Of a stretch of DNA of 64,000 nucleotides, positions 1-64,000 are shown piece after piece. Under the pieces are notes generated by a model. That model was not told the DNA's origin and did no database searches. It saw only the letters and a list, made by a program, of their open reading frames with translations. How positions within the stretch are numbered: the stretch's first letter is position 1; the number at the start of each line of letters is the position of its first letter. The DNA is from Ostreococcus lucimarinus (Eukaryota). The translations under genes were made by a program, and so were the position numbers. The stretch lies in assembly GCA_000092065.1 (NCBI GenBank), contig CP000587.1; one strand, given 5' to 3'.

Positions 1-1866
1 CTCGTCGAACATCTTTGAGCTCCATTCTATCTCATCGACGTTTGCCAGGTTGAGCTTCAGCGCTTGTTCGGCGACAATAGCTGGTATGTGATGTCGATTC
101 GTCGGCGGAACAAAATCCCACACCACCGATTCACAGATTCGTCCATCCTTGAAGCGACGGAGCTCGGACCGTTCGCCCCAAAACTTGCGAAATTCTTTAG
201 CTTCTTTGTCATCAGCCGAACTCGGACCGATGTCGACCAGTCGCAACGCGTGTTCAGGATCCAAAATTACCCCAACCCATATCTTGCACGATGCACTCCC
301 GACGGTGTCGACGCTCGAACTTTGCGGCTCAAACGCACGAACGAGTTTTGCACGATCGCTCAAAGCGCGAGTAACAATACGTGCTACGTCTGATTCTGCG
401 GTACGACGCCCACCCAAGTCACATTCGCCTTCATCTGCATTAACCATCACGTCGACGTGCATATGCAAATCGTACCGAACCGCGGCGGGACATTGGCCAA
501 GTAACACGTTGCTAAACGCGGAATGACTAGATCTCTTCAACTCAGACGCTGAAAGTATCGCCTCGTGAATTAGCTCCTGCACCGCGCTCGCAGACATTCT
601 CGCCATAATATTCACATGTCCACAAGGTCCAAGGAAAACGTTTGCGAAAGCGCGCTGCCACTCGCCCGCTTCTGCGGGTTTACCGCTTGCGTACAAACCC
701 TTCTTAAAGAAGCCAGGCTTAGCGAGCGCGTTAATCGCGGCCCGAAACATCTGGCTAGTGTCCATACTACTACTCAATTGACCACCTCGCTCTAGCATGT
801 ATGCGAAGAGCATCGAAATGAAAAATCCACTGACGCCATCCGCTGCGTCCAGCAACCGCCTTCCCTGCGCCCATCGCTTGAATAGCACCACCGCACCGGG
901 CAAACTCTTCGCTTTCTTCGATGCTGCGGCAAAGAACTGTGCATGCATGCGTGCATACATGTCTTCCGCGATGGACTGGTTGTAATGCGGGCTCGCCGGC
1001 CGCACGTCTCCCCGTGCCAGCCTTCGCACGTTTGCTCTGTTAGGCAACAATCGAACCGATGCGAAAGTTTCGGGGTCTATCGTCAAAAACAAACGAAGTG
1101 CTTTTTTATTTTGCTTTTCTCCAAAGTGTACCGTGATATACGGCTTCCTTGCATCGCGGTGCTGGTCCATCACTTCGCACGACCACTCGGACGACTTCGA
1201 CAACTTTTTATGCAACACGTCCAGGTACACCGCTCGCTTGAAGTGATACCTGTGATCTAAATAATCCTTTTCTTGAAAGAACGACCGAGGCATTTCTACC
1301 GCGACGTCCACGACGACCCCTCCGTCACCATTCATGGGTACGTTGAAGCACCCTCCCTCTGCGTGACTCCCAATCGAGACGACCCGCGTCGGCGGCGCGA
1401 ATTTCAACGTCTTCCCCTCCACCTCCTCGCACTCCACCGCAAACCACGCCGGTGATTTGGCTTTAATTTCCTTCTCTTTCAACTCTACGTCGGTGTGTCG
1501 TCGATCAAACGTCTCGTCAGTCTCGTTTCTTCGCGACTCGTTCGCCCGTTCGTCCTCGTCGTCCTCCTCGCGCGTCTTCGGTCTCAGTCATATGCTTGTC
1601 AATGTAAACATCACGAGGATATTCAGTTCTCAAAGATTAATATGTCTTCATCACCGACCGTCGACGCGCGTGGATGAGCCCTCGGCCCGGCTCCTCCTCG
1701 CTCACCGCGCGTTCGCTCGCTTCGTCGCACCTCGCACCGCCTCGCGCACCGCCCCGAGCGCGTCCTCGCTCGACGCCCGCGCGCGCGCTGTCGCCGCGCA
1801 TTCGTTCACGATCTCTCGCGCCAGCGTCTCGTCGTACGACGCGGCGGCGAACGCTTCGTCGTCCAT
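1..1866 (-). CDS. NOL6: Nrap/NOL6 (UTP22-family) nucleolar RNA-associated protein, N-terminal ~600 aa; the gene continues past the window start, so the 3' part is missing
   Basis: Translating the minus strand myself from ~1575 down to position 1 gives an open frame. It is absent from the ORF track because it runs off the edge. It carries Nrap-like blocks: ..RVVSIGSHAEGGCFNVP..VVVDVAVEMPRSFFQEKDYLDHRYHFKRAVYLDVL.., ..LFKRWAQGRRLL..GFFISMLFAYML.., ..KIWVGVILDPEHALRLVDIGPSSADDKEAKEFRKFWGERSELRRFKDGRICESVVW. A likely first exon lies at ~1866..1738 (ATG MDDEAFAAASYDE...). It would be joined through a ~162-nt GTGCGA...AG intron (~1737..1576) that removes two in-frame stops. Confidence 0.7.
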
Positions 1867-2144
1867 CGTTCGTTTCCCTCGCTTCCCTCGCGAGCGCGCC
1901 TCCGGGACGACGACGCGACGACGCGCCGTCGCGATGTGAGGCGCGCCGCAGCCGCCACTCGGCGCGTCGAGGGATCGATTGATTGGTTGATTGCGGCGTG
2001 CGATGACTCGAATGCGTCATCGCACGGCGCGCGAATCGCGAATCGTGAAAACTCGCGACGAAAGCGCGGACGCGACGCGGACCGAGGCGCGTCAACGGCG
2101 CGCGACGCGCGTCTAGAACGAGCGAAGGACGAACGAAGGCGAGG

Positions 2145-2915
2145 ATGAATGCTCTGACGCAGATTAAGAATACGCAAAAGGCGACGATGCGGGAGATTGA
2201 GAGCGGGATGGGGGAGGAGGCGTCGTGGCACGCGAGATATAAGCACTCGGCGTACGTCTATGCCGGTGGATTAGCGTTCAACATGACGGAAGGGGACATT
2301 CTGGCGGTGTTCTCACAGTTTGGGGAGGTCGTCGACGTCAACTTGGTGCGCGACGAGGAGAAGGGTAGGAGTCGAGGATTCGCGTTCATTTGTTACGCCG
2401 ATCAGCGCTCGACGGTGTTAGCGGTGGATAACTTAAACGGTGCCACCGTTGTGGGACGAACGATCAAAGTCGATCACGTGGATGATTACAAGATGAAGAA
2501 CGAAGACGACGCGAACGCGAGAGAGTGGAAGTGCGCGTGCGGGTCTGAGAATTTCAAGTTCCGAGAAGCGTGTTTTAAGTGCGGTGCGCCTCGACCGGTG
2601 GTTAAGAGTGCGGTAGAGGAAGAACTAGAAAGACCCATCGCGGCAGACGGTGGTCGTGAAACTCGCGTTGAGGATAGTCGAGACGTCGTTGACGCGGCGG
2701 GTCCTCGAAACGCCGACGCGGAGGACGAAGATGCGCGAATCATTCGTGAGCTTATGGAGCGTAAAGCCGCGGCTATCGCGCGTGCAGAGGCTGCGGCGAA
2801 AGGTCTAACTATTCCTGGGGACGAGAAGGATGAGAAGAGAGATAGAAAACGGCATAAGAAGGAAAAAAAGGAGAAGAAGGAACGTCGCAGAGAACGCAGT
2901 CGGAGCCGAGACTAA
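2145..2915 (+). CDS. RBMX2: RBMX2/Snu17/Ist3-like splicing factor: N-terminal RRM plus a RanBP2-type zinc finger and a K/R/E-rich tail
   Basis: ORF-track protein MNALTQIKNTQKATMREIESG...SWHARYKHSAYVYAGGLAFNMTEGDILAVFSQFGEVVDVNLVRD..GRSRGFAFICYADQRSTVLAVDNLNGATVVGRTIKVDHV closely follows the RBMX2/Ist3 N-terminus. WKCACGSENFKFREACFKCGAPR is a RanBP2-type zinc finger. The ATG at 2145 was checked. Confidence 0.85.
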   Translation: MNALTQIKNTQKATMREIESGMGEEASWHARYKHSAYVYAGGLAFNMTEGDILAVFSQFGEVVDVNLVRDEEKGRSRGFAFICYADQRSTVLAVDNLNGATVVGRTIKVDHVDDYKMKNEDDANAREWKCACGSENFKFREACFKCGAPRPVVKSAVEEELERPIAADGGRETRVEDSRDVVDAAGPRNADAEDEDARIIRELMERKAAAIARAEAAAKGLTIPGDEKDEKRDRKRHKKEKKEKKERRRERSRSRD

Positions 2916-2974
2916 CTAGTTGTAGCATCATTTGTAGCGAGATATCATGATTTTAGCGTCTATTACAAATATAT

Positions 2975-4213
2975 CTAGTAAGTATCATCAATCGCGGCCT
3001 GCTCAGCTGATGGTAAATGCAACAAATGGTTGATGCATACGGCGACGGGATCTTTTGCCGGTCCACCCTTCATATTAATTACCGACATCCCACCGGGCGA
3101 AAGACTAAACATTTCTCCGCTATTCCTCTCTAGAGCGTGCGCTAGGAAATCTTGGCATACAACTTTGTCGTGAATGACGAAAGTAGAGCCCCCACCTTGA
3201 GTGCCTTCGGCCAAACTGGTCAAGATATCGTCCACAGAGTTCACGACTTTGGCTTCAAACGGGCACGTGCCGCTCATCTCGCGCTGGCATCGATCGAATA
3301 TCTTCTCCGCCAAACGAGCCGAGGGTCCGTCCGGCGAGTGCAACAGCGCGCCGACTGAGGTATTTTTCAACACGTTCACCATACTCCTTGTAATTTTAGC
3401 CTCTTCCTCTATGCTCGTCGGTGCGTGGACCAAAACGAGGGCGTCCTTCTTTCCAACCGGCGCCTCCGGCGTTTGATTGAAAACTTCTAGCTTAACCCCT
3501 CGCCCTGTGTTCGGCTCAAAGGACTCGTCGATGATCAACCTGCTCACTGCGCAATTACTTTGCACGATGCGTCTAAAATATTCCGGTCCGAGCCCGAGCG
3601 CGCTGCCAATCAGCGCTTGATTTACCGCGTTGTGCGCGACGACGAGAATTTTCGTTTCGCGTCTCGCGAGCAACGCCTCGTTCCACACCCGCGTCGCTCG
3701 ATCCCACAGCTCTCGCACGGGGTAATGTCCGTCGATTTCAAACTCGCTCGGATTCTTTTTCCAATTCGCATAGCTCTGACCGTATCTCTCCATCCCATCT
3801 TCCTTCAACAGCCCCTCAAACGCGTATAAATCAATCTCTCTCAAGTCGTCGACGTCCACGAACGCCGTCCCCGAGCGCGTCCCCCACGCGATTTCCGCCG
3901 TTTCTCGCGCCCGCGCCAGAGGTGATCGCAAGCACACGTCAAATTTATCCAACGCGATCACGTCTTTCGTCAAGTTCGCCTGCGCTTGACCTTTCGCCGT
4001 CAACACGGAAAAATTCGAACTCCCCTGAATCCGTCCTTCCTCGTTCCACGTGCTTTGGCCGTGTCTGACAAAGGTGAAGGCGCGACGCGTCGACGGTGGT
4101 GCGGGCGCTTTCGCGTCGAACGAGCGCGCGACGATCGAGCGACGCGACGATGCACGCACGAAGCGAGACGCCGCCGACCGGGACGGCGCACCGAACGACG
4201 ACGACGTCCGCAT
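2975..4213 (-). CDS. Histidine-phosphatase (phosphoglycerate-mutase-like) family protein with an N-terminal transit-peptide-like extension
   Basis: RHG motif FTFVRHGQSTWNEEGRIQG, second catalytic His region ILVVAHNAVNQALIGSALG, ATG at 4213. The R/S-rich N-terminus is MRTSSSFGAPSRSAASRFVRASSRRS. Confidence 0.7.
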   Translation of the reverse strand: MRTSSSFGAPSRSAASRFVRASSRRSIVARSFDAKAPAPPSTRRAFTFVRHGQSTWNEEGRIQGSSNFSVLTAKGQAQANLTKDVIALDKFDVCLRSPLARARETAEIAWGTRSGTAFVDVDDLREIDLYAFEGLLKEDGMERYGQSYANWKKNPSEFEIDGHYPVRELWDRATRVWNEALLARRETKILVVAHNAVNQALIGSALGLGPEYFRRIVQSNCAVSRLIIDESFEPNTGRGVKLEVFNQTPEAPVGKKDALVLVHAPTSIEEEAKITRSMVNVLKNTSVGALLHSPDGPSARLAEKIFDRCQREMSGTCPFEAKVVNSVDDILTSLAEGTQGGGSTFVIHDKVVCQDFLAHALERNSGEMFSLSPGGMSVINMKGGPAKDPVAVCINHLLHLPSAEQAAIDDTY

Positions 4214-4328
4214 GGCGTCGCGCAGTGCAGCCGCGGCGGTTGGTCGGAAAAATCTAAAATTGCGAGCCGAAGGACGAGGGACGAATTTTCAAAGTCAGAC
4301 TAAGCGATGCAAGAAACTAATAGACTAC

Positions 4329-5050
4329 TCACGCCCACGCGGAGACGGAAGAAACACTACGAACGAGCACGTCGTTGAACCACGCGACGAAGGCGACGGT
4401 AAGAAACACCATGACGAGTCCGACGAATGGCGTCACCGCTTCTTCCCGCGCGCTCGAGTCGTCAAACGCCCCGCTCGATAACTTTGTCATCGACGGCTTG
4501 CGCTCAGGAAACCCGTTCGGCAGCGAGCTTTCGAATCGCACCTTCGACCGCTGTCGTTTCTCCGCGAAACTCCCCGACGGCGATAAGATCCCTCTCGCGC
4601 TTCCGTGTCGTCCCACCGCTCGCGCGCTCGCGGAGACGCCGTCCTCGTCCTCGTCCTCGCCTCGCGCGTCTAACAAATCCTCTTCGAAATCGTCCTCCTC
4701 ATCGATCCCTCGTCGAAACGGTCGTCCGCGCGCGTCGTTCTCTTTCCCATCCAACCACCGCGTCGTCTTCCTCGCGTCGCGTCCGCGCGGCGACGTCCCA
4801 TTCGTCGGCGACGCGCCCATCGTCGCGCGTCCGCCCTCGCGGTGTGCGCGATCGTCCGCCGTCGACGGTGCCGCGTCGTCGCGCGCGCGCGCCTCGCGCG
4901 TGGGTTCACCCATCACTCGCTCGTCCGGTCTCGGACGCGCGCGCGACGCCGTGTGTCCATCACACGAGTCCCGAACGCCGTCGCACCATCCATCCATCGC
5001 GCCATCCATCGGCGGTCCGACGGATCCGGATCGGGACGCGGGCGCGATGG
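4329..5050 (-). CDS. Hypothetical low-complexity protein with a single C-terminal transmembrane helix (tail-anchored type)
   Basis: The C-terminal ...KLSSGAFDDSSAREEAVTPFVGLVMVFLTVAFVAWFNDVLVRS is hydrophobic. The upstream part is R-rich low complexity and the true start is unclear. Both strands show open frames here because of the GC content. Confidence 0.2.
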
Positions 5051-5187
5051 ACGGATGGCGTGACGACGACGACGCGTCGACGTCCGCACGCGGTGGCGCG
5101 CGAATCGAATGTTCACCGCGTCGTGCGCGCGAAGAGCGACGACGAGGACGACGGCGCACGCGTTGCGCGCGCTGAAACGCGCGCGAC

Positions 5188-5216
<29 letters not shown>
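5188..5216. repeat. (GAC)n trinucleotide microsatellite, ~10 units
   Basis: cgacgacgacgacgacgacgacgacgacg read directly. It encodes a poly-Thr or poly-Asp run depending on frame. Confidence 0.9.
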
Positions 5217-5220
<4 letters not shown>

Positions 5221-5246
5221 CGGCATCGCGCTCGACGCCGTCCGCG

Positions 5247-5744
5247 ATGCGAGGGGTGAAGAAGGAAAACTTGCCGAGCAAGGTGTGCGTGGTGTGCGAC
5301 AGACCGTTCACGTGGAGGAAAAAGTGGGAAAACTGTTGGGACGAAGTGACGACGTGCTCGAAGTCGTGCAACGGTAAGAGGAAGAGCGAACGACAGCGAG
5401 AGAACAAGGAAACGCGAGGCGAAGACGAAGACGAAGACGCGCGAGCGGCGCATAAGAAGTCGGTCAAGGCGCAAAAGGCGGAACGGAGGGCGCGATTAGA
5501 ATTCAATGGTAATCCAACGAGCGGGCAAAAGGCGTGCGATGAATGCTCGAAGATGGTGAACGAGCTGATTCGATGTCAAACGGACGCGACGAAACGGTGG
5601 CGTATGGTCTGCGGTTCGTGTTGGGTGAAAGTGAGCGGCGGCGTGGTGGATGGTGACGCAAATCACCCGCATTATCGATACGGTGGGTTATGGAAGAATA
5701 GACGCGCGCAAAATGCCGACGGAGGCGAGCCTTTAGTCTGTTAG
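5247..5744 (+). CDS. Zinc-ribbon protein, DUF2256-like (CxxC...W(R)KKWxxxWDEVxxCSxxC) followed by a second Cys-rich module
   Basis: [46 protein letters not shown]... then ..[24 protein letters not shown]. The ATG at 5247 was checked. The upstream in-frame part of the track ORF is a poly-Thr tract from a (GAC)n microsatellite. Confidence 0.55.
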
Positions 5745-5774
5745 CGGCTTAGAAGTAGCTATATTAATCATTTT

Positions 5775-6817
5775 TTACAGTTCCGCCTTGGCTTCCTTCG
5801 TCGCGTATTTACCGAGTCCGATGGTATTTTTTGATCGCTTGTCCGCACGTTTGATGGGAAACGGCATGCGTCCTCGTTGTGCTTCCTCGGGTAACATCGC
5901 CAAATACTTGTTGCAGAATTGAATCAGGGTGTTTTCGTTGAAACTATCGATCAGCCTCGCCTCGGCGTCGCGCTTCTTGCTCACGGGATCGTAACCGACG
6001 ATCGCAAGCCTTCCCCCAGCGAGCACGTCCATGTACTCCTGCTCCTCACCCTCGTAAACGGCAGTTTGCAAATATATGAGATCCTTTGTCGTCGGCGGCA
6101 CGACGTGAATGAGAACCATAAAGCCAGAAATGGCCTCTCCGACCTTTTCTAATGTTTTGTGAATGCGCACCCCATACTCGTCCGCGAATTCTTTAAGCAT
6201 GAACACAAACACTTTGGGCATGTCATTTTTCGCGTGCAGATTCGCTCGTTGAACTTCATCGACGGTACCTCTATTATCGGGAAACTCGGGCCATTTCGCG
6301 TACGGCGGAATGAGAGTGAAGAATGCGAAGCGCACTATGCTCGACACGTTGCGTTGCAAGCTCTCGGTCATCTCAGTCATGTGGTCGCTGTCCATGTAAT
6401 GTGGCGCCGGAATGAACACCTTGGCGAGTGCGTGCTCAGACTTCAATTTCAACGCTCGGCCGAAAGTGACATCATCGTGTCCGTACGAGCGAAACGTGTT
6501 TTCCGCGTCGGTGAACGCGTCAATCGCCGCTTGATGAACGCTCCCGGGCCGAAACAAAGCCAGAACCGCCAGCGTCTCCGTGCGTGAATCTTCGACAAAT
6601 TTGAGCAAGTCTCTTTCGGCGTCGAACTCCTCGACTGCGCGCACACCGGTGAACCGCTACGATCGAGGAATCCTCCGGTCAGTCTCACCACGCGCGCTCA
6701 TCGTGTCGATCAATTCAAGGCCATACGAGAACGAGTTCGAGGCGCCGTCGCTGCGCTTACCTCGCTCGCGAAGCACAACGCGAGGATAAGTGCGATTACT
6801 GATAACGATCGTCGCAT
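5775..6817 (-). CDS. Secretory/ER thioredoxin-fold (PDI/ERp29-like, no CxxC seen) protein. Two exons, ~6817..6761 and ~6656..5778, with the stop at 5775-5777
   Basis: Exon 1 encodes a signal peptide MRRSLSVIALILALCFASE (ATG ~6817) ending at a GTAAGC donor. A ~104-nt intron has a GAGACTGACCGG branch-like motif and a ...CGATCGTAG acceptor. Exon 2 continues in frame: RFTGVRAVEEFDAERDLLKFVEDSRTETLAVLALF... The protein ends in KAEL, a K/HDEL-like possible ER-retrieval tail. The track ORF 5775..6644 starts at a GTG, not an ATG. Confidence 0.55.
6657..6760 (-). other. Spliceosomal intron (GTAAGC...TAG) of the ER thioredoxin-fold gene
   Basis: Donor GTAAGC sits directly after the signal-peptide codons. 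The branch-like motif is GACTGAC and the acceptor is TAG. The frames of the two track ORFs (6710..6934 and 5775..6644) are reconciled only by a ~104-nt intron. Confidence 0.55.
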
Positions 6818-7574
6818 GTTCGCTGCGGTTGATCTCGCAAGTGCGCCGACGTGTGCTGTCTGTCGCCCACGCGCGATGTCGACATCAATCACTCTGCGCT
6901 CCACTCGAGCCAACATCCAGAAACGACTTGTCAAACAGTCGAGGCCGAGTTGTGAACGTCAACATGGAAAGTCTTACCCAGGTATCCATATGGATTTCGA
7001 TGCCCGCTCACAAATCGCGGAGAATTCAAGGAAATCCCCGACGGCGTACGCTGCACACCATGAACGCGCGTCGCGGTCGATTCGGCCGGCGTCGCGGTCG
7101 CTACCTCGGCGCGCGAGAAATAAATGAAATAATTAAATAATTTCTATGCGAACGCCACGGGCTCGCCAGCGAAGCGTCAATCGCGCGTCGCGCTCGACGC
7201 CCGTAATAATGCGATCACGAATCACCAATGGAATTAATTTCACGCGAAACCACGCGCATCTCGGTCGTCTGATATCAAATTCACACTTTCGACGACTGCT
7301 GGGCGAAAATTTCTCACATCGAGATGATCTGTCAAAACACATGCATGTCGCGTCGATAGGCGTAGAACCACCAAAAGTGCATTTGTTGGAGGTAAATGGT
7401 GTGTCGAAACTCATAGCCGCAACTTTTACAAAACCTTGACGCGATTCAGTGCTTGTGCATTCACGTTCCATGATGACGATAATTAAATATAATCTGAGCG
7501 CTTAAAATAATTAATTGCGCGGCGGAAACAATTCATTCGCGCTTGATATTGCACGTGCTATCTTGCTAAGTTTT

Positions 7575-9106
7575 CTAGTACTCTATCCTTGCGAGACTCC
7601 TCAAAATCATCGAGTCTCGCGCGAGTAGCGAAATAAATCCACCCGCGACGAAAATTAATAAGCCAATTAAATAAATCAGTCCGTGAAGAAATCGCCTGTG
7701 AGCGCACGTAATTTTGTTAGTCATCCTACGGAGAGCGTTCTGCGAGTGTGAGCGATCTTAGTGAACACTCACCTGAAGCACAGGGCAATCACGGGTCGGC
7801 CTTCGAACTTTTTCGCTGCTGCAATTAATTCTCCGAGTGGCGGTCCTAGAATCGTGAGAACGCTCACCACGCCAACGTGAGCGTACGTTCTCAGGATTTC
7901 ACGTATCTCAGGTAGGAAACATAATTTATGTTGAATTAATCCCGATCCGCTGGCGTCGAAACTCTCGCCTGCGGCTTCGGGAACGGTCAACATTAAATAA
8001 CTCGGTTGGTCGTTTCCATTCAACGCACTCACGGTGCCGACGGTTATTTCGGTCACTGCGACTGTTCCTCCCGCAAGTGCCGACTCGTACGCGTGCGTTA
8101 CCTCACACTGATCGTGGTCGTGCCCCGACAACACCAACACCGGCTCAACCGCCCGGAGCAATCGCTGCGCAGACTCGTCCGAGAGGTAGTCTTGATAAAT
8201 AATTTCCTTGTCTGAACCGAGCGTGCGGCCTTGAATTGCTTGCGAGTTTCGAAATGGCCCGCATCGCTGCGATGGATTGGGAAGCGGCAAGTGCGTCACG
8301 AGCACTCTCTTTACGTACGGCTCTTTCTTTTGAGCGCTTAAGCCATCCACGAACGCCCACGTCTCGTCTGTGGCCGGTCCTTTGCCGTCGAGGACCATGG
8401 CGTTGACGCCTACGAAGTCAACGCCGCCGATGCGCTCGACAAAGTTACTTTTTCCATACCATTCTTCGAACCGTGCGAGGATTCTGGGATGATGGCGAAT
8501 GACTTCGGAATAACCAACGTCATGGTTACCGGCGACGGTGTGGTACAACGGCCCACCATCGCCGTTTCTCGGCCACCAGAGCGCGGCGTCGACGCGACGC
8601 CGCAACGCGCGCCACTCGTCGTCGTTTCTACGTGCACCTTGCCCGAACAAGTCCCCCAGAAACACCACGTTTCTCGGTGCAAATCTTCTCAACCCTGCCT
8701 TCATCGTCCGTCGCACGTAGGCATCGCACACGGCTTCCGCAAACGCGAGCGCGCGCGACCGTCTGCCGAGCTCCCTGTACGTGTACTCGTCCACCAACTG
8801 TGGGTCCGCGGTCACCATCACCCTCGTCCCGTTCGCGCCGTGCGGCCACGAACATCGACGCTGCGCTACGACGTGCGAGTAGACTTCGCCGTGATGAAGC
8901 ACCGCGCCCCAAATCACGAATAACGACGCGTACAAAACGCGCGGTGGCCGCCCGCCGCGCCTTTCCGCGCGCCCATCTTCGTCGCCCTCGCGCGGTCGCC
9001 CGACGTCGCCTCGGCGCCGCGCGTTCGACGTCGACGACGCCGCGCGCGACGTCGAACGCGCGCGCGCTTCCGCGTCGTCGTTCGCGCGCCGTCGACGCGT
9101 CGACAT
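7575..9106 (-). CDS. MPPE1/Cdc1-like metallophosphoesterase (calcineurin-like phosphoesterase; GPI-anchor remodelling family), with a short 3'-terminal exon
   Basis: Track ORF 7769..9106 (ATG at 9106) has an N-terminal TM segment and MPP motifs VVFLGDLFGQG...AGNHDVGY...GHDHDQC. The apparent stop TGA lies inside a canonical CTTCAG|GTGAGT donor. Downstream are a GATGACTAAC branch motif and a CTCACAG acceptor, a ~77-nt intron at ~7696..7772. The following exon (~7695..7575) encodes a TM helix, RFLHGLIYLIGLLIFVAGGFISLLARD..., as expected for an MPPE1 C-terminus. Confidence 0.65.
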
Positions 9107-9437
9107 CCCGCGCGCGCTGCGGCGGTCGCCGCGCGCGTGTAGGCGGGTTTAGGCCTCGACCCGGGACGCCCTGAAATCCGACCGCGACGCGCCCGTTTCG
9201 CCGACGCGTCGAGGCGCGGTCGCGGCGCGCGGGGTCGTCCCGGCGAGTTCGCGCCTCGACGGTCGAGCGCCGAGCGGTGCCGATCGAGCGTCGATCGCGC
9301 GATAGACGATAACGGGGGAAGCCAAGCCGTGAAGCCAGCGCTCGGTGCGACCGCGCGCGGCGGCGACGGCGACGCCAGACTGCGGTCGACGAGGGACAAA
9401 TTTTAGATTGGATTGCGAGCGGCGCCGGTGACGCGTC

Positions 9438-11849
9438 ATGGACCGGCGAGATGAGGCTGGTGCGGTCGCGTCCTCGTCTGCACCCGCGACGCGCGCTCGA
9501 GCGTTGTTCGCGCGCAGGAAGCCGGCGTTTTCAGCCTCGTTCGCGCGATCACGATCGAACGCGGGAGAGGTGGAAGCCGCGCTTCGCGCCGTCGAGAGCA
9601 AGCTCGCGGAGGAAAAGGGAAAACTCGACGACAGCCAAAGAGCGCACCCACTCGCGGGGAAGGCGCGAGTTGAATTGAACGACGGTGATGTCTATCGCGG
9701 GCCGTGGAACGATCACTCGCCGGTGGGATACGGACGATATTCGTGGGCGAACGGGAACGAATACGTGGGCGAATTCCACGACGGCAAGCCGAGCGGGCGA
9801 GGAACGTACGAGTGGGCGCACGGCGGGGTGTACAAGGGCAATTTCGAACACGGTTTGATGCACGGGGAAGGGACGTATACGGCGTCGGACGGTGCGAAGT
9901 ACCACGGGTCTTGGAGACGGGGGAAAAAGCATGGTTTAGGCATACAGCATTTTACCAACGGCGACTGCTACGAGGGACTGTGGAACGATGGGGTCGGCCA
10001 CGGACCGGGAACGTACAGATGGAAGGCGCTCGAAGGCGAAGAAGGACACGACGAGTTCGATGGTGAGTGGCTTAATGGGAAAATGCACGGATGGGGCACC
10101 TTGCGGTGGGGATCGGGCGATCGATACGATGGTAACTGGTCCGTGGGACAAATTTCCGGCAGCGGTGTCATGACTTGGTGCGACGGGTCATCTTTTAGTG
10201 GGCGATGGAAATGCGGTAAGAAGGACGGGTCGGGTGCGTTCATGTTGTCTGGGGGTGAAAGTTCTAGTGTTACTCGAAACAATATCAAACTCAGCGTGCA
10301 AATCAACCGATCAGCGAGGCCCAAGACAAGTTTTGATGACAGCGAAGGCGAGGAAATTATCGCCGCAGATCTAGGCAACACATACTTGTTGCTCTGCGAG
10401 TGCTCTGAGGATCAAATCTTGAAGAAAGAAGTCGTCGAGACCGATGGTGTGGCCCACAAACATTCGTTGTGGACGAGTCCGATGGCGAGTAGATCACGAA
10501 AGGTCCGTAAAGTCCGGCATGGAGAAACTATTTACAAAGGTCACGGGAGTTACGACTTGATGCTACAACTGCGCGTTGGCATTCGTTGGAGTGTGAGCAG
10601 CATGCAAGAGTTCTCGGACGTCGCTTTGCAAACTTGTAGCTTTGACGTAAGCCTCAAGCAACAGTTTCCTCGCGGTGGCTCTGCGAAAACGCCGCCGCAC
10701 TTCGCTCGAACGTTCAAGTGGAAAGAATATAGACCAGAAGTTTTTCGACATTTACGTGCGCGTTGGCGAGTAGATCCCGCACAGTTTATGCTGTCGCTGT
10801 GTGGTGATCAAGCGCTGAGAGAGCTGTCTTCGCCTGGTAAGTCCGGGAGTGTGTTTTACATATCTCACGACGATCAATTCATCATCAAAACGATGCGAAA
10901 GTCGGAAATGGTGCGACTCAAGTCTTGGTTGCATGTGTATTACCAACACGTTCACGATTACCCCGAGACGTTATTGCCAAAGTTTTACGGCTTGTATAGC
11001 ATCAAAGCGGCTGGCACTGCGAGGAAGGTACGGGTGGTTGTCATGTCGAATCTCTTCTCCGCCAAGCACCCGATACACAAGACTTTTGATCTCAAAGGCT
11101 CGACACACGGACGTTTCACGAAGCTGGAAAACGCGACGCCACACACCGTGTTGAAAGACTTGGATATTTCTAGAAAATTCCGCGTTGAAGAAGGGAAACG
11201 AGATAAACTCATCGAGCAATTGAACAAAGATTGTATATTTCTGCAGAAATTACGTGTCATGGATTACAGTCTCCTCGTTGGAGTACACGTCCTGCCTCCA
11301 GCGTTGGGGCGCGGACGACTCGCTTCCCCACGTTACAGCGAAGTCGGCGCCACCTCGCCAGTACAAGAAGAATCTGGTTCGCCTTGGGGCGGGGCGGAAT
11401 GGCGAGATCACGTCATGCAATCGGTTCGTCGAAATATGAAAGCACTCGACTTGTACAACGACCGAAAACAGTTTGGCTTCGCGCACGGGATGGAGGAAGT
11501 CTCGCCGAGCGAGCAAGCCTCGCTGCGACCGCCACCGGGAACAGACGACCTCATCGCGCACTCTACTGGAGCAGCAAAGTCCAAGTTGGGCGTCGCTATG
11601 GCCGCAGTCTCCGTGCACGGGCGTATTTTGACGAAGCAACCTCCAGTTGAGTCCCCTATCGAAGAGCACACGGAGCCTCAAGACGTCATTCTATACCTCG
11701 GCATCATTGATATCTTGCAGGAATACACGACGTCGAAAAATTTAGAGACCAAGATGATGGGTGTGATGGGTAAAAAGTCTTTCTCCTCCATCGATCCGAC
11801 GAATTACGCGAAACGGTTCCTGAACTTCATGTCTAATTTGTTTGAATAG
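9438..11849 (+). CDS. PIP5K: Phosphatidylinositol-4-phosphate 5-kinase with N-terminal MORN repeats (plant-type PIP5K)
   Basis: Repeated YxGxWxxGxxHGxGxxxxxxG MORN units, e.g. YRGPWNDHSPVGYGRYSWANGNEYVGEF. The PIPK catalytic domain follows: ..MLSLCGDQALRELSSPGKSGSVFYISHDDQFIIKTMRKSE...YSLLVGVH...LGIIDILQEYTTSKNLE. The ATG at 9438 was checked. Confidence 0.9.
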   Translation: MDRRDEAGAVASSSAPATRARALFARRKPAFSASFARSRSNAGEVEAALRAVESKLAEEKGKLDDSQRAHPLAGKARVELNDGDVYRGPWNDHSPVGYGRYSWANGNEYVGEFHDGKPSGRGTYEWAHGGVYKGNFEHGLMHGEGTYTASDGAKYHGSWRRGKKHGLGIQHFTNGDCYEGLWNDGVGHGPGTYRWKALEGEEGHDEFDGEWLNGKMHGWGTLRWGSGDRYDGNWSVGQISGSGVMTWCDGSSFSGRWKCGKKDGSGAFMLSGGESSSVTRNNIKLSVQINRSARPKTSFDDSEGEEIIAADLGNTYLLLCECSEDQILKKEVVETDGVAHKHSLWTSPMASRSRKVRKVRHGETIYKGHGSYDLMLQLRVGIRWSVSSMQEFSDVALQTCSFDVSLKQQFPRGGSAKTPPHFARTFKWKEYRPEVFRHLRARWRVDPAQFMLSLCGDQALRELSSPGKSGSVFYISHDDQFIIKTMRKSEMVRLKSWLHVYYQHVHDYPETLLPKFYGLYSIKAAGTARKVRVVVMSNLFSAKHPIHKTFDLKGSTHGRFTKLENATPHTVLKDLDISRKFRVEEGKRDKLIEQLNKDCIFLQKLRVMDYSLLVGVHVLPPALGRGRLASPRYSEVGATSPVQEESGSPWGGAEWRDHVMQSVRRNMKALDLYNDRKQFGFAHGMEEVSPSEQASLRPPPGTDDLIAHSTGAAKSKLGVAMAAVSVHGRILTKQPPVESPIEEHTEPQDVILYLGIIDILQEYTTSKNLETKMMGVMGKKSFSSIDPTNYAKRFLNFMSNLFE

Positions 11850-11869
11850 TTAATTTAATTGCTAGCGCC

Positions 11870-12514
11870 CTACTTTACAGCCGACGACGACTTTTCATCC
11901 GCGCCATCGTCGTCAATTTTGTCCGTCTCAGTCTTCTCTGCCTTTTCTAACACGTCCTCCGCCTTCGAAATCAGCGACGCGGCCTTTCTAGAAAAGCTCT
12001 CGCCCGTCTCTAATTCTTCGCTCGCTTCTCGAAACCCTTCTCTATACGCCTTAATGAACTCGCGAACGCCGTCTCTGTACGCCCGCCCTCTGGTCTCGTA
12101 CAAGTATGTCACGAAAGGTTTAAATCCAGCTTTTCCCGCTCGTAGCGTCTGCTTCGCCTCATCGGCGAGTAATCGCCCTTCGTTCGAGTCTTTGTCATCA
12201 CTTTTTATCGTCGTCGACGTTTCGCGCACCGCGCTTCGTCTCGCGTCCTCTGACTCGTCTCGCGTCGACGTCGCCTCTTCTTCCTCTCCTTCGTCTCTTC
12301 GAAACACGTTCACCCAGCTCTGTTTGTACATCTCCCACGCCTTCGTCCACACCTCTTTGTGTTCGTCCAACGTCAATTTCCGCGCGCGCTGCGCTTTATA
12401 CCACGGCGGGTCGTCCATCGCGCGCGGCCAGACGATGTCGCGCGCGTCGCGTTCGAGGTACCGCTTCAGGCGCTGCGCGAGCGTCGCCGTCGCGCGCGCG
12501 CGCGGTCGCGACAT
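11870..12514 (-). CDS. Conserved hypothetical protein with an acidic, coiled-coil-like C-terminus
   Basis: The track ORF 11870..12658 begins at a GTG. The first in-frame ATG is at ~12514 (MSRPRARATATLAQRLKRYLERDARDIVWPRAMDDPPWYKAQ...). I recognise no domain. Confidence 0.4.
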   Translation of the reverse strand: MSRPRARATATLAQRLKRYLERDARDIVWPRAMDDPPWYKAQRARKLTLDEHKEVWTKAWEMYKQSWVNVFRRDEGEEEEATSTRDESEDARRSAVRETSTTIKSDDKDSNEGRLLADEAKQTLRAGKAGFKPFVTYLYETRGRAYRDGVREFIKAYREGFREASEELETGESFSRKAASLISKAEDVLEKAEKTETDKIDDDGADEKSSSAVK

Positions 12515-12720
12515 CGGATCGCCGTCGACGCGCGCGCGCGGTCGCGTGTTCGCACGCGCGCGCGTCGCTCGACCGGTGTCGCGACGCGGTGTCACGACGC
12601 GGACGCGAATGCGACGCGCGACGCGCGATTCGTTTGGACCGACGGCGTCGCCATTCACGCGCGCGCGAGCGTCGTACGCGGGCGCGTGATTCGAGGCGCG
12701 GTACCGACCGGAAGCGGTTT

Positions 12721-12767
<47 letters not shown>

Positions 12768-12780
12768 CGACGACGAGCGA
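12721..12780. repeat. (GAC)n trinucleotide microsatellite, ~17 units, immediately upstream of the V-ATPase C start codon
   Basis: gcgacgacgacgacgacgacgacgacgacgacgacgacgacgacgag... read directly. Confidence 0.9.
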
Positions 12781-12796
12781 CGACTGAACGCGAACG

Positions 12797-13921
12797 ATGA
12801 CGACGACGTATTGGCTCGTGAGTCTACCTCTGCGCGGGTCGAGCGCGGACGCGGCGTGGGCGACGCTGCAGCGACACACGGGCGGGAGCAACGATCTGTC
12901 GCTGAACTATAAGATGCGATGCCCGGACCTGCGCGTGGGGACGCTGGACAGTCTGTTGGCGCTGAGCGATGATTTGGTCAAGGTGAACGCGCTGGCGGAG
13001 CAGGTGGTGGAGAAGGTGCGGCGACAGTTCGGCGAGCTCGGCGACGCGACGACGAGCGAACGAGAACTGCGCGTGGATGGTGAATCCGTCGAACGATATC
13101 TGACGACGTTCGAGTGGGATGAAGCGAAGAATCCGGCTCGACGAGCGTTGAAGGAGACGGTTGAGAAGCTCTCGGAGCGCTTGTCGCGCATCGACGAAGA
13201 GTTCAAATTGAAGTGCGGGCAGTTGGCGACGTCTAAAAATCATCTGAACGCCATCGTTCGTAAAGTTGGGAGCGGGGTGAACGCACAAGATTTGAGCGAC
13301 AAGGTCAATCCCGAGGATTTAGTTCAGACAGAAAACTTGACCACGCTCGTGGTGCAAGTGCCGAAACTGAAGACAGAGGTTTGGACGAGCTCGTACGAGA
13401 CGCTAGCGAGCTTCGTCGTGCCGCGTTCTTCAAAGATTATTCACGTCGAAGATGATTACGAGTTACGAACGGTGGTATTGTTCAGGCGTGTCGTCGATGC
13501 GTTCACGACCGCGGCGCGAGAGATCGGCTGCACTGCTAAGGAGTATTCGCACGATCCTGAAGCGTCGAGAGCGGCGAAATCGCAACGAGGTGCGCTAGAG
13601 CAAGAAGTTGTCCAGAGGAGAGATTCTTTGTTAGAGTGGTGTCAGATAAGCTACGGTGAGGCTTTTAGTACTATGATGCACGTGTGCACGGTGCGCGTAT
13701 TTGTGGAGAGTATTTTGCGCTATGGCTTACCGCCGGATTTTCAAGCCGTCCTCATGCGACCCAATATGAAGCACGTGAGCAAGCTGCGAAAAGTATTGAA
13801 TCAAGAGTTCGGCAAAGACGCCTCGTCGCATTGGGATGACGAAATCGGCGGTGATGAGAAATCTGGCGGCGGTTTGGTGGAAGACATGTACTCGTACGTG
13901 TCTCTGACAATGAAGGTTTAA
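12797..13921 (+). CDS. VHA-C: V-type proton ATPase subunit C
   Basis: MTTTYWLVSLPLRGSSADAAWATLQRHTG..LSLNYKMRCPDLRVGTLDSLLALSDDLVKVNALAEQVVEKV matches the V-ATPase C N-terminus motif for motif. The protein is 374 aa and the ATG at 12797 was checked. Confidence 0.9.
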   Translation: MTTTYWLVSLPLRGSSADAAWATLQRHTGGSNDLSLNYKMRCPDLRVGTLDSLLALSDDLVKVNALAEQVVEKVRRQFGELGDATTSERELRVDGESVERYLTTFEWDEAKNPARRALKETVEKLSERLSRIDEEFKLKCGQLATSKNHLNAIVRKVGSGVNAQDLSDKVNPEDLVQTENLTTLVVQVPKLKTEVWTSSYETLASFVVPRSSKIIHVEDDYELRTVVLFRRVVDAFTTAAREIGCTAKEYSHDPEASRAAKSQRGALEQEVVQRRDSLLEWCQISYGEAFSTMMHVCTVRVFVESILRYGLPPDFQAVLMRPNMKHVSKLRKVLNQEFGKDASSHWDDEIGGDEKSGGGLVEDMYSYVSLTMKV

Positions 13922-14040
13922 CAATGCTCGCAGCGACTAGCGCGCACACGCAACGATAGCATAGACATTAACGAATTCGCAACATCTTCATTGAAAAACA
14001 CTGCATCTACTATCTAAATTTGTCTGCCCTTTCCTCGAAA

Positions 14041-15624
14041 TTAACGGAACGAGAACAACTTACTGAACTTTTCAGCAACCTTGCTAGTCAAGTCGCTGCC
14101 CGATTGAGACTTCGTAACCGAGTCGTCAGCCTCCTGCAACTTGCGCTGTGCTTTCGCAACGCGGACTTCAATCTCTTTGAGAAGTTCAGTGGCTTCATCT
14201 TGGATCTCTCCCGCGCAATCTCGTCCCTCGGCATCCGTGGCGAGATCCGTGGCAATTTCGAAGTATGCCTTTGCCTCTTTGGAATTACCAACTTGCACGT
14301 AGTGACAAGCCAAAGCAACATTTTGTCGCGCCTTGAGCAGCATGACTTCTGCTTCACAGTCTACTTCGAATTCCTCGATATGCTTGTCGGCATCTTCGGG
14401 CTTGAGCCGGAGCAACATCGGCGCCGTTTCCATCAAGTCCTCGTAGTCGACAGTCGCGGCATCGTACATTCGAGCGAGATCGCCAAAATTCAGTTTCTTA
14501 TCAGCCTTCTCTTTCTTCGCGCGACCACTGAGCTTTTTGTCAAGCTGATCGCAAACGAACTTGTTTCGATCGATGAGTTTATCCTTAACGATCAGAGATA
14601 ACGCAATCTCGGTTAACTTGATGCGATCGGCTTTGTCTTCGTCATCCCCCTGCTGATACAGAGCCTTGGCAGTCTCCTTCTCGACGTCGTCGTTGAGTTT
14701 CATGCGAGCTTCATCGTAAAAGGCGATTCCCTTAGCGAATAACATGCCCGCCTTGTGCCCAGTGGCGTTCTTAAGCGCGTCAACCTTGGCCAAGCAGTCT
14801 TGCGCTTGAGCAATGAGCACGCGAGCGTCGCGGTTCTTGAGCTCGAAGTCCATCGCATGCCATCTAATTTTATCTTCAATCTCCGGTGGTGCCTCAACTT
14901 TCATGGTGAACACCTTATTTGATGACAAACCGATCGCGGCTTCCTTCTCCATGGCTTTCAAATCCGCCGTTCGACCTTGTTTGTAGTGCGCAAACCGAAC
15001 GAGGTCCGCGAGGTCCTCCGTTCGCTCTCGGTACAACTCCAAGCGCTTCTGATCCCCGAGCACACCGAGCTTGGCGTACGCAAGCTTTGCGCGAAGAAGT
15101 TTTGTAATAGCACCGACGTAATCCTTCCCTTGCTCCACCGCGCAGACGCCGCCTATGTAGTTGGCGTATGCGTCGCCCTCCAACGCCGTCTGGTCGTTTC
15201 CGAGTCGCTCGCAAAACGTCGCCAACTCGTTCGCGTGCGTCACCGCCTTCTTCAAACGACGAAGCATGTGCTGTCTTAGATCACTCCGCCTTCTCTTGAC
15301 GTTGGTTAAATCCTTCATCTCCATCGCATACGCCCACGCCCGTTCGCTTTGCACGAGCGGAACCAAAAGCGCGCGTTCGTCCGCGATCGTGTTTGCCACC
15401 AAAGGTTTCTTCACGAAGCGTCCTTTACCGTGCTTCATCTTGCACGCCTGGTACAAACGAGCAAGACGACGCGCGCAGTATCCTCGATATCGCGCGTAAT
15501 CGCGGTGTCGTAGCCCGTGCTCACGCTGCGCTGCGGAGATGATCGAGAGAATCTCCAGGGACACATTCGACAGCACAGGTTCCGCGGGCGCGGTGTCGAC
15601 CTGCATGGTGTCCACGGTATCCAT
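14041..15624 (-). CDS. SRP68: Signal recognition particle 68 kDa subunit (SRP68)
   Basis: ..SLEILSIISAAQREHGLRHRDYARYRGYCARRLARLYQACKMKHGKGRFVKKPL.. is the SRP68 RNA-binding-domain signature, and the TPR-like helical remainder fits. The track start at 15711 is a GTG. The first ATG lies at ~15624 (MDTVDTMQVD...). Confidence 0.8.
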   Translation of the reverse strand: MDTVDTMQVDTAPAEPVLSNVSLEILSIISAAQREHGLRHRDYARYRGYCARRLARLYQACKMKHGKGRFVKKPLVANTIADERALLVPLVQSERAWAYAMEMKDLTNVKRRRSDLRQHMLRRLKKAVTHANELATFCERLGNDQTALEGDAYANYIGGVCAVEQGKDYVGAITKLLRAKLAYAKLGVLGDQKRLELYRERTEDLADLVRFAHYKQGRTADLKAMEKEAAIGLSSNKVFTMKVEAPPEIEDKIRWHAMDFELKNRDARVLIAQAQDCLAKVDALKNATGHKAGMLFAKGIAFYDEARMKLNDDVEKETAKALYQQGDDEDKADRIKLTEIALSLIVKDKLIDRNKFVCDQLDKKLSGRAKKEKADKKLNFGDLARMYDAATVDYEDLMETAPMLLRLKPEDADKHIEEFEVDCEAEVMLLKARQNVALACHYVQVGNSKEAKAYFEIATDLATDAEGRDCAGEIQDEATELLKEIEVRVAKAQRKLQEADDSVTKSQSGSDLTSKVAEKFSKLFSFR

Positions 15625-15791
15625 CGCTCGCGCGACCGACGCTACCGACGTCGATTCGTTTCGCGGTCGCGACGCGCGGTGGTCTCGTCGCGAGCACGGA
15701 CGCGAGTGCACGTTTTGGAATGAAGACTGTCTTAGGGCAACAGAACTCGGCGTGTGCGTTTCTCAACGTTTTGAATAAATATAACAAATGC

Positions 15792-16574
15792 TTAAATGGC
15801 ACCGATGTTTTTCAGGAGCGCGGTGTGAGTCGGGAACGGGTCCGATTTACCATCTGCGATCGCTTTTTCGGATAAGCCGTAGAAGTAACCGTTTCGCCAA
15901 GGAAATTCCTTGACGCCGCACGGGAAATGTGCGACAGTCTTTGCGTACGCGATCAGTCGATCGACGGCTCCGGGGGCGAATTTCGCCCCAGTGCACGCGG
16001 TAGTACCAGACAACAATTCTTCGATCAAAGCCACGACTTCATCTTTGTACGTCGTCGCGACGTCGCCAACCTTGGCGCCTTCGTGTTGAGCGCCGACCAG
16101 CATCATCGCGCAAATCCATATCAATTTCTCGTACATGGAACCTTCGTACGTCGGAGCGTCTAAAACGTGGCAACTCAAATCACCGTTATGGAAACGCGCG
16201 GCGACGGCGTCGGCCCACTTGCCCGTCGCCGCCGTGAGACCTTCGGGGTTTAACTCAGTTACCCCGTCGGTTGGCTTGTCGCCGAGAGCGGCGACCGCAA
16301 AATAAATTAGCGCTTGAGTGTTCGCCCCAAGACCTTGCGCATCGAGAAACTGCTGCAGCATCCCGTTTTGCATGAAAACCAAATCTTCTCTGCGGTCGGC
16401 CGGACAATTTTTGATCACATCTTCCAGCACGTCGTTGCGAGTGGCGACGTAAATCGGCCCCGTCTTGGGCTCGCTCGGAAACGCCTCGCCTCGGCGCACG
16501 ACGACGTCGCCCTCGACGCCCATATCCCTCAACGCTTGCCCGACGCGTCCACCACCGATGATAATGGACGGCAT
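15792..16574 (-). CDS. NAD(P)-binding Rossmann-fold protein (ketopantoate-reductase/ApbA-like N-domain)
   Basis: GxGxxG motif MPSIIIGGGRVGQALRDMG. The true ATG is the second codon of the track ORF (~16574). A (GATTG)-type motif sits ~70 bp upstream on the same strand. Confidence 0.45.
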   Translation of the reverse strand: MPSIIIGGGRVGQALRDMGVEGDVVVRRGEAFPSEPKTGPIYVATRNDVLEDVIKNCPADRREDLVFMQNGMLQQFLDAQGLGANTQALIYFAVAALGDKPTDGVTELNPEGLTAATGKWADAVAARFHNGDLSCHVLDAPTYEGSMYEKLIWICAMMLVGAQHEGAKVGDVATTYKDEVVALIEELLSGTTACTGAKFAPGAVDRLIAYAKTVAHFPCGVKEFPWRNGYFYGLSEKAIADGKSDPFPTHTALLKNIGAI

Positions 16575-16863
16575 CACTTCACCTTTCGTCGCGTTCTGCG
16601 CGCGCGACGTTCACACGTCAGTCATTAATCCACGTCTGCAAATCAATCGGCGCGTGGCGGGGTCGCGTCGATGCGTCCTGAACGCACCGTCATGACGCTC
16701 CAGACGCGTCGAACGGAGGTTTTCGCGGCGTGAACGCGAGCGTTAGGGACGATGTTTACTTTCGCGATCGCAGCGTTGGCGTGCATAACGATCTGCGCGC
16801 GCTGGACTGAGGCGCTTCTCGACAGGTGGGGGCTTCGTGTTTTTACAAATATCCACACACGAA

Positions 16864-17919
16864 TCACTCGCGTTGGAGCGCTCGCTCGGCTAAGTACAGG
16901 GCGCTCGTGAGACCGGTTTGATAGCCCCACGCGGGAGGAACGATGAAGTGTCGTAAATAAGCATCGTCCATGATTTGATCGACGGCTAGGTAGCCCTGCA
17001 AGATGTCTCGGACGTTGGCACGAATCTTGCTGAATAAGCACTCGCGCTGCATGACGCCACCGCCGAGGACGATGCGCTCAGGGGCGAGGGTTAAGATGAG
17101 ATTGACGCACATGCCGGCAAGATAATGTGCGGCATGTTCCCAAATGTCATCGTCATCCGGAAGCGATGCGAGCTCGGCGGCTGAGACGCCCCGTCGTTTT
17201 GCCAACGCTCCGCTTCCGACCATGCCTTCCACGCAGTTGCCATGAAACGGACACGTTCCCGCAAACGTTTCCCCTGCTCTCATCTTGACGAACATGTGAC
17301 CCGCCTCAGGATGTAGCATACCGTGCACTGGTAAGCCATTGCACACCACACCAACCCCGACGCCCGTACCCACGGTGACGTAACAACACGACTCGCCGCC
17401 CACGAGATGGACGTGTTTCAACTCGTGTTTCAACGCCCTATGTTCCAACATCGCCGGCGCATTGACGTCCGTTTCAAACGCCAAAGGCACCTGATCGATC
17501 GTGTGCAATCGAGCGCGTCCTCGCCACGCCCTTTCCTCCTCCTCCGTCGCGTCCTTTTTCCCGAACAGACTGCCCAAGACGTCGACGTCTTGCCACCCCG
17601 CCTTCGGCGTCGTCGTGATGTATCCGTACTTGTCTTTATCTGGATTCAGCTCCAACGGCCCGAAAGTCGCCACCCCGATCGCATCCGCGTCCCACGCGTT
17701 GATTTCGATCCACTCTCGTATCGTTCGCAGCGTCTCCTCCGGCGTCGTCGTCTCAAACCTCTGTTCCCGCCCGCCGTCCCTCTTGTTGAAATGCTCCTCC
17801 CCTCGCGCGCTCGACGCGCTGCTCACGCTCGCACCGCCCTCGACGTCGATCTCGATCGCGCGCGCGATCCACGTCGTCCCTCCGCCTTCGATCCCGAGCA
17901 GTTTCATCCGCCTGCCCAT
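16864..17919 (-). CDS. ROK-family sugar kinase (fructokinase / N-acetylglucosamine-kinase-like)
   Basis: MKLLGIEGGGTTW (ATP-binding start), ..LVGGESCCYVTVGTGVGVGVVCNGLPVHG.. and the ROK zinc motif HPEAGHM...GTCPFHGNCVEG. The track start at 18102 is a GTG. The first in-frame ATG is at ~17919. Confidence 0.75.
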   Translation of the reverse strand: MGRRMKLLGIEGGGTTWIARAIEIDVEGGASVSSASSARGEEHFNKRDGGREQRFETTTPEETLRTIREWIEINAWDADAIGVATFGPLELNPDKDKYGYITTTPKAGWQDVDVLGSLFGKKDATEEEERAWRGRARLHTIDQVPLAFETDVNAPAMLEHRALKHELKHVHLVGGESCCYVTVGTGVGVGVVCNGLPVHGMLHPEAGHMFVKMRAGETFAGTCPFHGNCVEGMVGSGALAKRRGVSAAELASLPDDDDIWEHAAHYLAGMCVNLILTLAPERIVLGGGVMQRECLFSKIRANVRDILQGYLAVDQIMDDAYLRHFIVPPAWGYQTGLTSALYLAERALQRE

Positions 17920-18198
17920 CGCGCGCGCTCGCGCGTCGGCGCGCGTCGAGCAATCCCAATCGTTCGCGCGCGGCAACGACCGCGGTCGGTCGGTCGGTCG
18001 GTCGTCGGTCGCGGTCGGTCGACGCGCGTTCGAAATCGCGTACAACGCGTAAATGCGCGCCCAAGAGACGCGCGCGTGCGCGTCGTCATAAGTCTTAAAC
18101 ACTGATCACAAACACGGACACCACGGCCCGATCGCGCGCGCACGCCCTCGCCCTCGCCCCGTCGCATCGACCTCTTTACGCGACGCGAGCGACGAGAC

Positions 18199-18780
18199 AT
18201 GGGTAAGAAAGGAAAAGGTACCGGGTCCTTCGGTTCCCGACGTAACAAATCGCACACTCTGTGCCGACGGTGCGTGTGCGCTCGAGACGACGCGCGCGAC
18301 GCGAGGGAGGCGACGACGCGGGAAGACGACGGTGACCCTAGTAGGGCTTTGGGATGACGACGACTGACGACGACGACGCGACGCCGACGCGTCGTTCGCG
18401 CGCGCAGATGCGGGAAGCGATCGTACCACATTCAAAAGTCTACGTGCGCGGCCTGCGGGTATCCGTCCGCGCGGACGCGTTCATGTACGTGTGCACGATG
18501 CGAAGTCGACTCGACTCGATCGCGGCGGAGCGTCGATCGCGGGCGACGAGCGCCGCGAGACGTGGCGTCTCGCGACGCGCGACGGCGAGCGAGAGCTCGA
18601 AGCGCGCGAGATTGGTGACTGACCTTTCCTTGTTTTCAACGCACAGACAACTGGAGCGTGAAGGCGATCGGCCGCAAGACCACGGGTACCGGCCGCATGC
18701 GCTACTTGAAGACCTTGCCCAGAAGATTTAAGAATGGTTTCCGGGAAGGTACGGAGGCGAAAAAGAAGGTCGCTGCGTAA
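18199..18780 (+). CDS. RPL37: 60S ribosomal protein L37e with three exons, ~18199..18269, ~18408..18484 and ~18647..18780
   Basis: Exon 1 is [23 protein letters not shown], ending at a GTGCGT donor. Exon 2 is (R)[25 protein letters not shown], ending at a GTACGT donor. Exon 3 is [44 protein letters not shown]. The spliced product is a full canonical L37e with its C4 zinc finger. It is anchored to the track ORF 18354..18731, which reads exon 2 out of frame. Intron 2 has a TGACTGAC branch, a pyrimidine tract and a CAG acceptor. Confidence 0.9.
18270..18407 (+). other. RPL37 intron 1 (GTGCGT...CAG)
   Basis: It contains GGGCTTTGGGATGACGACGACTGACGACGAC. The GGG(C)TTTGG(G)AT plus GACTGACGA motif is shared with the transketolase and eIF3a introns. 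Confidence 0.8.
18485..18646 (+). other. RPL37 intron 2 (GTACGT...GGTGACTGACCTTTCCTTGTTTTCAACGCACAG)
   Basis: Classical donor, branch, pyrimidine tract and acceptor are all present. Confidence 0.85.
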
Positions 18781-19019
18781 ACGCGACGTGGTTTCTTTTA
18801 GCGGGGAAGAGTAGGGCGAGTTCTTTTAGGAAGACGAATTTCGAGATGAGTAGTGGGTTGTAACACGATGCGTACTCGGTTGGAATTTTACCTCGAACGA
18901 GTCGACGACGCGCGGGCGAGACGACGACGCGCGCGTCGGTGGCGCGCAAACGCTTGGATGTCGCGCTAAGCTGGCTATATATTCTTACGACATAACTCGG
19001 ACTACGAATTTGAGTCGCG

Positions 19020-19967
19020 TCACATGATGTTGTTGTCGCGCATCAATTTGCGCACTTGCTCGAGCGTCAGAAACATGCACACGTTCCAGCCCCCGAGTCT
19101 GGCAAAGTTGGGTAAGAACCCACCGTAGAACGCCATCGGACCCTCGTTTGCGAGCGTCTTCGTGACGCAATCGACGAAACCTTTGTACTTACCCGTGCTA
19201 TCTCCCATCACTCGCGATTTAACCACGTCCACCGGGCTCCCGACGCAGCACGCGACGAATCCCGCGCCCAACGCCGAGGCGATGTGCGTGACGACGTCGT
19301 CCTTCATCCCCACGCCCAAGAAACTTTGCTTGAACTGATCGTACGACGCGAGCTCGGCGGCATTAACAATCGAGTTACGCATGATGTTGGGCGTCAATCC
19401 CGTCCACAGCGCGGCGAGGCCCTCTTGCCTGACGATGACGCCGTACGCCCCGACTGCGCTTGGATACTTTTTCGGCGTCCCCGGCGCGAGTTTTCCCTCC
19501 GCTTGCATGCGAACCTTGACCAAATCCGTCGGCGACGCCACCATTATCCCAATCCCACCCGTCGTGAGCCCCGCCGCGATTTTCAGGTGCAAGGGCACGT
19601 CCCCCACGTGTTCCTCGCCGACGTAAAACGTCTTCACGGGTTCGTACAACCCGATGCGCAAGCCGCCGAACAGCACCTGGCGATGGATCCCCGGGGTGAT
19701 TCCTTTCCACAGCGCCCCGATCCCCTCCTCCGCCGCCACCGCGCGCATCGTTCCGAGCATCCCAGCGCCCCGGCCGCGCGTCGTCGCCGTCGCCGTCGCG
19801 CTCGCGCCTCGCAGCTGCAGTCGCACCTTGACCGTGTCGAGAGGAATCGTGCAAAACTCCGCGAACGACGCCGAGAACGCGCTCGCGGCGAGGCCGCCGA
19901 GGAAGGGATTCACGAGCGGCGTTTTCGTTTTCGTTCTCGTCGCCGTCGCGTCGCCCTCGCGCGCCAT
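19020..19967 (-). CDS. Mitochondrial carrier family protein (uncoupling-protein / dicarboxylate-carrier-like)
   Basis: Three carrier repeats carry the P-x-[DE]-x-x-[KR] signatures (PLDTVKVRLQ, PTDLVKVRMQ, PVDVVKSRVM). The track start is a GTG. The first ATG is at ~19967 (MAREGD...). Confidence 0.85.
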   Translation of the reverse strand: MAREGDATATRTKTKTPLVNPFLGGLAASAFSASFAEFCTIPLDTVKVRLQLRGASATATATTRGRGAGMLGTMRAVAAEEGIGALWKGITPGIHRQVLFGGLRIGLYEPVKTFYVGEEHVGDVPLHLKIAAGLTTGGIGIMVASPTDLVKVRMQAEGKLAPGTPKKYPSAVGAYGVIVRQEGLAALWTGLTPNIMRNSIVNAAELASYDQFKQSFLGVGMKDDVVTHIASALGAGFVACCVGSPVDVVKSRVMGDSTGKYKGFVDCVTKTLANEGPMAFYGGFLPNFARLGGWNVCMFLTLEQVRKLMRDNNIM

Positions 19968-20224
19968 CTCGAGACCCCGCGCCGAACGCGCGACGCGACG
20001 CACTGCGGACGACAGCCCCGCGCGCGCGCCGACCGACCGACGACTGGGCGACGCGGGATCGTCCTGGGGTTCATCCTGGGGTTCAGGCTGAATCCTCGAT
20101 TATTTTTAGCGATCGTCGAGACGCCCTCTCGTCGCGCATTGAAGGATGCGAATGCGCCGTGATGTGTCCCCTCCGCGCGCGACCGCGACCGCGACGCCAC
20201 ACGGCGACGCGCGACGTCACGCGC

Positions 20225-20263
20225 GATTGATTTGATTTGATTTGGATTGGATTCGATTCATCG
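20225..20263 (+). promoter_or_regulatory. (GATTG/GATTTG)n tract immediately upstream of the start codon
   Basis: gattgatttgatttgatttggattggattcgattcatcg|ATG read directly. The same motif class recurs upstream of at least seven other genes (see findings). Confidence 0.5.
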
Positions 20264-21214
20264 ATGGCGATCGCGGCGCGGCGAACGGCGTTCGCGGGCG
20301 CGAGCGCGAAGACGGGGAGAGACGCGCGAACGACGCGAACGACGCGACGCGCGGTGCGGCGAACGACGACGCGCGCGAGCGCGGACATCATGGATGAAGT
20401 CGGAACGCTGACGGTGTCGGACGACCAACTGAAGCGCGAGCGATACGTGGCGAGCAATCGATTTCGGGTGCAGGAGGGGAAGGGACCGGCGTTTGAAAAG
20501 CGATGGGCCGAACGACCGAGCCGATTGGCCAAGCTGCCGGGATTTAGGTACTTCACGCTGATGCGACGAGTGGAACCGCCGAGCGACGTCGCGACGACGT
20601 ACGACGAAGACGAGGCAAACTACGTGAGTTTTACGATCTGGGAGACCAAGGATGGGTTCGATGGTTGGCGCAAGGGTGACGCGTTTAAGGAAGCGCACGG
20701 GGGTGGTACGATTTTTGGGTTCATGTCCATGTTGGTGAGCTCGCTTATGATTTTGAAGGGCGGGCCGAAGCCGGCGTTTTACGACGGGTTGTTGTCGCTC
20801 TCCGCGGCGCCGTCGGAGAACTCGAGAAAGTGGCAAGCCGAAGACGGATGGCGACAAATCCCCGCTGACGGTAAGAATCCAATCGATGCCGACGTGTTCG
20901 TGGCGATGAATCGTTTCAAGGTTCGCCCGGGCAAAGAGGCGGCTTTCGAGAAACAGTGGGCCGAGCGCGAGTCCGAGCTTAAAGAGATGCCAGGTTTCAC
21001 GACGTTTTTACTCTTGCGTCGCGATGCGGTGACGCCGGACGATGGGTACAACTACTCGACGTACACGGTGTGGGAAAATCGCGCGGCGTTCGATAACTGG
21101 CGCGCGACGAAGAAGAAGCCGGCGGCGCGCGAGGGAGAACCTCTCTTTGAAGGCGCGCCGAAGCCAGTGTTTTACGAGGGCGTTCTAGCACTTCTCGACG
21201 CCGCGGGGGCTTAG
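20264..21214 (+). CDS. Protein with two tandem ABM / stress-responsive (Dabb) alpha+beta-barrel domains and an R/T-rich N-terminal presequence
   Basis: Two internal repeats: ..VASNRFRVQEGKGPAFEKRWAERPSRLAKLPGFRYFTLMRR.. and ..VAMNRFKVRPGKEAAFEKQWAERESELKEMPGFTTFLLLRR... Each is followed by a Y..FT.WE..(D/A)F..W block. The ATG at 20264 was checked. Confidence 0.6.
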   Translation: MAIAARRTAFAGASAKTGRDARTTRTTRRAVRRTTTRASADIMDEVGTLTVSDDQLKRERYVASNRFRVQEGKGPAFEKRWAERPSRLAKLPGFRYFTLMRRVEPPSDVATTYDEDEANYVSFTIWETKDGFDGWRKGDAFKEAHGGGTIFGFMSMLVSSLMILKGGPKPAFYDGLLSLSAAPSENSRKWQAEDGWRQIPADGKNPIDADVFVAMNRFKVRPGKEAAFEKQWAERESELKEMPGFTTFLLLRRDAVTPDDGYNYSTYTVWENRAAFDNWRATKKKPAAREGEPLFEGAPKPVFYEGVLALLDAAGA

Positions 21215-21266
21215 AACTGCTGCTACTACTACTATTTTTAAAGAATGCGCTTTGCTACGTCTAAAA

Positions 21267-24200
21267 CTAAAGCTTGATCGCGTAAAGCAAATCCTCGACG
21301 TCCCGCGTGGACGCCGAGCCAATATCGAGCTTGGCTTGGAGCACGCGTTCGATGTATCCGTACGCTTCCTCAAACGCGCTCGATAACCTCATCGCGTCTT
21401 CTTCCGATACCGCCCCGTCACCTGCTTGACACGCCGCGTACTCGCACGCCACGGCGAGTATGGTTCGGATTTGTTCCGCCACCAAAGTCCACGTGGGATC
21501 CGGGGAAACCAAACACCTCTTCGTGGCGTCCTGTAAAAACTCGTCGTGCGCCGCGCGAATGGCTTCGAGCGTCATGGCGTCATCGATTTTCTTCATCAAG
21601 ACGTCCCAGTCGACGTGCAAAATTCGTACGATGACGTGATCGCGGAGAGACGTGATAAAGTGTCGCAATCGAGGCTCGAGATGACGAGCTTTTGCGCCAC
21701 CCATACCGCTCCCTCGAGCGCAACGAATGTGCTCCGACCACCGCGCCGTCGCAACGGACTGCATCGCGGTGTGCGCGCGGCGAAGTTGTCCGAGAAACAC
21801 AGCCACTGCGTTGTATTGTGCCATCGTACTTGGAGGAATGACGATATTGTGCGGCCACTTAACGTCGAAACTATATCGAAGAGAGGCAATCTTTTCCAGA
21901 GCTCCGGTGCCGATGACGACGCGCGAAAAAATATTTTCTTCCGCCTCGGGGATGATTTCAACTTGCACACCTCGACATTCGGGGAATTCACCCGAGTTGT
22001 CAGCCGCGAACGCATCACTAAGTAATTCGTTCAGCGTCGTACTATTCCACTTGGCGTTGATCTTATCCGGGTCGTCAAGAATGCCGAAGATGGCTGAAAA
22101 GAAGTGCATCGCCGCGTCGCCAGCGCCGCCAAGGAAGACGGCGCGCAGTGCGTAGAGCTCCTTCTTAATGTCCAAGCTATCTCGTAACGACCTTGATAAG
22201 ACCACTTGGACCTCTTTAGCACGCTTGAGAATGTGCACACCGATGGACTGCTGGACGGCGAGACTGATTGGGCAAGAGGGAACTTGTGTCGTCAAAAATT
22301 CATCGAGCCAAGCGTTGAGCGTTGAGGCGCTTCCTTGGAGCGCCGTCTTCGATCGAACTCGACGTGTCGGAACGATACGAGTCGGTCGAGATAAAATCAT
22401 GTCTCGCACCACGTCTGTGTTCACATTTCTGATACCGACAAGCGAAGTGGGAGTTTCGAAGATGTTGTTCAGCCCGCTCGTGTTGACTTTGACACCATCG
22501 ACGAGTGCTCTCGCACGCTCACTAGCGTCGTCGCCACCGAAGGTCTCAGGCGAGGCGTGTATGGCGCTCAAATGCTTGCGTAAATGGAAACAAAACGAAT
22601 CGATCAAGTGTACGTCCAAGGTTGGTACTTTTTGAGACGTCTCGTTTTCAGTGTGATGCAACAACTCGAGCGAGCGACCGACGTCTAAAATATCCAACAT
22701 AAACTCCCGAAAGAAGCACGGCGTCTCAATGTCGTGGCGAAGGACGTGGCCGTGAAGCCAATGTTCTTTACTTCCGACGAAATCATCAATAGCTCGGCCT
22801 TTGGCGATGAATAACTCCTCAGCTGGATCGTCTAAGATCCCAAACGCGAGCCAGCGTTGCAAGCCTTGAAGGTACGGTTGAATTGTATCCACAAATATTG
22901 GCATCGTGACTGCGAAACCATGGATATTTGCAGTTGCTTGGTGTTCCACTGCGAGTTCATACACGGTTGTCAGACAATGACTCGCAGCTTCCGCAGCGGG
23001 CGTCCCTTCATGAGGAAACGCAGTCAGGGCGCAGCGCTCAAGCGCGTCGATTTTGGCTTCGAGCCGGCGGACAGTCGTTCTAAGCTCTAGTAGCGTAGGT
23101 TGGCCTCTTATCGTGGATTCACCAGCCAGACGCTTTTCAAGAGGAACGAGCGTACTCTTAATCCACTGCGCTCGGGAATCAAGCGCTTGAGTGAACGCCT
23201 GAATCGTCGGTCCGAGCGCCAAAGAAGTCTGTTTCATCTCTTTCAAGCGAGTCAGCACCGACGCCATACGACGAATTGAGATCAAAGCGCCATCGAGAGT
23301 CATGCAAGACACGTGAGGTAACGTGACACGATCTAGCTCCACGCTTCCACTACGAAGGGCGTGCAGAGCTTCTTGTACCAAGCTTGTTTCGCTCTGTAAA
23401 TTCTTCGCCGCAATCGAAGCGATTAATCTCTCGTCGCCTCGATGAACGTTGGAATCTCGCAGCACGCTCTGAAACTGTCTCGTCTGCGCGACTATTTCTG
23501 AAATATACTCTAACTCGGGTGCTGCTGAAGCCGTTTTGCCCAAATCTTTCGTCTCTGTCGAAGTCTCTGGAGGCACACAGTCTCCGAGTAAGCCGTCACG
23601 CCACGAAAATCCGGGATCGTCGCCCTCGCTCGCGTACCCCTCGACCAACCCATCATTGCCACCATCTCTACCATCCGATTGATCATCACTATCATCGTCT
23701 GACCATTCAGACAGCGTCGATGCACCACTCGCGTCGTGTTCGTCGTCGTACGCTTCGCCAAACGCGCCCGCCGCATCGCTCGCGTCCTCAAACGCGTACG
23801 CGTCCTCACTCGACAACGCATCGAACGCCCCGACGCTCACGGCACCCCCATCACTCATTTCATCCAATGTCGTCGTCATCGGTCGTCTCGACAACCGCAA
23901 CAGCATCAACGCCACCCGCGTCCCGACGTCTTCGTCCTCGCCGCCGCGCCACCGCTCCCGCAGCGCCTCCATCTTCCTCCCCAACGTCGCCGCCTTCGCG
24001 TCCTGCGCCATCGCCTCCATCCGTCGGCGTAATTCATCAATCTCTTCTCTCACCTCGTCCTCGCTCAGCGCCTTGTACGCGTGCACGCGCAGGTGATAAT
24101 CGCAATATCTTTTGCAGAGTTTAAAATTTCCAACCGCCGGGTCATCGTCTTCGTCGTCTCCGTCCTCCCCGGTCGGTCTGCGCGCGACGGCGACGTTTTG

Positions 24201-24269
24201 TTCGATCAAACGATCGACCAGCGCATCGATGCGTCGCGCCCGCGCGGCTTGCGCGGCGCTGCTCGCCAT
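21267..24269 (-). CDS. GCP: Gamma-tubulin complex component (GCP/Spc97-Spc98 family), 1000 aa
   Basis: GRIP1/GRIP2-type regions: ..LYALRAVFLGGAGDAAMHFFSAIFGILDD.. and ..HVDWDVLMKKIDDAMTLEAIRAAHDEFLQDATKRCLV... The ATG at 24269 was checked. Confidence 0.8.
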   Translation of the reverse strand: MASSAAQAARARRIDALVDRLIEQNVAVARRPTGEDGDDEDDDPAVGNFKLCKRYCDYHLRVHAYKALSEDEVREEIDELRRRMEAMAQDAKAATLGRKMEALRERWRGGEDEDVGTRVALMLLRLSRRPMTTTLDEMSDGGAVSVGAFDALSSEDAYAFEDASDAAGAFGEAYDDEHDASGASTLSEWSDDDSDDQSDGRDGGNDGLVEGYASEGDDPGFSWRDGLLGDCVPPETSTETKDLGKTASAAPELEYISEIVAQTRQFQSVLRDSNVHRGDERLIASIAAKNLQSETSLVQEALHALRSGSVELDRVTLPHVSCMTLDGALISIRRMASVLTRLKEMKQTSLALGPTIQAFTQALDSRAQWIKSTLVPLEKRLAGESTIRGQPTLLELRTTVRRLEAKIDALERCALTAFPHEGTPAAEAASHCLTTVYELAVEHQATANIHGFAVTMPIFVDTIQPYLQGLQRWLAFGILDDPAEELFIAKGRAIDDFVGSKEHWLHGHVLRHDIETPCFFREFMLDILDVGRSLELLHHTENETSQKVPTLDVHLIDSFCFHLRKHLSAIHASPETFGGDDASERARALVDGVKVNTSGLNNIFETPTSLVGIRNVNTDVVRDMILSRPTRIVPTRRVRSKTALQGSASTLNAWLDEFLTTQVPSCPISLAVQQSIGVHILKRAKEVQVVLSRSLRDSLDIKKELYALRAVFLGGAGDAAMHFFSAIFGILDDPDKINAKWNSTTLNELLSDAFAADNSGEFPECRGVQVEIIPEAEENIFSRVVIGTGALEKIASLRYSFDVKWPHNIVIPPSTMAQYNAVAVFLGQLRRAHTAMQSVATARWSEHIRCARGSGMGGAKARHLEPRLRHFITSLRDHVIVRILHVDWDVLMKKIDDAMTLEAIRAAHDEFLQDATKRCLVSPDPTWTLVAEQIRTILAVACEYAACQAGDGAVSEEDAMRLSSAFEEAYGYIERVLQAKLDIGSASTRDVEDLLYAIKL

Positions 24270-24397
24270 GGACGACGCGCGACGTCGTTGACCGACGCGT
24301 CGCGGTGTGCGCGCCCGAACCGCGGTCGCGTCGACACAGCGACGCGCGCGCGACGAGCGCGCGATCGACGACGACGACGGACGCGAGCGCGCGAACG

Positions 24398-25333
24398 ATG
24401 CGATCGTGTCGATCGCCCGCGGGCGACGCGGCGTGCGCGAGGACGTCGCGCGGGGCGCACGAACGCGCGCGAGTTGGACTTCGAGACGGCGCGAGACGAC
24501 GCTCTGACGCGCGCGCGCGCGCGCGAATCGACGTGCGGACGCGCGCGGTGGAGGACGAGGACGAGTTTGCGATATTTCGATTCACGCTCGGGATCCCAGG
24601 GTTCGACGACGAGGACATACCGCGCGCGGTGGGCGCGCTCGGGGCGCTCGGGCTTTGCGCGAACAGATTCGCCGCCGGTACCGATGGGGCGTCGGATGCG
24701 CTGGCGAGGAGTGAAATCGTGGGCGTTGGGCTGTGTTTGGCGTGCGCGCTGGCGCCTGAGCTCGGGCGAGCGCTGAAAGGTGACGAACGGGGGGGCGCGG
24801 CGAAGGGGAGGTCGAACGCGGATGTCGACGGCGCGAGTTCGGTGTTCGCGCTGAGCGAAGACGCGAGCGAGAGCGCCAAGGAGGACTGCGCGTGGGCGTC
24901 GTATGCGATTTTGACGAACACACTCGCGAGTGGGGTCGTTTTCGTGGATGGGCGAGGGAACGCGCGGCTCGCACGAGGGACGGTGCGCGGGCGGGACGAC
25001 GGCGCCCCAGACTCGAACAAAGCCGACGTCTTGGCGCGCGTCGGTCGGGCTTGGAGCGAGGTTTCATCGACGATTGGAACGGATAAAATCGCTTCGAGCG
25101 CGCCGCCGAGTGCGGAAGAAGAATATCACGCCAGTCGTTGGGAAATTGATCGCGCGGGCGCCAACGTTTGGGGCTTCCTTCCGCCCACCGCCGAAACCGT
25201 CTTCGCGCGTCGATCGCCCGAGAACGGCGGCGTGCTCATCGCTTGGAGCGATGCCTCGCGCGGCTTTAGCAAAAAGGATCGCTCTTGGCTCCAAGCCTTG
25301 GCGCGCAAGCTCGACCTCGCGTTCGCGTCTTAA
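24398..25333 (+). CDS. Hypothetical protein with an R-rich presequence-like N-terminus (organelle-targeted?), function unknown
   Basis: The track ORF starts at a GTG and the first ATG is at ~24398. The mid-region ..FRFTLGIPGFDDEDIPRAVGALGALGLCANRF.. is non-repetitive, but I recognise no family. Confidence 0.35.
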   Translation: MRSCRSPAGDAACARTSRGAHERARVGLRDGARRRSDARARARIDVRTRAVEDEDEFAIFRFTLGIPGFDDEDIPRAVGALGALGLCANRFAAGTDGASDALARSEIVGVGLCLACALAPELGRALKGDERGGAAKGRSNADVDGASSVFALSEDASESAKEDCAWASYAILTNTLASGVVFVDGRGNARLARGTVRGRDDGAPDSNKADVLARVGRAWSEVSSTIGTDKIASSAPPSAEEEYHASRWEIDRAGANVWGFLPPTAETVFARRSPENGGVLIAWSDASRGFSKKDRSWLQALARKLDLAFAS

Positions 25334-25642
25334 ATACTCGCGATATTTAAACACGTCTAGCCTAGCGGTGTGTTAGCGAGAGAAAACGCTCGAAAAATGC
25401 GTTATTTCGTGCGTCCCACGACGTCTTGTCGGTCAAAATCTTGCGCGCGCGAGCTCGGACGTTCGCACACCTCGACGCGAACGCGCACGAGCGTCCATCC
25501 CACGCCGTCGCGCACGAGGGTGCGGAGACGCGAGTACGAAGCGATCGACGCGCGTCCCGAACGCGCAAAGGGTGCGCCTCTTCGGTGAATCCACTCCAAT
25601 CCAACGCGACGACAAGTTCGAGACACGCGACGACGACGCTGA

Positions 25643-27244
25643 ATGGAGAGCGATTACGGCATCGTCGATGGGTTCGATGAACCTCCACACGCGTTCATCA
25701 AATCCTTGTTGTCCAAGCCGATCATCGTGCGCAAGCTCGCGGATAAATTCTTTGGAGGGGACAAGACGCGCGTGGAGGACGAGTACGAGGCGCTCACAGA
25801 GGAAGAATTGGACAAGTTTTTCATAAGCGAATTCGGTGGGGGAACGTTTCGAGCGGGACGAGAGTATTCATTCATCTTGTATGGCGCGAGTGGGTACACG
25901 GGGTCGCTGTGCTTGGAGTATATCCTTAAGACGGTGCAGAATCTCGGGAGCCGCGTGACGTTTGCGCTCGCGGGGCGAAACGAGGCGAAATTACGCAAGC
26001 GTTGGGCAGATGTGACGTCGAGATATCCGACGGAGTACGAACCCGGATTCATTACGTGCGACTTGGCAAATCCAGTAGCGATTCGTGAGATGGTTCTCCA
26101 GGCCAGAGTCGTGGTGAACATCGCCGGACCTTTCATGCTCACGCCCGCGGATATGTTGGTGCGCGTGTGCGCGACGTGACTTTTGCGCGAGCGCGTTGAG
26201 ACTACTATTTTCACGACGACTCGATGACTGACGGACAACCGCGTTTCCCTCAACTCGACGTAGGCCGAAGCTTGTATAGAGTACGATACGGATTACGTCG
26301 ACGTCAACGGCGAAGTACCGTTCACCAAGAAGCTCATCAAGTATCACGACTGGGCCAAGGCGAATAATGTTCTCGTCGTCCCAAACGCCGCGGGCGCCGG
26401 TGGCATTCCGGACGTCGGGTGCTTCTACACCGTTCGTGAGCTTCGCAAAAGAATCGGCAAGGATGTACCAGTGAGCAAGATGCACATGTATCTCTATGGT
26501 AGCGCCGGTGGGGCTCCATCTGGGGGGACGCTTGCGACTCGAGCCGCGATGACGGCGGCGATGAAGGACGTCGCCGGTTTGATGGCGAACCCGTTCGCGC
26601 TCGGAGGCTCAATCGAAGGCGGTAGCCGGCCCGAAGACGCCGATCGTAACTTGAGTCAAGTTGAGTATGACCCGGACTACGACGCGTGGAAAGCACCGTT
26701 CACGTACGCCTTCTATGAGACTCGCTTGATTCGTCGAGCGAATTGGCTCCTTCGTGATCTCGGACGGTTTCCGTACGGTCGCAACCTAAACTATCTCGAA
26801 CATCTCATCCTGCCGACGGAAAAATCGGCAAGAGATTTACAAAGCTCGAACACAAGCTCGAAGGCCGAGGAAGAGAAGCTGCGCAAGGAGGGTAGATTAT
26901 TCAAATTGGGCGAAGGTCTCGACGAGTCTGCGCGCGATTCCATTTGGTCTGAATACTGGTTCGACGCCGTCACGCCCGAAGGCGAAAAGATTCGTACTCG
27001 ATTGACCGGCAAGGATGGTTACGACGAAACCGCACACATGGCTATCGAACTCGCGATTCTGTGCTCGGAATATCGCGAAAAACTCCCTTTCAGGGGCGGC
27101 GTGCTCACCCCCGGTGTCGCCGGCGGCGACCCGTACATCGAAGCGCTTCACTCCACCGGTCTCAACTTCGAAGTCTTATCCAACGACGCCAAGGTTGATT
27201 TCTCGCGTCTCGCGAACGCAATCGTCGCGTCTTCCGCGGCATGA
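25643..27244 (+). CDS. SCCPDH: Saccharopine-dehydrogenase-like oxidoreductase (SCCPDH family), two exons, ~25643..26158 and ~26264..27244
   Basis: Exon 1 has YSFILYGASGYTGSLCLEYILKT...VTFALAGRNEAKL...VVVNIAGPF. A ~105-nt, in-frame-length intron (GTGCGC...GATGACTGACGG...GTAG) removes a stop. Exon 2 continues with the family-typical ...ACIEYDTDYVDVNGEVPFTKKLIKYHDWAKANNVLVVPNAAGAGGIPDVG... Confidence 0.75.
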
Positions 27245-27486
27245 TTTTATCTCTCTTTCATCGTTGTCCGCGCTCTCGAACGTAAATAATCAAGCACGAA
27301 CTAAACGCTCGCCGTCGCCGCCGAAACAGTTGCCAGAACGACTCACGACTCGACGCACTCGCCGACGCGAGTCCATGCACGTCGTCAGACTCGACGCCAT
27401 CGAACGAACGCGCATCCAACCTCACTTCGCACGCGCGTCGACGCCGTCGACACCACTCGCACGAGCCGCGCGCGCGCGCGCGAACA

Positions 27487-28238
27487 TGTCGACCTCGAGT
27501 GCTGTCCCGCTCACCCTGGCCACGTTCGACGTCGACGGCACGTTAATTCGCGCCTCTGGAGCCGACGCGAACAAGTTCCACAAAGACGCGTTCGCGCACG
27601 GGTTACTCGAGGTCTACGGCATCGACGACGCGCGCGGAATCGACGTGGTACAACATCACGGGTCGACGGACATGCTCATCGTCGCCGCGGTGGCGCGGTT
27701 TCACGGCGTGCCGGAGGAAGTGATTTACGAGCGCATGGATGAATGCACGGCGGCGATGTCAAGATACGCGGTGGAAAAGAAGGCAGACGCGGCGGAAGGC
27801 CTTGAGTTGTTGGTTGGCGTCAGAGCGCTTTTGGAAAAATTGGCCGCGAGGGACGACGTCGCCGTGTGTCTCGTCACCGGAAATCTGGAGCCCATAGGCT
27901 GGGCGAAGATGCAACGATTGGGGATCGACGAGTTCTTCACAGCTCCGCGGTATGGAGGTTTCGGGAGCGACCACACCGATCGAGGTGAGCTCGTTGCGAT
28001 TGCGGCGAACAGGACGAAGGAATATTTGGGCGTGCGCGCCGAAAAACGGTTTCATTTCGGCGACACGCCCGCGGACGTCAAGGCGGCTGAGTTCGCCGGG
28101 GCGACGGCGATCGGGCTGCTCACTGGAATATTTTCCAAAGAAGAGCTCGTGGCGAGCTCGAAATTAGACGATCCGATTATTTTTGACGATTTGAGCGACA
28201 CCGCGGCCGTCGTGCGCGCGCTCGGTCTCGAAGAGTAG
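27487..28238 (+). CDS. HAD-superfamily hydrolase
   Basis: Motif I LTLATFDVDGTLIRAS and motifs III/IV (..VCLVTGN.. and FHFGDTPADVKAAEFAG). The ATG at ~27487 (MSTSSAVPL) is the probable start. The upstream in-frame part of the track ORF overlaps the preceding gene. Confidence 0.6.
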
Positions 28239-28265
28239 CGCTATTATTTACAGAGTACAGTTTAG

Positions 28266-29000
28266 TTACATCGCAAACGCTGCAGCTAAAAGCGTGGATG
28301 CGACGACCACGACGCGCGGAGCGAGCGTCGCCCCCCCCGCGCTCGTCGTCGCCGTATTGTCTCGCACCAAACTCCACGCGTTCGTGTCGATATTAAACTC
28401 CCACACGTCATTCATACCGTTCCCTCCGAACACGAGACACGCCGCGCCCTGTTCCCCGTGCGGCGTCGTCGTCGCCGCCCCGCTTCGCCTCGGCGGTCTC
28501 GTCCCGCCCACCGGGGAAATCGCGCTCCACCGTCCCGCGGCGCGGTTAAACACCCACAAATCGTCGAAATCTCCCACCCCCCCCCCGTACCCTCCGAACA
28601 CGTACAGATTCCCGCGCAGCGCGCACGCGCTCGCCCCACTCCTCCCGCGCGGTTTCGCCCCCCCCCCCGTCCCTCCCTCGTGCAATCGCGTCCACATCCC
28701 GTCGTAAATCCCCGCGCTCGCGTTCCACCTCAAGTCGTACTCCCACACGTCGTTCGCGTCCCGTCCCGTCGCGAGCTCCCGTCCGCCGAACACCACCATC
28801 CGCGCGCTCGTCGTCGCCGTCGCCGCGAACGTCCCGCTCGCGCTCCCCGTCCGCCCCGTCGGCGTCGTCCCGAACCGCGTCGCGTCCTGGCTCGACACCC
28901 GCGGCGTCGTCGTCGTCGCGCGCGCGTCGTCGACGCGCGTCGCCGCGATCGCCAGCGCGACCGCCATCGCCAGCGCGCGCGCCGTCGCGAACCGCACCAT
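28266..29000 (-). CDS. Kelch-repeat (galactose-oxidase-type beta-propeller) protein with an N-terminal signal peptide and a hydrophobic C-terminal tail
   Basis: MVRFATARALAMAVALAIAATRV is signal-peptide-like, with ATG at ~29000. Repeated blocks of the ..VFGG....NDVWE(Y/F).. and ..LYVFGGYGG.. type are present. The C-terminus is ..VVVVASTLLAAAFAM*. Confidence 0.6.
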   Translation of the reverse strand: MVRFATARALAMAVALAIAATRVDDARATTTTPRVSSQDATRFGTTPTGRTGSASGTFAATATTSARMVVFGGRELATGRDANDVWEYDLRWNASAGIYDGMWTRLHEGGTGGGAKPRGRSGASACALRGNLYVFGGYGGGVGDFDDLWVFNRAAGRWSAISPVGGTRPPRRSGAATTTPHGEQGAACLVFGGNGMNDVWEFNIDTNAWSLVRDNTATTSAGGATLAPRVVVVASTLLAAAFAM

Positions 29001-29332
29001 CGCCGTCGACGCCGCGCGCGCGTCGCGTCGTCGCGTCGTCGCGTCGCGCGCGTCGACGGCCGCGGCGTCAACGGGCGCGGCGACCGACCGACCGACGGAC
29101 GGCCCGCGTTTTTGCGTTTTTACGTCGTCTCGAGACGCATTCGAGGGCTCGGAATCCCTAACGACGTCCAGGCGGTGCGGACGGTGCGGATGGATGTTTG
29201 ATGTGTGCGCACGCCACCAGATGCGCTTTCGAGCGCCCATTCGACCGATCGTGACTCGAGAACGACCCCGCACGCCGCGCGCGCGACGCGACAGGCTGTC
29301 TCGTAACGAGCGGGCCTAACGGCCGGGCGGCG

Positions 29333-29372
29333 CGATTGATTGATTTGATTGATTGATTGCGCGCGATTGCGA
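29333..29372 (+). promoter_or_regulatory. (GATTG)n / (GATTGCG)n tract upstream of the 6PGDH start codon
   Basis: gcgattgattgatttgattgattgattgcgcgcgattgcgattgcgcgacgcggccATG read directly. Confidence 0.5.
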
Positions 29373-29387
29373 TTGCGCGACGCGGCC

Positions 29388-31001
29388 ATGGCGTGCGCGG
29401 CGAGATCGGCGACGACGAACGCGACGACGGCGGCGCGGAGACGCGAAGCGACGACGCGCGCGGGACGACGACGCGGGATGACGGCGACGGCGCGCGCGAC
29501 GGCGGCGAACGGGGCGGGCGAAAAGTCGCGGATCGGGCTGTGCGGACTCGCGGTGATGGGACAAAACCTGGCGCTGAACGTGGCGGAGAAGGGATTCGAC
29601 ATCTCGGTGTACAATCGATCGAGCGATAAGACGGACGTGTGCGTCGAACGGGCGAAGAAGGAGGGATTGGGGGCGAAACTGCGAGGGTATCACGAGATGA
29701 AGGATTTCGTGGCGTCGCTGGCGAAGCCGCGATGCGTGATAATCTTGGTGAAAGCGGGCGCGCCCGTGGACGCCACGATCGCGGGATTGTCGCAGTTTCT
29801 CGAACCTGGAGATTGCATCATCGATGGTGGGAACGAGTGGTACGAAAACACCGAACGACGATCGAAGGAGGCGGCGGAGAAGGGATTGCTGTACGTCGGC
29901 ATGGGCGTGAGCGGAGGCGAGGAGGGCGCGCGCAACGGACCGTCCATGATGCCGGGTGGGTCCAAGGAAGCGTACGATATCATCGCTGATATCTTAAAGC
30001 CCGTGAGCGCGCAGACCGATTCGGGGGCGTGCGTGACGTACGTCGGCCCAGGAGGCGCCGGGAACTTTGTCAAGATGGTGCACAACGGCATCGAGTACGG
30101 CGACATGCAACTCATCTCCGAAGCGTACGACGTGTTGAAAACCGTCGGCGGGTTGACGAACGATGAACTCGCGGCTGCGTTCACGGAATGGAACGAGGCG
30201 GAGTTGGAATCGTACCTCATCGAGATCTCCAGCATCATTTTGGCCAAGAAGGACGACCAGTCTGGCAAGAGCGACGACTTTTTGGTGGACAAGATCCTCG
30301 ACAAGACTGGCATGAAGGGCACTGGAAAGTGGACGGTGCAGCAAGCCGCGGAATTGTCCATCGCTGCGCCGACGATCGCGAGCTCTCTTGACGCCCGATG
30401 CTTGTCCGGATTGAAGGATGAACGCGTCAACGCCGAGGCGTTTTACGCCAAGCTCGGCTTGGCACCCGCCGGCGCCATGGGCCCGGCGGACAAAAAGCAA
30501 CTCATCAACGACGTGCGATATGCTCTGTACGCTTCCAAGGTGACTTCCTACGCCCAAGGCATGAACCTGATTCGCGCCAAGTCCAACGAGCAAGGCTGGA
30601 ACTTGAACCTCGGCGAAATGGCGCGCATCTGGAAGGGCGGCTGCATCATTCGCGCCGGCTTCTTGGACCGCATCAAGAACGCTTACGACCGAGACTCCAA
30701 GCTCCCGTCTCTTCTCGTTGACGAGCAGTTCGCCAAGGAAATGATCGAACGCGAAGCTTCGTGGCGTCGCGTCGTCACCGCCGCCATCAACGCCGGTGTT
30801 TCCGTGCCGTCCATGAGCGGTTCTCTCGCGTACTTTGACACTTACCGCCGCGCGCGCTCGCCGGCAAACTTGGTGCAAGCGCAGCGTGACTTCTTCGGTT
30901 CGCACACGTACGAACGCACCGACATGGAAGGCTGGTATCACACGCTCTGGAGTGATATGAACAGCGCTGACAGCATCACCACGTCTGGCTACAAGGCGTA
31001 A
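29388..31001 (+). CDS. PGD: 6-phosphogluconate dehydrogenase (decarboxylating), with a ~45-aa N-terminal transit-peptide-like extension
   Basis: ..RIGLCGLAVMGQNLALNVAEKGF..., ..ILVKAGAPVD.., ..CIIDGGNEWYENTERR.., ..KMVHNGIEYGDMQLISEAYDVL.., ..DKILDKTGMKGTGKWTVQ.. are all textbook 6PGDH blocks. The ATG at 29388 (MACAARSATTNATTAARRREATT...) is S/T/R-rich. Confidence 0.9.
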   Translation: MACAARSATTNATTAARRREATTRAGRRRGMTATARATAANGAGEKSRIGLCGLAVMGQNLALNVAEKGFDISVYNRSSDKTDVCVERAKKEGLGAKLRGYHEMKDFVASLAKPRCVIILVKAGAPVDATIAGLSQFLEPGDCIIDGGNEWYENTERRSKEAAEKGLLYVGMGVSGGEEGARNGPSMMPGGSKEAYDIIADILKPVSAQTDSGACVTYVGPGGAGNFVKMVHNGIEYGDMQLISEAYDVLKTVGGLTNDELAAAFTEWNEAELESYLIEISSIILAKKDDQSGKSDDFLVDKILDKTGMKGTGKWTVQQAAELSIAAPTIASSLDARCLSGLKDERVNAEAFYAKLGLAPAGAMGPADKKQLINDVRYALYASKVTSYAQGMNLIRAKSNEQGWNLNLGEMARIWKGGCIIRAGFLDRIKNAYDRDSKLPSLLVDEQFAKEMIEREASWRRVVTAAINAGVSVPSMSGSLAYFDTYRRARSPANLVQAQRDFFGSHTYERTDMEGWYHTLWSDMNSADSITTSGYKA

Positions 31002-31180
31002 ATAAAAGCGATGATGGTCCGTCGCCCGTCGGGATTTTTGTTTTATTCACCGATGAGGGAGCTTTTCCTTCTCTTAGCGCGCGCCGCAAGCATGCCTGCT
31101 TCATAGTAAATTCGCTCAGGCGTTTGTAACGATCACAACCGCGTGTACGCTGCAACTAATACTATCTAATCGCTATGATT

Positions 31181-32248
31181 CTAGAAAACCGCACCGATGC
31201 GCTCGTCGAGCGCGCCGCGAGACCGCTTCGCGTTTCTACGCTCGGCGCCCCTCTCCGGAGCGCTGTGCGTGCTAGGATACGTCGGCATCTCCGCCGGTGG
31301 TTTCGGAGGAGGCGATTCTTGAAAGAAAGGATGCGCCAACGCCTCCGTCGCCGTCCCTCTCTTCTCCGGATCAAACGTCAGTAACACATCGAGCAAGTTG
31401 ACGCCCGCGGCGGAGAGTTTTGGAAAATTAATCTCAAGAAAATTGTACGGTTGCTCGGGCAACTTGAACTTGCGCGCGTGCGGTAACGCGTCCCATCCAG
31501 GCCAAATGTGTGAGTTCGGGCTTCCGAGCAAAGCGCAAATCATGTTCAATTGCTCGATTTCCGTCGAGCCCGGAAACAAGGGCTCGTGCTTGAGAAATTC
31601 GGCGAATATACAACCGACGGCCCACATATCGATCGCGCTCGTGTACGTGTCGCACCCGAACAGCAGCTCCGGCGCGCGATACCAAAGTGTCACCACTTTT
31701 GGCGTGTAACTCCCTCTATCGATCGGTTCGAACGTTCGCGCCAAACCAAAATCGCAAAGCTTCAACTCCCCGCGTTGGTTGAGCAACAAGTTGCTCAGCT
31801 TTAAATCCCTATGAAAGATGAACCTCTCGTGCAGGTACTCCACCGCTCGCAGCGTCTGCGTCATCAGCGATTTCACCTCACTCGTCGTCAACGTCGTCTT
31901 GACGTTATCGATCAGCCTCGCCAAATCGTGTTCGCAATACTCAAACACCAGAAACACGTTATTCAGCGCGTCCCCTTGAATCACCCGCAGCAACCGCACG
32001 ACGTTTTCGTGTCGCACGCGCTGCAGTATCCTCACCTCGCGCAGCGACGTCAGCGGCATCCCATCTCGCTCGCGATCCATGCGCACCTTCTTCAGCGCCA
32101 CGACGTCGCCCGTCGTCTTGCACCGTCCCTTGTACACCACCCCGTACGTCCCCTCGCCGATGCGTCCGAGCTTTTCGTAATTCGTCAGCGTCGCCAGCGC
32201 CGCGCGCGCGTCGCCGTCGCGCGCGTCACCGTCGTCGTCCGCGCCCAT
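31181..32248 (-). CDS. CDK: Cyclin-dependent kinase (CDK10/CDK11-like, P[IL]TSLRE motif)
   Basis: GRIGEGTYGVVYKG (glycine loop), MPLTSLREVRILQ (cyclin-binding helix), HRDLKLSNLLL, DFGLAR, WYRAPELL. The track start is a GTG. The first ATG is at ~32248. Confidence 0.85.
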   Translation of the reverse strand: MGADDDGDARDGDARAALATLTNYEKLGRIGEGTYGVVYKGRCKTTGDVVALKKVRMDRERDGMPLTSLREVRILQRVRHENVVRLLRVIQGDALNNVFLVFEYCEHDLARLIDNVKTTLTTSEVKSLMTQTLRAVEYLHERFIFHRDLKLSNLLLNQRGELKLCDFGLARTFEPIDRGSYTPKVVTLWYRAPELLFGCDTYTSAIDMWAVGCIFAEFLKHEPLFPGSTEIEQLNMICALLGSPNSHIWPGWDALPHARKFKLPEQPYNFLEINFPKLSAAGVNLLDVLLTFDPEKRGTATEALAHPFFQESPPPKPPAEMPTYPSTHSAPERGAERRNAKRSRGALDERIGAVF

Positions 32249-32574
32249 GCCGCGCGCGCCGCGGTGCGCCGCATCATCATCGCGCGCATCCGACGGCGAC
32301 CGACCGATTCGTCCCGACGACCCCACGCGCGCGGTTCGCGACTCGTCGAGTCCCCGACGGGACGAACGCGCCGACGCGCGACCGGTCGCGCGCGGCAGAC
32401 GCGGACGCGACGGCGCGCGACGACCGGACGCGCGGACGCGACGCGCGAGGGACGGACGGACGCGCGAACGCGCCGCGCGAGGGACGCGACGCGCGCGCGG
32501 TGCGATCGACGCGACGCCGGCGCGGTGAAATCGAACGCCGGTGAAATCAATCGACGTTTCTTTGTTCCCCCGCG

Positions 32575-33567
32575 ATGGTGGCGGTGTTCGTCCTGGGCGC
32601 GGCGACGCTGGGGACGGTGGTGATCAACGTGAAGCGAAACGCGATGAAAAAGATGTCGGGATCGATGTTTGAGGACGAAGCGCGACGCGCGGCGGCGGCG
32701 AAGGAACGCGTGGATGGGATCGCGAAATTGCTGGAGGAGGTGAACGCGAAGGCGAACGCGGCGGAGGAGAAGCTGGAGGCGGCGATGCGGGAGAAGAACG
32801 CGATCGAACGCGTGCTCGAGGAGATGGAGAGAACGAAGGCGAATATGAAGGTTGAGAACATGGAGTTGAGAGATTCGGTGACGGTGTTGAAGAATGATTT
32901 GAACAACGCCACGGAACGACATCAATTGGTGGTGCGAAAATGGCGCGACGAGTTGGTGACGTATCGGGAGAAGAGTCCGCAAGATTTCTTGGCCGAAGTC
33001 ATCGGGTTAGTGAGTGATATGGATAACGAAGTGACGATTGAGGTCATTCCTCCCGAAGCTCCGAGAGCGGCGAAGGTGCACGAAGAAGTTCGCTTGGAGG
33101 AGTGCGAGTGGGAATACAATCCGCGCCTCGCCGTGGCGGATTCGACGCGCTTGTTGATGCTCGCCAACAGTGGACGTGTAGTCAAAAAGACTCGCGAGGA
33201 GAAGGTGAAGAAGGTGACGGGCGTCAAACCCGTCGCCTCGCCTCACAGAGCGACGACGCCCACGCGCGCGGCGCTCGGCAAGCTCACCAACACCGGCGTG
33301 CAACGCGCTCAAGGCGTCGCTCACAAGGCGGCTCGCTTGGTGCAAGCCAACCACGTGGCGAATACCCCGCCGCCGAAGGTTGCCACGTCCGATCGTTCGA
33401 TAGAGTTTGGCGAGTGCTTACTTTTCGAAAAGCAACTCAAGTCGCCCGTGCGTGCGCCCAAGATTGGCGGCGGGCGAGCGGGCGTCATCGGCGGTTTTGA
33501 AGCCGAAGACGTCATGCCGTTGCCGTCGAGTCCGGCCACCATCATGGATATCGCCATCCGTCGATAA
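32575..33567 (+). CDS. Coiled-coil hypothetical protein
   Basis: The ATG at 32575 was checked. A coiled-coil-like stretch (EARRAAAAKERVDGIAKLLEEVNAKANAAEEKLEAAMREKNAIERVLEEMERTKANMKVENMELRD) is present, with no recognised domain. Confidence 0.4.
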   Translation: MVAVFVLGAATLGTVVINVKRNAMKKMSGSMFEDEARRAAAAKERVDGIAKLLEEVNAKANAAEEKLEAAMREKNAIERVLEEMERTKANMKVENMELRDSVTVLKNDLNNATERHQLVVRKWRDELVTYREKSPQDFLAEVIGLVSDMDNEVTIEVIPPEAPRAAKVHEEVRLEECEWEYNPRLAVADSTRLLMLANSGRVVKKTREEKVKKVTGVKPVASPHRATTPTRAALGKLTNTGVQRAQGVAHKAARLVQANHVANTPPPKVATSDRSIEFGECLLFEKQLKSPVRAPKIGGGRAGVIGGFEAEDVMPLPSSPATIMDIAIRR

Positions 33568-33642
33568 ATCGTCGCATGTTTCGCGTTTTCAATGTATTTT
33601 CAATTAAACGGACACTCGCTAAGTAAGTAAACGCATCATTTC

Positions 33643-36612
33643 CTACGCGGTCACGCCTTCAGCTTCAACCTTCACCTTTTTCTGCGCGCTCCCGTCGGCT
33701 TCGGCTTCGGCTTCGGCGTCTCGCTTCTTGTCGCCTCTGTCCTGAGCCTCTTTCTCGATGAGAGAAATTAAAGTCTCCACGCGGCGACCGAGCTCTTTTG
33801 GCGTTCTGCTTTTGATGAACCAATCGAATCGGAATTGCCAGTGCTGGCGAATCTGCGCCTTGAGCTCGTCCCAATTCCCAAAGCCAACTTCGGGGATGGA
33901 GCACAACAAGAACCTATCCTCCTCTTCGGTGAACGATTTGAATTTGTTCGGACCATACGTCAACTTGAGCTCGCGCCACGGATTCTTGTACTTGGCGATC
34001 TTTTCTCGTACAGCCTTCAGCATGTCGTGTTGACGCTGAATCTTTTGTTCACCCTTTTCGATGTTGCTGATGATGCGCGGATGATCGGCAATCTCTTCGT
34101 AACGTTTCCAGAATACGGCGGCGTAATCCTTGACCTCTTTGAGAGTCTTTCCTTCCATCTCACTCGCAATAGACTCCACGTCTTCGCGCCCGTACTTCTC
34201 GCTGAGTCGGCAGAAGGCTTGGAAGTCTCGGCGAGACCATTCTGTGAAACCTTGAGAGAGGAGCGATTCTTGCTCAGCCTTTTCTTCCTCCGTGATCGCC
34301 GGAGGCGCGTTGGGATCGTCTTCCTCCGCTTCAGTGGGCGCCTCCTCATCTTGCGCAGCTTTAGCTTCCTCCTTCTTCTTGTCTTTCTGCCATTCGTACG
34401 TCTTGCGTCTAACATCCTTGTCGTAAATTTCTTGAATTCGCGCGGTGTTGTAAAACTGGAAGTCGTGCATTTGCTGCAGCTTGGCAATCTTCGGTCCCAT
34501 TGGCTTGGATGGGCGAGCCGCTTGCGCCATGGCGCTGCGATAGTAATCAGACTCGTTGTAGTTCTTCTTACGTTCGCGTTTGGGAGGATCGATCCAGTTG
34601 CTGCTGATGATGGTCTTCATGTCAATGCCCTCTGGCAACGCGGCGACGTTTTTGTCGTCTTCGTCCTCGAATTCGTAAAGCGAGTTCTCGGCACCCATAG
34701 AGAACTGAATGGCCTTCTCCGTGAAACCTTGCATTTTGCTATTGAGTGCTTTGGTTTCTTCTTCACCGCGAGCCATGATGGCGTCGACATCTTCGTCCGT
34801 GATCGACGTCGTCGACGAGTCGAAAATCTTCTCGGCGCCAAAGCGAACCATCGCCAAGAGTTCATCCTTGCCGAGGTTCTTCTTGTTCTCTTGCAATCGT
34901 CCTTGTTGAATGACGAGAGCATCGAGCGCGAGTTTCTTGTACGCTTTCTCGATCACCTTCTCCTCGACGCTACCGTCGGTGCAAAAGCGGAACACTTGTA
35001 CCTCCTTCTTTTGACCGATGCGGTGCGCTCGATCCATCGCCTGAAGATCCATTTGCGGGTTCCAGTCGCTGTCGTAGATGATGACGGTGTCCGCAGTGGC
35101 GAGGTTAATACCTAAACCACCCGCCCGCGTGGAAAGCAAGAAACAGAACTTCTCCGAACCTTCCTTGTTGAAGGCGTCAATGTGGTCTTCGCGGACGGCG
35201 CCATCCGTGCTCCCGTCGATGCGACAATATTGGTAGTTTCTGTACATCAAGTAATCTTCCAAGATGTCGAGCAAACGAGTCATCTGAGAGAAGATCAGCA
35301 CACGACTGCCGCGTTGCATGAGACGAGGCAAAAGCTTGTCCAAAAGCGCGAGCTTACCCGAGCTCTCGATGAGGTGATCCCCGGTGATGTACGGCGGACC
35401 CGGTTCGGCACCTTGGAACAAGTACGGATGGTTGCAGCACTTGCGAAGCTGCATGACGATATTCAAAAGCCGAGATCTATCCGCGCCACTGTTAACAATG
35501 TCGATGTCCTTTTGCAAGATGCGCTTGTAAAACGTTTTTTGCATCTCAGTCATGCCAATCTTGAGAATTGTCTCCTTCTTCGGCGGGAGGCTGGTTTCGA
35601 CCTCCGTCTTCAATCGACGCAACAAGAAGGGGCGTAAAACCTTGTGAAGCTGAGACACGACGGCACCGGAACCACCCTCACCGTCTTCAACGTTCGCAAA
35701 CCACTCATCGAACTGACCGGCGTTACCGAACACTTCGGGGAGCAAAAAGTTGAGCAAAGCCCAGAGCTCGTGAAGGTTGTTTTGAAGCGGCGTCCCGGTG
35801 ATCAACATGCGGTTGTTCGCCGAAAACGTTCTTAGGACGATGGAAAGACGAGAATTTTCATTCTTCAAGCGGTGCGCTTCGTCGATGATGATGTAACGCC
35901 AGTGAAACTTCTTCAACGCAGTCTTCTCCTTGATGACCATTTCGTAAGACGTCACGCACACGTCGAAACCGCCCGGCACCAAAAACTTGGCCTTTTGCGC
36001 CTCGCGCTCTTCGGCGTTTCCGTGAAACTTGAACGTGCGAATCATCGGACACCAACGCTTAAACTCGTTCATCCAGTTACCGAGCGTGGATTTCGGCACG
36101 ACAACCATGTGCGGTCCGGTAACACCCCGGTATTCGGCGAGGTAACCGAGAAGAGAAATCGTCTGCAACGTCTTCCCGAGACCCATCTCGTCCGCCAAGA
36201 TGCCGTTGATGCCGTGATCGAACAATCGAATCATCCAGTTCAAACCCGCAATTTGGTACTCTCGCATCTTGCCAAACTTAATGCACGTCGGTTGAGACGT
36301 CAAACGCACCGCTTGGTAATCCTCAGCGTGTTCCACGAGCTCGGCGTCCTCCGACTCCTCCGCCGCGTGGCTCTTGTTGCGCCCGCGCTTGCCCTTGTTC
36401 GCCGCCTCGTTCGCCGCCTTCGTCCCCGACAAAAAGTGCGCGAAGACCTCGGTTTGCGCCAACAAAAACTTCCACTTCCCCGCCTTATTATCTCCCGCAA
36501 TCTTCTTGTTCTGATCCTCTCGCACGCGTTCGAGCTCCATCGTCTGTTGCCGCTTCAACTCTCGCAGCCGCTCGCGCTCCGCCTTGGCCACCTCCTTCAC
36601 CGGCGATTTCAC
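33643..36612 (-). CDS. ISWI: ISWI-type SNF2-family chromatin-remodelling ATPase (SNF2_N + helicase C + HAND-SANT-SLIDE)
   Basis: GILADEMGLGKTLQTISLL, DEAHRLKN, helicase motifs ..SQMTRLLDILEDY..STRAGGLGINL.., and the SANT/SLIDE C-terminus ..WSRRDFQAFCRLSEKYGREDVESIASEMEGKTLKEVKDYAAVFWKRYEE... The track start at 36612 is a GTG, so the true first exon or ATG is unresolved. Confidence 0.9.
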   Translation of the reverse strand: MKSPVKEVAKAERERLRELKRQQTMELERVREDQNKKIAGDNKAGKWKFLLAQTEVFAHFLSGTKAANEAANKGKRGRNKSHAAEESEDAELVEHAEDYQAVRLTSQPTCIKFGKMREYQIAGLNWMIRLFDHGINGILADEMGLGKTLQTISLLGYLAEYRGVTGPHMVVVPKSTLGNWMNEFKRWCPMIRTFKFHGNAEEREAQKAKFLVPGGFDVCVTSYEMVIKEKTALKKFHWRYIIIDEAHRLKNENSRLSIVLRTFSANNRMLITGTPLQNNLHELWALLNFLLPEVFGNAGQFDEWFANVEDGEGGSGAVVSQLHKVLRPFLLRRLKTEVETSLPPKKETILKIGMTEMQKTFYKRILQKDIDIVNSGADRSRLLNIVMQLRKCCNHPYLFQGAEPGPPYITGDHLIESSGKLALLDKLLPRLMQRGSRVLIFSQMTRLLDILEDYLMYRNYQYCRIDGSTDGAVREDHIDAFNKEGSEKFCFLLSTRAGGLGINLATADTVIIYDSDWNPQMDLQAMDRAHRIGQKKEVQVFRFCTDGSVEEKVIEKAYKKLALDALVIQQGRLQENKKNLGKDELLAMVRFGAEKIFDSSTTSITDEDVDAIMARGEEETKALNSKMQGFTEKAIQFSMGAENSLYEFEDEDDKNVAALPEGIDMKTIISSNWIDPPKRERKKNYNESDYYRSAMAQAARPSKPMGPKIAKLQQMHDFQFYNTARIQEIYDKDVRRKTYEWQKDKKKEEAKAAQDEEAPTEAEEDDPNAPPAITEEEKAEQESLLSQGFTEWSRRDFQAFCRLSEKYGREDVESIASEMEGKTLKEVKDYAAVFWKRYEEIADHPRIISNIEKGEQKIQRQHDMLKAVREKIAKYKNPWRELKLTYGPNKFKSFTEEEDRFLLCSIPEVGFGNWDELKAQIRQHWQFRFDWFIKSRTPKELGRRVETLISLIEKEAQDRGDKKRDAEAEAEADGSAQKKVKVEAEGVTA

Positions 36613-37133
36613 CCCCTGCGTCGCGAATCGCGCGCGCGTCCTCGTCAGTCTTCGCTCTCACCCATTTTTTCTTCCCGCGCCCGCTCGCCCTCGATCGCCC
36701 ATCCCTCGATCGTCCTCGTCGTCGCTCGCGCGCGTTCGAACGGGTCAACCGCGCGCGCGTCGTCGCCGCGGATCTCCACGATCTCGATCCCTCCCCATCC
36801 TCTTCTCTTCCCGCGTTCCCATCGCGCGCCGCGTCGTAATCCGCGTCGCCACGAACGCACCCCATCCCCAGCCGCGTCGTAATCCGCATCGCTGTCGTAC
36901 GACCGCTCGCTCGCGTCGCCGTCGTCGTCGCTCGCGTCGCTCGGCGCGTCCTCGAACGCGATGGCGTCCTCGGGGTCGACGTGTTCGTCCACCGCGTCGC
37001 CGGAGGCCGCGCCGTGCGTCGCGGACGTCATCGCGCGCGAGACGCTCGAGATCGATCGGTCGCTCGGCGCGTCGCGCGGGCGTCTGCGCGCGCGCGTCGC
37101 GACGCGATCGACGCGACGCGATCGACCGCGCGT

Positions 37134-37187
37134 GGTCCGTGTGTGCGACTGGTCCGTGTGTGCGACTGGTCCGTGTGTGCGACTGGT
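37134..37187. repeat. Tandem repeat, ~17-bp unit x3 (GGTCCGTGTGTGCGACT)
   Basis: ggtccgtgtgtgcgactggtccgtgtgtgcgactggtccgtgtgtgcgactggtccg read directly. It lies in the divergent intergenic region between ISWI and the SulP transporter. Confidence 0.85.
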
Positions 37188-37221
37188 CCGCGCGCGAGGC
37201 CACCGCGTGACGCCGTGCGTC

Positions 37222-37230
37222 GTATTTAAG
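37222..37230 (+). promoter_or_regulatory. TATA-like element TATTTAAGG ~110 bp upstream of the SulP start codon
   Basis: cgtcgtatttaaggtgacg read directly. It is one of very few AT-rich TATA-like strings within GC-rich promoter DNA here. Confidence 0.3.
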
Positions 37231-37336
37231 GTGACGTTTGCGCCGTGTGATAAAAAACGGCCGCGTCCGCGTGCGACTCGTCGCGCGGGCGACGCGCGCG
37301 CGACGCGCGGGGCGACGCGCGACGGCGACGCGCGCG

Positions 37337-39115
37337 ATGACGACGACGGCGACGACGACGACGGCGACGGCGGCGGCGACGGCGACGCGTCGCGTCGCGC
37401 GCGCGCGAACGGCGACGCGCGTCGTCGTCGGCGGGCGCGACCGACGGTTGGGCGCGACGCGCGCGACGGCGCCGGCGCGCGCGACGGCGACGGCGCGCGC
37501 GACGGCGCGCGACGGACGCGAGATCGCGGACGTCGCGCGCGAGGCGGCGACGCAGGCGCTGAGCGGGATCACGGTGTCGCTGGCGATGGTGCCGGAATCG
37601 CTGGCGTTCACGTTCGTCGCGGGGACGACGCCGATCGTCGGCTTGCACGCGGCGGCGCTGATGGGGCTGTGCACGGCGGCGCTGGGCGCGCAGCCGGGGG
37701 TGATCTCGGGCGCGGCGGGAGCGACGGCGGTGGTGATCGCGCCGCTCGTGGCGTCGCACGGGGTGGAGTACTTGTTCGCGTGCGTGGCGCTCGCGGGCGC
37801 GGCGCAGGCGGCGTGCGGCGCGCTGCGGTTGGGGAAATTCATCAGGCTCGTGCCGCAGCCGTGCATGATCGGATTCGTCAATGGATTGGCGATCGTGATC
37901 GGGAAGTCGCAGCTGGAGACGTTCGTCGGGCTGACGGGGACGACGCTCGCGACGACGATCGGGCTCACGGCGTTTACGATGGCGCTCATCAAACTGCTGC
38001 CGAGGGCGTCGTTCGCGCCCAAGGGTGTTCCGGCGCCGTTGTTGGCCATCGCGTCGTGCGCGACGCTGACGAATGTGATGAAAATCGCGACGAAGACGGT
38101 GGGCGACGTCGCGCCCGTGAGCGGGGCGTTGCCGTCGTTTCACATTCCAAACGTTCCGGCGAGCTTGGAAACGCTCGCCGTCATCGCGCCTTACGCGTTA
38201 TCCGTCGCCGCGGTGGGCTTGATCGAGACCTTGCTCACCCAACAACTCGTAGATGACATCACCGAGCGACGGACGGCGACGCACACCGAGTGCATCGCGC
38301 AAGGCGTTGGAAATATGGTGAACGGCGCGTTCGGGGCGATGGGCGGGTGCGCCATGATCGGGCAGTCGATGATCAACGTCAATTCCGGTGGTCGCACGCG
38401 CGTGGCCGGGATCACGTGCGCGCTCGCGATTTTAAGTTACGTCACCTTTGGCGCTTCGTTCATCGAACGCATTCCCATGGCCGCTTTAACGGGGACGATG
38501 TTATGCTTGGTTTTCGATATTTTCGATTGGACGTCGTTTTCGCGAGTGAAAAAGATTCCCAAGACCGACGCCGTCGTTTTGCTGCTCGTCACCGGCGTCA
38601 CAGTGGTGACAAACTTGGCGGTCGCCGTGTTCGCTGGCGTCGTCTTGTCCGCGCTCGGTTTCGCTTGGAAATCTTCTCAGCGCATCGACGTCGTGCGCTC
38701 GCGAACGAGTTCCTCCGAGACGCTGTGCGAGTTGTACGGACCGCTCTTTTTCGGTTCGGTGCAAAGCTTCGCGGACAAGCTCGATCCGCGCGACGAGGAA
38801 CTCGATCGAGTGGTGCTAGACTTCGCCCATAGCAAAGTGTGGGATTCTTCTGCGCTCGTCGCCATCGATGAGTTGGCGGAAAAGTACCGAAACTGCGGTA
38901 AGACGCTCACGCTCCGTCACTTGTCGCCGGATTGCGCAAAATTGCTGAAGAAGGGAGGCGACTTGGTCGAAGTCGACGTCGACACGGATCCCGTGTACGC
39001 GGTCGCGGCGAATTTGGACGCAGAGACGCTGTCCGCCGTCACGAAGACGTTGGGTGGACGGAAAGGACTTTCGCTGGCGGAGGAAAATGCGTTGAAGCGA
39101 CAGTATTTGCGTTGA
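37337..39115 (+). CDS. SulP-family anion (sulfate) transporter with a C-terminal STAS domain, bacterial-type
   Basis: ..ALSGITVSLAMVPESLAFTFVAG.., ..CMIGFVNGLAIVIGKSQLETF.. and a STAS-like end ..LYGPLFFGSVQSF...VVLDFAHSKVWDSSALVAIDELAEKYRNCGKTLTLRHLSPDCAKLL. The first in-frame ATG is at ~37337, after a (GAC)n tract. The track start at 37238 is a TTG. Confidence 0.85.
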   Translation: MTTTATTTTATAAATATRRVARARTATRVVVGGRDRRLGATRATAPARATATARATARDGREIADVAREAATQALSGITVSLAMVPESLAFTFVAGTTPIVGLHAAALMGLCTAALGAQPGVISGAAGATAVVIAPLVASHGVEYLFACVALAGAAQAACGALRLGKFIRLVPQPCMIGFVNGLAIVIGKSQLETFVGLTGTTLATTIGLTAFTMALIKLLPRASFAPKGVPAPLLAIASCATLTNVMKIATKTVGDVAPVSGALPSFHIPNVPASLETLAVIAPYALSVAAVGLIETLLTQQLVDDITERRTATHTECIAQGVGNMVNGAFGAMGGCAMIGQSMINVNSGGRTRVAGITCALAILSYVTFGASFIERIPMAALTGTMLCLVFDIFDWTSFSRVKKIPKTDAVVLLLVTGVTVVTNLAVAVFAGVVLSALGFAWKSSQRIDVVRSRTSSSETLCELYGPLFFGSVQSFADKLDPRDEELDRVVLDFAHSKVWDSSALVAIDELAEKYRNCGKTLTLRHLSPDCAKLLKKGGDLVEVDVDTDPVYAVAANLDAETLSAVTKTLGGRKGLSLAEENALKRQYLR

Positions 39116-39139
39116 TGATCTTGCCTATCTATTGTACAT

Positions 39140-40372
39140 CTAAGTTTTGAGTTTCTCTTTCTTTTGTCTATCTTGAATCCGAGCTGGATCGTTTCGTTTT
39201 TTCGTGCTAAATCTTCCCACGCCGTCTTCGTAGTGGTGCCTGTCACTCTTCACAATCTGCACCACGTCCTCGTCTTCCAAGTCGTGCTTGAGTCCGACGC
39301 GTTGGCCGTAGTGCTTCGGCGACGTGCCCCAGACCAAGGCGTACTTGAGCTGCCGAGGCAAATCCGCGTGAAGCTGCGCGCAGAAGTGTTTGACCGCGAT
39401 GCCACCGCGAGAATCACTCAGAACGACCGGCTCCTCGAAATCGGGCTTCGTCCCCATCTTTTTCGTGTACACGCGCACCAATCCCATGGCGTCCCACACG
39501 CGCTTCAGCAAGTAGTCCATCCCAAGATTCATGTAGCACGAGATGCAGACGGAATCTGGTCGTCGCGAAAGTGTGTTCACTTCCTCGATCGTCAACGCGT
39601 CCACCTTGTTGTACACGTACAAACAGCGCACGTACTTTCTATTCCCTTCCAAGACGTCGATGAGTTGGTCGACGTCGCAGTCCTCTCGAAACAGCACTTC
39701 GGCGTGGTGTATCTTGTACTCTTGCAACACCCGAATCACCGTCTTTTCGTCAATTTTCGTCAGCCCGCCAGGAACGGTGGAATTCAGCTGCACTCCACCC
39801 GCCTTTTTCTTCTTCCAGTAAATCCCCGGCGGCTTTTTATTCAACCGCAATCCGACGGCTTCGAGCTCGCGCGTGAGAATGTCCTTGTGCGCGTATCGCG
39901 AATTCGCCGCCTCCGACTTGCACGCATCCAGCACCATGAGAATCAAATCCGACGACTTGGCCACCGCGATAACTTGTCGTCCGCGTCCCTTACCCTCGCT
40001 CGCGCCTTCTATGATTCCAGGTAAATCCAGAAGCTGTATCTTCGCGTCGTTGTAGTGAATCACGCCGGGTATGCACGTCAGCGTGGTGAACTCGTACGCC
40101 GCCGCTTCGCTCTCCGTGCCCGTCAATTGGCTCAACAGCGTCGATTTCCCGACGGATGGAAATCCAATCAGCGCCACGCGCCCGTGCCCGTATTTCACGA
40201 CGTCGAAACCTTCGCCCGGGCCGCTTCCGGCCGCTTTCGGCGGGTTCAAGAGCTCCGACCGAAGCTTGCACAGGCGCGCCTTGAGCGCGCCCAGGTGCGA
40301 ACTCGTGGCTTTATTCTTCTGCGTGCGCGACATCTCGAGCTCGATGTCCTTGATTCGCTCCAAGATACCCAT
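39140..40372 (-). CDS. DRG: Developmentally regulated GTP-binding protein (DRG; Obg-class GTPase with TGS domain)
   Basis: MGILERIKDIELEMSRTQKNKATSSHLGALKARLCKLRSELL.. (the DRG N-terminal helix), G1 GFPSVGKST, G3 DLPGIIEGA, ..YNKVD.., and a TGS-like ..VWGTSPKHYGQRVGLKHDLEDEDVVQIVK. The ATG at 40372 was checked. A ~35-aa extension lies beyond the usual C-terminus. Confidence 0.9.
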   Translation of the reverse strand: MGILERIKDIELEMSRTQKNKATSSHLGALKARLCKLRSELLNPPKAAGSGPGEGFDVVKYGHGRVALIGFPSVGKSTLLSQLTGTESEAAAYEFTTLTCIPGVIHYNDAKIQLLDLPGIIEGASEGKGRGRQVIAVAKSSDLILMVLDACKSEAANSRYAHKDILTRELEAVGLRLNKKPPGIYWKKKKAGGVQLNSTVPGGLTKIDEKTVIRVLQEYKIHHAEVLFREDCDVDQLIDVLEGNRKYVRCLYVYNKVDALTIEEVNTLSRRPDSVCISCYMNLGMDYLLKRVWDAMGLVRVYTKKMGTKPDFEEPVVLSDSRGGIAVKHFCAQLHADLPRQLKYALVWGTSPKHYGQRVGLKHDLEDEDVVQIVKSDRHHYEDGVGRFSTKKRNDPARIQDRQKKEKLKT

Positions 40373-40595
40373 GGTGCGAGAGGTTCAAGGGGGAGACGCG
40401 GCGAACGCGCTCGCGCCGCGTTGTGGCGAACGCGCGAGCGGGACGAGCGACCGCGACCATCGCGAAACCGCGACGAGCGTACCGATGACGACAGACGGTA
40501 ATTATTGTACAAGTACACTGAAAACTACTACTATTTCGTGCGCGTCCTCGCTCGCACGGTGCGAGCGCTCGCGCCGCGGATTCGGCGCCTCGCCG

Positions 40596-41153
40596 TCAGC
40601 CGCCGCCGTCCGCCGCTTCCTTCTCGGCGCGCTTCTTCGCCCGCTGTCTCGCCTTCGCCCCCAAGCGCGTCTTCGACCGCACTTTCTTCCGCACTTTTCC
40701 ATCGCGCACCGCCGCACCGCTATCCCTCTTTTTCCCGCTTCCCTTTTCGTCTCCGCTCGCCCTCGTCCCCGTCGTCTTCGCGAACGCCCAGTCCGCCGGA
40801 TGCGAGAACCAACAATCCGCCTTCGCGCACGCCGATCCGTACGAGCACGCCGCGATTTTCTTCTCCGCGTGTCCATCCCACGCCTTGGCGTGTTCGATCA
40901 CGACGTGCTTGCCGTCGAGATAGTTTTTCGGATGCGCGTTGTAACGCAGCACGCACTCGCGCGCCTCTTTGTTTTTGCGAAAGTTGACGAACGCGAAGCC
41001 CTTGCACTCGCCCTGGGCGTCTTTGCTCATCCACACGCGCTCGATGGTGCCGGCGTCTTTCAATAACTCGCGAACGCTCGCCTCGGTGGCGGAGCGCGGG
41101 AGGTACCTGAGGTACACCTCGGTCCTGTCGACTTCACGTTCGCTCGCCGCCAT
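40596..41153 (-). CDS. RRM-domain RNA-binding protein with a CCCH-type zinc finger and a basic tail
   Basis: The ATG at ~41153 (MAASEREVDRTEVYLRYLP...) is followed by the RRM ..KGFAFVNFRKNKEARECV.. and then CSYGSACAKADCWFSHP. Confidence 0.6.
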   Translation of the reverse strand: MAASEREVDRTEVYLRYLPRSATEASVRELLKDAGTIERVWMSKDAQGECKGFAFVNFRKNKEARECVLRYNAHPKNYLDGKHVVIEHAKAWDGHAEKKIAACSYGSACAKADCWFSHPADWAFAKTTGTRASGDEKGSGKKRDSGAAVRDGKVRKKVRSKTRLGAKARQRAKKRAEKEAADGGG

Positions 41154-41275
41154 GGCGAGTCGAACAGTGCGGCGCGGGGGGCCGCGCGCCGACGCTCGCC
41201 GATGGTGTTCTAAGTGACTATTACAAACTAATTTACGATCGAACGAGCGTTTGAGGAACGGGTCACGATCCTTTC

Positions 41276-42010
41276 TCATTCGTCCATGCGCGGCGACGAG
41301 ACGAAAAAGCCGTCGCTGTCGAAGAGGCGCTCCATCGAGCTCGCGCGCGCGATGTTCAACGTTTCGGCGAAAGCCTCGTCGTCGTACCCTTTGGCGTCGA
41401 TCGTCATCCCCGTGAACGAGCCGTCGACGCCCGAGAGACTTTGTAAAAACTCCTTCGACGCGCTGTCGAGATGCGGACCCCTGGGCGTGCTGAGCGTCGA
41501 CGTCAACTCTTCGTTTCGCGCGCGCAACTCTTCGTACTCGGCGCGCAACGCCTCCACCTCCGCGGACAGCGCGTTCACCCTCGTCAACGTCTCCTCGCAC
41601 GTCTGCTCTAACTCCACCATTCTCCGCATCTTCTTCATCCTCGATTTGGCCGCCGACAACCGATTCGCCTGCATCCTCCTCTCTCTCTTCTCCTCCTCCG
41701 TCGTCGTCCCCCCGTTCGCCCCCCTCGGCTCCTCGAGCACCGTGCGCAGCGACGGCTCGTGCGCGTCCGCCTGCGAGTACGACCGCGCCCGCGCGTGATG
41801 CGCCGGCGCCCCGATCACCGTCGGCGGCAATCCCTGCCGCGCGCTCGTCTCGCGCCCCTTATCGCTCCCGCCTCGTCCCGCCTCGCGCGCCCACGCGCTC
41901 GTCTGCGCGCTCTCCAGGCTCTCGCTCAGCGACCGCTCGTGTCTCGGCGCCCCCCACTCGCGCTCGCCGTTCGCCTCCGCGCGCGGGCTCGCGAGCGGCG
42001 ATATCTCCGA
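41276..42010 (-). CDS. bZIP transcription factor
   Basis: Basic region and leucine zipper: ..EEKRERRMQANRLSAAKSRMKKMRRMVELEQTCEETLTRVNALSAEVEALRAEYEELRARNEEL... The probable start is MSEISPLASP (~42010). The upstream in-frame part of the track ORF is a (TNER)n / RTRE low-complexity run from a (CGTT)n repeat. Confidence 0.7.
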   Translation of the reverse strand, partial: SEISPLASPRAEANGEREWGAPRHERSLSESLESAQTSAWAREAGRGGSDKGRETSARQGLPPTVIGAPAHHARARSYSQADAHEPSLRTVLEEPRGANGGTTTEEEKRERRMQANRLSAAKSRMKKMRRMVELEQTCEETLTRVNALSAEVEALRAEYEELRARNEELTSTLSTPRGPHLDSASKEFLQSLSGVDGSFTGMTIDAKGYDDEAFAETLNIARASSMERLFDSDGFFVSSPRMDE

Positions 42011-42020
42011 CATCCCTCGC

Positions 42021-42090
42021 GTTCGTTCGCGCGTTCGTTCGCGCGTTCGTTCGTTCGTTCGTTCGTTCGTTCGTTCGTTCGTTCGCGCGT
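42021..42090. repeat. (CGTT)n / (CGTTCGCG)n simple repeat
   Basis: cgttcgttcgcgcgttcgttcgcgcgttcgttcgttcgttcgttcgttcg... read directly. All three minus-strand frames read through it in the track as RTNE / NERA / TNAR tracts. A related (CGTT/GGTT)n tract is at ~46910-46948. Confidence 0.85.
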
Positions 42091-42273
42091 TCGCGCCTCT
42101 CGACGAAACGCGCCCTCGATCCGCGCGACGCCCTCGATCGCGCCCTCGATCGCGCCCTCCCGCTTCCCGCTTCCCGCGCCGCGCGCGTCGTTCCGACGCG
42201 TCGAGACGCGCGCGCGCCGACCCAATCCATCCCACGCGCGCGCGCGTTCGAACGAATCCTCCGACGTACTCGG

Positions 42274-42293
42274 CTAAACCCTAAACCCTAAAC
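42274..42293 (+). promoter_or_regulatory. Interstitial telomere-like repeat (CCCTAAA)x2.7, a plant telo-box-like AAACCCTAA, followed by A10, ~240 bp upstream of the eIF3a ATG
   Basis: ggctaaaccctaaaccctaaacgcgctttcgtcgaaaaaaaaaataaagATG read directly. It is the only such string in the window. Confidence 0.5.
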
Positions 42294-42531
42294 GCGCTTT
42301 CGTCGAAAAAAAAAATAAAGATGGCGCGCGACGCGCCCGCGATACGCGACGAAACGACGCGATCGGCCGTCGTATTACAGACGCGCGCACGGCGAACGCG
42401 ACGACGACGCGAGGATCGACCGACCGAACGAACACACGGACCGTCGCGATCGCGGCGGCGACGGCGGCCCGCGCGATCGATCGGCGAGCGGCGCGCGGCA
42501 GACGACGGCGCGGCGTCGGGCGACGGGCGCG

Positions 42532-45500
42532 ATGTCGCGGTACATGGGGAACTTCGCGCGACCGGAGAACGCGATCAAGCGCGCGGTGCGCGCGACGCGA
42601 CGACGACGACGCGACGCGGGACGACGACCGACGGGGGACGGGAGAGGGTTTGGATTTGAGATTCGAGCGCGCGGCGACGACGGGAGGGGCGAAGCGAAAG
42701 GACGAGGGCGCGCGAAGACTGACGAGACGTCGCATCGATCGGACGCGCGGTGCAGGAGGAGCTGATCAACGTGGGACAGAAGCAGGCGGCGCTGCTGTCG
42801 CTGCACGAAATCGTCACCAGTCGGCGAAACAGGCAGTGGACCAAGGTTCTCGAGGAGGTCATGTTCAAGTACGTCGAGCTGTGCGTCGAGCTGAAGAAGG
42901 GCAGGCTGTGTAAGGATGGGTTGATGCAATATCGCAACACGTGCTTGCTGGTGAACGTGCAGTCGCTCGAGGAGGTGGTGAAGCGATTTTTGAAGCTCTC
43001 GACGGAACGCGCGGAGACGGCGCAGGCGGAGTTCGGCGCTACTCTCGACGCGGACGTCGATCTCGAGGCCGAGTTCACGCCAGAGTCGCTGTTGGCGAAG
43101 GCGTATCGACTCGACCACGAGAACGAGGCGACGGAAAAGGAAACGGTGACGCCGTGGTTCAAGTTTTTGTGGGAAACGTATCGCAACTTGCTCGACATCT
43201 TACGCAACAACAACAAGCTCGAGGGTTTGTACGCCATGGTCGTGAAGGACGTGTTCAAGTTTTGCCTCAAGCACAAGCGCACGACCGAATTCAGGCGCGC
43301 GTGCGACTTGATGCGAACGCACTTGAACAACATGGTCAAGTACAAGGATATGCGCGACAGACCGGATTTGAGCTTACCCGAGACGCAAAATCTCTACATG
43401 GAAGTGCGTTTCGAACAGCTGAAGGCGGCTACGACGCTTGAAATGTGGCAAGAAGCGTTCCGATCGATCGAAGACATTCACGGGTTGATGCTCTTGCTTC
43501 GCCGTTCGCCCAAGCCGCAGATGATGGCGTTGTACTTTGCCAAGTTGACGGAAATTTTCTGGATTGGTAAAAATTACCTCCACGCCGCGTACGCGTGGAT
43601 GAAGCTTTACAGCGTTAGTAAAACGTATAACCGCAGCTTGACCCCTGAAGACGAACGCGCGTTGGCTTCGGGTGTCGTGTTGGCGACGATGTGCATAACG
43701 CCGTACACTGAAAAGTCCGTCTTTGGCGACATGGACTCCGATCATCAATTCGATCGCGACTCTCGCATGGCAAGTTTGCTCGGTTACCACATCGATCGTA
43801 GTCGCAGCATCAGCGATGTGCTCTCGCGTGAATTGTTGGCGGCCGAGATCAAGCGCAGCGGTTTGTTGGCCAAGGTGGACGACGACGTCAAGCGTTTGTA
43901 CGCCCTCATGGAGCAAAGCTTTTCCCCGCTCGATCTGTGCAAGAAGGCTGACGTGTTGTTTAACGTGTTACAAGGCACGACAATTGAAGTCAGTGAAGCC
44001 TCGCCGGTTTCCTCTTTCGACTTCAACTCGTTCTTACCGAGACTGAGATCGCTCGGCATTATTCGCATGGTGCACCAGCAATCCAAGGTGTTCGAGACGA
44101 TGAAGATTGATTCTTTGAAATCCTCCGTGCCGTTCATGCCGTATCACGAAGTCGAGCGTATTCTCGTACAAGCGATTCGAAGTGATTACATTTCCGTTCG
44201 AATCGACCACGAGACTGGATCGATGAACTTTGTCGGCGATCGCCTCGAGACGGGTTTCGTCAAGACGCACCTCTCTCGCGCCGCTCGTCTTTTGCAAGAA
44301 GGCATGAGCAAGCTCGCGCCCAAGACACCCGCCGATGTCGGCGCTCGTGTACTCGGTGCCGAATTGCGCGCCGCCATCGAGGCCGAACACAAGCGTGCGC
44401 TGGCGCGCAAGGTGGTCATCGAGCGCCGCAAGGAGGAAGCCGAGCGCGCCGCCGCTGAGCAAGAAAAGGAGGAAGAGGCTAAGCGCGTCGCCGCGCAGCG
44501 CAAGCACGAAGAAAACGAGGCCAAGCGCCTCGAACAAGAAGCTCGTGCTCGCGAAGAGAAGAGAATTCGTGCGGAAATGGAGGAAAAAGAGAAACAAGAG
44601 GCTCTCGAGTTGCTCGCCGAGCAAGCCAAGCGCGCTGGCAAAAAGGCGCCGATTGTCCTCGAGGAGGGCGTCGTCCTCGACAAGCGAGCCATCATGCAAG
44701 ATGCTATTCAAGAACAAATCAAGGCGCGTCAAGAGCAAGAACGCAAATTGAACAGTCTCGCTAAACGCATGGATCACGTCGAACGTGCCAAGCGCGAAGA
44801 AAGTATCAGTCTCATCGAGAAGGCGTACAAGGAGCGATCGGTGGATGACGAAAAGTACCACGCCGAACAACAAGTCGCGATGGCTGCGAAACATCGCGCC
44901 AAGTGGGAGGCGGAGAGCGCAGAAAAGCAGCGTTTGATGCGTATGGAAGGTCCGCGTGCCGAGTTCGCGCGTGGTGTCATGATTCGTCGGGCCGAGCAAT
45001 TCGCCGCTCAAGAGGAGGAACGCGCGAGAAAGCTCGAGCAAATGAAGAAGCACAAGGAGGCTGAACGCTTGCTCCAAGCGAAAAAAGATTACATCAAGCG
45101 TCTCCAAGACATCGAGGCTGCGGTGAAGCACGAAAAGCGCGAAAAGGATCGCATCGCGCAAGCTGAAAGACGTCGTCAACAAGAAGAAGAGGAAGCTGCT
45201 AGAAGACAACGCGAACAACCGCCGGCACGCGGCGGCGACGATCGCTGGGGCGCGTTCGCTGGGAGCGCGTTCGGCGAGCGTCGTCGGGTCGACGAAGCCC
45301 CAGCGCGACCTCCGTCAGGTGGTAGCCGATGGGAACCGTCAAGAGGTGGTGATCGTTACGAGCCTCGTCGCGACGACGGCCGGGGCGGCGGATTCGGAGA
45401 TCGCGATCGCGCGCCGTCGAATAGATGGGAGCGAGGCGGCGGCGATCGCCCGCCGTCGAGAAGCGGCGATGACCGCCCGCCGTCGAGAAGTGGCGGTGCT

Positions 45501-45563
45501 GACGATGGGAAATATCGCCCGCCTCGACGCGACGATGCACCGTCTAGAGGAGGAGGTTGGTAG
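42532..45563 (+). CDS. EIF3A: Eukaryotic translation initiation factor 3 subunit A (PCI domain plus long charged helical tail and an RG/RD-rich C-terminus), two exons, ~42532..42585 and ~42756..45563
   Basis: Exon 1 is MSRYMGNFARPENAIKRA (the eIF3a N-terminus is M..YF.RPENALKRA), ending at a GTGCGC donor. A ~170-nt intron has a GAAGACTGACGAG branch and a GTGCAG acceptor. Exon 2 is EELINVGQKQAALLSLHEIVTSRRNRQWTKVLEEVMFKYVELCVELKKGRLCKDGLMQYRN..., colinear with eIF3a including the PCI region. Both parts are anchored to track ORFs 42532..42765 and 42750..45563. Confidence 0.9.
42586..42755 (+). other. eIF3a intron (GTGCGC...CAG)
   Basis: It shares GGGTTTGGAT..GAG..GCGCGG and ..GACTGACGA.. with the transketolase intron. 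Confidence 0.8.
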
Positions 45564-45644
45564 ACACCGCAAACAACATCGCTTCACATTGATTGTAAAT
45601 CGAGAGCATCGATCGTCACATTTGCCGTCACATCCATTCATTCA

Positions 45645-46301
45645 TCACGCTCGGCGCCGCGTCATGTGCACCGAATCTATATTAATGTTACGCGTCAGCG
45701 CTCGCGCGCGCAAAAATTTGAAAATATTCTCCAAGAGCGCTTCACAAACCTCGGCCGACGCCCCGGAGCCGGAGACGCCGAGATACGTAATCGAATACGT
45801 CGCGTCTCCGGTCTTTTCCACGTGCTTTTGAAGTCGCCCGATCCCCGACCCCGACGTGCACTTGTAATACGCTCTTGGATACTTCTGCCCACTCAAAAAC
45901 TTATTTCCGTACTTGCGCCATCGAAACCCATCGTCCAGCCGAGTCGGATCTTCGCTCGTTTTCACCTCGACGATGCGCGCGTCGCCGCGCGCCGTCGCCG
46001 TCGTCGCCGTCGCCGTCGTCATCTCGCGCCGCTTCCGCGACGATTTCGCCGTCGACCGCGCCTTCTTCACCCCCCCCTCCTCCGACGCGCGACTCAGCGG
46101 CGCCCTCACCCCCCTCCCACCCTCCCCGCGTCCCTCCGCGAACCCCACGCACAGCGCCTCGAGCGATCGCTCGAATTTCTCCAGCCGTCCCCCGAACGTC
46201 CCATTCGGATCGTCGTTCTGATCCCGCGCCTCCCAGAACCCGTCGTCGTCCAGCGCGCTCCACGTCGACGTCCCCTCGCGCGCCGCGCGCGTCGTCCCCA
46301 T
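45645..46301 (-). CDS. WRKY-like DNA-binding domain protein with a divergent domain that lacks the C2H2 zinc ligands
   Basis: ..DDGFRWRKYGNKFLSGQKYPRAYYKCTSGSGIGRLQKHVEKTGDATYSITYLGVSGSG... The WRKYGQK-type heptad (WRKYGNK) and PR.YYKCT are conserved. The second Cys and the HxH are replaced. The probable ATG is at ~46301 (MGTTRAAREG..). Confidence 0.55.
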   Translation of the reverse strand: MGTTRAAREGTSTWSALDDDGFWEARDQNDDPNGTFGGRLEKFERSLEALCVGFAEGRGEGGRGVRAPLSRASEEGGVKKARSTAKSSRKRREMTTATATTATARGDARIVEVKTSEDPTRLDDGFRWRKYGNKFLSGQKYPRAYYKCTSGSGIGRLQKHVEKTGDATYSITYLGVSGSGASAEVCEALLENIFKFLRARALTRNINIDSVHMTRRRA

Positions 46302-46486
46302 CGCCGATCGCGCCTCCCCGTCGTCCCCGCGCGTCGTCCGCGCGACGCTAAACATAGCCGCCTCGTCGTCCTCGCGCGCCGCGCGCGTCGTCGCCGCCGC
46401 CGACCCGCGTCCTCGTCGACGCCCTCGCGCTCGACGCGCGCGTCACTATTATTATTATCGCGTGTCCACCGATCGCGTTTTCGTCC

Positions 46487-46487
<1 letters not shown>

Positions 46488-46519
<32 letters not shown>

Positions 46520-46520
46520 C
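46488..46520. repeat. (TCG)n trinucleotide microsatellite, ~11 units
   Basis: ctcgtcgtcgtcgtcgtcgtcgtcgtcgtcgtcc read directly. Confidence 0.9.
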
Positions 46521-46909
46521 GCCTCGAGTCCGCGTGTGCGACCGGCGCCGATCGCGCGCGTCGCGAATATCTCGTGGAAAACGATCCCTCACTGATATTC
46601 ATACCCACGCGTCAGACCCGTTTTTTTTTTTCGCGCGCGTCGCGCACGCACGAGGTCGTACGTCACACACCGCGAGCGGTATCGAATGAAACCCGAGTCG
46701 TAAAATCGGTCGGTCGCCGCGGTCGGCACCGCGCGCGCGCGGTCGTCGCGATTCGCCGGGACGCGCGCGTCGTCGCCTCGATCGCGCGGTCGCGCGCGCC
46801 GCACACGTCGTCGACGACGGCGCGATCGCGTCGAATCGAATCGATCGCGCGCGGGCGCGCGGGTCGAGGGCGTCGGCGCGAGGGACGCGCGCGAGCGACG
46901 CGCGCGATC

Positions 46910-47005
46910 GTCGTTCGTTCGTTGGTTCGTTCGTTCGTTGGTTCGTTGGTCGATTGATTGATTGATTGCTCGATCGCGCGCTCGATCGGTCGATCGGTCG
47001 GTCGC
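46910..47005. repeat. Composite simple-repeat block, (CGTT/GGTT)n then (GATTG)n then (GATCGGTC)n, in the WRKY/B56 divergent intergenic region
   Basis: tcgttcgttcgttggttcgttcgttcgttggttcgttggtcgattgattgattgattgctcgatcgcgcgctcgatcggtcgatcggtcggtcg read directly. It lies ~110 bp upstream of the B56 ATG. Confidence 0.85.
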
Positions 47006-47079
47006 GCGCGCGAACGCGAACGGAACGCGCGCGATCGGCGCGGAATCGCGCGCGCGCGGCGCGGCGGCGACGGGTCGCG

Positions 47080-48672
47080 ATGCTGCGAAACGTGAAGAAG
47101 CAGTTGAGCGGGCTCGGGCGAGGGAGCGGGAAGCGAGAGGGCGAGGACGGGGCGAACGATTCGGGAGGAGACGGGACGACGACGACGCGCGGTGGTCGAG
47201 GGGGATCGAGGTCGACGTCGCCGGCGAACGGGAAGTCGAGCGGGAGCGGGACGAACGACGCGGGCGTGTTTAATCGAATGGCGGGCGCGGCGGCGTCCGC
47301 CGCGGGCGGGTTTCGGGCGTTTAGTTCGCTCAGGGTTGGATCTAGGGAAGGGTCGAGGCACGGGCAAAACGGTCTACCGAGCATGGAGGTGTTGTACGAT
47401 AAGAATAAGCCGTTGTTTTTGTTCAGAGACGTACCCGTGAACGAACGAGCGGCGTTGTTTGGGAAAAAGTTACAGCTGTGTTCGTATTGTTTCGATTTCA
47501 CCGATCCCGCGATCGACGCGAGGGAGAAGGAAATCAAGCGTCAGACGTTGATCGAGATCGTGGACTACGTCAATCAAGGCACGGGGCGGTTCACGGAGCA
47601 AGTGCTGGAACACATCAACTTCATGCTGGCGCAGAATTTGTTCCGCACGTTGCCGCCGACGAGCTCGGAGCAGACGGGACTGGTGAACGCGGCGATGTTC
47701 GACCCAGAAGAAGAAGAGCCGAGCCTCGAGCCGTCTTGGCCGCACTTGCAAATCGTGTACGAATTCTTGTTGCGTTACGTCGTTTCCAACGACATTGACA
47801 TTAAAAACGGGAAGACGTACATCGATCAATCCTTCGTGCTCAGGCTTTTAGAGTTGTTTGACAGCGAAGACCCGCGGGAGCGCGATTACTTGAAGACGAT
47901 TTTGCACAGAATTTACGGGAAATTCATGATCCATCGGCCGTTCATCCGTCAGGCGATCAATAATATCTTCTTCCGCTTCATTTATGAGACGGAGAAACAC
48001 AACGGAATCGCGGAGTTGCTCGAAATTTTGGGATCAATCATCAACGGGTTCGCGCTGCCGCTCAAGGACGAACACAAAACGTTCTTAAAGCGCGCTTTGT
48101 TGCCGTTACACAAGCCGAAGTGCGTCGGAATGTATCACTCGCAACTCGTTTACTGCGTGACCCAATTCGTCGAAAAGGATCCGCGCATGGCCGACGTCGT
48201 CATTCGCGGTTTGCTCAAGTACTGGCCCGTTACGAATTCCCAGAAAGAAGTGCTCATCTTGGGAGAGTTGGAAGAGGTGTTAGAGCTCACGCAAAGCGCG
48301 CAGTTTGCCAACGTCATGGTGCCGCTGTTCAAACAAATATCCTTCTGCATCAACTCCACGCACTTCCAAGTCGCCGAAAGAGCGCTGTTTTTGTGGAACA
48401 ACGACTACATTGTCAACCTGGTGGCGCAACATCGCCACGCGTTGCTTCCCGTCTGCTTCGGTGCGCTCGAAAAGAACGCCGTCGGACATTGGAACCCAGT
48501 CGTGGGCGGATTAACCATAAACGTCCGCAAGATGCTTCAAGAGATGGACCCCGAGCTCTTCGCGCAGTGTCGCGAGCGTTGGTTGGCGGATCAAGAGCGT
48601 CTCGCTGAGGACGAAAAAGCTCGCCAAGCGCGCTGGTCTCGCGTCGAAAGACTCGCCGGCGCTTCTGCATGA
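47080..48672 (+). CDS. PP2A-B56: Protein phosphatase 2A regulatory subunit B' (B56 family)
   Basis: ..[30 protein letters not shown].. then ..[10 protein letters not shown]..., ..[105 protein letters not shown].. are the B56 core. The ATG at ~47080 (MLRNVKKQ) follows a G/S/R-rich region. Confidence 0.9.
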
Positions 48673-48853
48673 AGTTGACATAGTGCATTTAGACTTAGAC
48701 GCTCGCTCGCTTTCGTTTGTAATCGAGCGCGAGCGACCCGACGCCCGGAAAGCGCGCCCAAGGCTCCCCCCGCGTTGTCCTCACTCCCGCGCGTGCGCCT
48801 CCATCCTCGCGCCGAGCCCGTTCGTGAAGGACGCACGTGTAATTTCGAACGTT

Positions 48854-49888
48854 ATGCGCGCTTCGAGCGCGTCACCGCGCGCGCACCGCGCGTTTCCCTC
48901 GCACACCGCGCGAAAGACGTCGCGCGAAAAAGCGTCGTCTCGGTCTCGCGCGGTGGCGGCGGCGTCGACTTCGGACGCACCGGGGCCGTTCGGGGACGAC
49001 CGAAACCTGCTCGTCGTCGGACCCGGTGTTTTGGGCTCGCGCATCGCGCGCGTGTGGCTGTCGAACTTCCCCGGGGCGGTGGTGGTCGGACAGACGAACA
49101 CCGACGCCGCGCACGACGGCTTGCGAAGCGTCGGCGTGACGCCGCGAACGAAGGATTTCGGTGCGGACGATCCCACGGCGACGCGGCGGTTTCCCTACGT
49201 CGTTTTCAGCGCGCCACCGAGTGGCAGTGAGGATTACCCGGGCGAAGTCGCGGCGGCGTTGAAGTATTGGGACGGCTCGGGCGCGTTCGCGTTTACGAGC
49301 TCGAGCGCCGTGTACAAGAATGAAGCCGGCGAGGCGTGCGACGAGGAGAGTGAAGTTTATGAAATAGGCACCAATCCTCGTGTCGATCGGTTGCTGAAGG
49401 CGGAAAAAGTCGTGTTAGACGCTGGTGGTGTGGTGTGTCGATTAGCCGGGCTCTATCACTCCGAGCGAGGCGCGCACAAGTACTTCATCAAGACGTCCTC
49501 GCTCGATTCTCGCGCCGACGCCTTGGTGAATTTAATTCACTACGAAGACGCCGCCGATCTGTGCTTCGCCGCGATGACGAAAGGAGCAAAGTCTCACATT
49601 TATCTCGGCACCGACGGCGTCCCGATCACCCGCGAGGCGATCGCGCGCGTCTCCGTGGAGTCTGGCGTCTACGGCGCCGACGCCGCCGCGCCCGCCTTCA
49701 CCAAAACCGACGGCCCGCTCGGTCGCGCCATGTCCAACTCCCGCACCAAGACCGAGCTCGATTGGTCGCCTCGGTACGAATCTTTCGAATCTTTCGCGTT
49801 GCGTCAGGGCGCGCGCGACTCGTACGCGCCCTGGAACGCGCCGACGCGTTCGCGCGGGTGGACCCCCGCGGGCGCGCGTCACGTGTGA
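48854..49888 (+). CDS. NAD(P)-binding epimerase/dehydratase-like (extended-SDR / NmrA-like) protein with an N-terminal transit-peptide-like extension
   Basis: A Rossmann start NLLVVGPGVLGSRIARVWL follows a ~70-aa S/R/A-rich presequence (MRASSASPRAHRAFPSHTARKTSREKASS...). Confidence 0.55.
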   Translation: MRASSASPRAHRAFPSHTARKTSREKASSRSRAVAAASTSDAPGPFGDDRNLLVVGPGVLGSRIARVWLSNFPGAVVVGQTNTDAAHDGLRSVGVTPRTKDFGADDPTATRRFPYVVFSAPPSGSEDYPGEVAAALKYWDGSGAFAFTSSSAVYKNEAGEACDEESEVYEIGTNPRVDRLLKAEKVVLDAGGVVCRLAGLYHSERGAHKYFIKTSSLDSRADALVNLIHYEDAADLCFAAMTKGAKSHIYLGTDGVPITREAIARVSVESGVYGADAAAPAFTKTDGPLGRAMSNSRTKTELDWSPRYESFESFALRQGARDSYAPWNAPTRSRGWTPAGARHV

Positions 49889-50126
49889 CGCCACCTAGCC
49901 ATATTATAGCCACCATTTATTCGATTAGACGACGGCTTCACACTATTTCACCTCCCGAACTGTATGCGCACACGAATAAAAGCCGATCACGCACAGCCCC
50001 ACGCGCGGCGTCGATCGCGCGCGCGCGCGTCATCGATTCCCGTCACTTCACCGCACGCGCGACGCCTCACACGCGTTCGTCGCCTCACCGCCCGTCGACG
50101 TCAAAAGAACCCAAAAAATTCTCGCA

Positions 50127-52474
50127 ATGTCGTCCGCCGCCGCCCTGAGCCCGGCCGCGCTCGCGCTCCGCGCCAAGCTCACCGCCAAGGTCCAAAACCG
50201 TCGCTCGCGCATGAGCGCCAAGGTCGTCACGCGCGCCGCCGTCGCCGCGCCGCCGGGCGTCTCCGCGGACACGGTGAACGACGCGATCAACACCGTGCGA
50301 TTTTTGGCGATCGACGCGATCAACAAGTCCAACTCCGGTCACCCCGGCTTGCCGATGGGCTGCGCGCCGATGGGCTACGTGATTTTCCGCGAAGCGATGA
50401 CGCACAACCCGAAGAACACGAAGTGGTTCAACCGCGATCGATTCGTGCTGTCCGCGGGACACGGGTGCATGCTGCAGTACTCTTTGATGCATTTGACCGG
50501 TTACCCGAGCGTTTCGGTGCGTTCGTCGCGACGCGCGCGCGCGGGCGACGCGATTCTCGAACGCGCGCGCCGATCGTGTGGATAAAGCCTCAAGTTGGGG
50601 TTTTGGATAAGAGCCCGCGCGGACGCGCGAAGGATGGACGCGAACGCGCGAGAGCGTCGCTCTGGCGGACGCGCGAGCGATGATGGAGATAAAACTCGAT
50701 GACTGACGATGAATGCGCGATGCACGCTCGACGCGCGTAGATTGAAGACATCAAGCAGTTCCGTCAGTGGGACTCCAAGACCCCGGGTCACCCGGAGAAC
50801 TTCATCACCGACGGCATCGAAGTCACCACGGGCCCGCTCGGTATGGGTATTTGCAACGCCGTCGGTCTCGCGATGGTCGAGAAGCACCTCGCCGGTCGAT
50901 TCAACAAGCCGGATTGCGAAATCGTCGATCACTACACGTACTGCGTCATGGGCGACGGCTGCAACATGGAGGGCATGTCCGGCGAAGGCGCGTCCCTCGC
51001 CGGTCACTGGGGCCTCGGCAAGTTGATTGTCTTCTATGACGACAACCACATCTCCATCGATGGTCACACCGACATCTCCTTCACGGAAGACGTCGTCGCG
51101 CGCTTCAACGCGTACGGCTGGCACACGCAACACGTCGAGAACGGTAACACCGACGTCGACTCGATTCGCGCCGCCGTCAACGCCGCCAAGGCTGACCCGC
51201 GCCCGTCGCTCATCAAGGTGACCACCTTGATTGGCTACGGTTCCCCGAACAAGTCCAACACCCACGACGTGCACGGCGCGCCGCTCGGTAAGGATGAAAC
51301 CGCCGCGACTCGCGAAAACTTGAAGTGGAAGTACGGCGAATTCGAAGTTCCGGAAGCCGTCAAGGCGTACATGGATTGCTCCGAAAAGGGCACCGCCGCC
51401 GAAGCCGAATGGAACGCCAAGTGGGCCACCTACAAGAGCAAGTACGCCGAAGATGCGGCCGAGCTCGAGTCCATCATGTCCGGCAAGTTGCCGTCTGGCT
51501 GGGAAAAGTCTCTCCCGACGTTCACGCCGGAGGACAAGGGTGTCGCCACGCGCATCCACTCCCAAACCATGCTCAACGCCCTCGGTGGCGCGATCCCGGG
51601 TTTCATGGGTGGTTCCGCCGATCTTGCGCCGTCCAACATGACGTTGATGAAGCAATTCGGTGACTTCCAAAAGGACACCCCGGCCGAGCGCAATGTTCGC
51701 TTCGGCGTCCGCGAGCACGGTATGGGTGCCATCGCCAACGGCATGAAGCTCCACTCCCCGGGTATCATTCCGTACTGCGCGACCTTCTTCATCTTCACCG
51801 ACTACATGCGTTGCGCCATGCGCATCGCCGCGCTCTCCCAAGCCGGTACCATCTTCGTCATGACGCACGATTCCATCGGCGTCGGCGAGGACGGCCCGAC
51901 TCACCAGCCGATTGAGCACGTCGCGTCCTTCCGCGCCATGCCGGGTATGGACATGGCTCGCCCGGCCGACGGCAACGAGACCGCCGCCATGTACAAGATG
52001 GCTGTCGAAAACTCGATGAACGGTGCCCCGACTACGTTGGCGCTCTCCCGCCAAGTCGTGCCGAACCTTGCGGGTACCTCCATGGAAGGCGCCGCCAAGG
52101 GTGCGTACGTCGTCCAAGGCGCCGCCGCTGGCGAAGCGTGCGACGTGATCCTCATCGGTACCGGTACCGAACTCGAACTCGCGTGCCAAGCTGGTGCCGA
52201 GCTCGAATCTAAGGGTAAGAAGGTTCGCGTTGTCTCCATGCCGTGCTGGGAAGCCTTCGAGCGCCAACCGGCCGCCTACCAAGAGTCCGTCTTGCCGGCT
52301 GCCATGCGCGCGAAGACCGTCTCCATCGAGGCGGGCACCACGTTCGGCTGGGCTAAGTACGCCGGCGCTTCCATCGGACATGACGATTTCGGCGCTTCGG
52401 CACCGGCCCCGATTCTGTACAAGCAGTTCGGAATCACTGCCGATGCCATGGCCGCGAAGGCGATGTCGTTGTAA
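50127..52474 (+). CDS. TKL: Transketolase, plastid-type (transit-peptide-like N-terminus), two exons, ~50127..50516 and ~50741..52474
   Basis: Exon 1 is [42 protein letters not shown].. (a green-type transit peptide) then ..[58 protein letters not shown], ending at a GTGCGT donor. A ~224-nt intron has a GATGACTGACGATG branch and a CGCGTAG acceptor. Exon 2 is [42 protein letters not shown]... and runs to the C-terminus. It is anchored to track ORFs 50127..50585 and 50843..52474. Confidence 0.9.
50517..50740 (+). other. Transketolase intron (GTGCGT...TAG)
   Basis: See the CDS entry. It contains GGGGTTTTGGATAAGAG..CGCGCGG, similar to the eIF3a intron. Confidence 0.8.
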
Positions 52475-52725
52475 GCGTAGGGACCGGATGTCGAAGCGTT
52501 GCGCTCGGGAAAATTCCCCGCAACGAGTCCCCGCAACGGACAGCCGCTCGTGCCACTTTAGTCGCGCACTTTTGATTGAAGTACTAATATAAATTCCTTC
52601 TCCTTTCCCGTCGTCGCCGTCCGTTCTCCTTTGCCGTCGTCGCCGTCCCGAGCTCCCGAGCTCCCGTCGCGCCGACGCCATCCCGAGCGTCGCGCCTCGC
52701 CGTCGCGACCGCACTCCGCGCCTCG

Positions 52726-53694
52726 ATGGGATGCGCGAGCTCGCGCGTCGACGTCGATCCCGCGTCGCATCGCGCGCTCGACCGGAGTTCGCCGCCGTCG
52801 ACAAGCGCCGCGGTCGCGACGTCGCGGTCGAGACGCTCGCTCGACATCTTTCACGACGCCCTGACGTCGTTTCGAGAACACTTTTCGAGCGCCTCGAAGA
52901 CGCACTGGGACGCCGCGCCGTGCGAGTGGCTGCGCGTGCGCGCCGCGTCGTACTTCGTGGACGCTAAAAAGGCACCACCGCGCGAGAGACCGCTGCTGAC
53001 GCTGCGACACGTCGATCTGTTCGATGGCTCGAGCCTGGCGAGCGACGGCGACGACGCGCGCGTCGATTTTTGTCGAACGCGACCGGAGAGTTGGTTCAGG
53101 CGCGAGTTCGAGCGCGACGGAGGAGCGACGACGGCGTGGACGTTCGCGATGCACTTCGTAAATCCGGATGGGGCGAATTTGGTGTGCTATTTTCAGCCCG
53201 AGGGCGACGGCGCGGAGAGCGTTCGCGACGCGCGGCGGTTGTGCGATTGGGTCGACGCGAATTCGTCGCCGTCGTTCGCCAAGACGTTGAGACGGTTCGT
53301 GGAGACCGATGATGACGCATATCGCGCGGCGAGAGTGAAGCTGTGCGCGAAACTTCATCCGCAGTCGCCGTTGATGTTGCGCAAGTGCGTGCCGACGAAA
53401 CCGGTGCTCGTGGGAAAACGCGCGTCGACGCGCTTTTTTCGCGGCGCCGGCGATACCGAGGGGTACGAGGACCGTTATTTAGAGTGTTGCATCGAGTGCG
53501 GGACGAGCGCGTCTGCGAAATATCTGTACAACATGTTCTCCGGGCTCAGCGCGCGGAGCGACGAGGATTTGGCGATATGGATCGAGGGCGCGCGCGAAGA
53601 CGAGTTGCCTGAGCGCGTGCTCGGCGCCGTGCGTCTGCGAAGGATTTCGCCGAAGTGCTTGACGAAGTTGACAAAACTACCTTTAGTTAGATGA
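52726..53694 (+). CDS. N-myristoylation-motif (MGC...) protein with a DUF1336 (EDR2 C-terminal-like) domain
   Basis: ATG GGA TGC at 52726 gives MGCASSR (Gly2, Cys3). ..[32 protein letters not shown]...[19 protein letters not shown].. resembles the DUF1336 core, recalled from memory. Confidence 0.45.
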
Positions 53695-53767
53695 TCTCTT
53701 TAGCGAATTATTGTATGTGTGTATTAACCGATAGCGGCGTAGTATTATCGTCGTCACGAGACAGTCT

Positions 53768-54862
53768 CTACTCCTCCTCGTCCGGGAACAACGCGTCGAC
53801 GAACCCGACCGCGTCGAACGACTGCAAGTCTTGCATCGACTCGCCGACGCCAACGAACTTGACGGGAATCCCCAACTCATCCACCACGCTCACCACCGCG
53901 CCTCCTCGCGAGGTGCCGTCGAGCTTGGTCAAAATGATTCCCGTCACGCCCACGGCTTCGTTGAAAACGCGCGCCTGGTTGAGCATGTTCAACCCGGTGG
54001 TGCCGTCCAAGACGAGTAAAACCTCGTGCGGCGCGCTCGGCAAGCGCTTGGAGATGGAATTCTTCACCCCGACTAATTCATCCATGAGCTGAGAGTTGTT
54101 GTGCAATCGCCCGGACGTGTCCGCGAGCACGACGTCGACGTCGCCCCGCGCGCACGCCTCGTCCACCGCCTTGTAACACACCGCCCCCGGTTTGGTGTTC
54201 GGCGGCGAGTCGCTCATCACCGCTCCCGTGCGTTCAGCCCACGTCGCGAGCTGTTCGGCCGCCGCCGCGCGAAACGTGTCTCCCGGCACCATCATCACCT
54301 TCGCCCCGCTCTCCGCGAATCGATGACTCAATTTTCCCAGCGTCGTCGTCTTCCCCCCCCCGTTCACGCCCACCACCAACACCACGCTCGGTTCGCCCGC
54401 CGTCTCGTTCAATCCAATCTTCATCGCGTCCCCCGCCTTGGTCAACACCTCCACGATCGACGCCTTCAGCGCTCGCCGCACGTCCCCCCCCGTCTTACAC
54501 TCGCCTCGCTCCACGCGCGCGCGCACGCCGTCCGTCACCCGCGTCGCCGCCTTGGGCCCGAAATCCGCCCCCAGCAGCGTCTCCTCCAGCTCCTCCAGCG
54601 CGTCGTCGAAATCCTCCATGCGCCACAGCGCCAACACGTCGTTCACCGCGCTCAATCGCTCCCGCGTCTTCGACGTCCCGTTGAACACGCGCTCGACATC
54701 CATCGCCGTCTTCTTTCGCAGCACCGACGCGAGTTTGCCGAGATCGAATCCCGCGCGCGTCGCGATTCGTCTCGAGCGCGCGTCGCGACGCGCGGTGCGC
54801 GACGACGTCGACGTCGACGTCGTCGCGCGCGCGGGCGTCGCGCGCGTCGCGACGCGCGTCAT
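53768..54862 (-). CDS. cpFTSY: Chloroplast-type SRP receptor cpFtsY (bacterial FtsY homologue with presequence)
   Basis: NG domain: ..[46 protein letters not shown].., ..[19 protein letters not shown].., ..[32 protein letters not shown]... The R/T/S-rich N-terminus is [21 protein letters not shown]... (ATG at ~54862). The track start at 55117 is not needed. Confidence 0.85.
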
Positions 54863-55144
54863 CGCGTCGCGGTGTGCCGCGCGCGGACGACGATCGGGCG
54901 ATGGTTGTGGATAAGGTCCGTGTAGAGTCTCAAACAGCAACCGCCCGCCCGGCGGCGTCGCGACGACGCGCGGCGCGCGCACACGGCGACGCGGGCGCGA
55001 ACGAGCGCGACGCGAGCGCACGACGCGTCGTTCGAACCGTCCGCGCAAGTCCGACGACCGCGCGAGAGTCCGACGACCGCGCGACGCGACGCGTTCGTAA
55101 AGCGAATCGCACGACATCGTTCGTAAGCGCGAGCTCGACGCGCG

Positions 55145-58100
55145 ATGATGACGACGGCGACGCGTCGACCGGCGACGACGGCGCGGTGGACGGCGACGCG
55201 GGATTTGGTGAAGAAGAATTCTTTGCGTCGAACGCGCGGGCGCGCGTGCGCGGCGCGCGTGCGGGCGAGCGCGCCGGAACCGCCGACGGTGCGTCGAGAC
55301 ATCGTCGCGCGACGACGCGAAACCCTGTGGATGGCGAGGGTGTGACCTAGGAGACGCGCGCGACGGAGGGCGAGGAGCGACGGCGAGGGCGCGGAGACTG
55401 ACGATGCGAGCGCGATCGGACGATTGATGCGATTAGGATCGAGCGAGCCCGTTCGGGTTCGAGCGCGAGATGGACGCGGTGGAGAAACAAATCGCGGCGC
55501 TGCCGACGGCGGCGCGGTTGGGGGCGTACGGCGCGCTCGTGGCGCTCGGCGCCGGATTGGGGAACGCGGTGGGCTCCGCGATGCCGGCGAACGTCAGGGG
55601 AGGGGCGAAAGCGGCGCTGACGGCGGTCGTCGGTGGTGGCGCCGCGTATGGGGTGTCGGTGGCGGATAAGAAGCGGTTCACGGCGGCGCCGAAGAGCTTG
55701 TGGAACTCGCTGCAGGGACGGGATCCGTTGAGCGTGACGGCTGAGGAAGTCAACGCGATGGGGGCGAAGTTTGGGATCGCGAACATGGGTCAATCGTGCG
55801 CGACGGCGATGACGGAGCTTTACGACGTCTACTTGATGTCTCTCGTGCCGCAAGGGTTGGATCCGGTGCAAGGTTGGGAAGCCGCGGCTTTGGCGCAGTT
55901 TCGCCAAACGCTCGGCATAGACGACGCCTCGGCGGCGCAGGCGCACTTGGAGGCTGGTCGTCGCTTGTTCAGAAAGCGCATCGAACTCGGATCGACGGAT
56001 AAGGAGACGGACTTGGAATCGCGCAAGGAGTTCCAAAAGCTCGTCTTCATCTCTACGCAAACCTTTGGCGAAGAGCAAGCGCGATTTTTGCTCCCGTGGA
56101 AGCGCGTGTTCCGCGTCTCGGACGCCCAAGTCGACTTGGCCAACAGAGACAACGCGAGCCAGCTGTTGCGCACGAGCTTGTCCAAATCTAACGCCATCGC
56201 TAACGTTGACGCCGCGGCGATCGCGTCGGCGGCTGACTACAAGGCGTCGCTGAATTTGGACGACGACGCCGCCGGTGAAATCGCCCAAGACCTCGCCACG
56301 GCGCACGTCGCCGGCATCGTCAACGGCACCATTACGTTGAACAAGGAACGTGGCTCTGCGCGTGACGTCGGTACGATTTGCAAGAACGTTGAACAAGTTT
56401 TGGCTTACAACGTCAAGCTCGAAGGCGCGCAAGGTTCTTTCCCGGGTGTTGGTCCGGTGACGCTGTTCGGCGGCGAGTTTGACTCGAAGATGACGGAACT
56501 CAAGGACGTGTTCAGAACCTACCTCGAGGAAGGCATCAAGGGTTACTCCTTCAGTGCCGCGCTCAACGACAACCTCGGCAAGCTCCGTCTCGTGTTTGGC
56601 ATGGGCAACAAGGAGGCAGACGACATTATTCTCGCCTCCACCACCGCCTCGTACCGCCTGGCGCTTCGCGACGCCGTCAAGAGCGGCTCGTTGGACAACG
56701 CCGAGTCTCCAGCCAAGGTGCTCCAAGGTTTGTGCGAAGGCCTCCGATTCCCTCCGGAAGTGGCTGCGGGCATTCACGAAGAGAACTATCGCACCAAGCT
56801 CGAGTCCATCATCTCATCGAATAAAAAGCTCGAAGACGCCGACGTCGAAGCCTTGGCTCGCGTTCGCAAGCTCTTGTGCGTGCCGAAGGGCGTCGTTGAG
56901 AAGCTTCACTTTGAAATCTGCGGCGAAATTTACCGCACCGCGGTTCGCTCGGCGCTTTCCGTGCCGACCGAGTCCTTCACTCCGGCGCTTCGCGACCGAT
57001 GCAAGGCTGCCAAGGCAAACGTTCGTCTCGACGACGAAACCGCGCTCAAGATTCTCGGCGCCGAGGCTCGCAAGCAAATGAGTGGTTTCATCCGCACGTC
57101 CAAGTCCATTAGAAACAAGACGGACGCGCAGAAGGAGATTCGCAAGATGATCTTCTACAACCAAGGCGTCGTGACGCCGCTCGTGCAGGACGTGACCAAG
57201 GCAAAGGCTGAGGCGGCGGCGGAGGAGCTCGCCTCGCTCTTGAAGGAGGCGCAAGAGGCGGCGGCGAAGGAGGAAGCGGAAGAGAAGGCGAAAGCCGCCG
57301 CGGAGGCTACCGCGGCGGAGCCTGAAGCCGCCGCTGAGCCCACGGTGGATGATAGCCTTCGAAGTGCGGCGGAGGGTCAAGGCTTCGCCAGTGACACCCC
57401 CAAGAAGGTTGAGGAAGTGAAGGCTGAGGCGGCGACGGAGACCGCGGAGGAGGAAGAGAAAGAGGAAGAAGTCGTCGTCAAGGAGGAAGAAGTCCCGCAC
57501 CAGAAGGAAGTCACGCTCGCCGAAGACATGGATGTGGTCACTCGCCAAGCGATGTACAGAGAATACCTCATGTTCTGCATGACTGGTGATCAAGTGAACG
57601 CCCCGATGGGCGTGCGCATCAACATCGAGCGCGACCAAAGCGAATTCAAGCGCTTGTCCCAGCTCGGCGATATCCTCGGCCTTAACATGATGGAAGTCGG
57701 TCAAGTGCACAAGGATCTGGCCGACAAGGCGTTCCGGACGCAAGCTGAGCAAATGCTCGGCGACGGCCGCGGCCTCACCGCCGATCGCGCCGAGAAGCTC
57801 AAGGAAATTCAGACGCAGCTCAACTTGCCCGAGGACGAGGCGCAAAAGATCATCAAGGGCATCACCTCGCAACGCATGATGTCCAACGTTCAGCAGCAAA
57901 TTGCTTCTGGTACGCTCGATGCGGCTGAGGTGAGAAAGATGATCGAAGCTGGCGTCGAAATCGAGCGCATGATTCCGGAAGACAAGCGCATGAACTTGTT
58001 CCGCAAAAACGCCGAGCGCCGTTTGGGCGACGGAAGCGGAAGCGCCGACATCGAAGCGCTCACGGGTACCTTGGTCGAAGATCTCAAGATTGATGGTGAG

Positions 58101-58448
58101 AAGGCCAAGACTGAGCTCAAGAACATCGCTGCCGAGAAGAAGCGCTCTCAAATGATTCAAGGCGTCGCTGTCTTGCGTCAAAAGAAGGCTGCCGACGTCC
58201 TCCTGTGCTGCCGCAACTTGGTCGCGTGCCAAGCCGTGGCGCCCGAGGCCAAGTTGGAGTGGAAGGTGGAATCTGAGGTGTTCGACATGTACTCTGTCTT
58301 CGTCCAAGAGTGCTCAGACGTGGAAGAGCGCAAGGTTCTTCAATCTGCTTTGAGCATTAGCGACGAAAGCGCCCGCAAGCTTGAACAAGTCGTCGCCGAC
58401 GGCGCGTTCAAGTTTTCCGAAGACTCGTTAGACGAGGCCCTCTTCTAG
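55145..58448 (+). CDS. TIC110: Tic110-like chloroplast inner-envelope translocon protein, 992 aa in the main ORF 55470..58448, with a possible upstream transit-peptide exon at 55145..55345
   Basis: Two N-terminal hydrophobic helices (LGAYGALVALGAGLGNAVG and AALTAVVGGGAAYGV). A ~900-aa helical-repeat domain includes ..LVFISTQTFGEEQARFLLPWKRVFRVSDAQ.. and an E/A/K-rich acidic block, as in Tic110. The main ORF has a true ATG at 55470. The upstream ORF 55145..55345 encodes an R/T-rich MMTTATRRPATTARWTATRD.. and ends at AGG|GTGTGA, followed by a GAGACTGACGATG branch and a GCGCGAG| acceptor just before 55470. This is a tentative two-exon model. Confidence 0.6.
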
Positions 58449-58585
58449 TTTCTCGATCTAGATTGAGAAACGATCCACCGTAGCAAAGAATTGATTGATT
58501 CGAAACTTAAAGCTTTATTGTTGTCATTACGCATGTGGCACGAACAAAAGTCATCTAGATGCTAACGCTACTCTTCGCTCCGCGC

Positions 58586-59710
58586 TCAACTCGCGCCGAT
58601 GCCTCGAAACGCGCCAGCGGCGTCGAGAGCTTTGACGCTGCACGCGGCGACCACACCGACGGAAGTCGCCGCGCACGCCCCGACGACGAACGGCGCCACA
58701 CCGACGCCGCTAAGCGCCGACGCGCTCATGCATAAACCGACCGCCGCCATGGATGTCGGCAAAACCACGTTGGACGCGAAATCCCCCGTCGCCTTGTGGA
58801 AACGCTTCCACCGCGCGTCGTCGCGAACGGATTCCGTGGCGTCCCCGAGCGAACGCAGCGCCGCCATCGCGACGAACGCGATCAAAAACCCCGGCACGAG
58901 CGCCGGACGCTTCGCCGCCGCGCCCGCGCCCGCGTCCGCGCTCCTGAACGCGTACGCGAGATACGGAATCGCCAACGCCAGGGTGAGATTTCTCGTCAAC
59001 TTTGTCACCGTCGCCGCCTTAAACGCCATCTCATCCTCGAACGCGTCTCGAAACGTCATCCCTGCCCCGACGACCTGCGCCGTATCGTGCACGCTGAGCC
59101 CCAAAAACACCCCCGCCGGGACGCCGCCCTCCGGAAACAACCGCTTCGCCGCCCACGGATACGCCAGCATCCCGAGCGTCCCGTACGCCGCCACGTTCGC
59201 CACCGCCACCCCAATCTCCCGCTGACTCGCCCCGATCGCCGGCGCCAGTCCCCCGATCGCCGTCACGCCGCACACGCTCGTTCCCGCCGCCAGCAGCGCG
59301 CCCACCTTTCGCGTCAGCCCGCTCGCCGGTCCGAACCTTTCGCTCGCCGCCCTTCGCAGCGCCGGCGTCGCCGCGAGCCCGGTCGTCACCGTCGCCGCGA
59401 TCGCCGGCGCCGCCGCCGTCGCCGTCTCCCCGATCTCGCGCAACGAAAGCTTCGCCCCCAGCGCGGCGATCCCGAGTTTCAGCCCTCGATCCGCGCACGC
59501 CCGCGCGCCCGGCTCGAAGATTCTCGCGAACGCGGCCTCGCGCGTTCGAAATCTTCGTCGCAGCAGCGCCCCCCCGGCGATCGCGAGCGGCGCCGCGGGC
59601 GCGGGCGACGCCCCGTCGCGGTTCGCGACGCGTCCGATCGCGCCCGACGTCGCCGTCGCGAGCGCGCACGTCGCGAGCGCGAGCGCGACGCCCGCGGCTT
59701 TCGTCGCCAT
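58586..59710 (-). CDS. UPF0324/YeiH-family integral membrane protein (bacterial-type putative sulfate exporter family)
   Basis: ..GVFLGLSVHDTAQVVGAGMTF.. matches the YeiH signature G(S/T)xVHExAQVVAAG. Multiple TM helices are present. ATG at ~59710 (MATKAAGVALALATCALA). The longer track ORF to 59932 starts at a GTG. Confidence 0.7.
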   Translation of the reverse strand: MATKAAGVALALATCALATATSGAIGRVANRDGASPAPAAPLAIAGGALLRRRFRTREAAFARIFEPGARACADRGLKLGIAALGAKLSLREIGETATAAAPAIAATVTTGLAATPALRRAASERFGPASGLTRKVGALLAAGTSVCGVTAIGGLAPAIGASQREIGVAVANVAAYGTLGMLAYPWAAKRLFPEGGVPAGVFLGLSVHDTAQVVGAGMTFRDAFEDEMAFKAATVTKLTRNLTLALAIPYLAYAFRSADAGAGAAAKRPALVPGFLIAFVAMAALRSLGDATESVRDDARWKRFHKATGDFASNVVLPTSMAAVGLCMSASALSGVGVAPFVVGACAATSVGVVAACSVKALDAAGAFRGIGAS

Positions 59711-59888
59711 CGCGTCGGCAACCGCCGCGACAGAGCGACGCGGAGTGACGACGCGCGACGGCGCGACGGCGCGCGCGTTCGGGCGCGGGCGCGAAGAAAA
59801 AATCGACTCGCTCGACGGCGCGGTCGACGGGACGAGGCGCGACGGCGGCGAGCGACGGCGCGACGAAGACGCGAAGACGGACGACGAA

Positions 59889-61664
59889 ATGACGGCGGGC
59901 GCGCGGACGACGACGACGCTGGAGCGGTACACGCCGCGGGACGCGGACCCGGACGAGGTGTTCGAGGAGATGATTTTGGATTGGCGCGCGAATCCGCGGG
60001 TGAAGCTGCGGCGAAGGCGCGAGTGGGGGTGGGACGCGAGGGACGCGGCGACGACGGCGGCGCTGAGCGCGGCGTGGACGCTGGGACCGGCGACGCTGGC
60101 GTGGACGGCGGCGAAGGCGTACGTGAATCGGGGAAGCGCGATGGAGCGAAGGAAGAAAAAGTGGGGGGTCGTGATGGCGCTCGCGGCGAGCGAATTGGGG
60201 TGGTACGCGCACAGGCGAGGGGTCGGGAAGCGATTCGACGACGACGAAAATATGAAGGCGACGCCGACGCGACGGGATTTCGATCGGTTCTTGCAGCTTC
60301 GCTACGACGGAGTGTTGGATTTTAACGCGTACATCAGGGGATGGATGAAGACGTGGAAGAGTTTCGCGTTCGGTGAACGCGAGAATCCGTTTCGGGCGAC
60401 GCCGTCGAGCCCGCCCTTGTCCAGGGCGTCGACGCCCGGGATCGATCGCGCCGAGTCGCCGGCGTTTCACCGAGAGACGGCGCTGGATTTTTTACGTTTC
60501 GGCTTTCACGACGCGCTGAGCGCGGAAGAGATCGGCGAGCGCAAAGAGCGGGAGCTGAGGACATTCATGGAGGAAATTGAGGCGCACTGGAACTTGAAAT
60601 TCGACGACAACGCGGCGAGGGAATCGTTCGAGTTTATGTTTCACACAAAGGAAAAGCTCGGGGCGTTGCATCAACCGCTGTTGTTCACCGCGTGGGTGAA
60701 CGGTGTGGCGGGCGTGACCGGGCTGGCGTTACACGCGTTGGGATTTAAATTGTATCACGGCGCCAACGGGTGTTCGTACTGGGCGAACTGCGAAATCGTC
60801 GAGAATAATTGGAAGCGACGACGCGCGAGGACGGCGACGCGAGAGACGAGGCACGGCCGAGGCGTCGAGACGAGACCGGTGTTGTGCGGAGACGCGGGCG
60901 ACGCGAGCGACGGCGATACGAAGCCAATCATTTTCGTCCACGGCCTGGGCGTCGGACTCGCGCCGTATGTTCCGCACATCGCGCAACTCTTGCGCAGCAG
61001 ACCGAATCGCAAAATCGCCATGCTGACGCTTCCTCACATTAGCATGCGAGCGGTGCCGAAGGTGCCTGAACTCGACGACATGGTGGACACGGTGGTGGAA
61101 ATCACGAAGAAGCACGCATTTCGCGCGCCAGCGCTGTACGGACACAGTTTCGGCACCTTTGTCGTGGCGAGGACGTGTCAAAGGTTTTGCGTGAGTTCAA
61201 TCGTGCTCCTCGATCCGGTTTGCGTGTGCTTGTGCTTACCGCAAACTGTAGGTATTTTATACCAGCTCAATAAGAGCTGGGTCGACTTCAGGAATAGACT
61301 CATGGAAGGTCCGCGAACGCTCGCGACCGCGTCGTTTTGGCGCGATGGAAATGCATTGTTGTACTTTTTGTTGCGCGACTACTTTCTTCTTCGAGAAATC
61401 GGCGTCATGACGGCGCTTCGAAGAAAGTTTTGGTGGGCTCGTTATAACTTGTGGGCGGACGATTTGCCGGTGGACTCACTCATCGTGCTCGAATCGAATG
61501 ATCTATTGCTCGACACGGACGCCATCTGCAGGCACGTGTTGAGGCAATCAAAGGCGCGAATTATTTGGCAAGAGAAATTCGCGCACGGCGAATTTTGCAT
61601 GCCGTGGGGATACGGCTTGCGAAGCGACGTTGTCGACTTCTTAGACGCGTTAAAGAACGCGTAA
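59889..61664 (+). CDS. Alpha/beta-hydrolase fold protein (lipase/esterase-like, GHSFG nucleophile elbow)
   Basis: ..PIIFVHGLGVGLAPYVPHIAQLL...ALYGHSFGTFVVARTC... The start is uncertain, with ATG candidates at ~59889 and ~59970. It is divergent from the YeiH-like gene. Confidence 0.55.
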   Translation: MTAGARTTTTLERYTPRDADPDEVFEEMILDWRANPRVKLRRRREWGWDARDAATTAALSAAWTLGPATLAWTAAKAYVNRGSAMERRKKKWGVVMALAASELGWYAHRRGVGKRFDDDENMKATPTRRDFDRFLQLRYDGVLDFNAYIRGWMKTWKSFAFGERENPFRATPSSPPLSRASTPGIDRAESPAFHRETALDFLRFGFHDALSAEEIGERKERELRTFMEEIEAHWNLKFDDNAARESFEFMFHTKEKLGALHQPLLFTAWVNGVAGVTGLALHALGFKLYHGANGCSYWANCEIVENNWKRRRARTATRETRHGRGVETRPVLCGDAGDASDGDTKPIIFVHGLGVGLAPYVPHIAQLLRSRPNRKIAMLTLPHISMRAVPKVPELDDMVDTVVEITKKHAFRAPALYGHSFGTFVVARTCQRFCVSSIVLLDPVCVCLCLPQTVGILYQLNKSWVDFRNRLMEGPRTLATASFWRDGNALLYFLLRDYFLLREIGVMTALRRKFWWARYNLWADDLPVDSLIVLESNDLLLDTDAICRHVLRQSKARIIWQEKFAHGEFCMPWGYGLRSDVVDFLDALKNA

Positions 61665-61766
61665 TAGGCGCTCATGCCGTGATATTGGTGTAATAATGAG
61701 AATAGCTAATTGATCTTCGCTCTTTTACACGCAAGCGAGCTAATGGTACATTTGTTTCACATTTTT

Positions 61767-64000
61767 CTAGCGCCACTCGACGAAGTGTTGGCGCAGTTGC
61801 TTTGGTCGACAAGAGCGACCTTCTTCGAGGTTGAACTTGTAGCAAACTCCTTGACGCAGTTCCATCGGGAACAAATCCGGATGGAGAATTCGAGCTAAAG
61901 TCTCCACACCATCAACGAGTTGTGGACCGGCTTGACAAATCATTTCGTGGGAGAGAACGAAGACGCGGCGATCGCGCACGGCAGGAATCACCCACCAACC
62001 CGGCTGACTCGCCAAATGTTCTAGCTGTTCGAGCGTCCTCTCCATGGTTTCTTCGGATGATTTACCTATGTAGCAAGGCACGAGAAGTAACACATCTGGG
62101 CCGTACGACAGCACTTGCTCCCATCGCATGCGCTCAGCTGAAACGCCCGGTTCGTGAAGTTCGTCGATACCGCCGGCGATTGATTTCATCTCGGGCAGCC
62201 AGTGTCCGCCGGCGACGAGAGGTTTGATGCCTTCCAAAGACATGACCTTCGGCCTTTCGTCAGCCGTGGCGACGACACGAGCGATAGTACGCAAACGTGA
62301 TCGAAGCTGCGTCAGCAAAGTCACCGCCTTTTCCTTTACACCGCACAAAATCCCGATTTGAAGAATCACGTCCAAGACGTCGCTCAGCGTCTTTGGAGCG
62401 ACGGGGAAGATTGACGGCCGCGACGCGTCGACTTCCAAGGAATCTTCGTCCGAATCAAACTCTGCGTTCGTCAAGAAAACTTCGGCTTCGTGTAGAAACT
62501 TGGCGGTGCCAAAACGCACATCGGTGCACTGTGAGCACACGTCTGGGGTGAAGATGAGTCGAGCCTCTGCGTGGCGCACAAAGTTGACGTCGAAGAAACA
62601 CCATTTGTCGAGCGCGCTCACGTGCGACGACGAGCTATGCCTGGCCTCCAAACGAGTCAGCGAGTTGTAGCTCGACCCGTGATGAGTTCCACCAAAAAAT
62701 TCGAAATCGCCATTCAAAGAGTTCGAAGACTTCTTTCGATTGTCAGCGAGACCAGCGCTCGATTGCGGCAAAGCGAGAGAGTGCAAGTGTCTGGCGACGA
62801 TTTTTGGGTAATCCGTGATGTCCTCTGGAAGCACGCACGCCTCCGTGATGCCGACGATTCGATCGCCGACGCCAAGTGCATAGAGGATAGATGTCGCAGT
62901 CGTGGAAAGGGAAATTATCGACCCCACCGATTGCGGCAACGGAAGCTGCAGCTGCGAAGGCGCGTGGAGATGATCCGCCATGACTTGCGGCGCGGCGCCA
63001 AAGTATAAGTGCAGAGCCACATCGAGCTCGGGTTGCGTCGTTGACTTACGAGGCATTCCCGAGAGTTTCGATATTTGCGCACCCAGTGACTGCATCGACG
63101 CCGATGAGCGCGAGCGGAACATTCCTAATCCCTCCGCCGAGTCCAAGTCAACCGAGTACTCGCGGAAGTCGCGAGACATCGCACGAGCGCGCCGCGGCGG
63201 CAAAACCTGTTTGACTTTTTCTGGTGAATCCGACTGCGCTGACCGCGCGAGCATCTCTTCCTCGCTCATACTCCTGCTTCGTTCGAGAGCCTTGTCGAAC
63301 TTTCTCGAACTGATTGGCGTCAGAGGTCCGAAGCTCTTGCTCATCGTCCTTCGTGAAACCATCGCCGCGCGCGCCGCGGCTTCCGCCGCGCCCGGCGGCA
63401 CGCTTCTGCACGACTCAACGAACGAGGAAGCCAAAGATGGATTAGCGCCAAAGTGAAGGTGTAACTGCGATACCAGCACATTGTTCCACGCGAAACCGTC
63501 GAGATTGATCGAGTTTTTGCCCTTGCCGAATTTTCGTTCCTGCTTCACCTCGTACGTCGCGCCCCAGCCGATGGCGACTTTATCCTCCGTCACGCGCATC
63601 TTGCTCGGTCTATCGCCGTGTATTTCGCTGTATCGAAACGTCTGACCTCGAACGACTTCACCCTCGTTGAACAAAGGATTTCCGGGCGCAATAGTGATCT
63701 CGGCGTATCCCGTCTTCACCGAACTCGTGAGTCGCGTCGCGAAGGGCGCGACGCCGCACATGGATCGAGGCGAGCTCCCATCCGGCGCTGAGAGCGACTG
63801 CGAAAGGAACATCAATCCACCGCATTCGGCGTACACCACGCCTCCTGCTGTGGCAAACGCCGTCACCGCCGATCGTAAAGGCCGATTCTTGAACAAGGCC
63901 TGCGCGTGAAACTCGGGATAACCTCCGCCAAAGATGACGCCTTGGACGTCGCTCGGCAATCCTTCGCCGGCTATCGGACTAAAGTAGACTAATTCCGCCC
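61767..64000 (-). CDS. CobB/CbiA-type cobyrinate a,c-diamide synthase (glutamine-amidotransferase half visible) fused to a C-terminal BtuF-like periplasmic-binding-protein (class III PBP, cobalamin/siderophore type) domain. The gene is 5'-partial and continues beyond the window end
   Basis: The frame is open to position 64000. The translation upstream of the track ORF, ..AELVYFSPIAGEGLPSDVQGVIFGGGYPEFHAQALFKNRPLRSAVTAFATAGGVVYAECGGLMFL.., is the CobB GATase-3 domain with its catalytic Cys. ..GQTFRYSEI.. and ..VSQLHLHFGANPSLASSFVE are CobB C-terminal blocks. About 500 further residues follow. These include ..IISLSTTATSILYALGVGDRIVGITE.. and a C-terminal ..GKSSEETMERTLEQLEHLASQPGWWVIPAVRDRRVFVLSHEMICQAGPQLVDGVETLARILHPDLF, which is typical of BtuF/FhuD-type binding proteins. 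Confidence 0.6.
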   Translation of the reverse strand, partial: AELVYFSPIAGEGLPSDVQGVIFGGGYPEFHAQALFKNRPLRSAVTAFATAGGVVYAECGGLMFLSQSLSAPDGSSPRSMCGVAPFATRLTSSVKTGYAEITIAPGNPLFNEGEVVRGQTFRYSEIHGDRPSKMRVTEDKVAIGWGATYEVKQERKFGKGKNSINLDGFAWNNVLVSQLHLHFGANPSLASSFVESCRSVPPGAAEAAARAAMVSRRTMSKSFGPLTPISSRKFDKALERSRSMSEEEMLARSAQSDSPEKVKQVLPPRRARAMSRDFREYSVDLDSAEGLGMFRSRSSASMQSLGAQISKLSGMPRKSTTQPELDVALHLYFGAAPQVMADHLHAPSQLQLPLPQSVGSIISLSTTATSILYALGVGDRIVGITEACVLPEDITDYPKIVARHLHSLALPQSSAGLADNRKKSSNSLNGDFEFFGGTHHGSSYNSLTRLEARHSSSSHVSALDKWCFFDVNFVRHAEARLIFTPDVCSQCTDVRFGTAKFLHEAEVFLTNAEFDSDEDSLEVDASRPSIFPVAPKTLSDVLDVILQIGILCGVKEKAVTLLTQLRSRLRTIARVVATADERPKVMSLEGIKPLVAGGHWLPEMKSIAGGIDELHEPGVSAERMRWEQVLSYGPDVLLLVPCYIGKSSEETMERTLEQLEHLASQPGWWVIPAVRDRRVFVLSHEMICQAGPQLVDGVETLARILHPDLFPMELRQGVCYKFNLEEGRSCRPKQLRQHFVEWR

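Follow-up and report, generated by a model that had tools for sequence, protein, structure and literature searches.

Do the short tandem runs of GATT-type units that recur upstream of start codons in Ostreococcus lucimarinus constitute a promoter element, or are they simple repeats with some other role or none? The DNA examined here is a stretch of 64 kb, referred to below as the window. The first-pass annotation, made from its letters only, listed such runs ahead of at least eight genes and interpreted them as a lineage-specific core-promoter or start-site element. Their distribution, orientation, variation, and persistence between species are described below, and the possible explanations are then weighed.

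The Window and the Compared Contigs

The G+C content is 59.5% over the whole O. lucimarinus window and 63–72% within 300 nt on either side of ATGs. The CpG observed/expected ratio is 1.63, and the genes are tightly packed. The ABM-domain protein (20264–21214) shares a 90% cluster with XP_001418775.1 from Ostreococcus lucimarinus CCE9901, and contigs 99.6–99.8% identical to the window are common in the TARA, ENA, and JGI marine metagenomes. The exact look-up of the 6PGD protein and of the protein encoded at 2975–4213 gave no match, nor did the Rfam scan of the window. ARAGORN reported two tRNA hits, both inside coding sequence and probably false.

The gene table contains 39–40 genes (40 if the uncertain ORF at 4329–5453 is counted). 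It is based on gene calls on matching metagenome contigs, on ORFs with codon statistics, and on the N-termini of orthologues. Start codons are inferred from ORFs, metagenome gene calls, and orthologue N-termini, not from transcripts. The orthologues have N-terminal extensions that are conserved and similar in length, in favor of the upstream ATGs, and the N-terminus of B56 is likewise conserved. The usable upstream regions number 38, each of up to 200 nt.

Contigs L001–L006 represent the population of the species, and L007–L010 are further near-identical contigs that cover B56. L011, L012, and L013 are syntenic loci from other Ostreococcus species with 71–73% nucleotide identity to the window. 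L257 is a sister-clade locus, 92% identical to L011. L255 belongs to a lineage at 95% identity, L243/L200 to a species at 79–88%, and L256 to another species. The total sample, composed of the 64 kb window and ~60 kb of other Ostreococcus-like DNA, is small.

GATT-Type Tracts in the Window

Seven genes have a tandem tract on their coding strand upstream of the ATG. The tract of the ABM-domain gene (20225–20259, plus strand) is the longest (35 nt). It reads GATTGATTTGATTTGATTTGGATTGGATTCGATTC and is followed by ATCG and the ATG at 20264, with a gap of 5 nt; a divergent mitochondrial-carrier gene lies 258 nt from it. The 6PGD tract (29334–29375, plus strand) combines (GATT)n, in which T residues are inserted, with GATTGCG units after it, and its end is 12 nt from the ATG at 29388. 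Tandem Repeats Finder reported both of them, as 6.2 copies of period 5 at 20227–20258 and 6.2 copies of period 4 at 29334–29359. The tract of B56, a PP2A regulatory subunit, is (GATT)4G at 46952–46968 (plus strand). It follows a (CGTT/GGTT)n repeat and ends 111 nt short of the ATG at 47080. The PIP5K tract (9406–9415, plus strand), GATTGGATTG, is 22 nt before the ATG at 9438, and the RBMX2 tract (1977–1993, plus strand), GATTGATTGGTTGATTG, is ~150 nt before the ATG at 2145. On the minus strand, the Rossmann-fold gene has GATTGATTTG at 16639–16648, 64 nt before the ATG at 16574, and the ROK-family kinase gene has GATTGGGATTG at 17951–17961, 31 nt before the ATG at 17919.

The ROK tract was absent from the first-pass list. 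Six of the eight tandem cases in that list were recovered (RBMX2, PIP5K, Rossmann, ABM, 6PGD, and B56), while the other two are single GATTG sites and not tandem. The site of Tic110 (55422–55426, plus strand) is one GATTG followed by GATTAG, 44 nt before the ATG. The site of the ER thioredoxin-like gene (6886–6890, minus strand) is one GATTG located 68 nt before the inferred exon-1 ATG at 6817.

Three more runs were observed in non-coding DNA. The run GATTGATTTC at 32543–32552 (minus strand) is antisense to the gene at 32575, whose ATG is 23 nt away, and it is the one counter-example in the window; relative to a kinase gene 295 nt away, it is sense. The run GATTCGATTCG at 46832–46842 (minus strand), in the spacer between WRKY and B56, is 477 and 238 nt from the two ATGs, and its assignment is ambiguous. 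The run GATTGATTCG at 58493–58502 (plus strand) is located in a convergent 3'/3' spacer, the one that separates Tic110 from the following gene; short runs are thus not exclusive to 5' regions.

Five unit types are seen in the tracts: GATT, GATTG, GATTTG, GATTC, and GATTGCG. Head-to-tail arrays of 1–6 bp units define microsatellites, and the tracts have this structure, the two-unit tracts of PIP5K, ROK, and Rossmann being minimal cases. Coding sequence contains nine two-unit runs (seven of them sense) and none of three or more units. The density there is ~5.6 times lower than in non-coding DNA, and the earlier statement that the motif is essentially nowhere in coding sequence was too strong. 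The tracts are A+T-richer than their surroundings, as had been noticed, but the G+C content of ~65% then given for these surroundings has to be replaced by the values above. The tract-bearing genes have no obvious common function.

Orientation and Position of the Tracts

The sense tandem runs occupy seven of the 38 upstream regions (~18%). In dinucleotide shuffles, the mean is 0.53, and none of 2000 shuffles reached seven. One antisense tandem run is found in the same 38 regions, where the shuffles predict 0.16. At least one sense GATTG is present in 10 of the 38 regions, compared with 6.2 expected. When the 5-mers of the 150 nt ahead of ATGs are ranked without bias, GATTG comes first once CG-repeat k-mers are set aside, with 20 sense occurrences in eight genes and two antisense occurrences in two genes. 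GATT units show a sense peak from −50 to −1 (21 sense versus 6 antisense). The preference for the coding strand and for the vicinity of start codons, which the first-pass annotation had claimed, is therefore confirmed, with seven sense upstream runs versus one antisense. These data show that the GATT-type repeats upstream of genes are non-random and sense-oriented, with a peak within ~50 nt of the ATG, and that they concern about one gene in five here.

Base composition was rejected as the source of the strand bias. In upstream regions, A (0.183) is more frequent than T (0.153), and G (0.339) is close to C (0.325); such skews predict no such orientation. The (GACC)n and (CGTT)n repeats of the same promoter spacers are present in both orientations with no consistent strand. 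The convergent 3'/3' spacers total only 1.2 kb, and density therefore cannot separate 5' from 3' intergenic DNA here. Within the window, the signal rests on orientation and on distance to the ATG, not on density.

The gaps between the tract end and the ATG vary from 5 to 159 nt. They are 5 nt (ABM), 12 nt (6PGD), 22 nt (PIP5K), and 31 nt (ROK), and about 64–159 nt in the others. With such a spread, the tracts have no fixed position relative to the ATG. Gaps of 5–32 nt, seen in four tracts, indicate a location in the leader or at the start site rather than a TATA-like position, and a TATA-like role is ruled out for the ABM, 6PGD, PIP5K, and ROK tracts as these gaps are too short. No TATA-like box was seen ~30 nt upstream of the window tracts. 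RNA-seq assemblies of O. tauri fuse neighboring transcripts, with overlapping UTRs (PMC4378021), which makes ultra-short leaders unlikely. From these distances, we infer that several tracts are either transcribed as part of the 5' leader or overlap the point where transcription begins. Of the Logan contigs L254 and L256, both considered as candidate transcripts, L254 begins 39 nt upstream of the B56 tract and ends in Illumina adapter sequence.

Two functions in the leader were considered and rejected. Minimum free energies from −80 to +30 are −44.4 kcal/mol for tract genes and −44.5 kcal/mol for the others, which does not support a role in keeping the leader unstructured. The in silico inversion of the tract weakened the leader structure in all five tract genes tested. 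A role in placing stop codons ahead of the ATG in every reading frame fits only ABM, 6PGD, and Rossmann, and not PIP5K or ROK. Upstream stop triplets number 87 in the sense orientation and 47 in the antisense orientation; in tract-less genes, the difference is not significant once in-frame stops are removed.

Related Loci in Metagenomes

The seed of the metagenome scan was GATTGATTGATTG with CGCGC at most 25 nt further on, and the scan returned 120 loci. Since CGCGC was required 3' of the seed, the seeded set may slightly favor the sense orientation. Based on G+C content and CpG ratio, ~20 of the 120 loci are Mamiellales-like. The remaining ~100 are either not Mamiellales-like or bacterial coding sequence (for example, L156/L194 and L240) and were discarded. 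Duplicates of the window were removed before distinct Ostreococcus-like loci were counted.

In three seeded loci, the tract is sense and precedes a long ORF: by 48 nt in L161, where the ORF is ATG-initiated, by 46 nt in L181, and by 37 nt in L226. L137 carries two runs. The non-seeded one is sense, 12 nt before a RING-finger gene, and the seeded one is antisense and directly adjoins the ATG of a helicase gene that is transcribed divergently. The Bathycoccus-like locus L203/L252 is also an antisense case. The orientation is 7:1 (sense to antisense) in the window. It becomes 9:1 in the independent tally with non-seeded external runs (binomial p = 0.02) and 12:2 when seeded loci are included (p = 0.013).

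None of the proteins of the L161, L181, L226, and L137 loci clusters with a named O. lucimarinus protein, which indicates that other species carry the GATT motif too. Restriction of the motif to O. lucimarinus was rejected, as L257 and several Ostreococcus-like contigs have sense tracts. The tracts are limited to this algal lineage, and in that sense the earlier description as lineage-confined stands. The scan of viral contigs for (GATT)4G gave generic microsatellite matches only.

Copy-Number Variation within the Species

Two tracts are polymorphic in copy number. The 6PGD tract has four to seven GATT units with T insertions in eight population contigs. The B56 tract (seven contigs) has four units in the window and in L007–L010, five in L254, and six in L172. 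The contigs that show these changes are 98–99.8% identical to the window. Such copy-number polymorphism is typical of microsatellites, and the change among wild populations is what is expected from replication slippage. The other tracts compared are stable in five or six contigs: the ABM tract is unchanged in six population variants except for one SNP, the ROK tract is invariant in L001–L006, and the Rossmann tract is invariant among the matched population contigs.

Turnover and Retention between Species

Upstream of orthologues, two of the seven tracts (PIP5K and B56) are retained, at a similar distance and in the same orientation, and five are absent. No GATT run was found in the 42 promoters of L011–L013, which include those of the ABM, 6PGD, ROK, and Rossmann orthologues; at the ABM position, L011 has (GACC)4(GATC)6 instead. 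L257 has a tract in two of 13 promoters and thus differs from L011 despite their 92% mutual identity. L257 lacks the ABM, ROK, and Rossmann tracts as well as the GATTG of the thioredoxin gene, and the region upstream of its RBMX2 ATG contains just one GATTTG, at a distance of ~75 nt.

The two promoters of L257 with a tract illustrate both retention and gain. Upstream of PIP5K, GATTG...GATTGGATTC ends ~15 nt before the ATG in otherwise unalignable sequence. The persistence of GATTGGATT near the ATG of this gene in L257 is a test independent of the motif. In the spacer between the carrier and ABM genes, TGATTGATTTGATTGG is present on the other strand, where it is sense to the carrier gene and ~75 nt ahead of it. 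Besides this new tract of the carrier gene, a new (GATTC)4 is seen in L255.

The B56 tract is kept in L255 in an interrupted form. In L243/L200, (GATT)3G is located 143 nt before the ATG and GATTTGGATTG is further upstream, although the flanks no longer align. In L256, the B56 tract is missing upstream of the orthologue. The single-GATTG site of Tic110 has an identical sequence in L255.

The comparisons with L011, L012, L013, L256, and L257 reveal fast birth and death of the tracts, another property of microsatellites. Copy-number polymorphism and the absence of five of the seven tracts in sister species together indicate microsatellite behavior and not that of a general core element. Such turnover is compatible with little or no function.

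Discussion

A general core-promoter element would be expected to occur in a large share of promoters and to be kept at the orthologous promoters of congeners. The tracts are no such element, since only seven of 38 promoters (~18%) have one and only two of seven tracts are retained. The core-promoter interpretation of the first-pass annotation does not hold in the form proposed, given also that the copy number varies and that the gaps to the ATG are not fixed. A narrower version is that the tract is a lineage-specific element of the initiator type, where transcription starts in or at the A+T-richer sequence and the general machinery reads it in one orientation. We regard this as unlikely. The orientation bias and nearness to the ATG would suit it, as would an A+T-richer island inside DNA of 63–72% G+C, the lack of a TATA-like box ~30 nt upstream of the tracts, and the maintenance of strand and position at PIP5K and B56. 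Against these stand the small share of promoters with a tract, the absence from most orthologues and from the 42 promoters of L011–L013, the distances of 5–159 nt, and the polymorphic copy number. In addition, if L254 is derived from RNA, its start 39 nt upstream of the B56 tract would place that tract inside the leader. The opposite possibility is that the tracts are neutral or near-neutral microsatellites: slippage-prone repeats that gather in G+C-rich spacers and leaders under low constraint, with the sense bias caused by strand-asymmetric mutation or by sampling. Length polymorphism at 6PGD and B56 and rapid turnover between species, including the replacement by (GACC)4(GATC)6 in L011, are in accordance with neutrality. 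The same spacers hold many other short repeats, and elsewhere, transcribed regions are known to contain repeats with a strand bias (PMC3152781). Against neutrality, the orientation bias is 9:1 to 12:2 and is not predicted by the upstream base skews, and (GACC)n and (CGTT)n have no consistent orientation. The PIP5K and B56 tracts are kept across species whose flanks are unalignable. Among the five seeded foreign loci, one is orthologous to a window promoter that has a tract, for which a rough estimate of the chance is ~0.4%. A neutral origin is regarded as unlikely, to the same degree as the initiator.

Two other explanations connect the tracts to known marks or factors. A tract may be a dense ApT island for adenine methylation (6mA) that would seed or strengthen a permissive 5' chromatin mark in ApT-poor promoters. 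From −50 to −1, tract genes have 4.0–8.6 ApT per 100 nt, compared with 0.8–2.7 in other genes. GATT and its complement AATC both fit VATB, so that the preferred methylation context is present on both strands, and (GATC)n stands at the equivalent ABM position in L011. In green algae, 6mA at ApT (VATB) sites resembles the tracts in its position at the TSS or ATG, with a peak in this region in O. tauri and Micromonas (PMC12695648; bioRxiv 10.64898/2026.07.10.737489). Unlike the strand-biased tracts, 6mA is symmetric, and a symmetric DNA mark leaves the strand bias unexplained. Most genes have no such ApT island, and in PMC12695648, 6mA was not generally linked to the local density of ApT. This explanation is considered very unlikely. 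It is less probable still that the tracts are repeated inverted CCAAT boxes (NF-Y sites) or another known plant-type box, an idea that derives from GATTGG being the reverse complement of CCAATC. ATTGG is found once each in four of the seven tracts (RBMX2, PIP5K, ROK, and ABM), and it is part of the retained PIP5K element in each of the two species. Its frequency, however, is that of GATTG followed by a random G. NF-Y sites are usually located 60–100 nt upstream of the TSS, a spacing that tracts ending 5–32 nt before the start codon cannot have. Every functional NF-Y site contains an intact CCAAT, which is missing from three of the seven tracts (6PGD, B56, and Rossmann), and the identity with NF-Y/CCAAT sites was rejected for this reason.

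The explanation tentatively preferred here is that the tracts are a sense-oriented, start-proximal microsatellite that works as a cis-element in a subset of genes. The tracts are probably embedded in leaders, and each is probably a multi-copy site for a putative factor reading GATT(G). Such action would be gene by gene: the tract would offer several copies of a recognition site, and the candidate factor, reading GATT(G) in one orientation, could act either on DNA beside the start site or on the leader RNA. The repeat number might then tune expression, in a manner comparable to GA/CT repeats in plant leaders and variable promoter repeats in yeast. A more specific scenario is a Mamiellales-specific, orientation-dependent start-site or leader element that a GATT(G) factor, or the adenine-methylation machinery acting on the dense ApT sites, would use to mark and tune some genes at their 5' ends, and in which copy-number change by slippage would let wild populations rapidly acquire heritable variation in expression. 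We consider this scenario rather doubtful.

Literature searches on Ostreococcus promoters, TSSs, cis-regulation, and microsatellites retrieved no description of a GATTG or (GATT)n element, and the earlier expectation that the tracts have no published name was right in this respect. They are nevertheless not a new class, as they belong to the strand-biased repeats at gene 5' ends, a known kind. In plants, 5' UTRs and proximal promoters are hot spots of repeats (PMC3887541). The CT/GA and CTT/GAA leader repeats of Arabidopsis and rice have the same properties as the tracts: concentration at the 5' end, preferred sense orientation, and variable length; they are thought to modulate transcription or translation (PMC3887541). 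The tracts differ from them in the GATT-type unit, in being A+T-richer than a G+C-rich context, and in their presence in ~18% of the window genes. Of the green algae covered in the same paper, Chlamydomonas and Volvox have repeat-poor 5' regions. Mayer et al. (2010; PMC3152781) reported repeat motifs that are much commoner than their reverse complements on the sense strand, and their data include the O. lucimarinus genome. For this species, the paper gives whole-genome repeat types only, dominated by CG, ACG, and CCG, with no region-specific or strand analysis and no mention of the GATT/AATC type.

The unstable promoter repeats of yeast (Vinces et al. 2009, cited in PMC3887541) are similar to the tracts in their presence in about a fifth to a quarter of promoters, in strain-variable copy number, and in being A+T-richer. 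Those repeats act via nucleosome exclusion and are not known to be strand-oriented or ATG-adjacent. Protist initiators offer another comparison. The A+T-rich initiators of Giardia adjoin the ATG, and Trichomonas has an Inr. Like the tracts, these elements are orientation-specific, A+T-rich, and located tens of nucleotides from the start codon in a gene-dense genome. The difference is that they are present in most genes and conserved in their lineages, whereas only a minority of genes have a tract, copy numbers differ, and most tracts are not retained between congeners.

If the tracts are neutral, they would still be useful as polymorphic population markers, and they would be a caution against reading recurrent upstream motifs as core-promoter elements. 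Almost no cis-regulatory signals are known in Ostreococcus, although it serves as a minimal model among eukaryotes, is abundant among ocean phototrophs, and has spacers of ~200 bp. A repeat with a preferred strand near the ATG would offer a tractable way to study how expression is set by promoters this compact, and it would help to show how expression evolves in the wild.

Base Composition and Start Codons at Gene 5' Ends

In the 120 nt upstream of 37 ATGs in the window, stop-codon triplets are found 87 times on the sense strand versus 47 times on the antisense strand. When only the genes without a GATT-type tract are counted, the numbers are 63 and 39. The sense excess is partly due to the way in which the start codons were picked. 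G+C content climbs to 70-80% at gene 5' ends, as seen at the divergent promoters at 20000-20400, 29000-29600, and 32200-32800. GC skew flips sign at the divergent promoters of the window, and 3' of every start, the coding strand has more G than C.

In the NCBI model of the ABM-domain protein (XP_001418775.1, 274 aa), translation begins 42 codons 3' of the first ATG (window 20264-20389). The orthologues from other Ostreococcus species are 311-320 aa in length, and their N-terminus is transit-peptide-like. Because of this earlier ATG and the longer orthologues, the annotated start is probably too far downstream.

Two tRNA genes called by ARAGORN, tRNA-Glu (53798-53892) and tRNA-Ala (59575-59657), lie within protein-coding sequence. 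They are probably false positives, since their lengths, 95 nt and 83 nt, respectively, are unusual. The Logan contig covering the B56 gene (L254, run ERR9769247) terminates at 1779-1787 with the Illumina adapter AGATCGGAA, 15 nt past the B56 stop codon. This adapter end is an artefact of the assembly; such contig ends are not to be taken for transcript ends.

Repeats and Length Variation in Upstream Spacers

The spacer separating 6PGD from the Kelch gene differs in length by up to ~240 nt among the six population contigs matching the window (L001-L006), which are 99.6% identical elsewhere. The start of the 6PGD call ranges over locus positions 19123-19359 in these contigs. The gene whose start is at 37337 is preceded by 3.4 perfect copies of the 17-bp sequence TGGTCCGTGTGTGCGAC (37133-37190), which are followed by the TATA-like TATTTAAGG. 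These copies could be a repeated factor-binding site.

Between the bZIP gene on the minus strand and eIF3a on the plus strand, there is an interstitial telomere repeat of the plant type, (CTAAACC)x2.9 (42274-42293), corresponding to TTTAGGG on the opposite strand. The repeat is similar to the telo-box of plants, which lies near translation-related genes. A (CGTT)~18 microsatellite (42020-42093), antisense to the bZIP gene, extends to within 7 nt of its ATG. The spacer containing this microsatellite shows no alignment to L255, a lineage 95% identical to the window, where (GATTC)4 is present instead (L255 5210-5230). The bZIP spacer is hypervariable.

Repeat Replacement in the Carrier/ABM Spacer

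The spacer shared by the ABM gene and the divergent mitochondrial-carrier gene includes a perfect 12-bp direct repeat, TCCTGGGGTTCA x2 (20062-20085), adjoined by the A+T-rich ATTATTTTTAG.

The GATT-type tract is on the ABM side in O. lucimarinus (20225-20259), whereas in L257, a syntenic locus from a sister Ostreococcus species, a GATT tract is on the carrier side. This tract (L257 20749-20765) adjoins the carrier gene and is on the strand opposite to that of the O. lucimarinus tract. In L011, a sister-species locus with 92% identity to L257, the corresponding spot is occupied by (GGGATGATGGGT)3. At the position of the ABM promoter, where O. lucimarinus has the GATT-type tract, L011 and L257 have other period-4 repeats, (GACC)4(GATC)6 (L011 9935-9974) and (GGTC/GATC)n (L257 ~20950-21030). 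At the ABM promoter, the presence of a repeat is maintained between species, while its sequence is altered.

Follow-up and report, generated by a model that had tools for sequence, protein, structure and literature searches.

The locus described here raises the question of whether a short run of telomere repeats upstream of a translation-factor gene is an inherited regulatory element or something younger. The run lies in a 64,000-nucleotide stretch of DNA from Ostreococcus lucimarinus (the window) and is identical in sequence to the plant telo-box, AAACCCTAA, which is found in eEF1A, ribosomal-protein and ribosome-biogenesis promoters of Arabidopsis and rice. An earlier note, made from the sequence alone, placed it in the promoter of eIF3a and suggested that the regulatory logic is conserved across the green lineage. 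The features of the region are as follows.

41276..42013, minus strand: bZIP transcription-factor gene (245 aa, MSEISPLASP...; ATG at 42013-42011)
42014..42531, no strand: divergent intergenic spacer from the bZIP start codon to the eIF3a start codon (518 bp; hypervariable among strains)
42044..42083, no strand: (CGTT)10 microsatellite in the bZIP 5' region (5-18 copies among strains)
42274..42293, plus strand: short interstitial telomere repeat, ctaaaccctaaaccctaaac (2.7 units of CCCTAAA, with two overlapping AAACCCTAA telo-box 9-mers)
42306..42320, plus strand: A10 run plus TAAAG, which may serve eIF3a as a TATA-like element; begins 12 bp 3' of the tract
42532..45563, plus strand: eIF3a gene (exon 1, 42532-42585; intron 1, 42586-42755; exon 2, 42756-45563)
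42645..42651, plus strand: AGGGTTT in eIF3a intron 1 (telo-box core on the opposite strand, gAGGGTTTg), kept in the conspecific contigs inspected

The eIF3a gene was identified by its Pfam eIF3a_PCI_TPR-like and PCI domains and by strong homology to plant eIF3a, and its 90%-identity protein cluster includes O. lucimarinus CCE9901 XP_001418782. The splice was deduced from the conserved N-terminus M..FA.PENA.KRA|EELINVGQ, which is common to eight aligned Mamiellales eIF3a genes. The divergent neighbour, for which Pfam bZIP_1 was matched on the identical gene in other contigs (L008, L010 and others), was missed in the earlier note. The tract lies at approximately the midpoint of the 518 bp spacer (bZIP start codon to tract, 260 bp; 3' end of the tract to the eIF3a start codon, 239 bp) and its attribution to eIF3a alone is therefore arbitrary. 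The G+C content of the spacer is 69% and it contains (CGTT)10, several (CG)n runs and the A10 run. CGTT/GGTT repeats resembling (CGTT)n are also present in the spacer between the WRKY and B56 genes (46920-46965). The eIF3a locus is internal: in L020 and L024, contigs of approximately 760 kb, one end is approximately 55-60 kb away. These contigs may be whole chromosomes, in which case the locus would be moderately near a chromosome end.

The window reads ctaaaccctaaaccctaaac at 42274-42293, and the description of this string as 2.7 units of the plant-type telomere repeat, matching the plant telo-box in a promoter-like position upstream of eIF3a, is correct. It is also, as claimed, the only such string in 64 kb: AAACCCTAA is found solely as the overlapping copies at 42276 and 42283, where a mean of 0.09 matches is expected by chance (dinucleotide-preserving shuffles of the 64-kb window). 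The 14-mer CCCTAAACCCTAAA has a single exact copy in the window, at the tract, and a scan with all rotations of the 7-nt unit found no other run of consecutive telomere-unit 7-mers in the window. The distance to the eIF3a initiation codon (ATG, 42532-42534), given as approximately 240 bp, was measured as 239 bp, and AAACCCTAA reads on the eIF3a sense strand. The A10 run had been described as directly adjoining the tract; it is at 42306-42315, and 12 bp (gcgctttcgtcg) intervene. The earlier note allowed for the organism using a different telomere repeat. This is not the case, as the Ostreococcus telomere is of the Arabidopsis type, TTTAGGG (PMC3318450), and the O. lucimarinus motif is listed as CCCTAAA (PMC8287931, Table 1). 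Additionally, OlPOT1 binds GGGTTTAGGGT (PMC2794166). Because the tract is the organism's own telomere repeat, it is a genuine short interstitial telomere repeat and not a look-alike of a foreign motif.

In order to see how the tract varies within the species, 21 contigs (window included) from different metagenome samples were compared, with eIF3a DNA at least 99.65% identical. The eIF3a DNA of the conspecific contigs differs from that of the window by 0.03-0.35%, indicating that they represent one species. The contigs were retrieved by exact eIF3a protein sequence and the allele frequencies given here are therefore biased. The alleles at the tract are as follows.

Allele A, ggCTAAACCCTAAACCCTAAACgcgc: 2.7 units, 11/21 contigs (window, L008, L010, L015, L019, L021, L024-L027 and L020, the last one A shorter)
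Allele B, ggCCCTAAACCCtttt, which carries CCCTAAACCC: 1.4 units, 1/21 (L014)
Allele C, ggCCCCgcgc or gaCCCCgcgc/gaCCCGgcgc: 0 units, 5/21 (L001, L002, L012, L013, L016)
Allele D, 146-bp deletion of window 42264..42409: 4/21 (L011, L017, L018, L022)

The deletion in allele D takes out the tract, the A-run and approximately 90 bp downstream, leaving a spacer of 372 bp as against 518 bp. In two further scaffolds (L009, L023) there are N-gaps at or across the relevant part of the spacer. All the resolved contigs, including those with allele D, encode full-length eIF3a with the protein sequence by which the contigs were retrieved. Since allele D lacks A10-TAAAG in four independent assemblies and yet eIF3a is intact, the core promoter of eIF3a must be elsewhere or be flexible. 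Among gap-free contigs the spacer ranges from 371 to 536 bp, with 5-18 copies of CGTT, an A-run of 10-13 and 0-2.7 telomere units. This is unlike the RPL37 promoter and first intron, where there is a single SNP across six conspecific contigs.

The order in which the alleles arose cannot be read from the spacer itself with confidence, because the sequence of the sister species, used as the outgroup, barely aligns (MAFFT) and its AAACCTAA falls on the A-run and not on the tract. Polarity was taken from linked SNPs over 5.5 kb, with the sister species as the outgroup, an argument that presumes little recombination across the 5.5 kb. Over this distance divergence is 0.05% between A haplotypes, 0.04% between A and D and 0.03% between D haplotypes; it is 1.6% between C haplotypes and 1.2% between A and C. 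One derived SNP (alignment column 170) is common to all A, B and D haplotypes; the derived SNPs of columns 987 and 2643 extend to some C haplotypes (L016, L012) as well. The SNPs nest A, B and D within the C haplotypes, suggesting that the tract is a derived gain and that CCCC is ancestral. On this reading of the haplotypes, and barring recombination, the tract was acquired recently, and the background that acquired it later gave rise to the 146-bp deletion.

Among the tract-less haplotypes, L012 is strongly divergent in the region of the WRKY gene that lies downstream of eIF3a (up to 4.8% over 5.5 kb), and gene calling gave no WRKY gene in L012:6300-6600 (window equivalent, 45645-46355). This points to a divergent or disrupted allele of the WRKY region in L012.

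Taken together, the data make it reasonably probable that the tract is a young, segregating short interstitial telomere repeat in an indel-prone promoter common to bZIP and eIF3a. Judged from the junctions, telomerase probably made it during the repair of a break. The promoter would be nucleosome-poor and indel-prone, and the tract would have been gained in the repair of a break that opened in the C4/G4 run (allele ggCCCCgcgc). On the G-strand, the empty site ...aaagcgcGGGGcc would have become ...aaagcgcG-TTTAGGGTTTAGGGTTTAG-cc: a 3' end finishing in G could have been extended in register by telomerase for approximately 19 nt, after which end joining could have closed the break, 2-3 nt being lost. 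The tract is no clean insertion but substitutes 18 nt for CC, and the G-strand junction, as read by eye, is gcgcGGGGcc in the empty site and gcgcG+TTTAGGGTTTAGGGTTTAG+cc in the filled one. Allele B needs extra steps. It (ggCCCTAAACCCtttt) is not derivable from A or C in one step, so a later rearrangement of an unstable tract is likely. An independent origin of alleles A and B was considered and dropped: B has the derived SNP of the A/D haplogroup, which makes common descent followed by rearrangement as likely as independent origin.

Telomerase acting at promoter breaks has been proposed as a route to the plant telo-boxes (Gaspin, Rami, Lescure 2010; PMC3022908). In that model promoters are break-prone, telomerase extends free 3' ends and microsatellites gather at the same places (PMC3022908). 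The spacer fits the model in having one or few units at a recombination-prone promoter, with the tract, (CGTT)n, (CG)n and the A-run side by side. The model was derived from fixed motifs in two angiosperm genomes, whereas here there is a segregating allele together with its empty site, in a chlorophyte. In mammals, telomere repeats have been inserted at sites of double-strand-break repair and some are polymorphic in populations (PMC2246262, PMC7215372). The tract resembles these interstitial telomeric sequences (Nergadze et al.; PMC2246262, PMC7215372) in consisting of a few exact units at an internal site, with an orthologous empty site, a small loss at the junction and insertion polymorphism within the species. 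It differs from them in belonging to a green alga with TTTAGGG, in having only 2.7 units, in lying in a compact bidirectional promoter and in having no flanking sequence derived from telomerase RNA.

The WRKY-B56 spacer of the sister Ostreococcus contains CTAAACCCT in L114-L123 (6915-6930) as against CCCTAAAATAAACCCTAAACCCT in L003 (4800-4830), and both lengths are anchored by the identical downstream sequence cgatgtgatcggacatgtgg. The WRKY-B56 tract is a second example of a change in telomere-unit copy number at a fixed site, here between close lineages.

We also looked for the motif at orthologous promoters. Neither AAACCCTA nor AAACCCT was found upstream of eIF3a in the sister Ostreococcus (11 contigs), two further Ostreococcus lineages (L004-L006, L007), three Micromonas lineages (L108, L109/L110, L111) or Bathycoccus (L112, L113). 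The sister Ostreococcus has a fixed near-telomeric tcAAACCTAAtaaaaga approximately 150 bp upstream of eIF3a, which MAFFT does not align with the tract; this sequence could hint at an older element. The other genes of the window that bear on the question are given below.

1-1587, minus strand: Nrap, ribosome-biogenesis gene, running past the start of the window
18199..18780, plus strand: RPL37 gene with two introns; a control, and the sole ribosomal-protein gene found in the window
39143-40384, minus strand: DRG GTPase gene

There is no telo-box at Nrap or DRG of the window, nor in the window's RPL37 promoter, and RPL37 intron 1 has only a degenerate gaccctagtagggcttt. Additionally, neither of the plant partner motifs, site II (TGGGCY) and the tef1 box, was found in the 518-bp spacer; site II occurs at 0.41/kb across the window. 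The claim of conserved regulatory logic is not supported for the eIF3a tract, which is missing from 9/21 conspecific haplotypes and from all the other Mamiellales lineages examined. Polymorphism within the species and absence at the orthologues are together inconsistent with conservation, and on the sequences compared a role for the tract as a conserved, inherited regulator of eIF3a is not supported. The genes of the window likewise give no sign, at this local scale, that the motif is enriched at translation genes.

In RPL37 intron 1 of the window (18335-18355) there is a sequence, gACCCTAgTAGGGCttt, that consists of two inverted half telomere units. It lies approximately 25 nt upstream of actgac, which we read as a likely branch site, and is in the same relative place as the TTAGGGTTTT of L101 described below.

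The earlier note proposed that RPL37 and other ribosomal-protein promoters be checked, and here the outcome was divided: RPL37 of the O. lucimarinus window has no telo-box, but RPL37 of Micromonas has a conserved TTAGGGTTTT. In nine G+C-rich loci from three sublineages (L028-L035, L037), the RPL37 proteins of which cluster with Micromonas bravo/commoda/pusilla, ccTTTTAGGGTTTTcc is present 185-270 bp upstream of RPL37 in 9/9. Within it TTTTAGGGTTTT is invariant in the three sublineages (e.g. L032:6560-6600, L030:9715-9760), and the motif block is identical while the downstream sequence diverges. In L101, an intron-bearing, Micromonas pusilla-like locus, gcTTAGGGTTTTcg is found in RPL37 intron 1 instead, again with TTAGGGTTTT (L101:340-365). 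The motif is thus present at RPL37 in four Micromonas lineages, upstream in three and in intron 1 in one. It belongs to the same motif family as the O. lucimarinus tract, and both are at translation-apparatus genes in the same algal order. The Micromonas motif differs from the tract in being a single unit (TTAGGGTTTT), invariant across sublineages and in the opposite orientation relative to the gene.

The core is also found within eIF3a. At the position in intron 1 homologous to that of gAGGGTTTg in O. lucimarinus, three Micromonas lineages have cAGGGTTTc, cAAACCCTg and aAAACCCTt (L108:9868, L109:9902, L111:9855). The background frequency of AAACCCT/AGGGTTT in Ostreococcus/Micromonas is approximately 1 per 10 kb. 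The presence of the core in the eIF3a introns (approximately 135-385 bp) of 4/8 lineages has a chance probability of approximately 1e-5 to 1e-4, a figure that precedes correction for post hoc choice and treats as independent Micromonas lineages that are not. The core is present in the 5' region of Nrap in three Micromonas loci as well. In Bathycoccus-like loci (L055, L058, L060, L074-L076, L112, L113; 46% G+C) neither AAACCCT nor AGGGTTT was found in approximately 20 kb each. In the literature searched there is no report of the telo-box or AAACCCTA as a promoter motif in Ostreococcus, Micromonas, Chlamydomonas or Mamiellales, and no earlier report of the Micromonas RPL37 motif.

The orientation of the intron 1 core flips between L108 and L109/L111, which looks like a 9-bp inversion preserving the motif. 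Other telomere-like tracts in related loci flank unrelated genes, namely WRKY-B56, a RING-finger gene, V-ATPase C and SRP68. The tract at L032:14372 was considered as an element of RPAC1 (Pol I/III subunit) and rejected, as it is approximately 960 bp from RPAC1 and 141 bp from the RING-finger gene. The tract at L032:5727 was likewise set aside as promoter support because it belongs to the coding sequence of a gamma-tubulin-complex (GCP) gene.

How far, then, could the tract act as a telo-box at all? The insert constitutes a perfect double telo-box and would be a candidate site for Myb proteins that bind double-stranded telomere DNA. Two such telomere-binding Myb proteins, of TRFL class I, are known from O. 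lucimarinus (XP_001421395.1, XP_001416857.1; PMC3400083). Like the plant element, the tract is in the 5' flank of a translation-factor gene, in sense orientation and near a TATA-like box, and it equals the organism's telomere unit. Unlike the plant element, it is polymorphic, dispensable within the species, derived and not found at orthologous promoters; it lacks site II and tef1 partners, translation genes nearby lack the motif and the TRB readers are reported only from streptophytes. That it is nonetheless an inherited cis-element tying eIF3a to a translation-apparatus regulon, as in land plants, appears very doubtful. It is favoured by two exact, sense copies of AAACCCTAA, which have an A-rich TATA-like box at 12 bp and the start codon at 239 bp, by the location of plant telo-boxes between -60 and +140 of the transcription start in Arabidopsis (PMC2576244), by the TTTTAGGGTTTT and TTAGGGTTTT of Micromonas RPL37 and by the cores in eIF3a intron 1 of three Micromonas lineages and O. 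lucimarinus. However, the tract is a derived state, conspecific haplotypes that lack it, some by deletion of the whole segment, have an intact eIF3a, and no other Mamiellales lineage examined has a tract upstream of this gene. The RPL37, Nrap and DRG genes of the window have no motif and the spacer has no partner motif. The TRB proteins, which read the telo-box in plants, are reported to originate in streptophyte algae (PMC12616469), and the coordination of ribosomal-protein genes by the telo-box has been described as specific to land plants (PMC3212954). A recent insert that alters expression of eIF3a and/or bZIP, and has risen in frequency for that reason, is conceivable but unlikely. Consistent with it, the tract is the commonest allele (11/21) and its haplogroup is uniform (0.05% as against 1.6% among tract-less haplotypes); it lies 12 bp upstream of the TATA-like A-run with AAACCCTAA on the eIF3a sense strand, TRFL proteins that bind double-stranded telomere DNA exist in the species (PMC3400083), and Micromonas shows that the motif can persist at translation genes in this algal class. 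Against this, allele frequencies are skewed by the mode of retrieval, and the uniform haplogroup also includes the 146-bp deletion that destroys the tract (4 contigs). A deletion allele within the tract haplogroup indicates that there is no strong purifying selection on the tract there.

Two further explanations were weighed. In a spacer this rich in simple repeats ((CGTT)n, (CG)n and the A-run), the tract might be thought a coincidence or a product of ordinary microsatellite slippage with no link to telomeres, but this is highly improbable: the match to the telomere repeat is exact over 20 nt, the 9-mer alone is expected 0.09 times in shuffles, the 14-mer has a single exact copy, and in the tract-less alleles slippage would have had no CCCTAAA unit to start from. 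A template region of telomerase RNA, or another non-coding RNA, would account for a C-strand repeat on the plus strand, which is what a template would contain, and in our own reading of the sequence TCCCAC approximately 45 bp upstream of the tract resembles the plant USE. The likelihood of this is practically nil. The tract is absent or deleted in 9/21 strains, which is impossible for an essential gene, its 2.7 units exceed the length of a template (approximately 1.5 units) and it precedes the TATA-like box, which a template would follow; there is no USE of the O. lucimarinus type (CCCRTAA; PMC8287931) upstream and no Rfam match in 41500-43000 at E <= 1. The polymorphism, the side of the TATA-like box on which the tract lies and the Rfam result together rule it out.

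Returning to the young interstitial telomere repeat, the allele data suggest that eIF3a expression would not require the tract. As a regulator of eIF3a the tract is probably of little importance, since the species can dispense with it, and its regulatory effect is at most optional; in the strains that carry it, it may modulate one or both of the flanking genes. A filled site, an empty site and a near-identical background that later deleted the tract together give a rare opportunity to study in nature how telomere-like promoter motifs originate, and the alleles are ready-made material on whether a telo-box acts in a chlorophyte.

The telomere-type motif conserved in Micromonas, both at RPL37 and in intron 1 of eIF3a, is a hint in favour of the wider hypothesis and bears on the age of telo-box logic. 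In the literature searched, telo-box control of ribosomal-protein genes is treated as a feature of land plants (PMC3212954) and the TRB readers are placed in streptophytes only (PMC12616469). Speculatively, and with the odds against it, a telo-box regulon of translation-apparatus genes could be older than land plants and active in Mamiellophyceae. It would have been kept in Micromonas (RPL37, eIF3a intron 1 and Nrap), lost in Bathycoccus and be in flux in Ostreococcus, and it would be read by TRFL-type Myb proteins and not by TRBs; the O. lucimarinus tract would then be an element caught at birth. If true, telomerase seeding of a promoter motif, the process set out in the Gaspin-Lescure model, would here be seen for the first time at the population level.

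Finally, the order of genes in the region is largely common to these lineages. V-ATPase C, SRP68, ROK and RPL37 are adjacent in Ostreococcus (window 12788-20099) and in the Bathycoccus-like L052 (42% G+C), and a mitochondrial carrier follows RPL37 in Ostreococcus and Micromonas (L032). In Micromonas (L108-L111), SRP68, B56, eIF3a and Nrap are linked as well. The G+C content of the Micromonas eIF3a loci is 53-56%, as against 67-72% for the Micromonas RPL37 loci.

Follow-up and report, generated by a model that had tools for sequence, protein, structure and literature searches.

The locus raises the question of what a WRKY protein is when a single one of its four canonical zinc ligands is left: a metal-free member of the family that still reads DNA, a module with another function or another metal site, a domain in decay, an ancestral form, or an artefact. 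By the usual view, zinc coordination both defines the WRKY domain and is essential to it. The window, i.e. the whole 64-kb stretch of DNA analysed here, contains one WRKY signature only, that of an uninterrupted minus-strand ORF of 236 codons located between the genes of eIF3a and a PP2A B56 subunit (Table 1).

Table 1. Features of the WRKY-like gene and its neighbours; positions are those of the window, residue numbers (aa) those of the 236-aa protein.
Feature	Position	Strand	Remarks
WRKY-like protein CDS, single exon, complete	45645..46355	-	236 aa; ORF list and translation
Alternative start of the WRKY-like CDS, M19	46301	-	
N-terminal helix motif GGRLEKFERSLEALCVGF, aa 55-72, family pattern FExS..ALCxG	46140..46193	-	
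Basic stretch KKARSTAKSSRKRRE, aa 97-111, candidate nuclear localisation signal	46023..46067	-	read from sequence
Beta-N strand RIVEVKT, aa 127-133	45957..45977	-	AlphaFold strand 127-133
WRKY domain by Pfam, aa 141-193	45777..45935	-	strands 146-152, 161-166, 175-181, 187-193
WRKYGNK heptad, aa 146-152, Q-to-N variant of the DNA-contacting strand	45900..45920	-	
C166, sole canonical zinc ligand kept	45858..45860	-	invariant column in alignments A1, A2, A3
G171, aligned with canonical Cys2	45843..45845	-	MAFFT alignment with canonical domains
S195-G196-S197, aligned with canonical His-x-His	45765..45773	-	alignment
C-terminal amphipathic helix GASAEVCEALLENIFKFLRARAL, aa 198-220, family pattern LLxxLxxxLxxR	45696..45764	-	
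C-terminal strand IDSVHMTR, aa 226-233, family pattern IDSVxM	45657..45680	-	
Stop codon of the WRKY-like CDS	45645-45647	-	
eIF3a gene	42750..45563	+	neighbour
PP2A B56 subunit gene	47080..48672	+	neighbour

The sequence quoted in the first-pass annotation (FRWRKYGNKFLSGQKYPRAYYKCTSGSGIGRLQKHVEKTGDATYSITYLGVSGSG) is present letter for letter; the start given there, 46,301, is the second in-frame methionine, and the ORF extends to 46,355. The exact sequence of the window protein is a member of a public-collection cluster (n=55). The same ORF occurs in three independent assemblies (L011, L013, L014), and the reading frame of the domain matches in all three with 93-100% identity (tblastn). Frameshifts are confined to two long-read metagenome contigs (L001, L010), in both cases inside an N-terminal G-run, and account for the odd gene calls P0003, P0005 and P0007. 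The eIF3a gene is a convergent neighbour with its stop codon 81 bp from that of the WRKY-like gene. From the last strand of the domain up to the eIF3a gene, no H-x-H or H-x-C is present in any of the three minus-strand frames, in agreement with the earlier statement that no hidden intron restores the HxH. The one motif met with when the scan is carried on into eIF3a, HRQH at 45507, sits within the convergent eIF3a coding region and was rejected.

WRKY (PF03106) is the only Pfam family matched by the protein, with residues 141-193 aligned to profile positions 1-54 of 59 (E 3.4e-14; 53.2 bits against a gathering cutoff of 21). The match is far above chance and bears out the WRKY core called previously, as do the two variant motifs, WRKYGNK (Q to N in WRKYGQK) and PRAYYKC (S to A in PRSYYKCT). 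The RIVEVKT strand N-terminal of the Pfam match aligns to RIIVQTT of a canonical C-terminal domain, and to AtWRKY4-C and WRKY33-C. The closest solved structure is the C-terminal domain of AtWRKY4 (1WJ2/2LEX, E 2.3e-13), followed by 8K31, 2AYD and 6J4F (WRKY33-C, WRKY1-C and WRKY2-C), all of them Group I C-terminal domains. Identity to AtWRKY4-C (1WJ2/2LEX), AtWRKY1-C (2AYD) and WRKY33-C (8K31) is 40-46% across the domain as aligned by structure; all have in common the beta-N strand, DDG[FY]RWRKYG-K, PR-YYKC and KHVE, and the predicted sheet of the window protein superposes on these domains at 2.6-2.9 A. Unlike them, the window protein possesses neither Cys2 nor H-x-H, has a Cys-loop extended by two residues and N in place of Q, and adds a C-terminal helix and strand. 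Group I members possess two WRKY domains, whereas the window protein has one alone, itself of the C-terminal type. Its predicted model contains the four- to five-stranded antiparallel sheet of the WRKY fold. No Pfam match to GCM1, FLYWCH or the MULE WRKY-GCM1 versions occurs in the window protein, and the ligand patterns of these domains are absent from it. According to published surveys, Ostreococcus genomes contain additional WRKY genes at other places (PMC3834811, PMC5112548, PMC1702500); the first-pass annotation was right that the window holds a single WRKY copy, but the fact that this one copy is non-canonical carries little weight, because these genomes have more.

The canonical ligand pattern C-X4-5-C-X22-23-H-X-H (or H-X-C) is not found in the window protein. 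Aligned with canonical domains, it retains C166 alone, and three of the four ligands are gone, as had been read from the sequence before. The second Cys is replaced by G171, which sits in the loop SGSGIGRL, two residues longer than the canonical Cys-loop. At the His pair, His1 corresponds to S195 and His2 to S197; the replacement of both His residues thus stands, but its description as HNH by VSG is one residue off, with canonical K-H-N-H corresponding to V-S-G-S. H-x-H or H-x-C is absent from the His positions in every orthologue lineage examined, and no substitute ligand is conserved across the family, stray Cys residues differing in place between lineages. In the O. tauri type, CTSGC and SPGC place two additional Cys close to the former zinc site, both missing from the window protein, and this lineage may therefore retain some metal binding of its own.

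The order B56, WRKY-like, eIF3a is found on ten contigs (L002, L004-L007, L010, L013, L017, L019-L020), and shorter contigs carry the WRKY-like gene beside eIF3a only (L011, L014-L016, L018, L021-L022). The wider conserved block comprises transketolase, B56, WRKY-like, eIF3a, bZIP, an RRM protein and a DRG GTPase. Homology searches and a metagenome scan yield diverged relatives of 231-368 aa or more, which lie always between B56 and eIF3a where contigs are long enough. For diverged lineages, the labels "Ostreococcus-level" and "Bathycoccus-like" are given here by flank identity and GC content only. At least six lineages are Ostreococcus-level, i.e. the window type, L012/L015, the O. tauri type (L004), L002/L017, L006/L016 and L019-L022; P0009 is a further type on short contigs without visible flanks. 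The N of the heptad is fixed in all Ostreococcus-level orthologues, and Bathycoccus-like relatives have Q. Flanking proteins are 76-86% identical, against 38-57% for the aligned part of the WRKY-like protein, which as a whole evolves fast. The 90%-identity clusters of the two neighbours include XP_001418782.1 and XP_001418783.1 of Ostreococcus lucimarinus CCE9901, which assigns the window to O. lucimarinus or a very near relative. Because these flanking accessions are consecutive and the protein is found under no O. lucimarinus name, the gene appears to be unannotated in the RefSeq set of this strain.

The positional orthologue in O. tauri is the "DNA-binding WRKY" XP_003080527.2 / CEF98869.1 (UniRef A0A090M9V7), also OUS47216.1 "WRKY1". 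It is 239 aa long and about 40-46% identical to the window protein over its full length, a figure that rises to 50% in the C-terminal half. Like the window protein, it lies in the B56-eIF3a synteny, contains the N-terminal motif and WRKYGNK, lacks H-x-H and ends in a C-terminal helix and strand. This orthologue served as a WRKY DNA-binding domain in the phylogeny of Brand et al. 2013 (PMC3834811), and probably figures among the three "classical WRKY" proteins that Babu et al. 2006 counted in O. tauri (PMC1702500). In the openly accessible literature searched, no mention of the missing ligands or of the C-terminal extension of XP_003080527 was found.

An exhaustive profile search of 1.84 billion representatives yields six full-length family clusters only. 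All other matches listed cover mainly profile positions ~120-200, i.e. the WRKY domain, with few reaching 220; none of these extends to the C-terminal strand, and most are canonical multi-domain plant WRKYs. A search seeded with the Bathycoccus-like P0013 (contigs of GC 0.49-0.51; 2.4 kb from B56) returns four further zinc-less relatives (P0386, P0387, P0390, P0391), which keep WRKYGQK, have KCTS in common, possess neither Cys2 nor H-x-H, and have a helix and a short hydrophobic tail. A possible downstream exon after GGTGAG at the Bathycoccus-like stop codon was rejected, the conserved stretch being a glycosyltransferase gene on the opposite strand. Since the Bathycoccus-like and other relatives are zinc-less as well, the ligand loss is old within the picoalgal group. 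According to homology, profile and metagenome searches, the family does not extend beyond a few picoalgal lineages of Mamiellales type. Canonical C..C..HxH WRKYs are present on other marine picoalgal-like contigs, outside this synteny.

Five elements are common to the Ostreococcus-level members, namely the N-terminal helix motif, the basic linker, the beta-N strand, the WRKY sheet and the C-terminal helix-strand. F61, E62 and C69 of the N-terminal motif are nearly invariant in alignment A2; AlphaFold predicts a helix here (55-68) at low confidence in the window protein (pLDDT 51-54), and a longer one (52-89, pLDDT 63-80) in the O. tauri-type model. The linker around the candidate nuclear localisation signal KKARSTAKSSRKRRE is predicted to be disordered (pLDDT < 50), with R107 and R109 nearly invariant. 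Residues invariant across the family include W146, R147, K148, Y149, G150, K152, K165 and K177, besides D142, G143, P160, R161, Y163 and Y164. Residues 127-233 are modelled as one domain from the family alignment (AlphaFold, pLDDT about 79-94 per ten-residue block), composed of five strands, a helix and a sixth strand, and the topology of the O. tauri-type model is the same, with a pLDDT of about 90 for the domain in the two orthologues; both models were built on shallow alignments (9-10 sequences) that largely overlap, and are therefore not independent. The C-terminal helix spans 198-220 (pLDDT about 79-93; 204-222 in the O. tauri-type model) with L207 and L208 conserved, and the final strand spans 226-233 (DSSP on the model; 229-236 in the O. 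tauri-type model) with S228, V229 and M231 nearly invariant. AlphaFold predicts zinc-finger folds without modelling the metal.

Nei-Gojobori dN/dS ratios are 0.11-0.23 for the WRKY core (a close pair with dS 0.13 gives 0.12), 0.24-0.86 for the C-terminal segment aa 196-236 (0.24-0.5 in most pairs), and 0.5-0.9 for the N-terminal region. The WRKY core is under purifying selection, and the locus is a real, conserved gene of Ostreococcus-type picoalgae.

These data bear on several explanations of the missing ligands. In GC-rich sequence one might suspect that a sequencing error shifted the reading frame, or that an intron or exon which would give back the Cys and H-x-H was overlooked, all the more as contigs L001 and L010 do contain frameshifts in their N-terminal G-run. 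The domain nevertheless reads identically across independent assemblies and all orthologues agree, so that the frameshift error named as a possible refutation in the first-pass annotation was looked for and is not there; together with the lack of H-x-H and H-x-C in any frame ahead of eIF3a, this excludes a frameshift or hidden intron for the domain region, and the probability of an artefact is negligible. The reading of the locus as a pseudogene or a pseudo-domain in decay would agree with the loss of three ligands out of four, with the fast overall divergence, above all the dN/dS of the N-terminal region, and with the apparent absence of the gene from the O. lucimarinus CCE9901 RefSeq protein set. 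It does not hold against an ORF that is intact in all lineages examined, syntenic in at least six of them and conserved in position and length, nor against the conserved N- and C-terminal motifs and the dN/dS of the core; we regard decay as very improbable. An ancestral, pre-zinc WRKY/GCM1-like form, also proposed earlier, could be expected in an early-branching green lineage, and zinc-free relatives of the fold do exist, e.g. NAC (PMC3634440). The nearest domains are, however, those of the Group I C-terminal type, including the beta-N strand (RIVV-KT), and the family is limited to a handful of Mamiellales-type lineages, with canonical C..C..HxH WRKYs occurring on picoalgal-like marine contigs and across Viridiplantae. 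In the description of Babu et al., moreover, WRKY and GCM1 chelate metal and FLYWCH is a Zn-finger (PMC1702500). We give an ancestral origin very little credence; the likeness to Group I C-terminal domains, the narrow range of the family and the canonical WRKYs on picoalgal-like contigs make the zinc-less state most simply a derived one.

A metal could still be held by non-canonical ligands, for instance C166 with H178 and either C69 or an acidic residue, or the extra Cys of the O. tauri type. C166 is invariant even in the absence of the other three canonical ligands, C69 almost so, H178 is invariant in alignments A2/A3, and CTSGC and SPGC lie near the old site in O. tauri. Against this, H178 is replaced by Q in lineage L019-L022, and canonical KHVER frequently has a His at the same place, which is not known to act as a ligand. 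No ALC motif is seen in the remoter zinc-less relatives (P0013, P0390, P0391), the extra Cys differ between lineages, and AlphaFold leaves the N-terminal helix undocked from the domain (pLDDT about 50 in the window model). An alternative metal site thus seems improbable. The main alternative, which we consider unlikely, is a WRKY-derived module that no longer binds DNA and acts as an interaction surface or regulator, e.g. as a partner or antagonist of canonical WRKYs. Canonical WRKY domains cease to bind the W box once their zinc is chelated (PMC4350883), so that DNA binding by a zinc-less domain is not a given. The Q-to-N change of the heptad is rare in land-plant surveys, the conserved motifs towards both termini could serve for interaction, and the partner SIB1 is known to dock on WRKY33 at its beta-N region (PMC11088704). 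The strongest conservation, however, falls exactly on the DNA-contacting strand and adjoining basic residues (W146-G150, K152, K165, K177), and the basic NLS-like linker is conserved as well. The WRKYGxK strand is the DNA-reading element in AtWRKY4-C/DNA structures (cited in PMC3634440 and PMC4350883), and DNA contact is likely to be kept, because the invariance of this strand is hard to explain otherwise.

The explanation that we favour, with a slightly better than even chance, is a WRKY transcription factor with a derived domain of Group I C-terminal type that does without zinc and owes its stability to the C-terminal helix-strand extension. Among the options raised in the first-pass annotation, the non-zinc WRKY variant is the one supported, with a ligand-less domain that is intact and conserved across lineages. 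On this explanation, the product would be a single-domain, nuclear WRKY-family protein descended from a domain of the Group I C-terminal type. The DNA-reading half (beta-N strand, DDGFRWRKYGNK, PRAYYKC, QKHVE) would have been kept intact, while the canonical Cys2-His2 site would have been dismantled down to its first Cys. In the AlphaFold prediction, the chain runs past the last WRKY strand into the amphipathic helix and then the final beta-strand, both of which join the WRKY sheet to form one compact alpha/beta domain. As modelled, helix and strand probably hold the fold together instead of zinc, i.e. they would supply the stabilisation that the metal otherwise gives. The protein would most likely still be a sequence-specific transcription factor, inserting its WRKYGNK strand into the major groove at a site resembling the W box (TTGACC/T), and the N-terminal helix FExS..ALCxG may be where a partner binds or the protein dimerises. 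Beyond the predicted fold, we infer that the window protein is independent of zinc, binds DNA and has such a target motif. The stronger proposition, that the WRKY DNA-binding domain of one marine picoalgal clade (Ostreococcus, Bathycoccus-like algae and their relatives) is metal-free by nature, and that in it a C-terminal helix-strand clamp replaced the zinc knuckle and sequence-specific binding was kept, is tentative, and we put it at clearly less than even.

Incomplete zinc fingers are known among WRKY proteins. "Group IV" denotes proteins with a WRKY signature and an incomplete zinc finger (classification of Xie et al. 2005, described in PMC4991837); the window protein falls under this definition, which is descriptive and does not denote a clade. 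In land plants, Group IV is a catch-all of scattered members of various groups that have lost part of the domain. The window family, in contrast, possesses the full domain length, the loss is fixed in syntenic orthologues under purifying selection, and a module has been added. The NAC sheet is zinc-free and topologically related to WRKY and GCM (PMC3634440), and NAC (ORE1/ANAC092, 7XLJ) may serve as an analogue of the proposed helix-strand stabilisation. Membership in NAC itself was rejected, as the window protein has no Pfam NAM match and shows no sequence relationship; the structural score against NAC is weak and on par with that of generic alpha/beta sandwiches. The VQ protein SIB1 docks on WRKY33-C at the beta-N strand and a loop (PMC11088704), possibly an intermolecular analogue of the intramolecular strand predicted at the C-terminus. 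That strand is not a VQ motif: the consensus FxxhVQxhTG does not occur in it, and no VQ..TG is conserved. The C-terminal tails of the family read IDSVHMTRR, IDSVEMxxR, VDSVQMTRR and IGSILSTRR; the letters VQ are present in the O. tauri tail alone, by happenstance.

The gene and its WRKY label are already known from O. tauri. Apparently new are the selected, family-wide loss of three zinc ligands, the helix-strand extension, the reach of the zinc-less type into Bathycoccus-like and other lineages, and the missing annotation in O. lucimarinus. Green-algal WRKY surveys probably count the gene as a "classical" WRKY, and the O. lucimarinus reference protein set apparently misses it. With about 110 residues, the domain provides a small, tractable protein in which the contribution of zinc to WRKY stability and DNA recognition can be tested. 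A metal-free state might conceivably be linked to zinc-poor surface ocean water. If our explanation is true, the family would illustrate the passage of a zinc-ribbon-like DNA-binding fold to metal independence, in evolutionary parallel to the zinc-free NAC domain, and would provide a concrete intermediate for the origin of zinc-free relatives such as NAC.

The WRKY-like gene (window 45645-46355) appears to be missing from the RefSeq annotation of O. lucimarinus CCE9901, because its flanks eIF3a (window 42750-45563; XP_001418782.1) and the PP2A subunit B56 (window 47080-48672; XP_001418783.1) carry consecutive accessions and no match to its ORF under an O. lucimarinus name was found in the public protein collection. 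Its O. tauri orthologue, by contrast, does have an annotation. In two long-read metagenome contigs, L001 and L010 (ERZ10646569, ERZ10646601), the G-rich N-terminal region of the gene is frameshifted, and the calls P0003, P0005 and P0007 in the same collection are therefore chimeric or truncated. A segment of contig L008, present also in L009, is in frame and stop-free, so that the automatic calls P0013 (a Bathycoccus-like zinc-less relative) and P0073 read straight through it.

Coordinates of features in the window and on contigs with relatives of the WRKY-like gene
Feature	Location	Strand	Remark
bZIP transcription-factor gene	window 41276-42235	-	Pfam bZIP_1, E 1.5e-8
eIF3a C-terminal tail	window 45230-45560		low-complexity, rich in Arg/Gly/Asp
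(GTC)n run	window 46488-46520		~130 bp upstream of WRKY-like start codon
TCGTT/GGTTCGTT + GATT tandem units	window 46910-46975		close to B56 side
Frameshifted part	L001 2600-3340		
Frameshifted part	L010 2600-3600		
Stop-free segment	L008 6169-6261		
O. tauri-type WRKY-like gene	L004/L005 6001-6720		P0008/P0046
Zinc-less relative P0390	L093 708-1145		

The divergent intergenic region between the WRKY-like gene and B56 comprises 724 bp and contains simple repeats. On the other side, the WRKY-like gene runs convergently with eIF3a, whose tail contains the near-repeats GDRPPSRSG and DDRPPSRSGG; only 81 bp separate the end of this tail from the WRKY-like stop codon. The bZIP gene is located two genes from the WRKY-like gene in the window, and a bZIP gene occupies the corresponding position in the O. 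tauri-type locus; at least these two lineages therefore possess two transcription-factor genes within the housekeeping block. This block consists of ISWI, sulfate permease, DRG, RRM, bZIP, eIF3a, the WRKY-like gene and B56.

Further zinc-less relatives (P0390, P0391), which combine WRKYGQK with a short helix-strand tail (e.g. ...TYLADEEEANEIYARLSEIRGIAVQRMSA), are found on contigs outside the B56-eIF3a synteny; the GC content of one of these, L093, is 0.60. Marine Micromonas-like contigs of high GC content (0.65-0.71; L035, L055, L058, L060 and L062-L065) encode a canonical WRKY that is compact, its spacer being shortened and its zinc site intact (...YYRCTAPNCPARKHVEGDPKDPGSIAYEGxHNHE); the gene adjoins neither B56 nor eIF3a.

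Two additional cysteines occur near the former zinc site exclusively in the O. tauri lineage, in the motifs KCTSGCGKG and YYGRSPGC, resulting in a total of three cysteines around the old pocket. Judged from the position of these residues, metal binding, either residual or re-evolved, could exist in the O. tauri lineage only.

Follow-up and report, generated by a model that had tools for sequence, protein, structure and literature searches.

Introduction

What use would a eukaryotic alga have for an enzyme that amidates corrins? We know of no eukaryote that synthesises corrinoids, nor of the later corrin pathway enzymes in Ostreococcus that would be needed for precursors of the cobyrinic-acid type. 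A gene at the end of the Ostreococcus lucimarinus DNA analysed here (a stretch of 64,000 nucleotides, referred to as the window) was described in a first-pass annotation as a CobB-type amidotransferase fused to a BtuF-like cobalamin-binding domain. Among the primary producers of the sea, Ostreococcus and its relatives are abundant, and they rely entirely on B12 from outside; O. tauri, which carries an orthologue, is a laboratory model alga. To our knowledge little is established about the fate of B12 inside algal cells, CBA1 being the principal component of uptake to have been characterised. The Mamiellophyceae lack METE and are hence dependent on B12 (PMC11439496).

The protein had been proposed to be undescribed. 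A literature search found no paper describing a CobB-BtuF-like fusion, the only relevant item being two selenoprotein reviews that list a CxxU form of the binding domain. In the databases, however, the O. tauri orthologue XP_003080537.1 already carries the name 'CobB/CobQ glutamine amidotransferase', so that the protein is not without a record.

Organisation of the gene

The open reading frame was located on the minus strand at 61767-63998 and comprises 743 codons without a stop, the translation of the window ending in ...HFVEWR*; on its 5' side the frame leaves the window at 64000 (Table 1). At the local base composition the probability of 743 stop-free codons is ~1.6e-11. The GC content of positions 62001-64000 is 0.567, and the whole window spans 0.51-0.68. 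Two full-length relatives, P0001 and P0002, are 98-100% identical across the 743 residues encoded in the window and contain the domain set PF01656, PF07685 and PF01497 (Pfam). P0002 has 1031 residues, giving 288 N-terminal residues outside the window, and the ~864 nt of 5' coding sequence for the P-loop CbiA synthetase half is located past 64000, where the ATPase had been expected to lie.

Pfam recovered both GATase_3 (PF07685) and Peripla_BP_2 (PF01497) in the single frame, and all of the motifs quoted in the first-pass annotation were found, at the positions listed in Table 1. The extension behind the amidotransferase, previously put at ~500 residues, is present but measures ~556 residues, made up of a linker of ~165 residues and a binding-protein domain of ~389 residues that includes an insert. 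The product is a three-part protein consisting of an ATP-dependent a,c-diamide synthetase of the CobB/CbiA type with both of its halves, a disordered Ser/Arg-rich linker and a BtuF-like class III domain with a CxxC motif.

Table 1. Features of the gene within the window (nucleotide positions refer to the window, residue numbers to the window ORF).
Feature	Position (nt)	Residues	Strand	Remarks
One nuclear gene, 3' two-thirds	61767..64000		minus	743 codons + stop (61767-61769); whole protein ~1031 aa
GATase_3, CobB/CobQ-type glutamine amidotransferase	63441..63995	2-186	minus	Pfam PF07685, E 9.8e-20; PRK01077 positions 261-420
Motif GGGYPE	63912-63929	24-29	minus	
Motif AECGGLMFL	63804-63830	57-65	minus	
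Cys59 codon in AE-C-GG, predicted glutaminase nucleophile	63822..63824	59	minus	invariant in bacterial CobB compared
HLHFGANP, amidotransferase-site histidine	63438..63461	180-187	minus	HLHFG identical in 9/9 fusions (alignment A1)
Ser/Arg-rich linker	62937..63437	~188-354	minus	motifs PPRRxRAxSRDFRE and DLDSAEGxGMFRSRSSASM conserved in Ostreococcus relatives
BtuF-like class III binding-protein domain	61770..62936	355-743	minus	PF01497; internal, no signal peptide
N-lobe signature S-L-x-(P/T)-x-x-T + Cys388 (TEA-C-VLP)	62826..62921		minus	Cys388 invariant in alignment A3
Stretch SIISLSTTATSILYALGVGDRIVGI..	62826-62921	from 360	minus	
Low-complexity N-lobe insert, ~50 aa, predicted disordered	62625..62777		minus	pLDDT <50 at domain residues 54-104
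TPDV-C-SQ-C, CxxC = Cys488/Cys491	62526..62549		minus	strand, then helix N-terminus (alignment + model)
GGHWLPE, C-lobe	62190..62210		minus	almost invariant across family
Stretch GPQLVDGVETLARILHPDLF	61869-61928	691-710	minus	
C-terminal tail G-x-x-C-R-P-x-x-L-x-x-x-F	61770..61820		minus	modelled with high confidence

A single nuclear gene without a presequence

In the GenBank annotation of O. lucimarinus the gene is divided into two partial models, ABO97320.1 and ABO97319.1. This division and the prokaryotic type of both domains would fit an artefact, whether a chance read-through of two genes, a bacterial contaminant or a recent organelle-targeted transfer confined to Ostreococcus. The frame is however unbroken and the linker conserved, and the chance that the ~158 codons separating the two conserved domains would be free of stops is ~0.005, besides the far lower value for the whole ORF given above. 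In O. tauri the annotation gives one protein of 1022 aa. The orthologues of Ostreococcus mediterraneus and Bathycoccus are represented by complete single transcripts in MMETSP, and Tara data also contain complete single transcripts, confirming the single gene that had been proposed. Its nuclear, eukaryotic origin is borne out by ABO97319.1 (O. lucimarinus CCE9901), which is an exact substring of the ORF, and by the O. tauri and Bathycoccus orthologues, which are located on contigs of ~0.77-0.94 Mb.

In a relative 97% identical in DNA an in-frame stop is found 9 codons 5' of MKVLVVAGTHSGVGKTT, the start point being common to O. tauri and other orthologues. The protein therefore has no presequence, and as a consequence it is probably located in the cytosol, a prediction made from the sequence. 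The suggestion that a bacterial module had been repurposed in an organelle was abandoned on this evidence. Since chromosome-scale contigs of dozens of eukaryotic lineages also carry the same fusion, with CobB domains that group together and apart from the bacterial ones (see below), the contaminant, two-gene and organelle-targeted readings were ruled out, and an artefact of any of these kinds is considered extremely improbable.

The CobB/CbiA module

Full-length P0002, which is 98% identical to the window ORF, was scored in its place. It gave 393.2 bits on the NCBIfam CobB model PRK01077 (cut-off 254), with a match over the full model (positions 1-420 of 420), and 347.3 bits on TIGR00379 (cut-off 261.4). 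The window fragment by itself gave 115.8 bits on PRK01077, since the window does not contain the other half. The P-loop, KVGxDFxDP, DGxxGLYDG, GSTA, AECGG and HLHFG motifs all agree with bacterial CobB, those past 64000 being present in P0002 and P0001 as GTHSGVGKTT, KVGCDFVDP, DGVMGLYDG and GSTAQ; identity to the bacterial CobB enzymes compared is 34-44%. A sequence search of solved structures returned no CbiA/CobB relative, so there was no structure on which to place the residues of the active site. From these comparisons the module is a putative a,c-diamide synthetase with its glutaminase Cys and His intact in O. lucimarinus.

The substrate might instead be another tetrapyrrole (siroheme, sirohydrochlorin or heme-type), amidated or chaperoned for a purpose unrelated to B12. 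The model of CfbB, the Ni-sirohydrochlorin a,c-diamide synthase (NF033195), gave 336.1 bits with P0002, which is near the scores of the CobB models but far under its cut-off of 560; the cut-offs of the two CobB models, in contrast, were passed.

The linker and the C-terminal domain

Pfam detected no domain in the linker (aa ~188-354). In the domain that follows, the best stretch matching PF01497 spans aa 537-682 (E 3e-15), and an AlphaFold model was obtained with a pLDDT of 83.3 and a pTM of 0.82. When this model was compared with known structures using Foldseek, the best matches were heme-binding PBPs and BtuF (E 7e-14 to 5e-12), the best in the PDB being the tetrapyrrole-binding PBPs RhuT, ShuT, BhuT, IsdE and BtuF, with an E of 4.9e-12 and a TMt of 0.73 for BtuF 5ysc. 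The matches are equally good for heme binders and for BtuF, at ~15% identity, a likeness that counts against reading corrinoid specificity from the fold, and the many heme-binding PBPs among them are what a ligand other than a corrinoid would lead one to expect. The NCBIfam BtuF model PRK03379 (cut-off 234) gave no match at E <= 1 for the window fragment or at E <= 0.001 for the full-length protein.

By alignment to BtuF the CxxC motif would face the ligand cleft. The N-lobe insert is not present in prokaryotic homologues, while the C-terminal tail is common to the eukaryotic fusions and a subset of these homologues. The BtuF-like, corrin-binding domain of the first-pass annotation was thus upheld as to its class III fold but not as a periplasmic BtuF, the domain falling instead in a signal-less CxxC/CxxU subfamily.

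Prokaryotic relatives of the C-terminal domain

A profile search with the algal domain retrieved the signal-less prokaryotic proteins P0228 (E 4.2e-81, 97% coverage) and P0229 (E 1.5e-75, 98%). The prokaryotic relatives begin 4-8 residues ahead of the first strand, with an upstream frame too short for a signal peptide, and are presumably cytoplasmic. Stand-alone relatives scored 29-53 bits on PRK03379, against its cut-off of 234. The family signature consists of S-L-x-P-S-x-T-E, an invariant Cys before D/x-x-P, (T/S)Q-x-x-C-x-x-C/U and GGHW(L/V)PE, with SLSTTATS, TEACVLP, TPDVCSQC and GGHWLPE as the counterparts in the window. CxxC or CxxU was found in 81 of the 82 prokaryotic members, and in five Dehalococcoidia homologues the second Cys is replaced by an in-frame TGA. 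When these TGA forms were folded in search of a SECIS element the z-scores of whole segments were not significant; recoding is supported only by a local hairpin, CUCGGCA-GGU-UGCCGAG, which is conserved and begins 13-14 nt past the UGA. The selenoprotein reviews, which are based on CDD, list a 'cobalamin-binding protein BtuF, CxxU', in agreement with the TGA forms. The C-terminal domain is a member of this prokaryotic signal-less BtuF-like family, which is distinct from the transporter's own BtuF.

The gene neighbours within 6 kb were recorded for 84 prokaryotic loci and included an ABC ATPase (13 loci), a TonB receptor (8), FecCD (8), a PduO adenosyltransferase (6), a flavin reductase (6) and CobB (5, of which 4 are distinct). 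Most of the loci have no corrinoid gene within this distance, and their neighbours are varied. The closest stand-alone homologues adjoin CobB, CobQ and CobA genes; as a general neighbour of the family CobB was rejected, being found at only 4 distinct loci of the 84. The cobalamin riboswitch RF00174 was detected in 10 of the 26 loci scanned. At four loci a riboswitch, a BtuB-like TonB receptor and the signal-less PBP follow one another on one strand, and the same four also hold a separate canonical PBP adjoining FecCD/ABC genes. These riboswitches and neighbours substantiate the link to cobalamin that had been claimed for the domain, and a corrinoid role is likely for this large CxxC/CxxU family, as far as genomic context can indicate. 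They also argue against another tetrapyrrole, as the associations of the relatives are with cobalamin riboswitches, adenosyltransferases and CobA/CobB/CobQ and not with heme or siroheme genes. At one archaeal-type locus a ferrochelatase and an Aminotran_3 gene lie close by, an arrangement that would suit a different tetrapyrrole.

Distribution and residue loss in eukaryotes

The fusion was found in ~35 clusters (50% identity) across eukaryotic supergroups, its carriers including green algae, the liverwort Riccia, the lycophyte Selaginella, a haptophyte, an oomycete and the chromerid Chromera. In a crude tree the eukaryotic CobB domains form one clade apart from the bacterial ones. The fusion is old and widespread in eukaryotes, and the picture of a green-algal peculiarity or a recent transfer was given up. 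The CobBs encoded beside the closest PBP homologues (loci L002, L005, L012 and L056) were ranked against the algal CobB domain and came only 76-100 of 111, with 34-38% identity; a single cobB-pbp operon as donor was rejected, and the ranking of the 111 CobBs named no donor for both domains.

In the survey cited, METH was found in no land plants except hornworts, with Selaginella itself not being discussed; liverworts, in which METH was not found, keep the CblB adenosyltransferase. The presence of the fusion in Riccia and Selaginella, members of plant groups for which that survey found no METH, counts against a corrinoid role and would be in keeping with a different tetrapyrrole. A plastid transit peptide, on the other hand, is absent, and taken with the CobB scores and the gene neighbours described above this makes a tetrapyrrole function unrelated to B12 improbable.

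The long fusions were aligned by hmmalign, and the PBP domain of linker-less SAR-type proteins was checked by eye and with Pfam. The PBP domain and the tail are the most conserved segments across eukaryotes. The position of Cys59 is occupied by G in O. mediterraneus, by S in Bathycoccus and by G, S or A in relatives, the glutaminase nucleophile being missing in many green-lineage members and the P-loop in some members. Because the nucleophile is replaced in so many relatives, glutamine-dependent amidation is not a universally conserved function of the family. The CxxC motif is missing in several green-lineage members. All of the CobB catalytic motifs are kept in O. lucimarinus, O. tauri, the haptophyte, the oomycete and Chromera.

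This pattern of loss, with the PBP domain and tail best conserved, raises the alternative of a B12 chaperone or processing protein in which the CobB module is largely non-catalytic and the CxxC BtuF-like domain does the work. Cobalamin would be accepted in the cytosol, its upper ligand removed or reduced by the thiols and the cofactor passed to methionine synthase or an adenosyltransferase, the CobB module serving only for corrin docking or ATP-gated release in a role resembling that of CblC/CblD. The strand-loop-helix geometry of CxxC/CxxU, which is typical of redox motifs, is consistent with such chemistry, as are the PduO-type adenosyltransferase and flavin reductase genes that adjoin prokaryotic homologues, the position of these homologues 3' of BtuB-like receptors under B12 riboswitches and the retention of CblB in liverworts, which also carry the fusion. 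The complete set of CobB motifs in the members named above however speaks against this alternative, a score above the equivalog cut-off is unexpected for a pure scaffold, and the CxxC on which the chaperone would depend is itself gone in several green-lineage members. We regard this alternative as a possibility to be kept in mind, although an unlikely one.

Proposed function

The reading that we prefer, and in which our confidence is about evenly divided, is that the fusion is an old eukaryotic cytosolic corrinoid-handling protein that would operate by amidation-based salvage. Imported corrinoid would be taken up in the cytosol of this obligate B12 auxotroph by the BtuF-like domain, whose thiols may touch the cobalt or the upper ligand. 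The tethered CobB module, where its catalytic residues are intact as in O. lucimarinus, would then amidate free acetate carboxylates at a and c with ATP and with ammonia taken from glutamine, so that incompletely amidated or de-amidated corrinoids could be salvaged or repaired into usable cofactor. Complete cobalamin offers no free a/c carboxylates, a point that stands against amidation. A broader proposal, that many eukaryotes (B12-dependent algae, oomycetes and chromerids, but also liverworts and a lycophyte, from plant groups for which the survey found no METH) keep one working step of corrin chemistry in which thiol-bearing BtuF-like capture is followed by re-amidation or other processing in the cytosol, is put forward tentatively and is in our view doubtful. 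If true, it would amount to a non-animal pathway of B12 trafficking and repair and could enlarge the environmental corrinoid pool usable by phytoplankton.

As a candidate for the handling or salvage of B12 within the cell, the fusion is concrete and open to study. It couples an enzyme of the corrin-amidating type with a cobalamin-linked, thiol- or selenol-bearing binding family and is conserved in organisms as distant as prasinophytes, oomycetes and chromerids. Activity of the enzyme would mean that the corrinoid forms counted as bioavailable marine B12 may need revision. Liverworts retain few B12-associated genes, to which the fusion adds one more, and Selaginella has it too.

Comparison with known systems

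CBA1 (cobalamin acquisition protein 1) of diatoms and Chlamydomonas has been implicated in the handling of B12 and is predicted to have a fold like that of BtuF (PMC10828217). It has a signal peptide, is ER-associated and contains no enzyme domain, while the fusion has a CobB module and no presequence, the absence of which argues against its being an equivalent of CBA1.

In animals CblC (MMACHC) captures B12 in the cytosol and carries out thiol-dependent chemistry at the upper ligand. Any likeness would be functional only, no relationship in sequence or fold being known; the analogy is drawn solely from the CxxC/CxxU motif and from the adenosyltransferase and flavin-reductase genes near prokaryotic homologues.

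With the CobB/CbiA enzymes the protein shares the layout of a CbiA P-loop synthetase followed by GATase_3, and it has both their Cys nucleophile and their HxH histidine. It differs in being nuclear-encoded in a B12 auxotroph for which the remainder of the pathway is not known, in its C-terminal extension of ~550 aa and in having relatives that are repeatedly without the nucleophile.

BtuF and the algal domain both have the class III fold, in which a long helix connects two lobes, and share the N-lobe S-L-x-P-x-x-T-E; the protein gave weak sequence matches to Vibrio BtuF 5ysc. The algal domain is, however, internal and without a signal peptide in a probably cytosolic protein, and the conserved Cys, CxxC, GGHW and C-terminal tail set it apart. 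To the signal-less 'cobalamin-binding protein BtuF, CxxU' family the algal domain can be aligned over its entire length, with its CxxC at the position of the CxxU, and it differs in having Cys in place of Sec, a disordered insert of 50 aa and the fusion to CobB.

Gene structure of the fusion

The open frame on the minus strand of the window comprises 743 stop-free codons, ends in ...HFVEWR* on translation and continues past the window edge at 64000. At the local base composition the chance of such a run is ~1.6e-11, and the inter-domain stretch of ~158 codons would be stop-free with a chance of ~0.005. The first-pass annotation had described a CobB-type amidotransferase fused to a BtuF-like cobalamin-binding domain; all of the motifs it quoted were located in the ORF where it had placed them, and Pfam recovered both predicted domains within this single frame. 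The best NCBIfam match of the window ORF was CobB, covering only model positions 261-420, as expected for a truncated protein. The CbiA half had been expected beyond 64000, and PF01656, PF07685 and PF01497 are indeed all present in the full-length relatives P0001 and P0002, which were obtained from a search of ~5.8 billion proteins and are 98-100% identical across the 743 residues of the window.

Two GenBank entries correspond to parts of this frame: the CobB half of the O. lucimarinus fusion is represented by ABO97320.1 (468 aa, 'predicted protein, partial'), and the C-terminal part contains the exact sequence of ABO97319.1 (207 aa, 'ABC (binding protein) family transporter: iron compound, partial'). 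As both lie within one open frame, the GenBank CCE9901 annotation splits one gene into two partial models, leaving ~340 intervening codons, which include the N-lobe of the periplasmic-binding-protein (PBP) domain, without annotation. The O. tauri ortholog is annotated as one 1022-aa protein, 'CobB/CobQ glutamine amidotransferase' (XP_003080537.1), and complete single transcripts exist for the O. mediterraneus and Bathycoccus orthologs. The whole fusion protein is the product of one gene. The first-pass observation of one ORF with both modules is thereby confirmed; its interpretation was supported in part. Four points needed correction: what kind of binding domain this is, how widely the fusion is distributed, the organelle alternative, and the status of the protein as unrecorded. 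A convergent neighboring ORF of 639 aa has no obvious B12 connection and appears to match an alpha/beta-hydrolase (PF12697) gene that adjoins the fusion on L001, a related contig.

Locations of features in the window, the C-terminal domain model and prokaryotic loci
Feature	Location	Details
Fusion ORF	window 61767-63998 (-)	743 codons, open past 64000
GATase_3	window ORF aa 2-186	Pfam, E 9.8e-20
Peripla_BP_2, best stretch	window ORF aa 537-682	Pfam, E 3e-15
ABO97319.1	window ORF aa 537-743	exact substring
Invariant Cys	window ORF Cys388	family-wide
(T/S)Q-x-x-C-x-x-C	window ORF Cys488/Cys491	family-wide
Neighboring ORF	window 59745-61664 (+)	convergent
Disordered insert	domain residues 54-104	model
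CxxC in domain model	between strand 125-131 and helix 138-150	model
In-frame TGA	~10280-10285 in each of L029, L034, L046, L059, L075	Dehalococcoidia homologs
Gene string of L002	L002 4522-8975	compact string: Asn-synthase-like amidotransferase, CobB, two tandem signal-less PBP paralogs; same order in L003
Gene string of L005		PBP, PBP, CobA/BtuR, CobB, CobQ

The CobB module and cellular location

The full-length fusion protein scored 393 bits on the NCBIfam CobB model PRK01077 (cut-off 254), aligning to model positions 1-420 of 420, and 347 bits on TIGR00379 (cut-off 261); on the CfbB model it reached only 336 bits against a cut-off of 560. Every CobB motif is kept in the O. lucimarinus protein, and at the level of sequence the CobB-type module was shown to be complete.

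In L001, which has 97% DNA identity, MKVLVVAGTHSGVGKTT is preceded, 9 codons upstream, by an in-frame stop, and the orthologs share this start position. The P-loop starts at ~residue 7 and no targeting presequence was found in the start region of L001 and the orthologs, which argues that the fusion protein is probably cytosolic. The alternative of a bacterial module repurposed in an organelle is contradicted by the missing presequence and the upstream stop.

The BtuF-like C-terminal domain

The C-terminal domain was modeled with AlphaFold from a 60-sequence alignment (pLDDT 83.3, pTM 0.82), giving two predicted alpha/beta lobes joined by a long helix. The top Foldseek matches in the PDB were the heme-binding PBPs RhuT, ShuT, BhuT and IsdE together with Vibrio BtuF, at ~15% identity. 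These matches settle the fold of the modeled domain, not its ligand, and hint at a tetrapyrrole. The match to heme binders also favors a less likely reading, in which the protein has a role with a tetrapyrrole other than a corrinoid.

A profile search revealed stand-alone prokaryotic proteins of ~300-324 aa aligning with the domain over the full length (P0228, E 4e-81; P0229, E 1.5e-75). Their N-terminus reads M-(K/R)-I-(C/V)-S-L-L-P-S-x-T-E, and in many genomes the frame upstream of the start is only 4-8 codons long, making a signal peptide impossible in those genomes. The family shares GGHW(L/V)PE in addition to the cysteine motifs of the table. The domain thus has a BtuF-like fold without being a periplasmic BtuF: the family is signal-less and carries a CxxC.

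In five Dehalococcoidia homologs an in-frame TGA takes the place of the second Cys in the CxxC (..ICEV*A..), after which the frame runs ~215 further codons to the normal C-terminus, and a conserved hairpin (CUCGGCA-GGU-UGCCGAG) begins 13-14 nt 3' of the TGA. Judged from these signatures the five homologs are probable selenoproteins, and two reviews list a 'BtuF, CxxU' family to which they correspond. The interchange of Cys and Sec suggests that the thiol of the CxxC/CxxU family is chemically active.

Distribution and conservation in eukaryotes

Searching 1.84 billion cluster representatives with a profile gave ~35 clusters of long proteins matching both modules. The fusion was found in the green algae Chloropicon roscoffensis, Tetraselmis sp., Caulerpa lentillifera and a pedinophyte, and also in the liverwort Riccia sorocarpa (P0317), the lycophyte Selaginella moellendorffii (P0321, two loci), the haptophyte Diacronema (Pavlova) lutheri, the oomycete Aphanomyces astaci (P0331) and the chromerid Chromera velia (P0340). 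The fusion was thus shown to be broadly conserved in eukaryotes, where it is old. Pfam recovered CbiA, GATase_3 and Peripla_BP_2 in the Aphanomyces, P0333, Chromera, Diacronema, Selaginella and Riccia proteins, and gave no CbiA match in the Chlamydomonas-like P0382. Kelch repeats and DUF5522 are added in Aphanomyces and its relative P0333, and a PH domain in Chromera; extra domains were identified by Pfam for P0331, P0333 and P0340, and by eye for P0332, P0335, P0337, P0338 and P0446. Aphanomyces and these relatives (P0332, P0333, P0335, P0337, P0338, P0446) have almost no linker in the fusion, which runs on into the Kelch repeats, and the DUF5522 of the Kelch-type proteins is C-terminal and Cys-rich (..CCGNGCRHCPHGH..).

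In a crude neighbor-joining tree with no support values the eukaryotic CobB domains cluster together, apart from ~60 bacterial CobBs. Three short sequences also fall inside the eukaryotic group and may be eukaryotic fragments. No bacterial donor stands out, identities to bacterial CobBs being 34-44% throughout.

The most constant parts of the fusion are the PBP domain and the C-terminal tail; some green-lineage members have lost the CxxC. In place of the glutaminase nucleophile, Gly is found in O. mediterraneus, Riccia, Caulerpa, the pedinophyte and others, Ser in Bathycoccus and Tetraselmis, and Ala in Selaginella and P0087. The Riccia and Selaginella proteins retain the P-loop with the glutaminase Cys replaced, and in the Chlamydomonas-like group the P-loop is missing as well. 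The Cys is kept in the named non-green members (haptophyte, oomycete, Chromera) and in the Kelch-type relatives. The repeated loss of the nucleophile favors the main rival to a catalytic role, namely a chaperone or processing function exerted through the thiol-bearing domain, the CobB module often being non-catalytic.

Prokaryotic loci of the C-terminal family

The survey of neighboring genes within 6 kb took in 84 prokaryotic loci, of which 80 came from scanning a single genome per species; most loci had no corrinoid gene within this distance. The closest homologs of the domain are those in the L002/L003 and L005 gene strings of the table. An ABC ATPase was found at 13 loci, a FecCD permease at 8, a TonB-dependent receptor at 8, a PduO-type adenosyltransferase at 6 (adjacent or overlapping in five, at a distance of 2.6 kb in the sixth), a flavin reductase at 6 (all adjacent on the same strand, five directly downstream) and CobB at 5, of which 4 are distinct. 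CobR, the cob(II)yrinic acid a,c-diamide reductase, is a member of the flavin-reductase family. The adenosyltransferase and flavin-reductase neighbors are a second point in favor of the chaperone or processing role. The flavin-reductase-domain gene lies 4-174 nt downstream of the PBP gene in L007, L011, L014, L017 and L024 and overlaps its end in L023; these loci are of Dehalococcoidia/Chloroflexota type, L024 being labeled only 'uncultured bacterium'. Near the L002 string lie genes for ferrochelatase and Aminotran_3, and its contig carries archaeal-type genes (CggR_N, DUF4443).

An Rfam cobalamin riboswitch was present in 10 of the 26 scanned loci, the first two scans having used loci picked by their neighbors; in the unselected set it was present in 2 of 7. 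Four loci (L072, L032, L012, L020) have the same-strand order riboswitch, TonB receptor, signal-less CxxC PBP, with the PBP gene following the receptor gene directly, and in each a second, low-scoring canonical PBP adjoins FecCD and the ABC ATPase. Since the canonical PBP lies separately beside the transporter genes, the CxxC protein is an extra component of B12 loci, not the BtuF of the transporter. It is presumably cytoplasmic. The co-occurrence of the two PBP genes suggests that an uncharacterized cytoplasmic component takes part in corrinoid uptake or salvage by bacteria. Canonical and signal-less CxxC PBP genes also occur together in the B12-riboswitch loci L004, L016 and L070. The prokaryotic relatives of the C-terminal domain were thus shown to be cobalamin-linked.

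Proposed role and relation to known systems

The Mamiellophyceae lack the B12-independent methionine synthase METE and are B12-dependent (PMC11439496). We infer that the fusion protein handles corrinoids in the cytosol. In the preferred mechanism the binding domain would capture an imported corrinoid, and the CobB module would then amidate the a/c carboxylates left free in corrinoids that are incompletely amidated or have been de-amidated, resulting in corrinoid salvage or repair. [quoted passage not shown]

Both modules belong to known families, and fusion proteins are already in public databases under automatic names, XP_003080537.1 among them, so the protein is not unrecorded as had been claimed. 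A literature search found no paper noting or studying the fusion, which is also absent from surveys of B12 genes in plants, algae and fungi. The best description is that of a eukaryotic architecture not discussed before, in which a corrin-biosynthetic enzyme is joined to a domain from an uncharacterized, cobalamin-associated and presumably cytoplasmic BtuF-like family.
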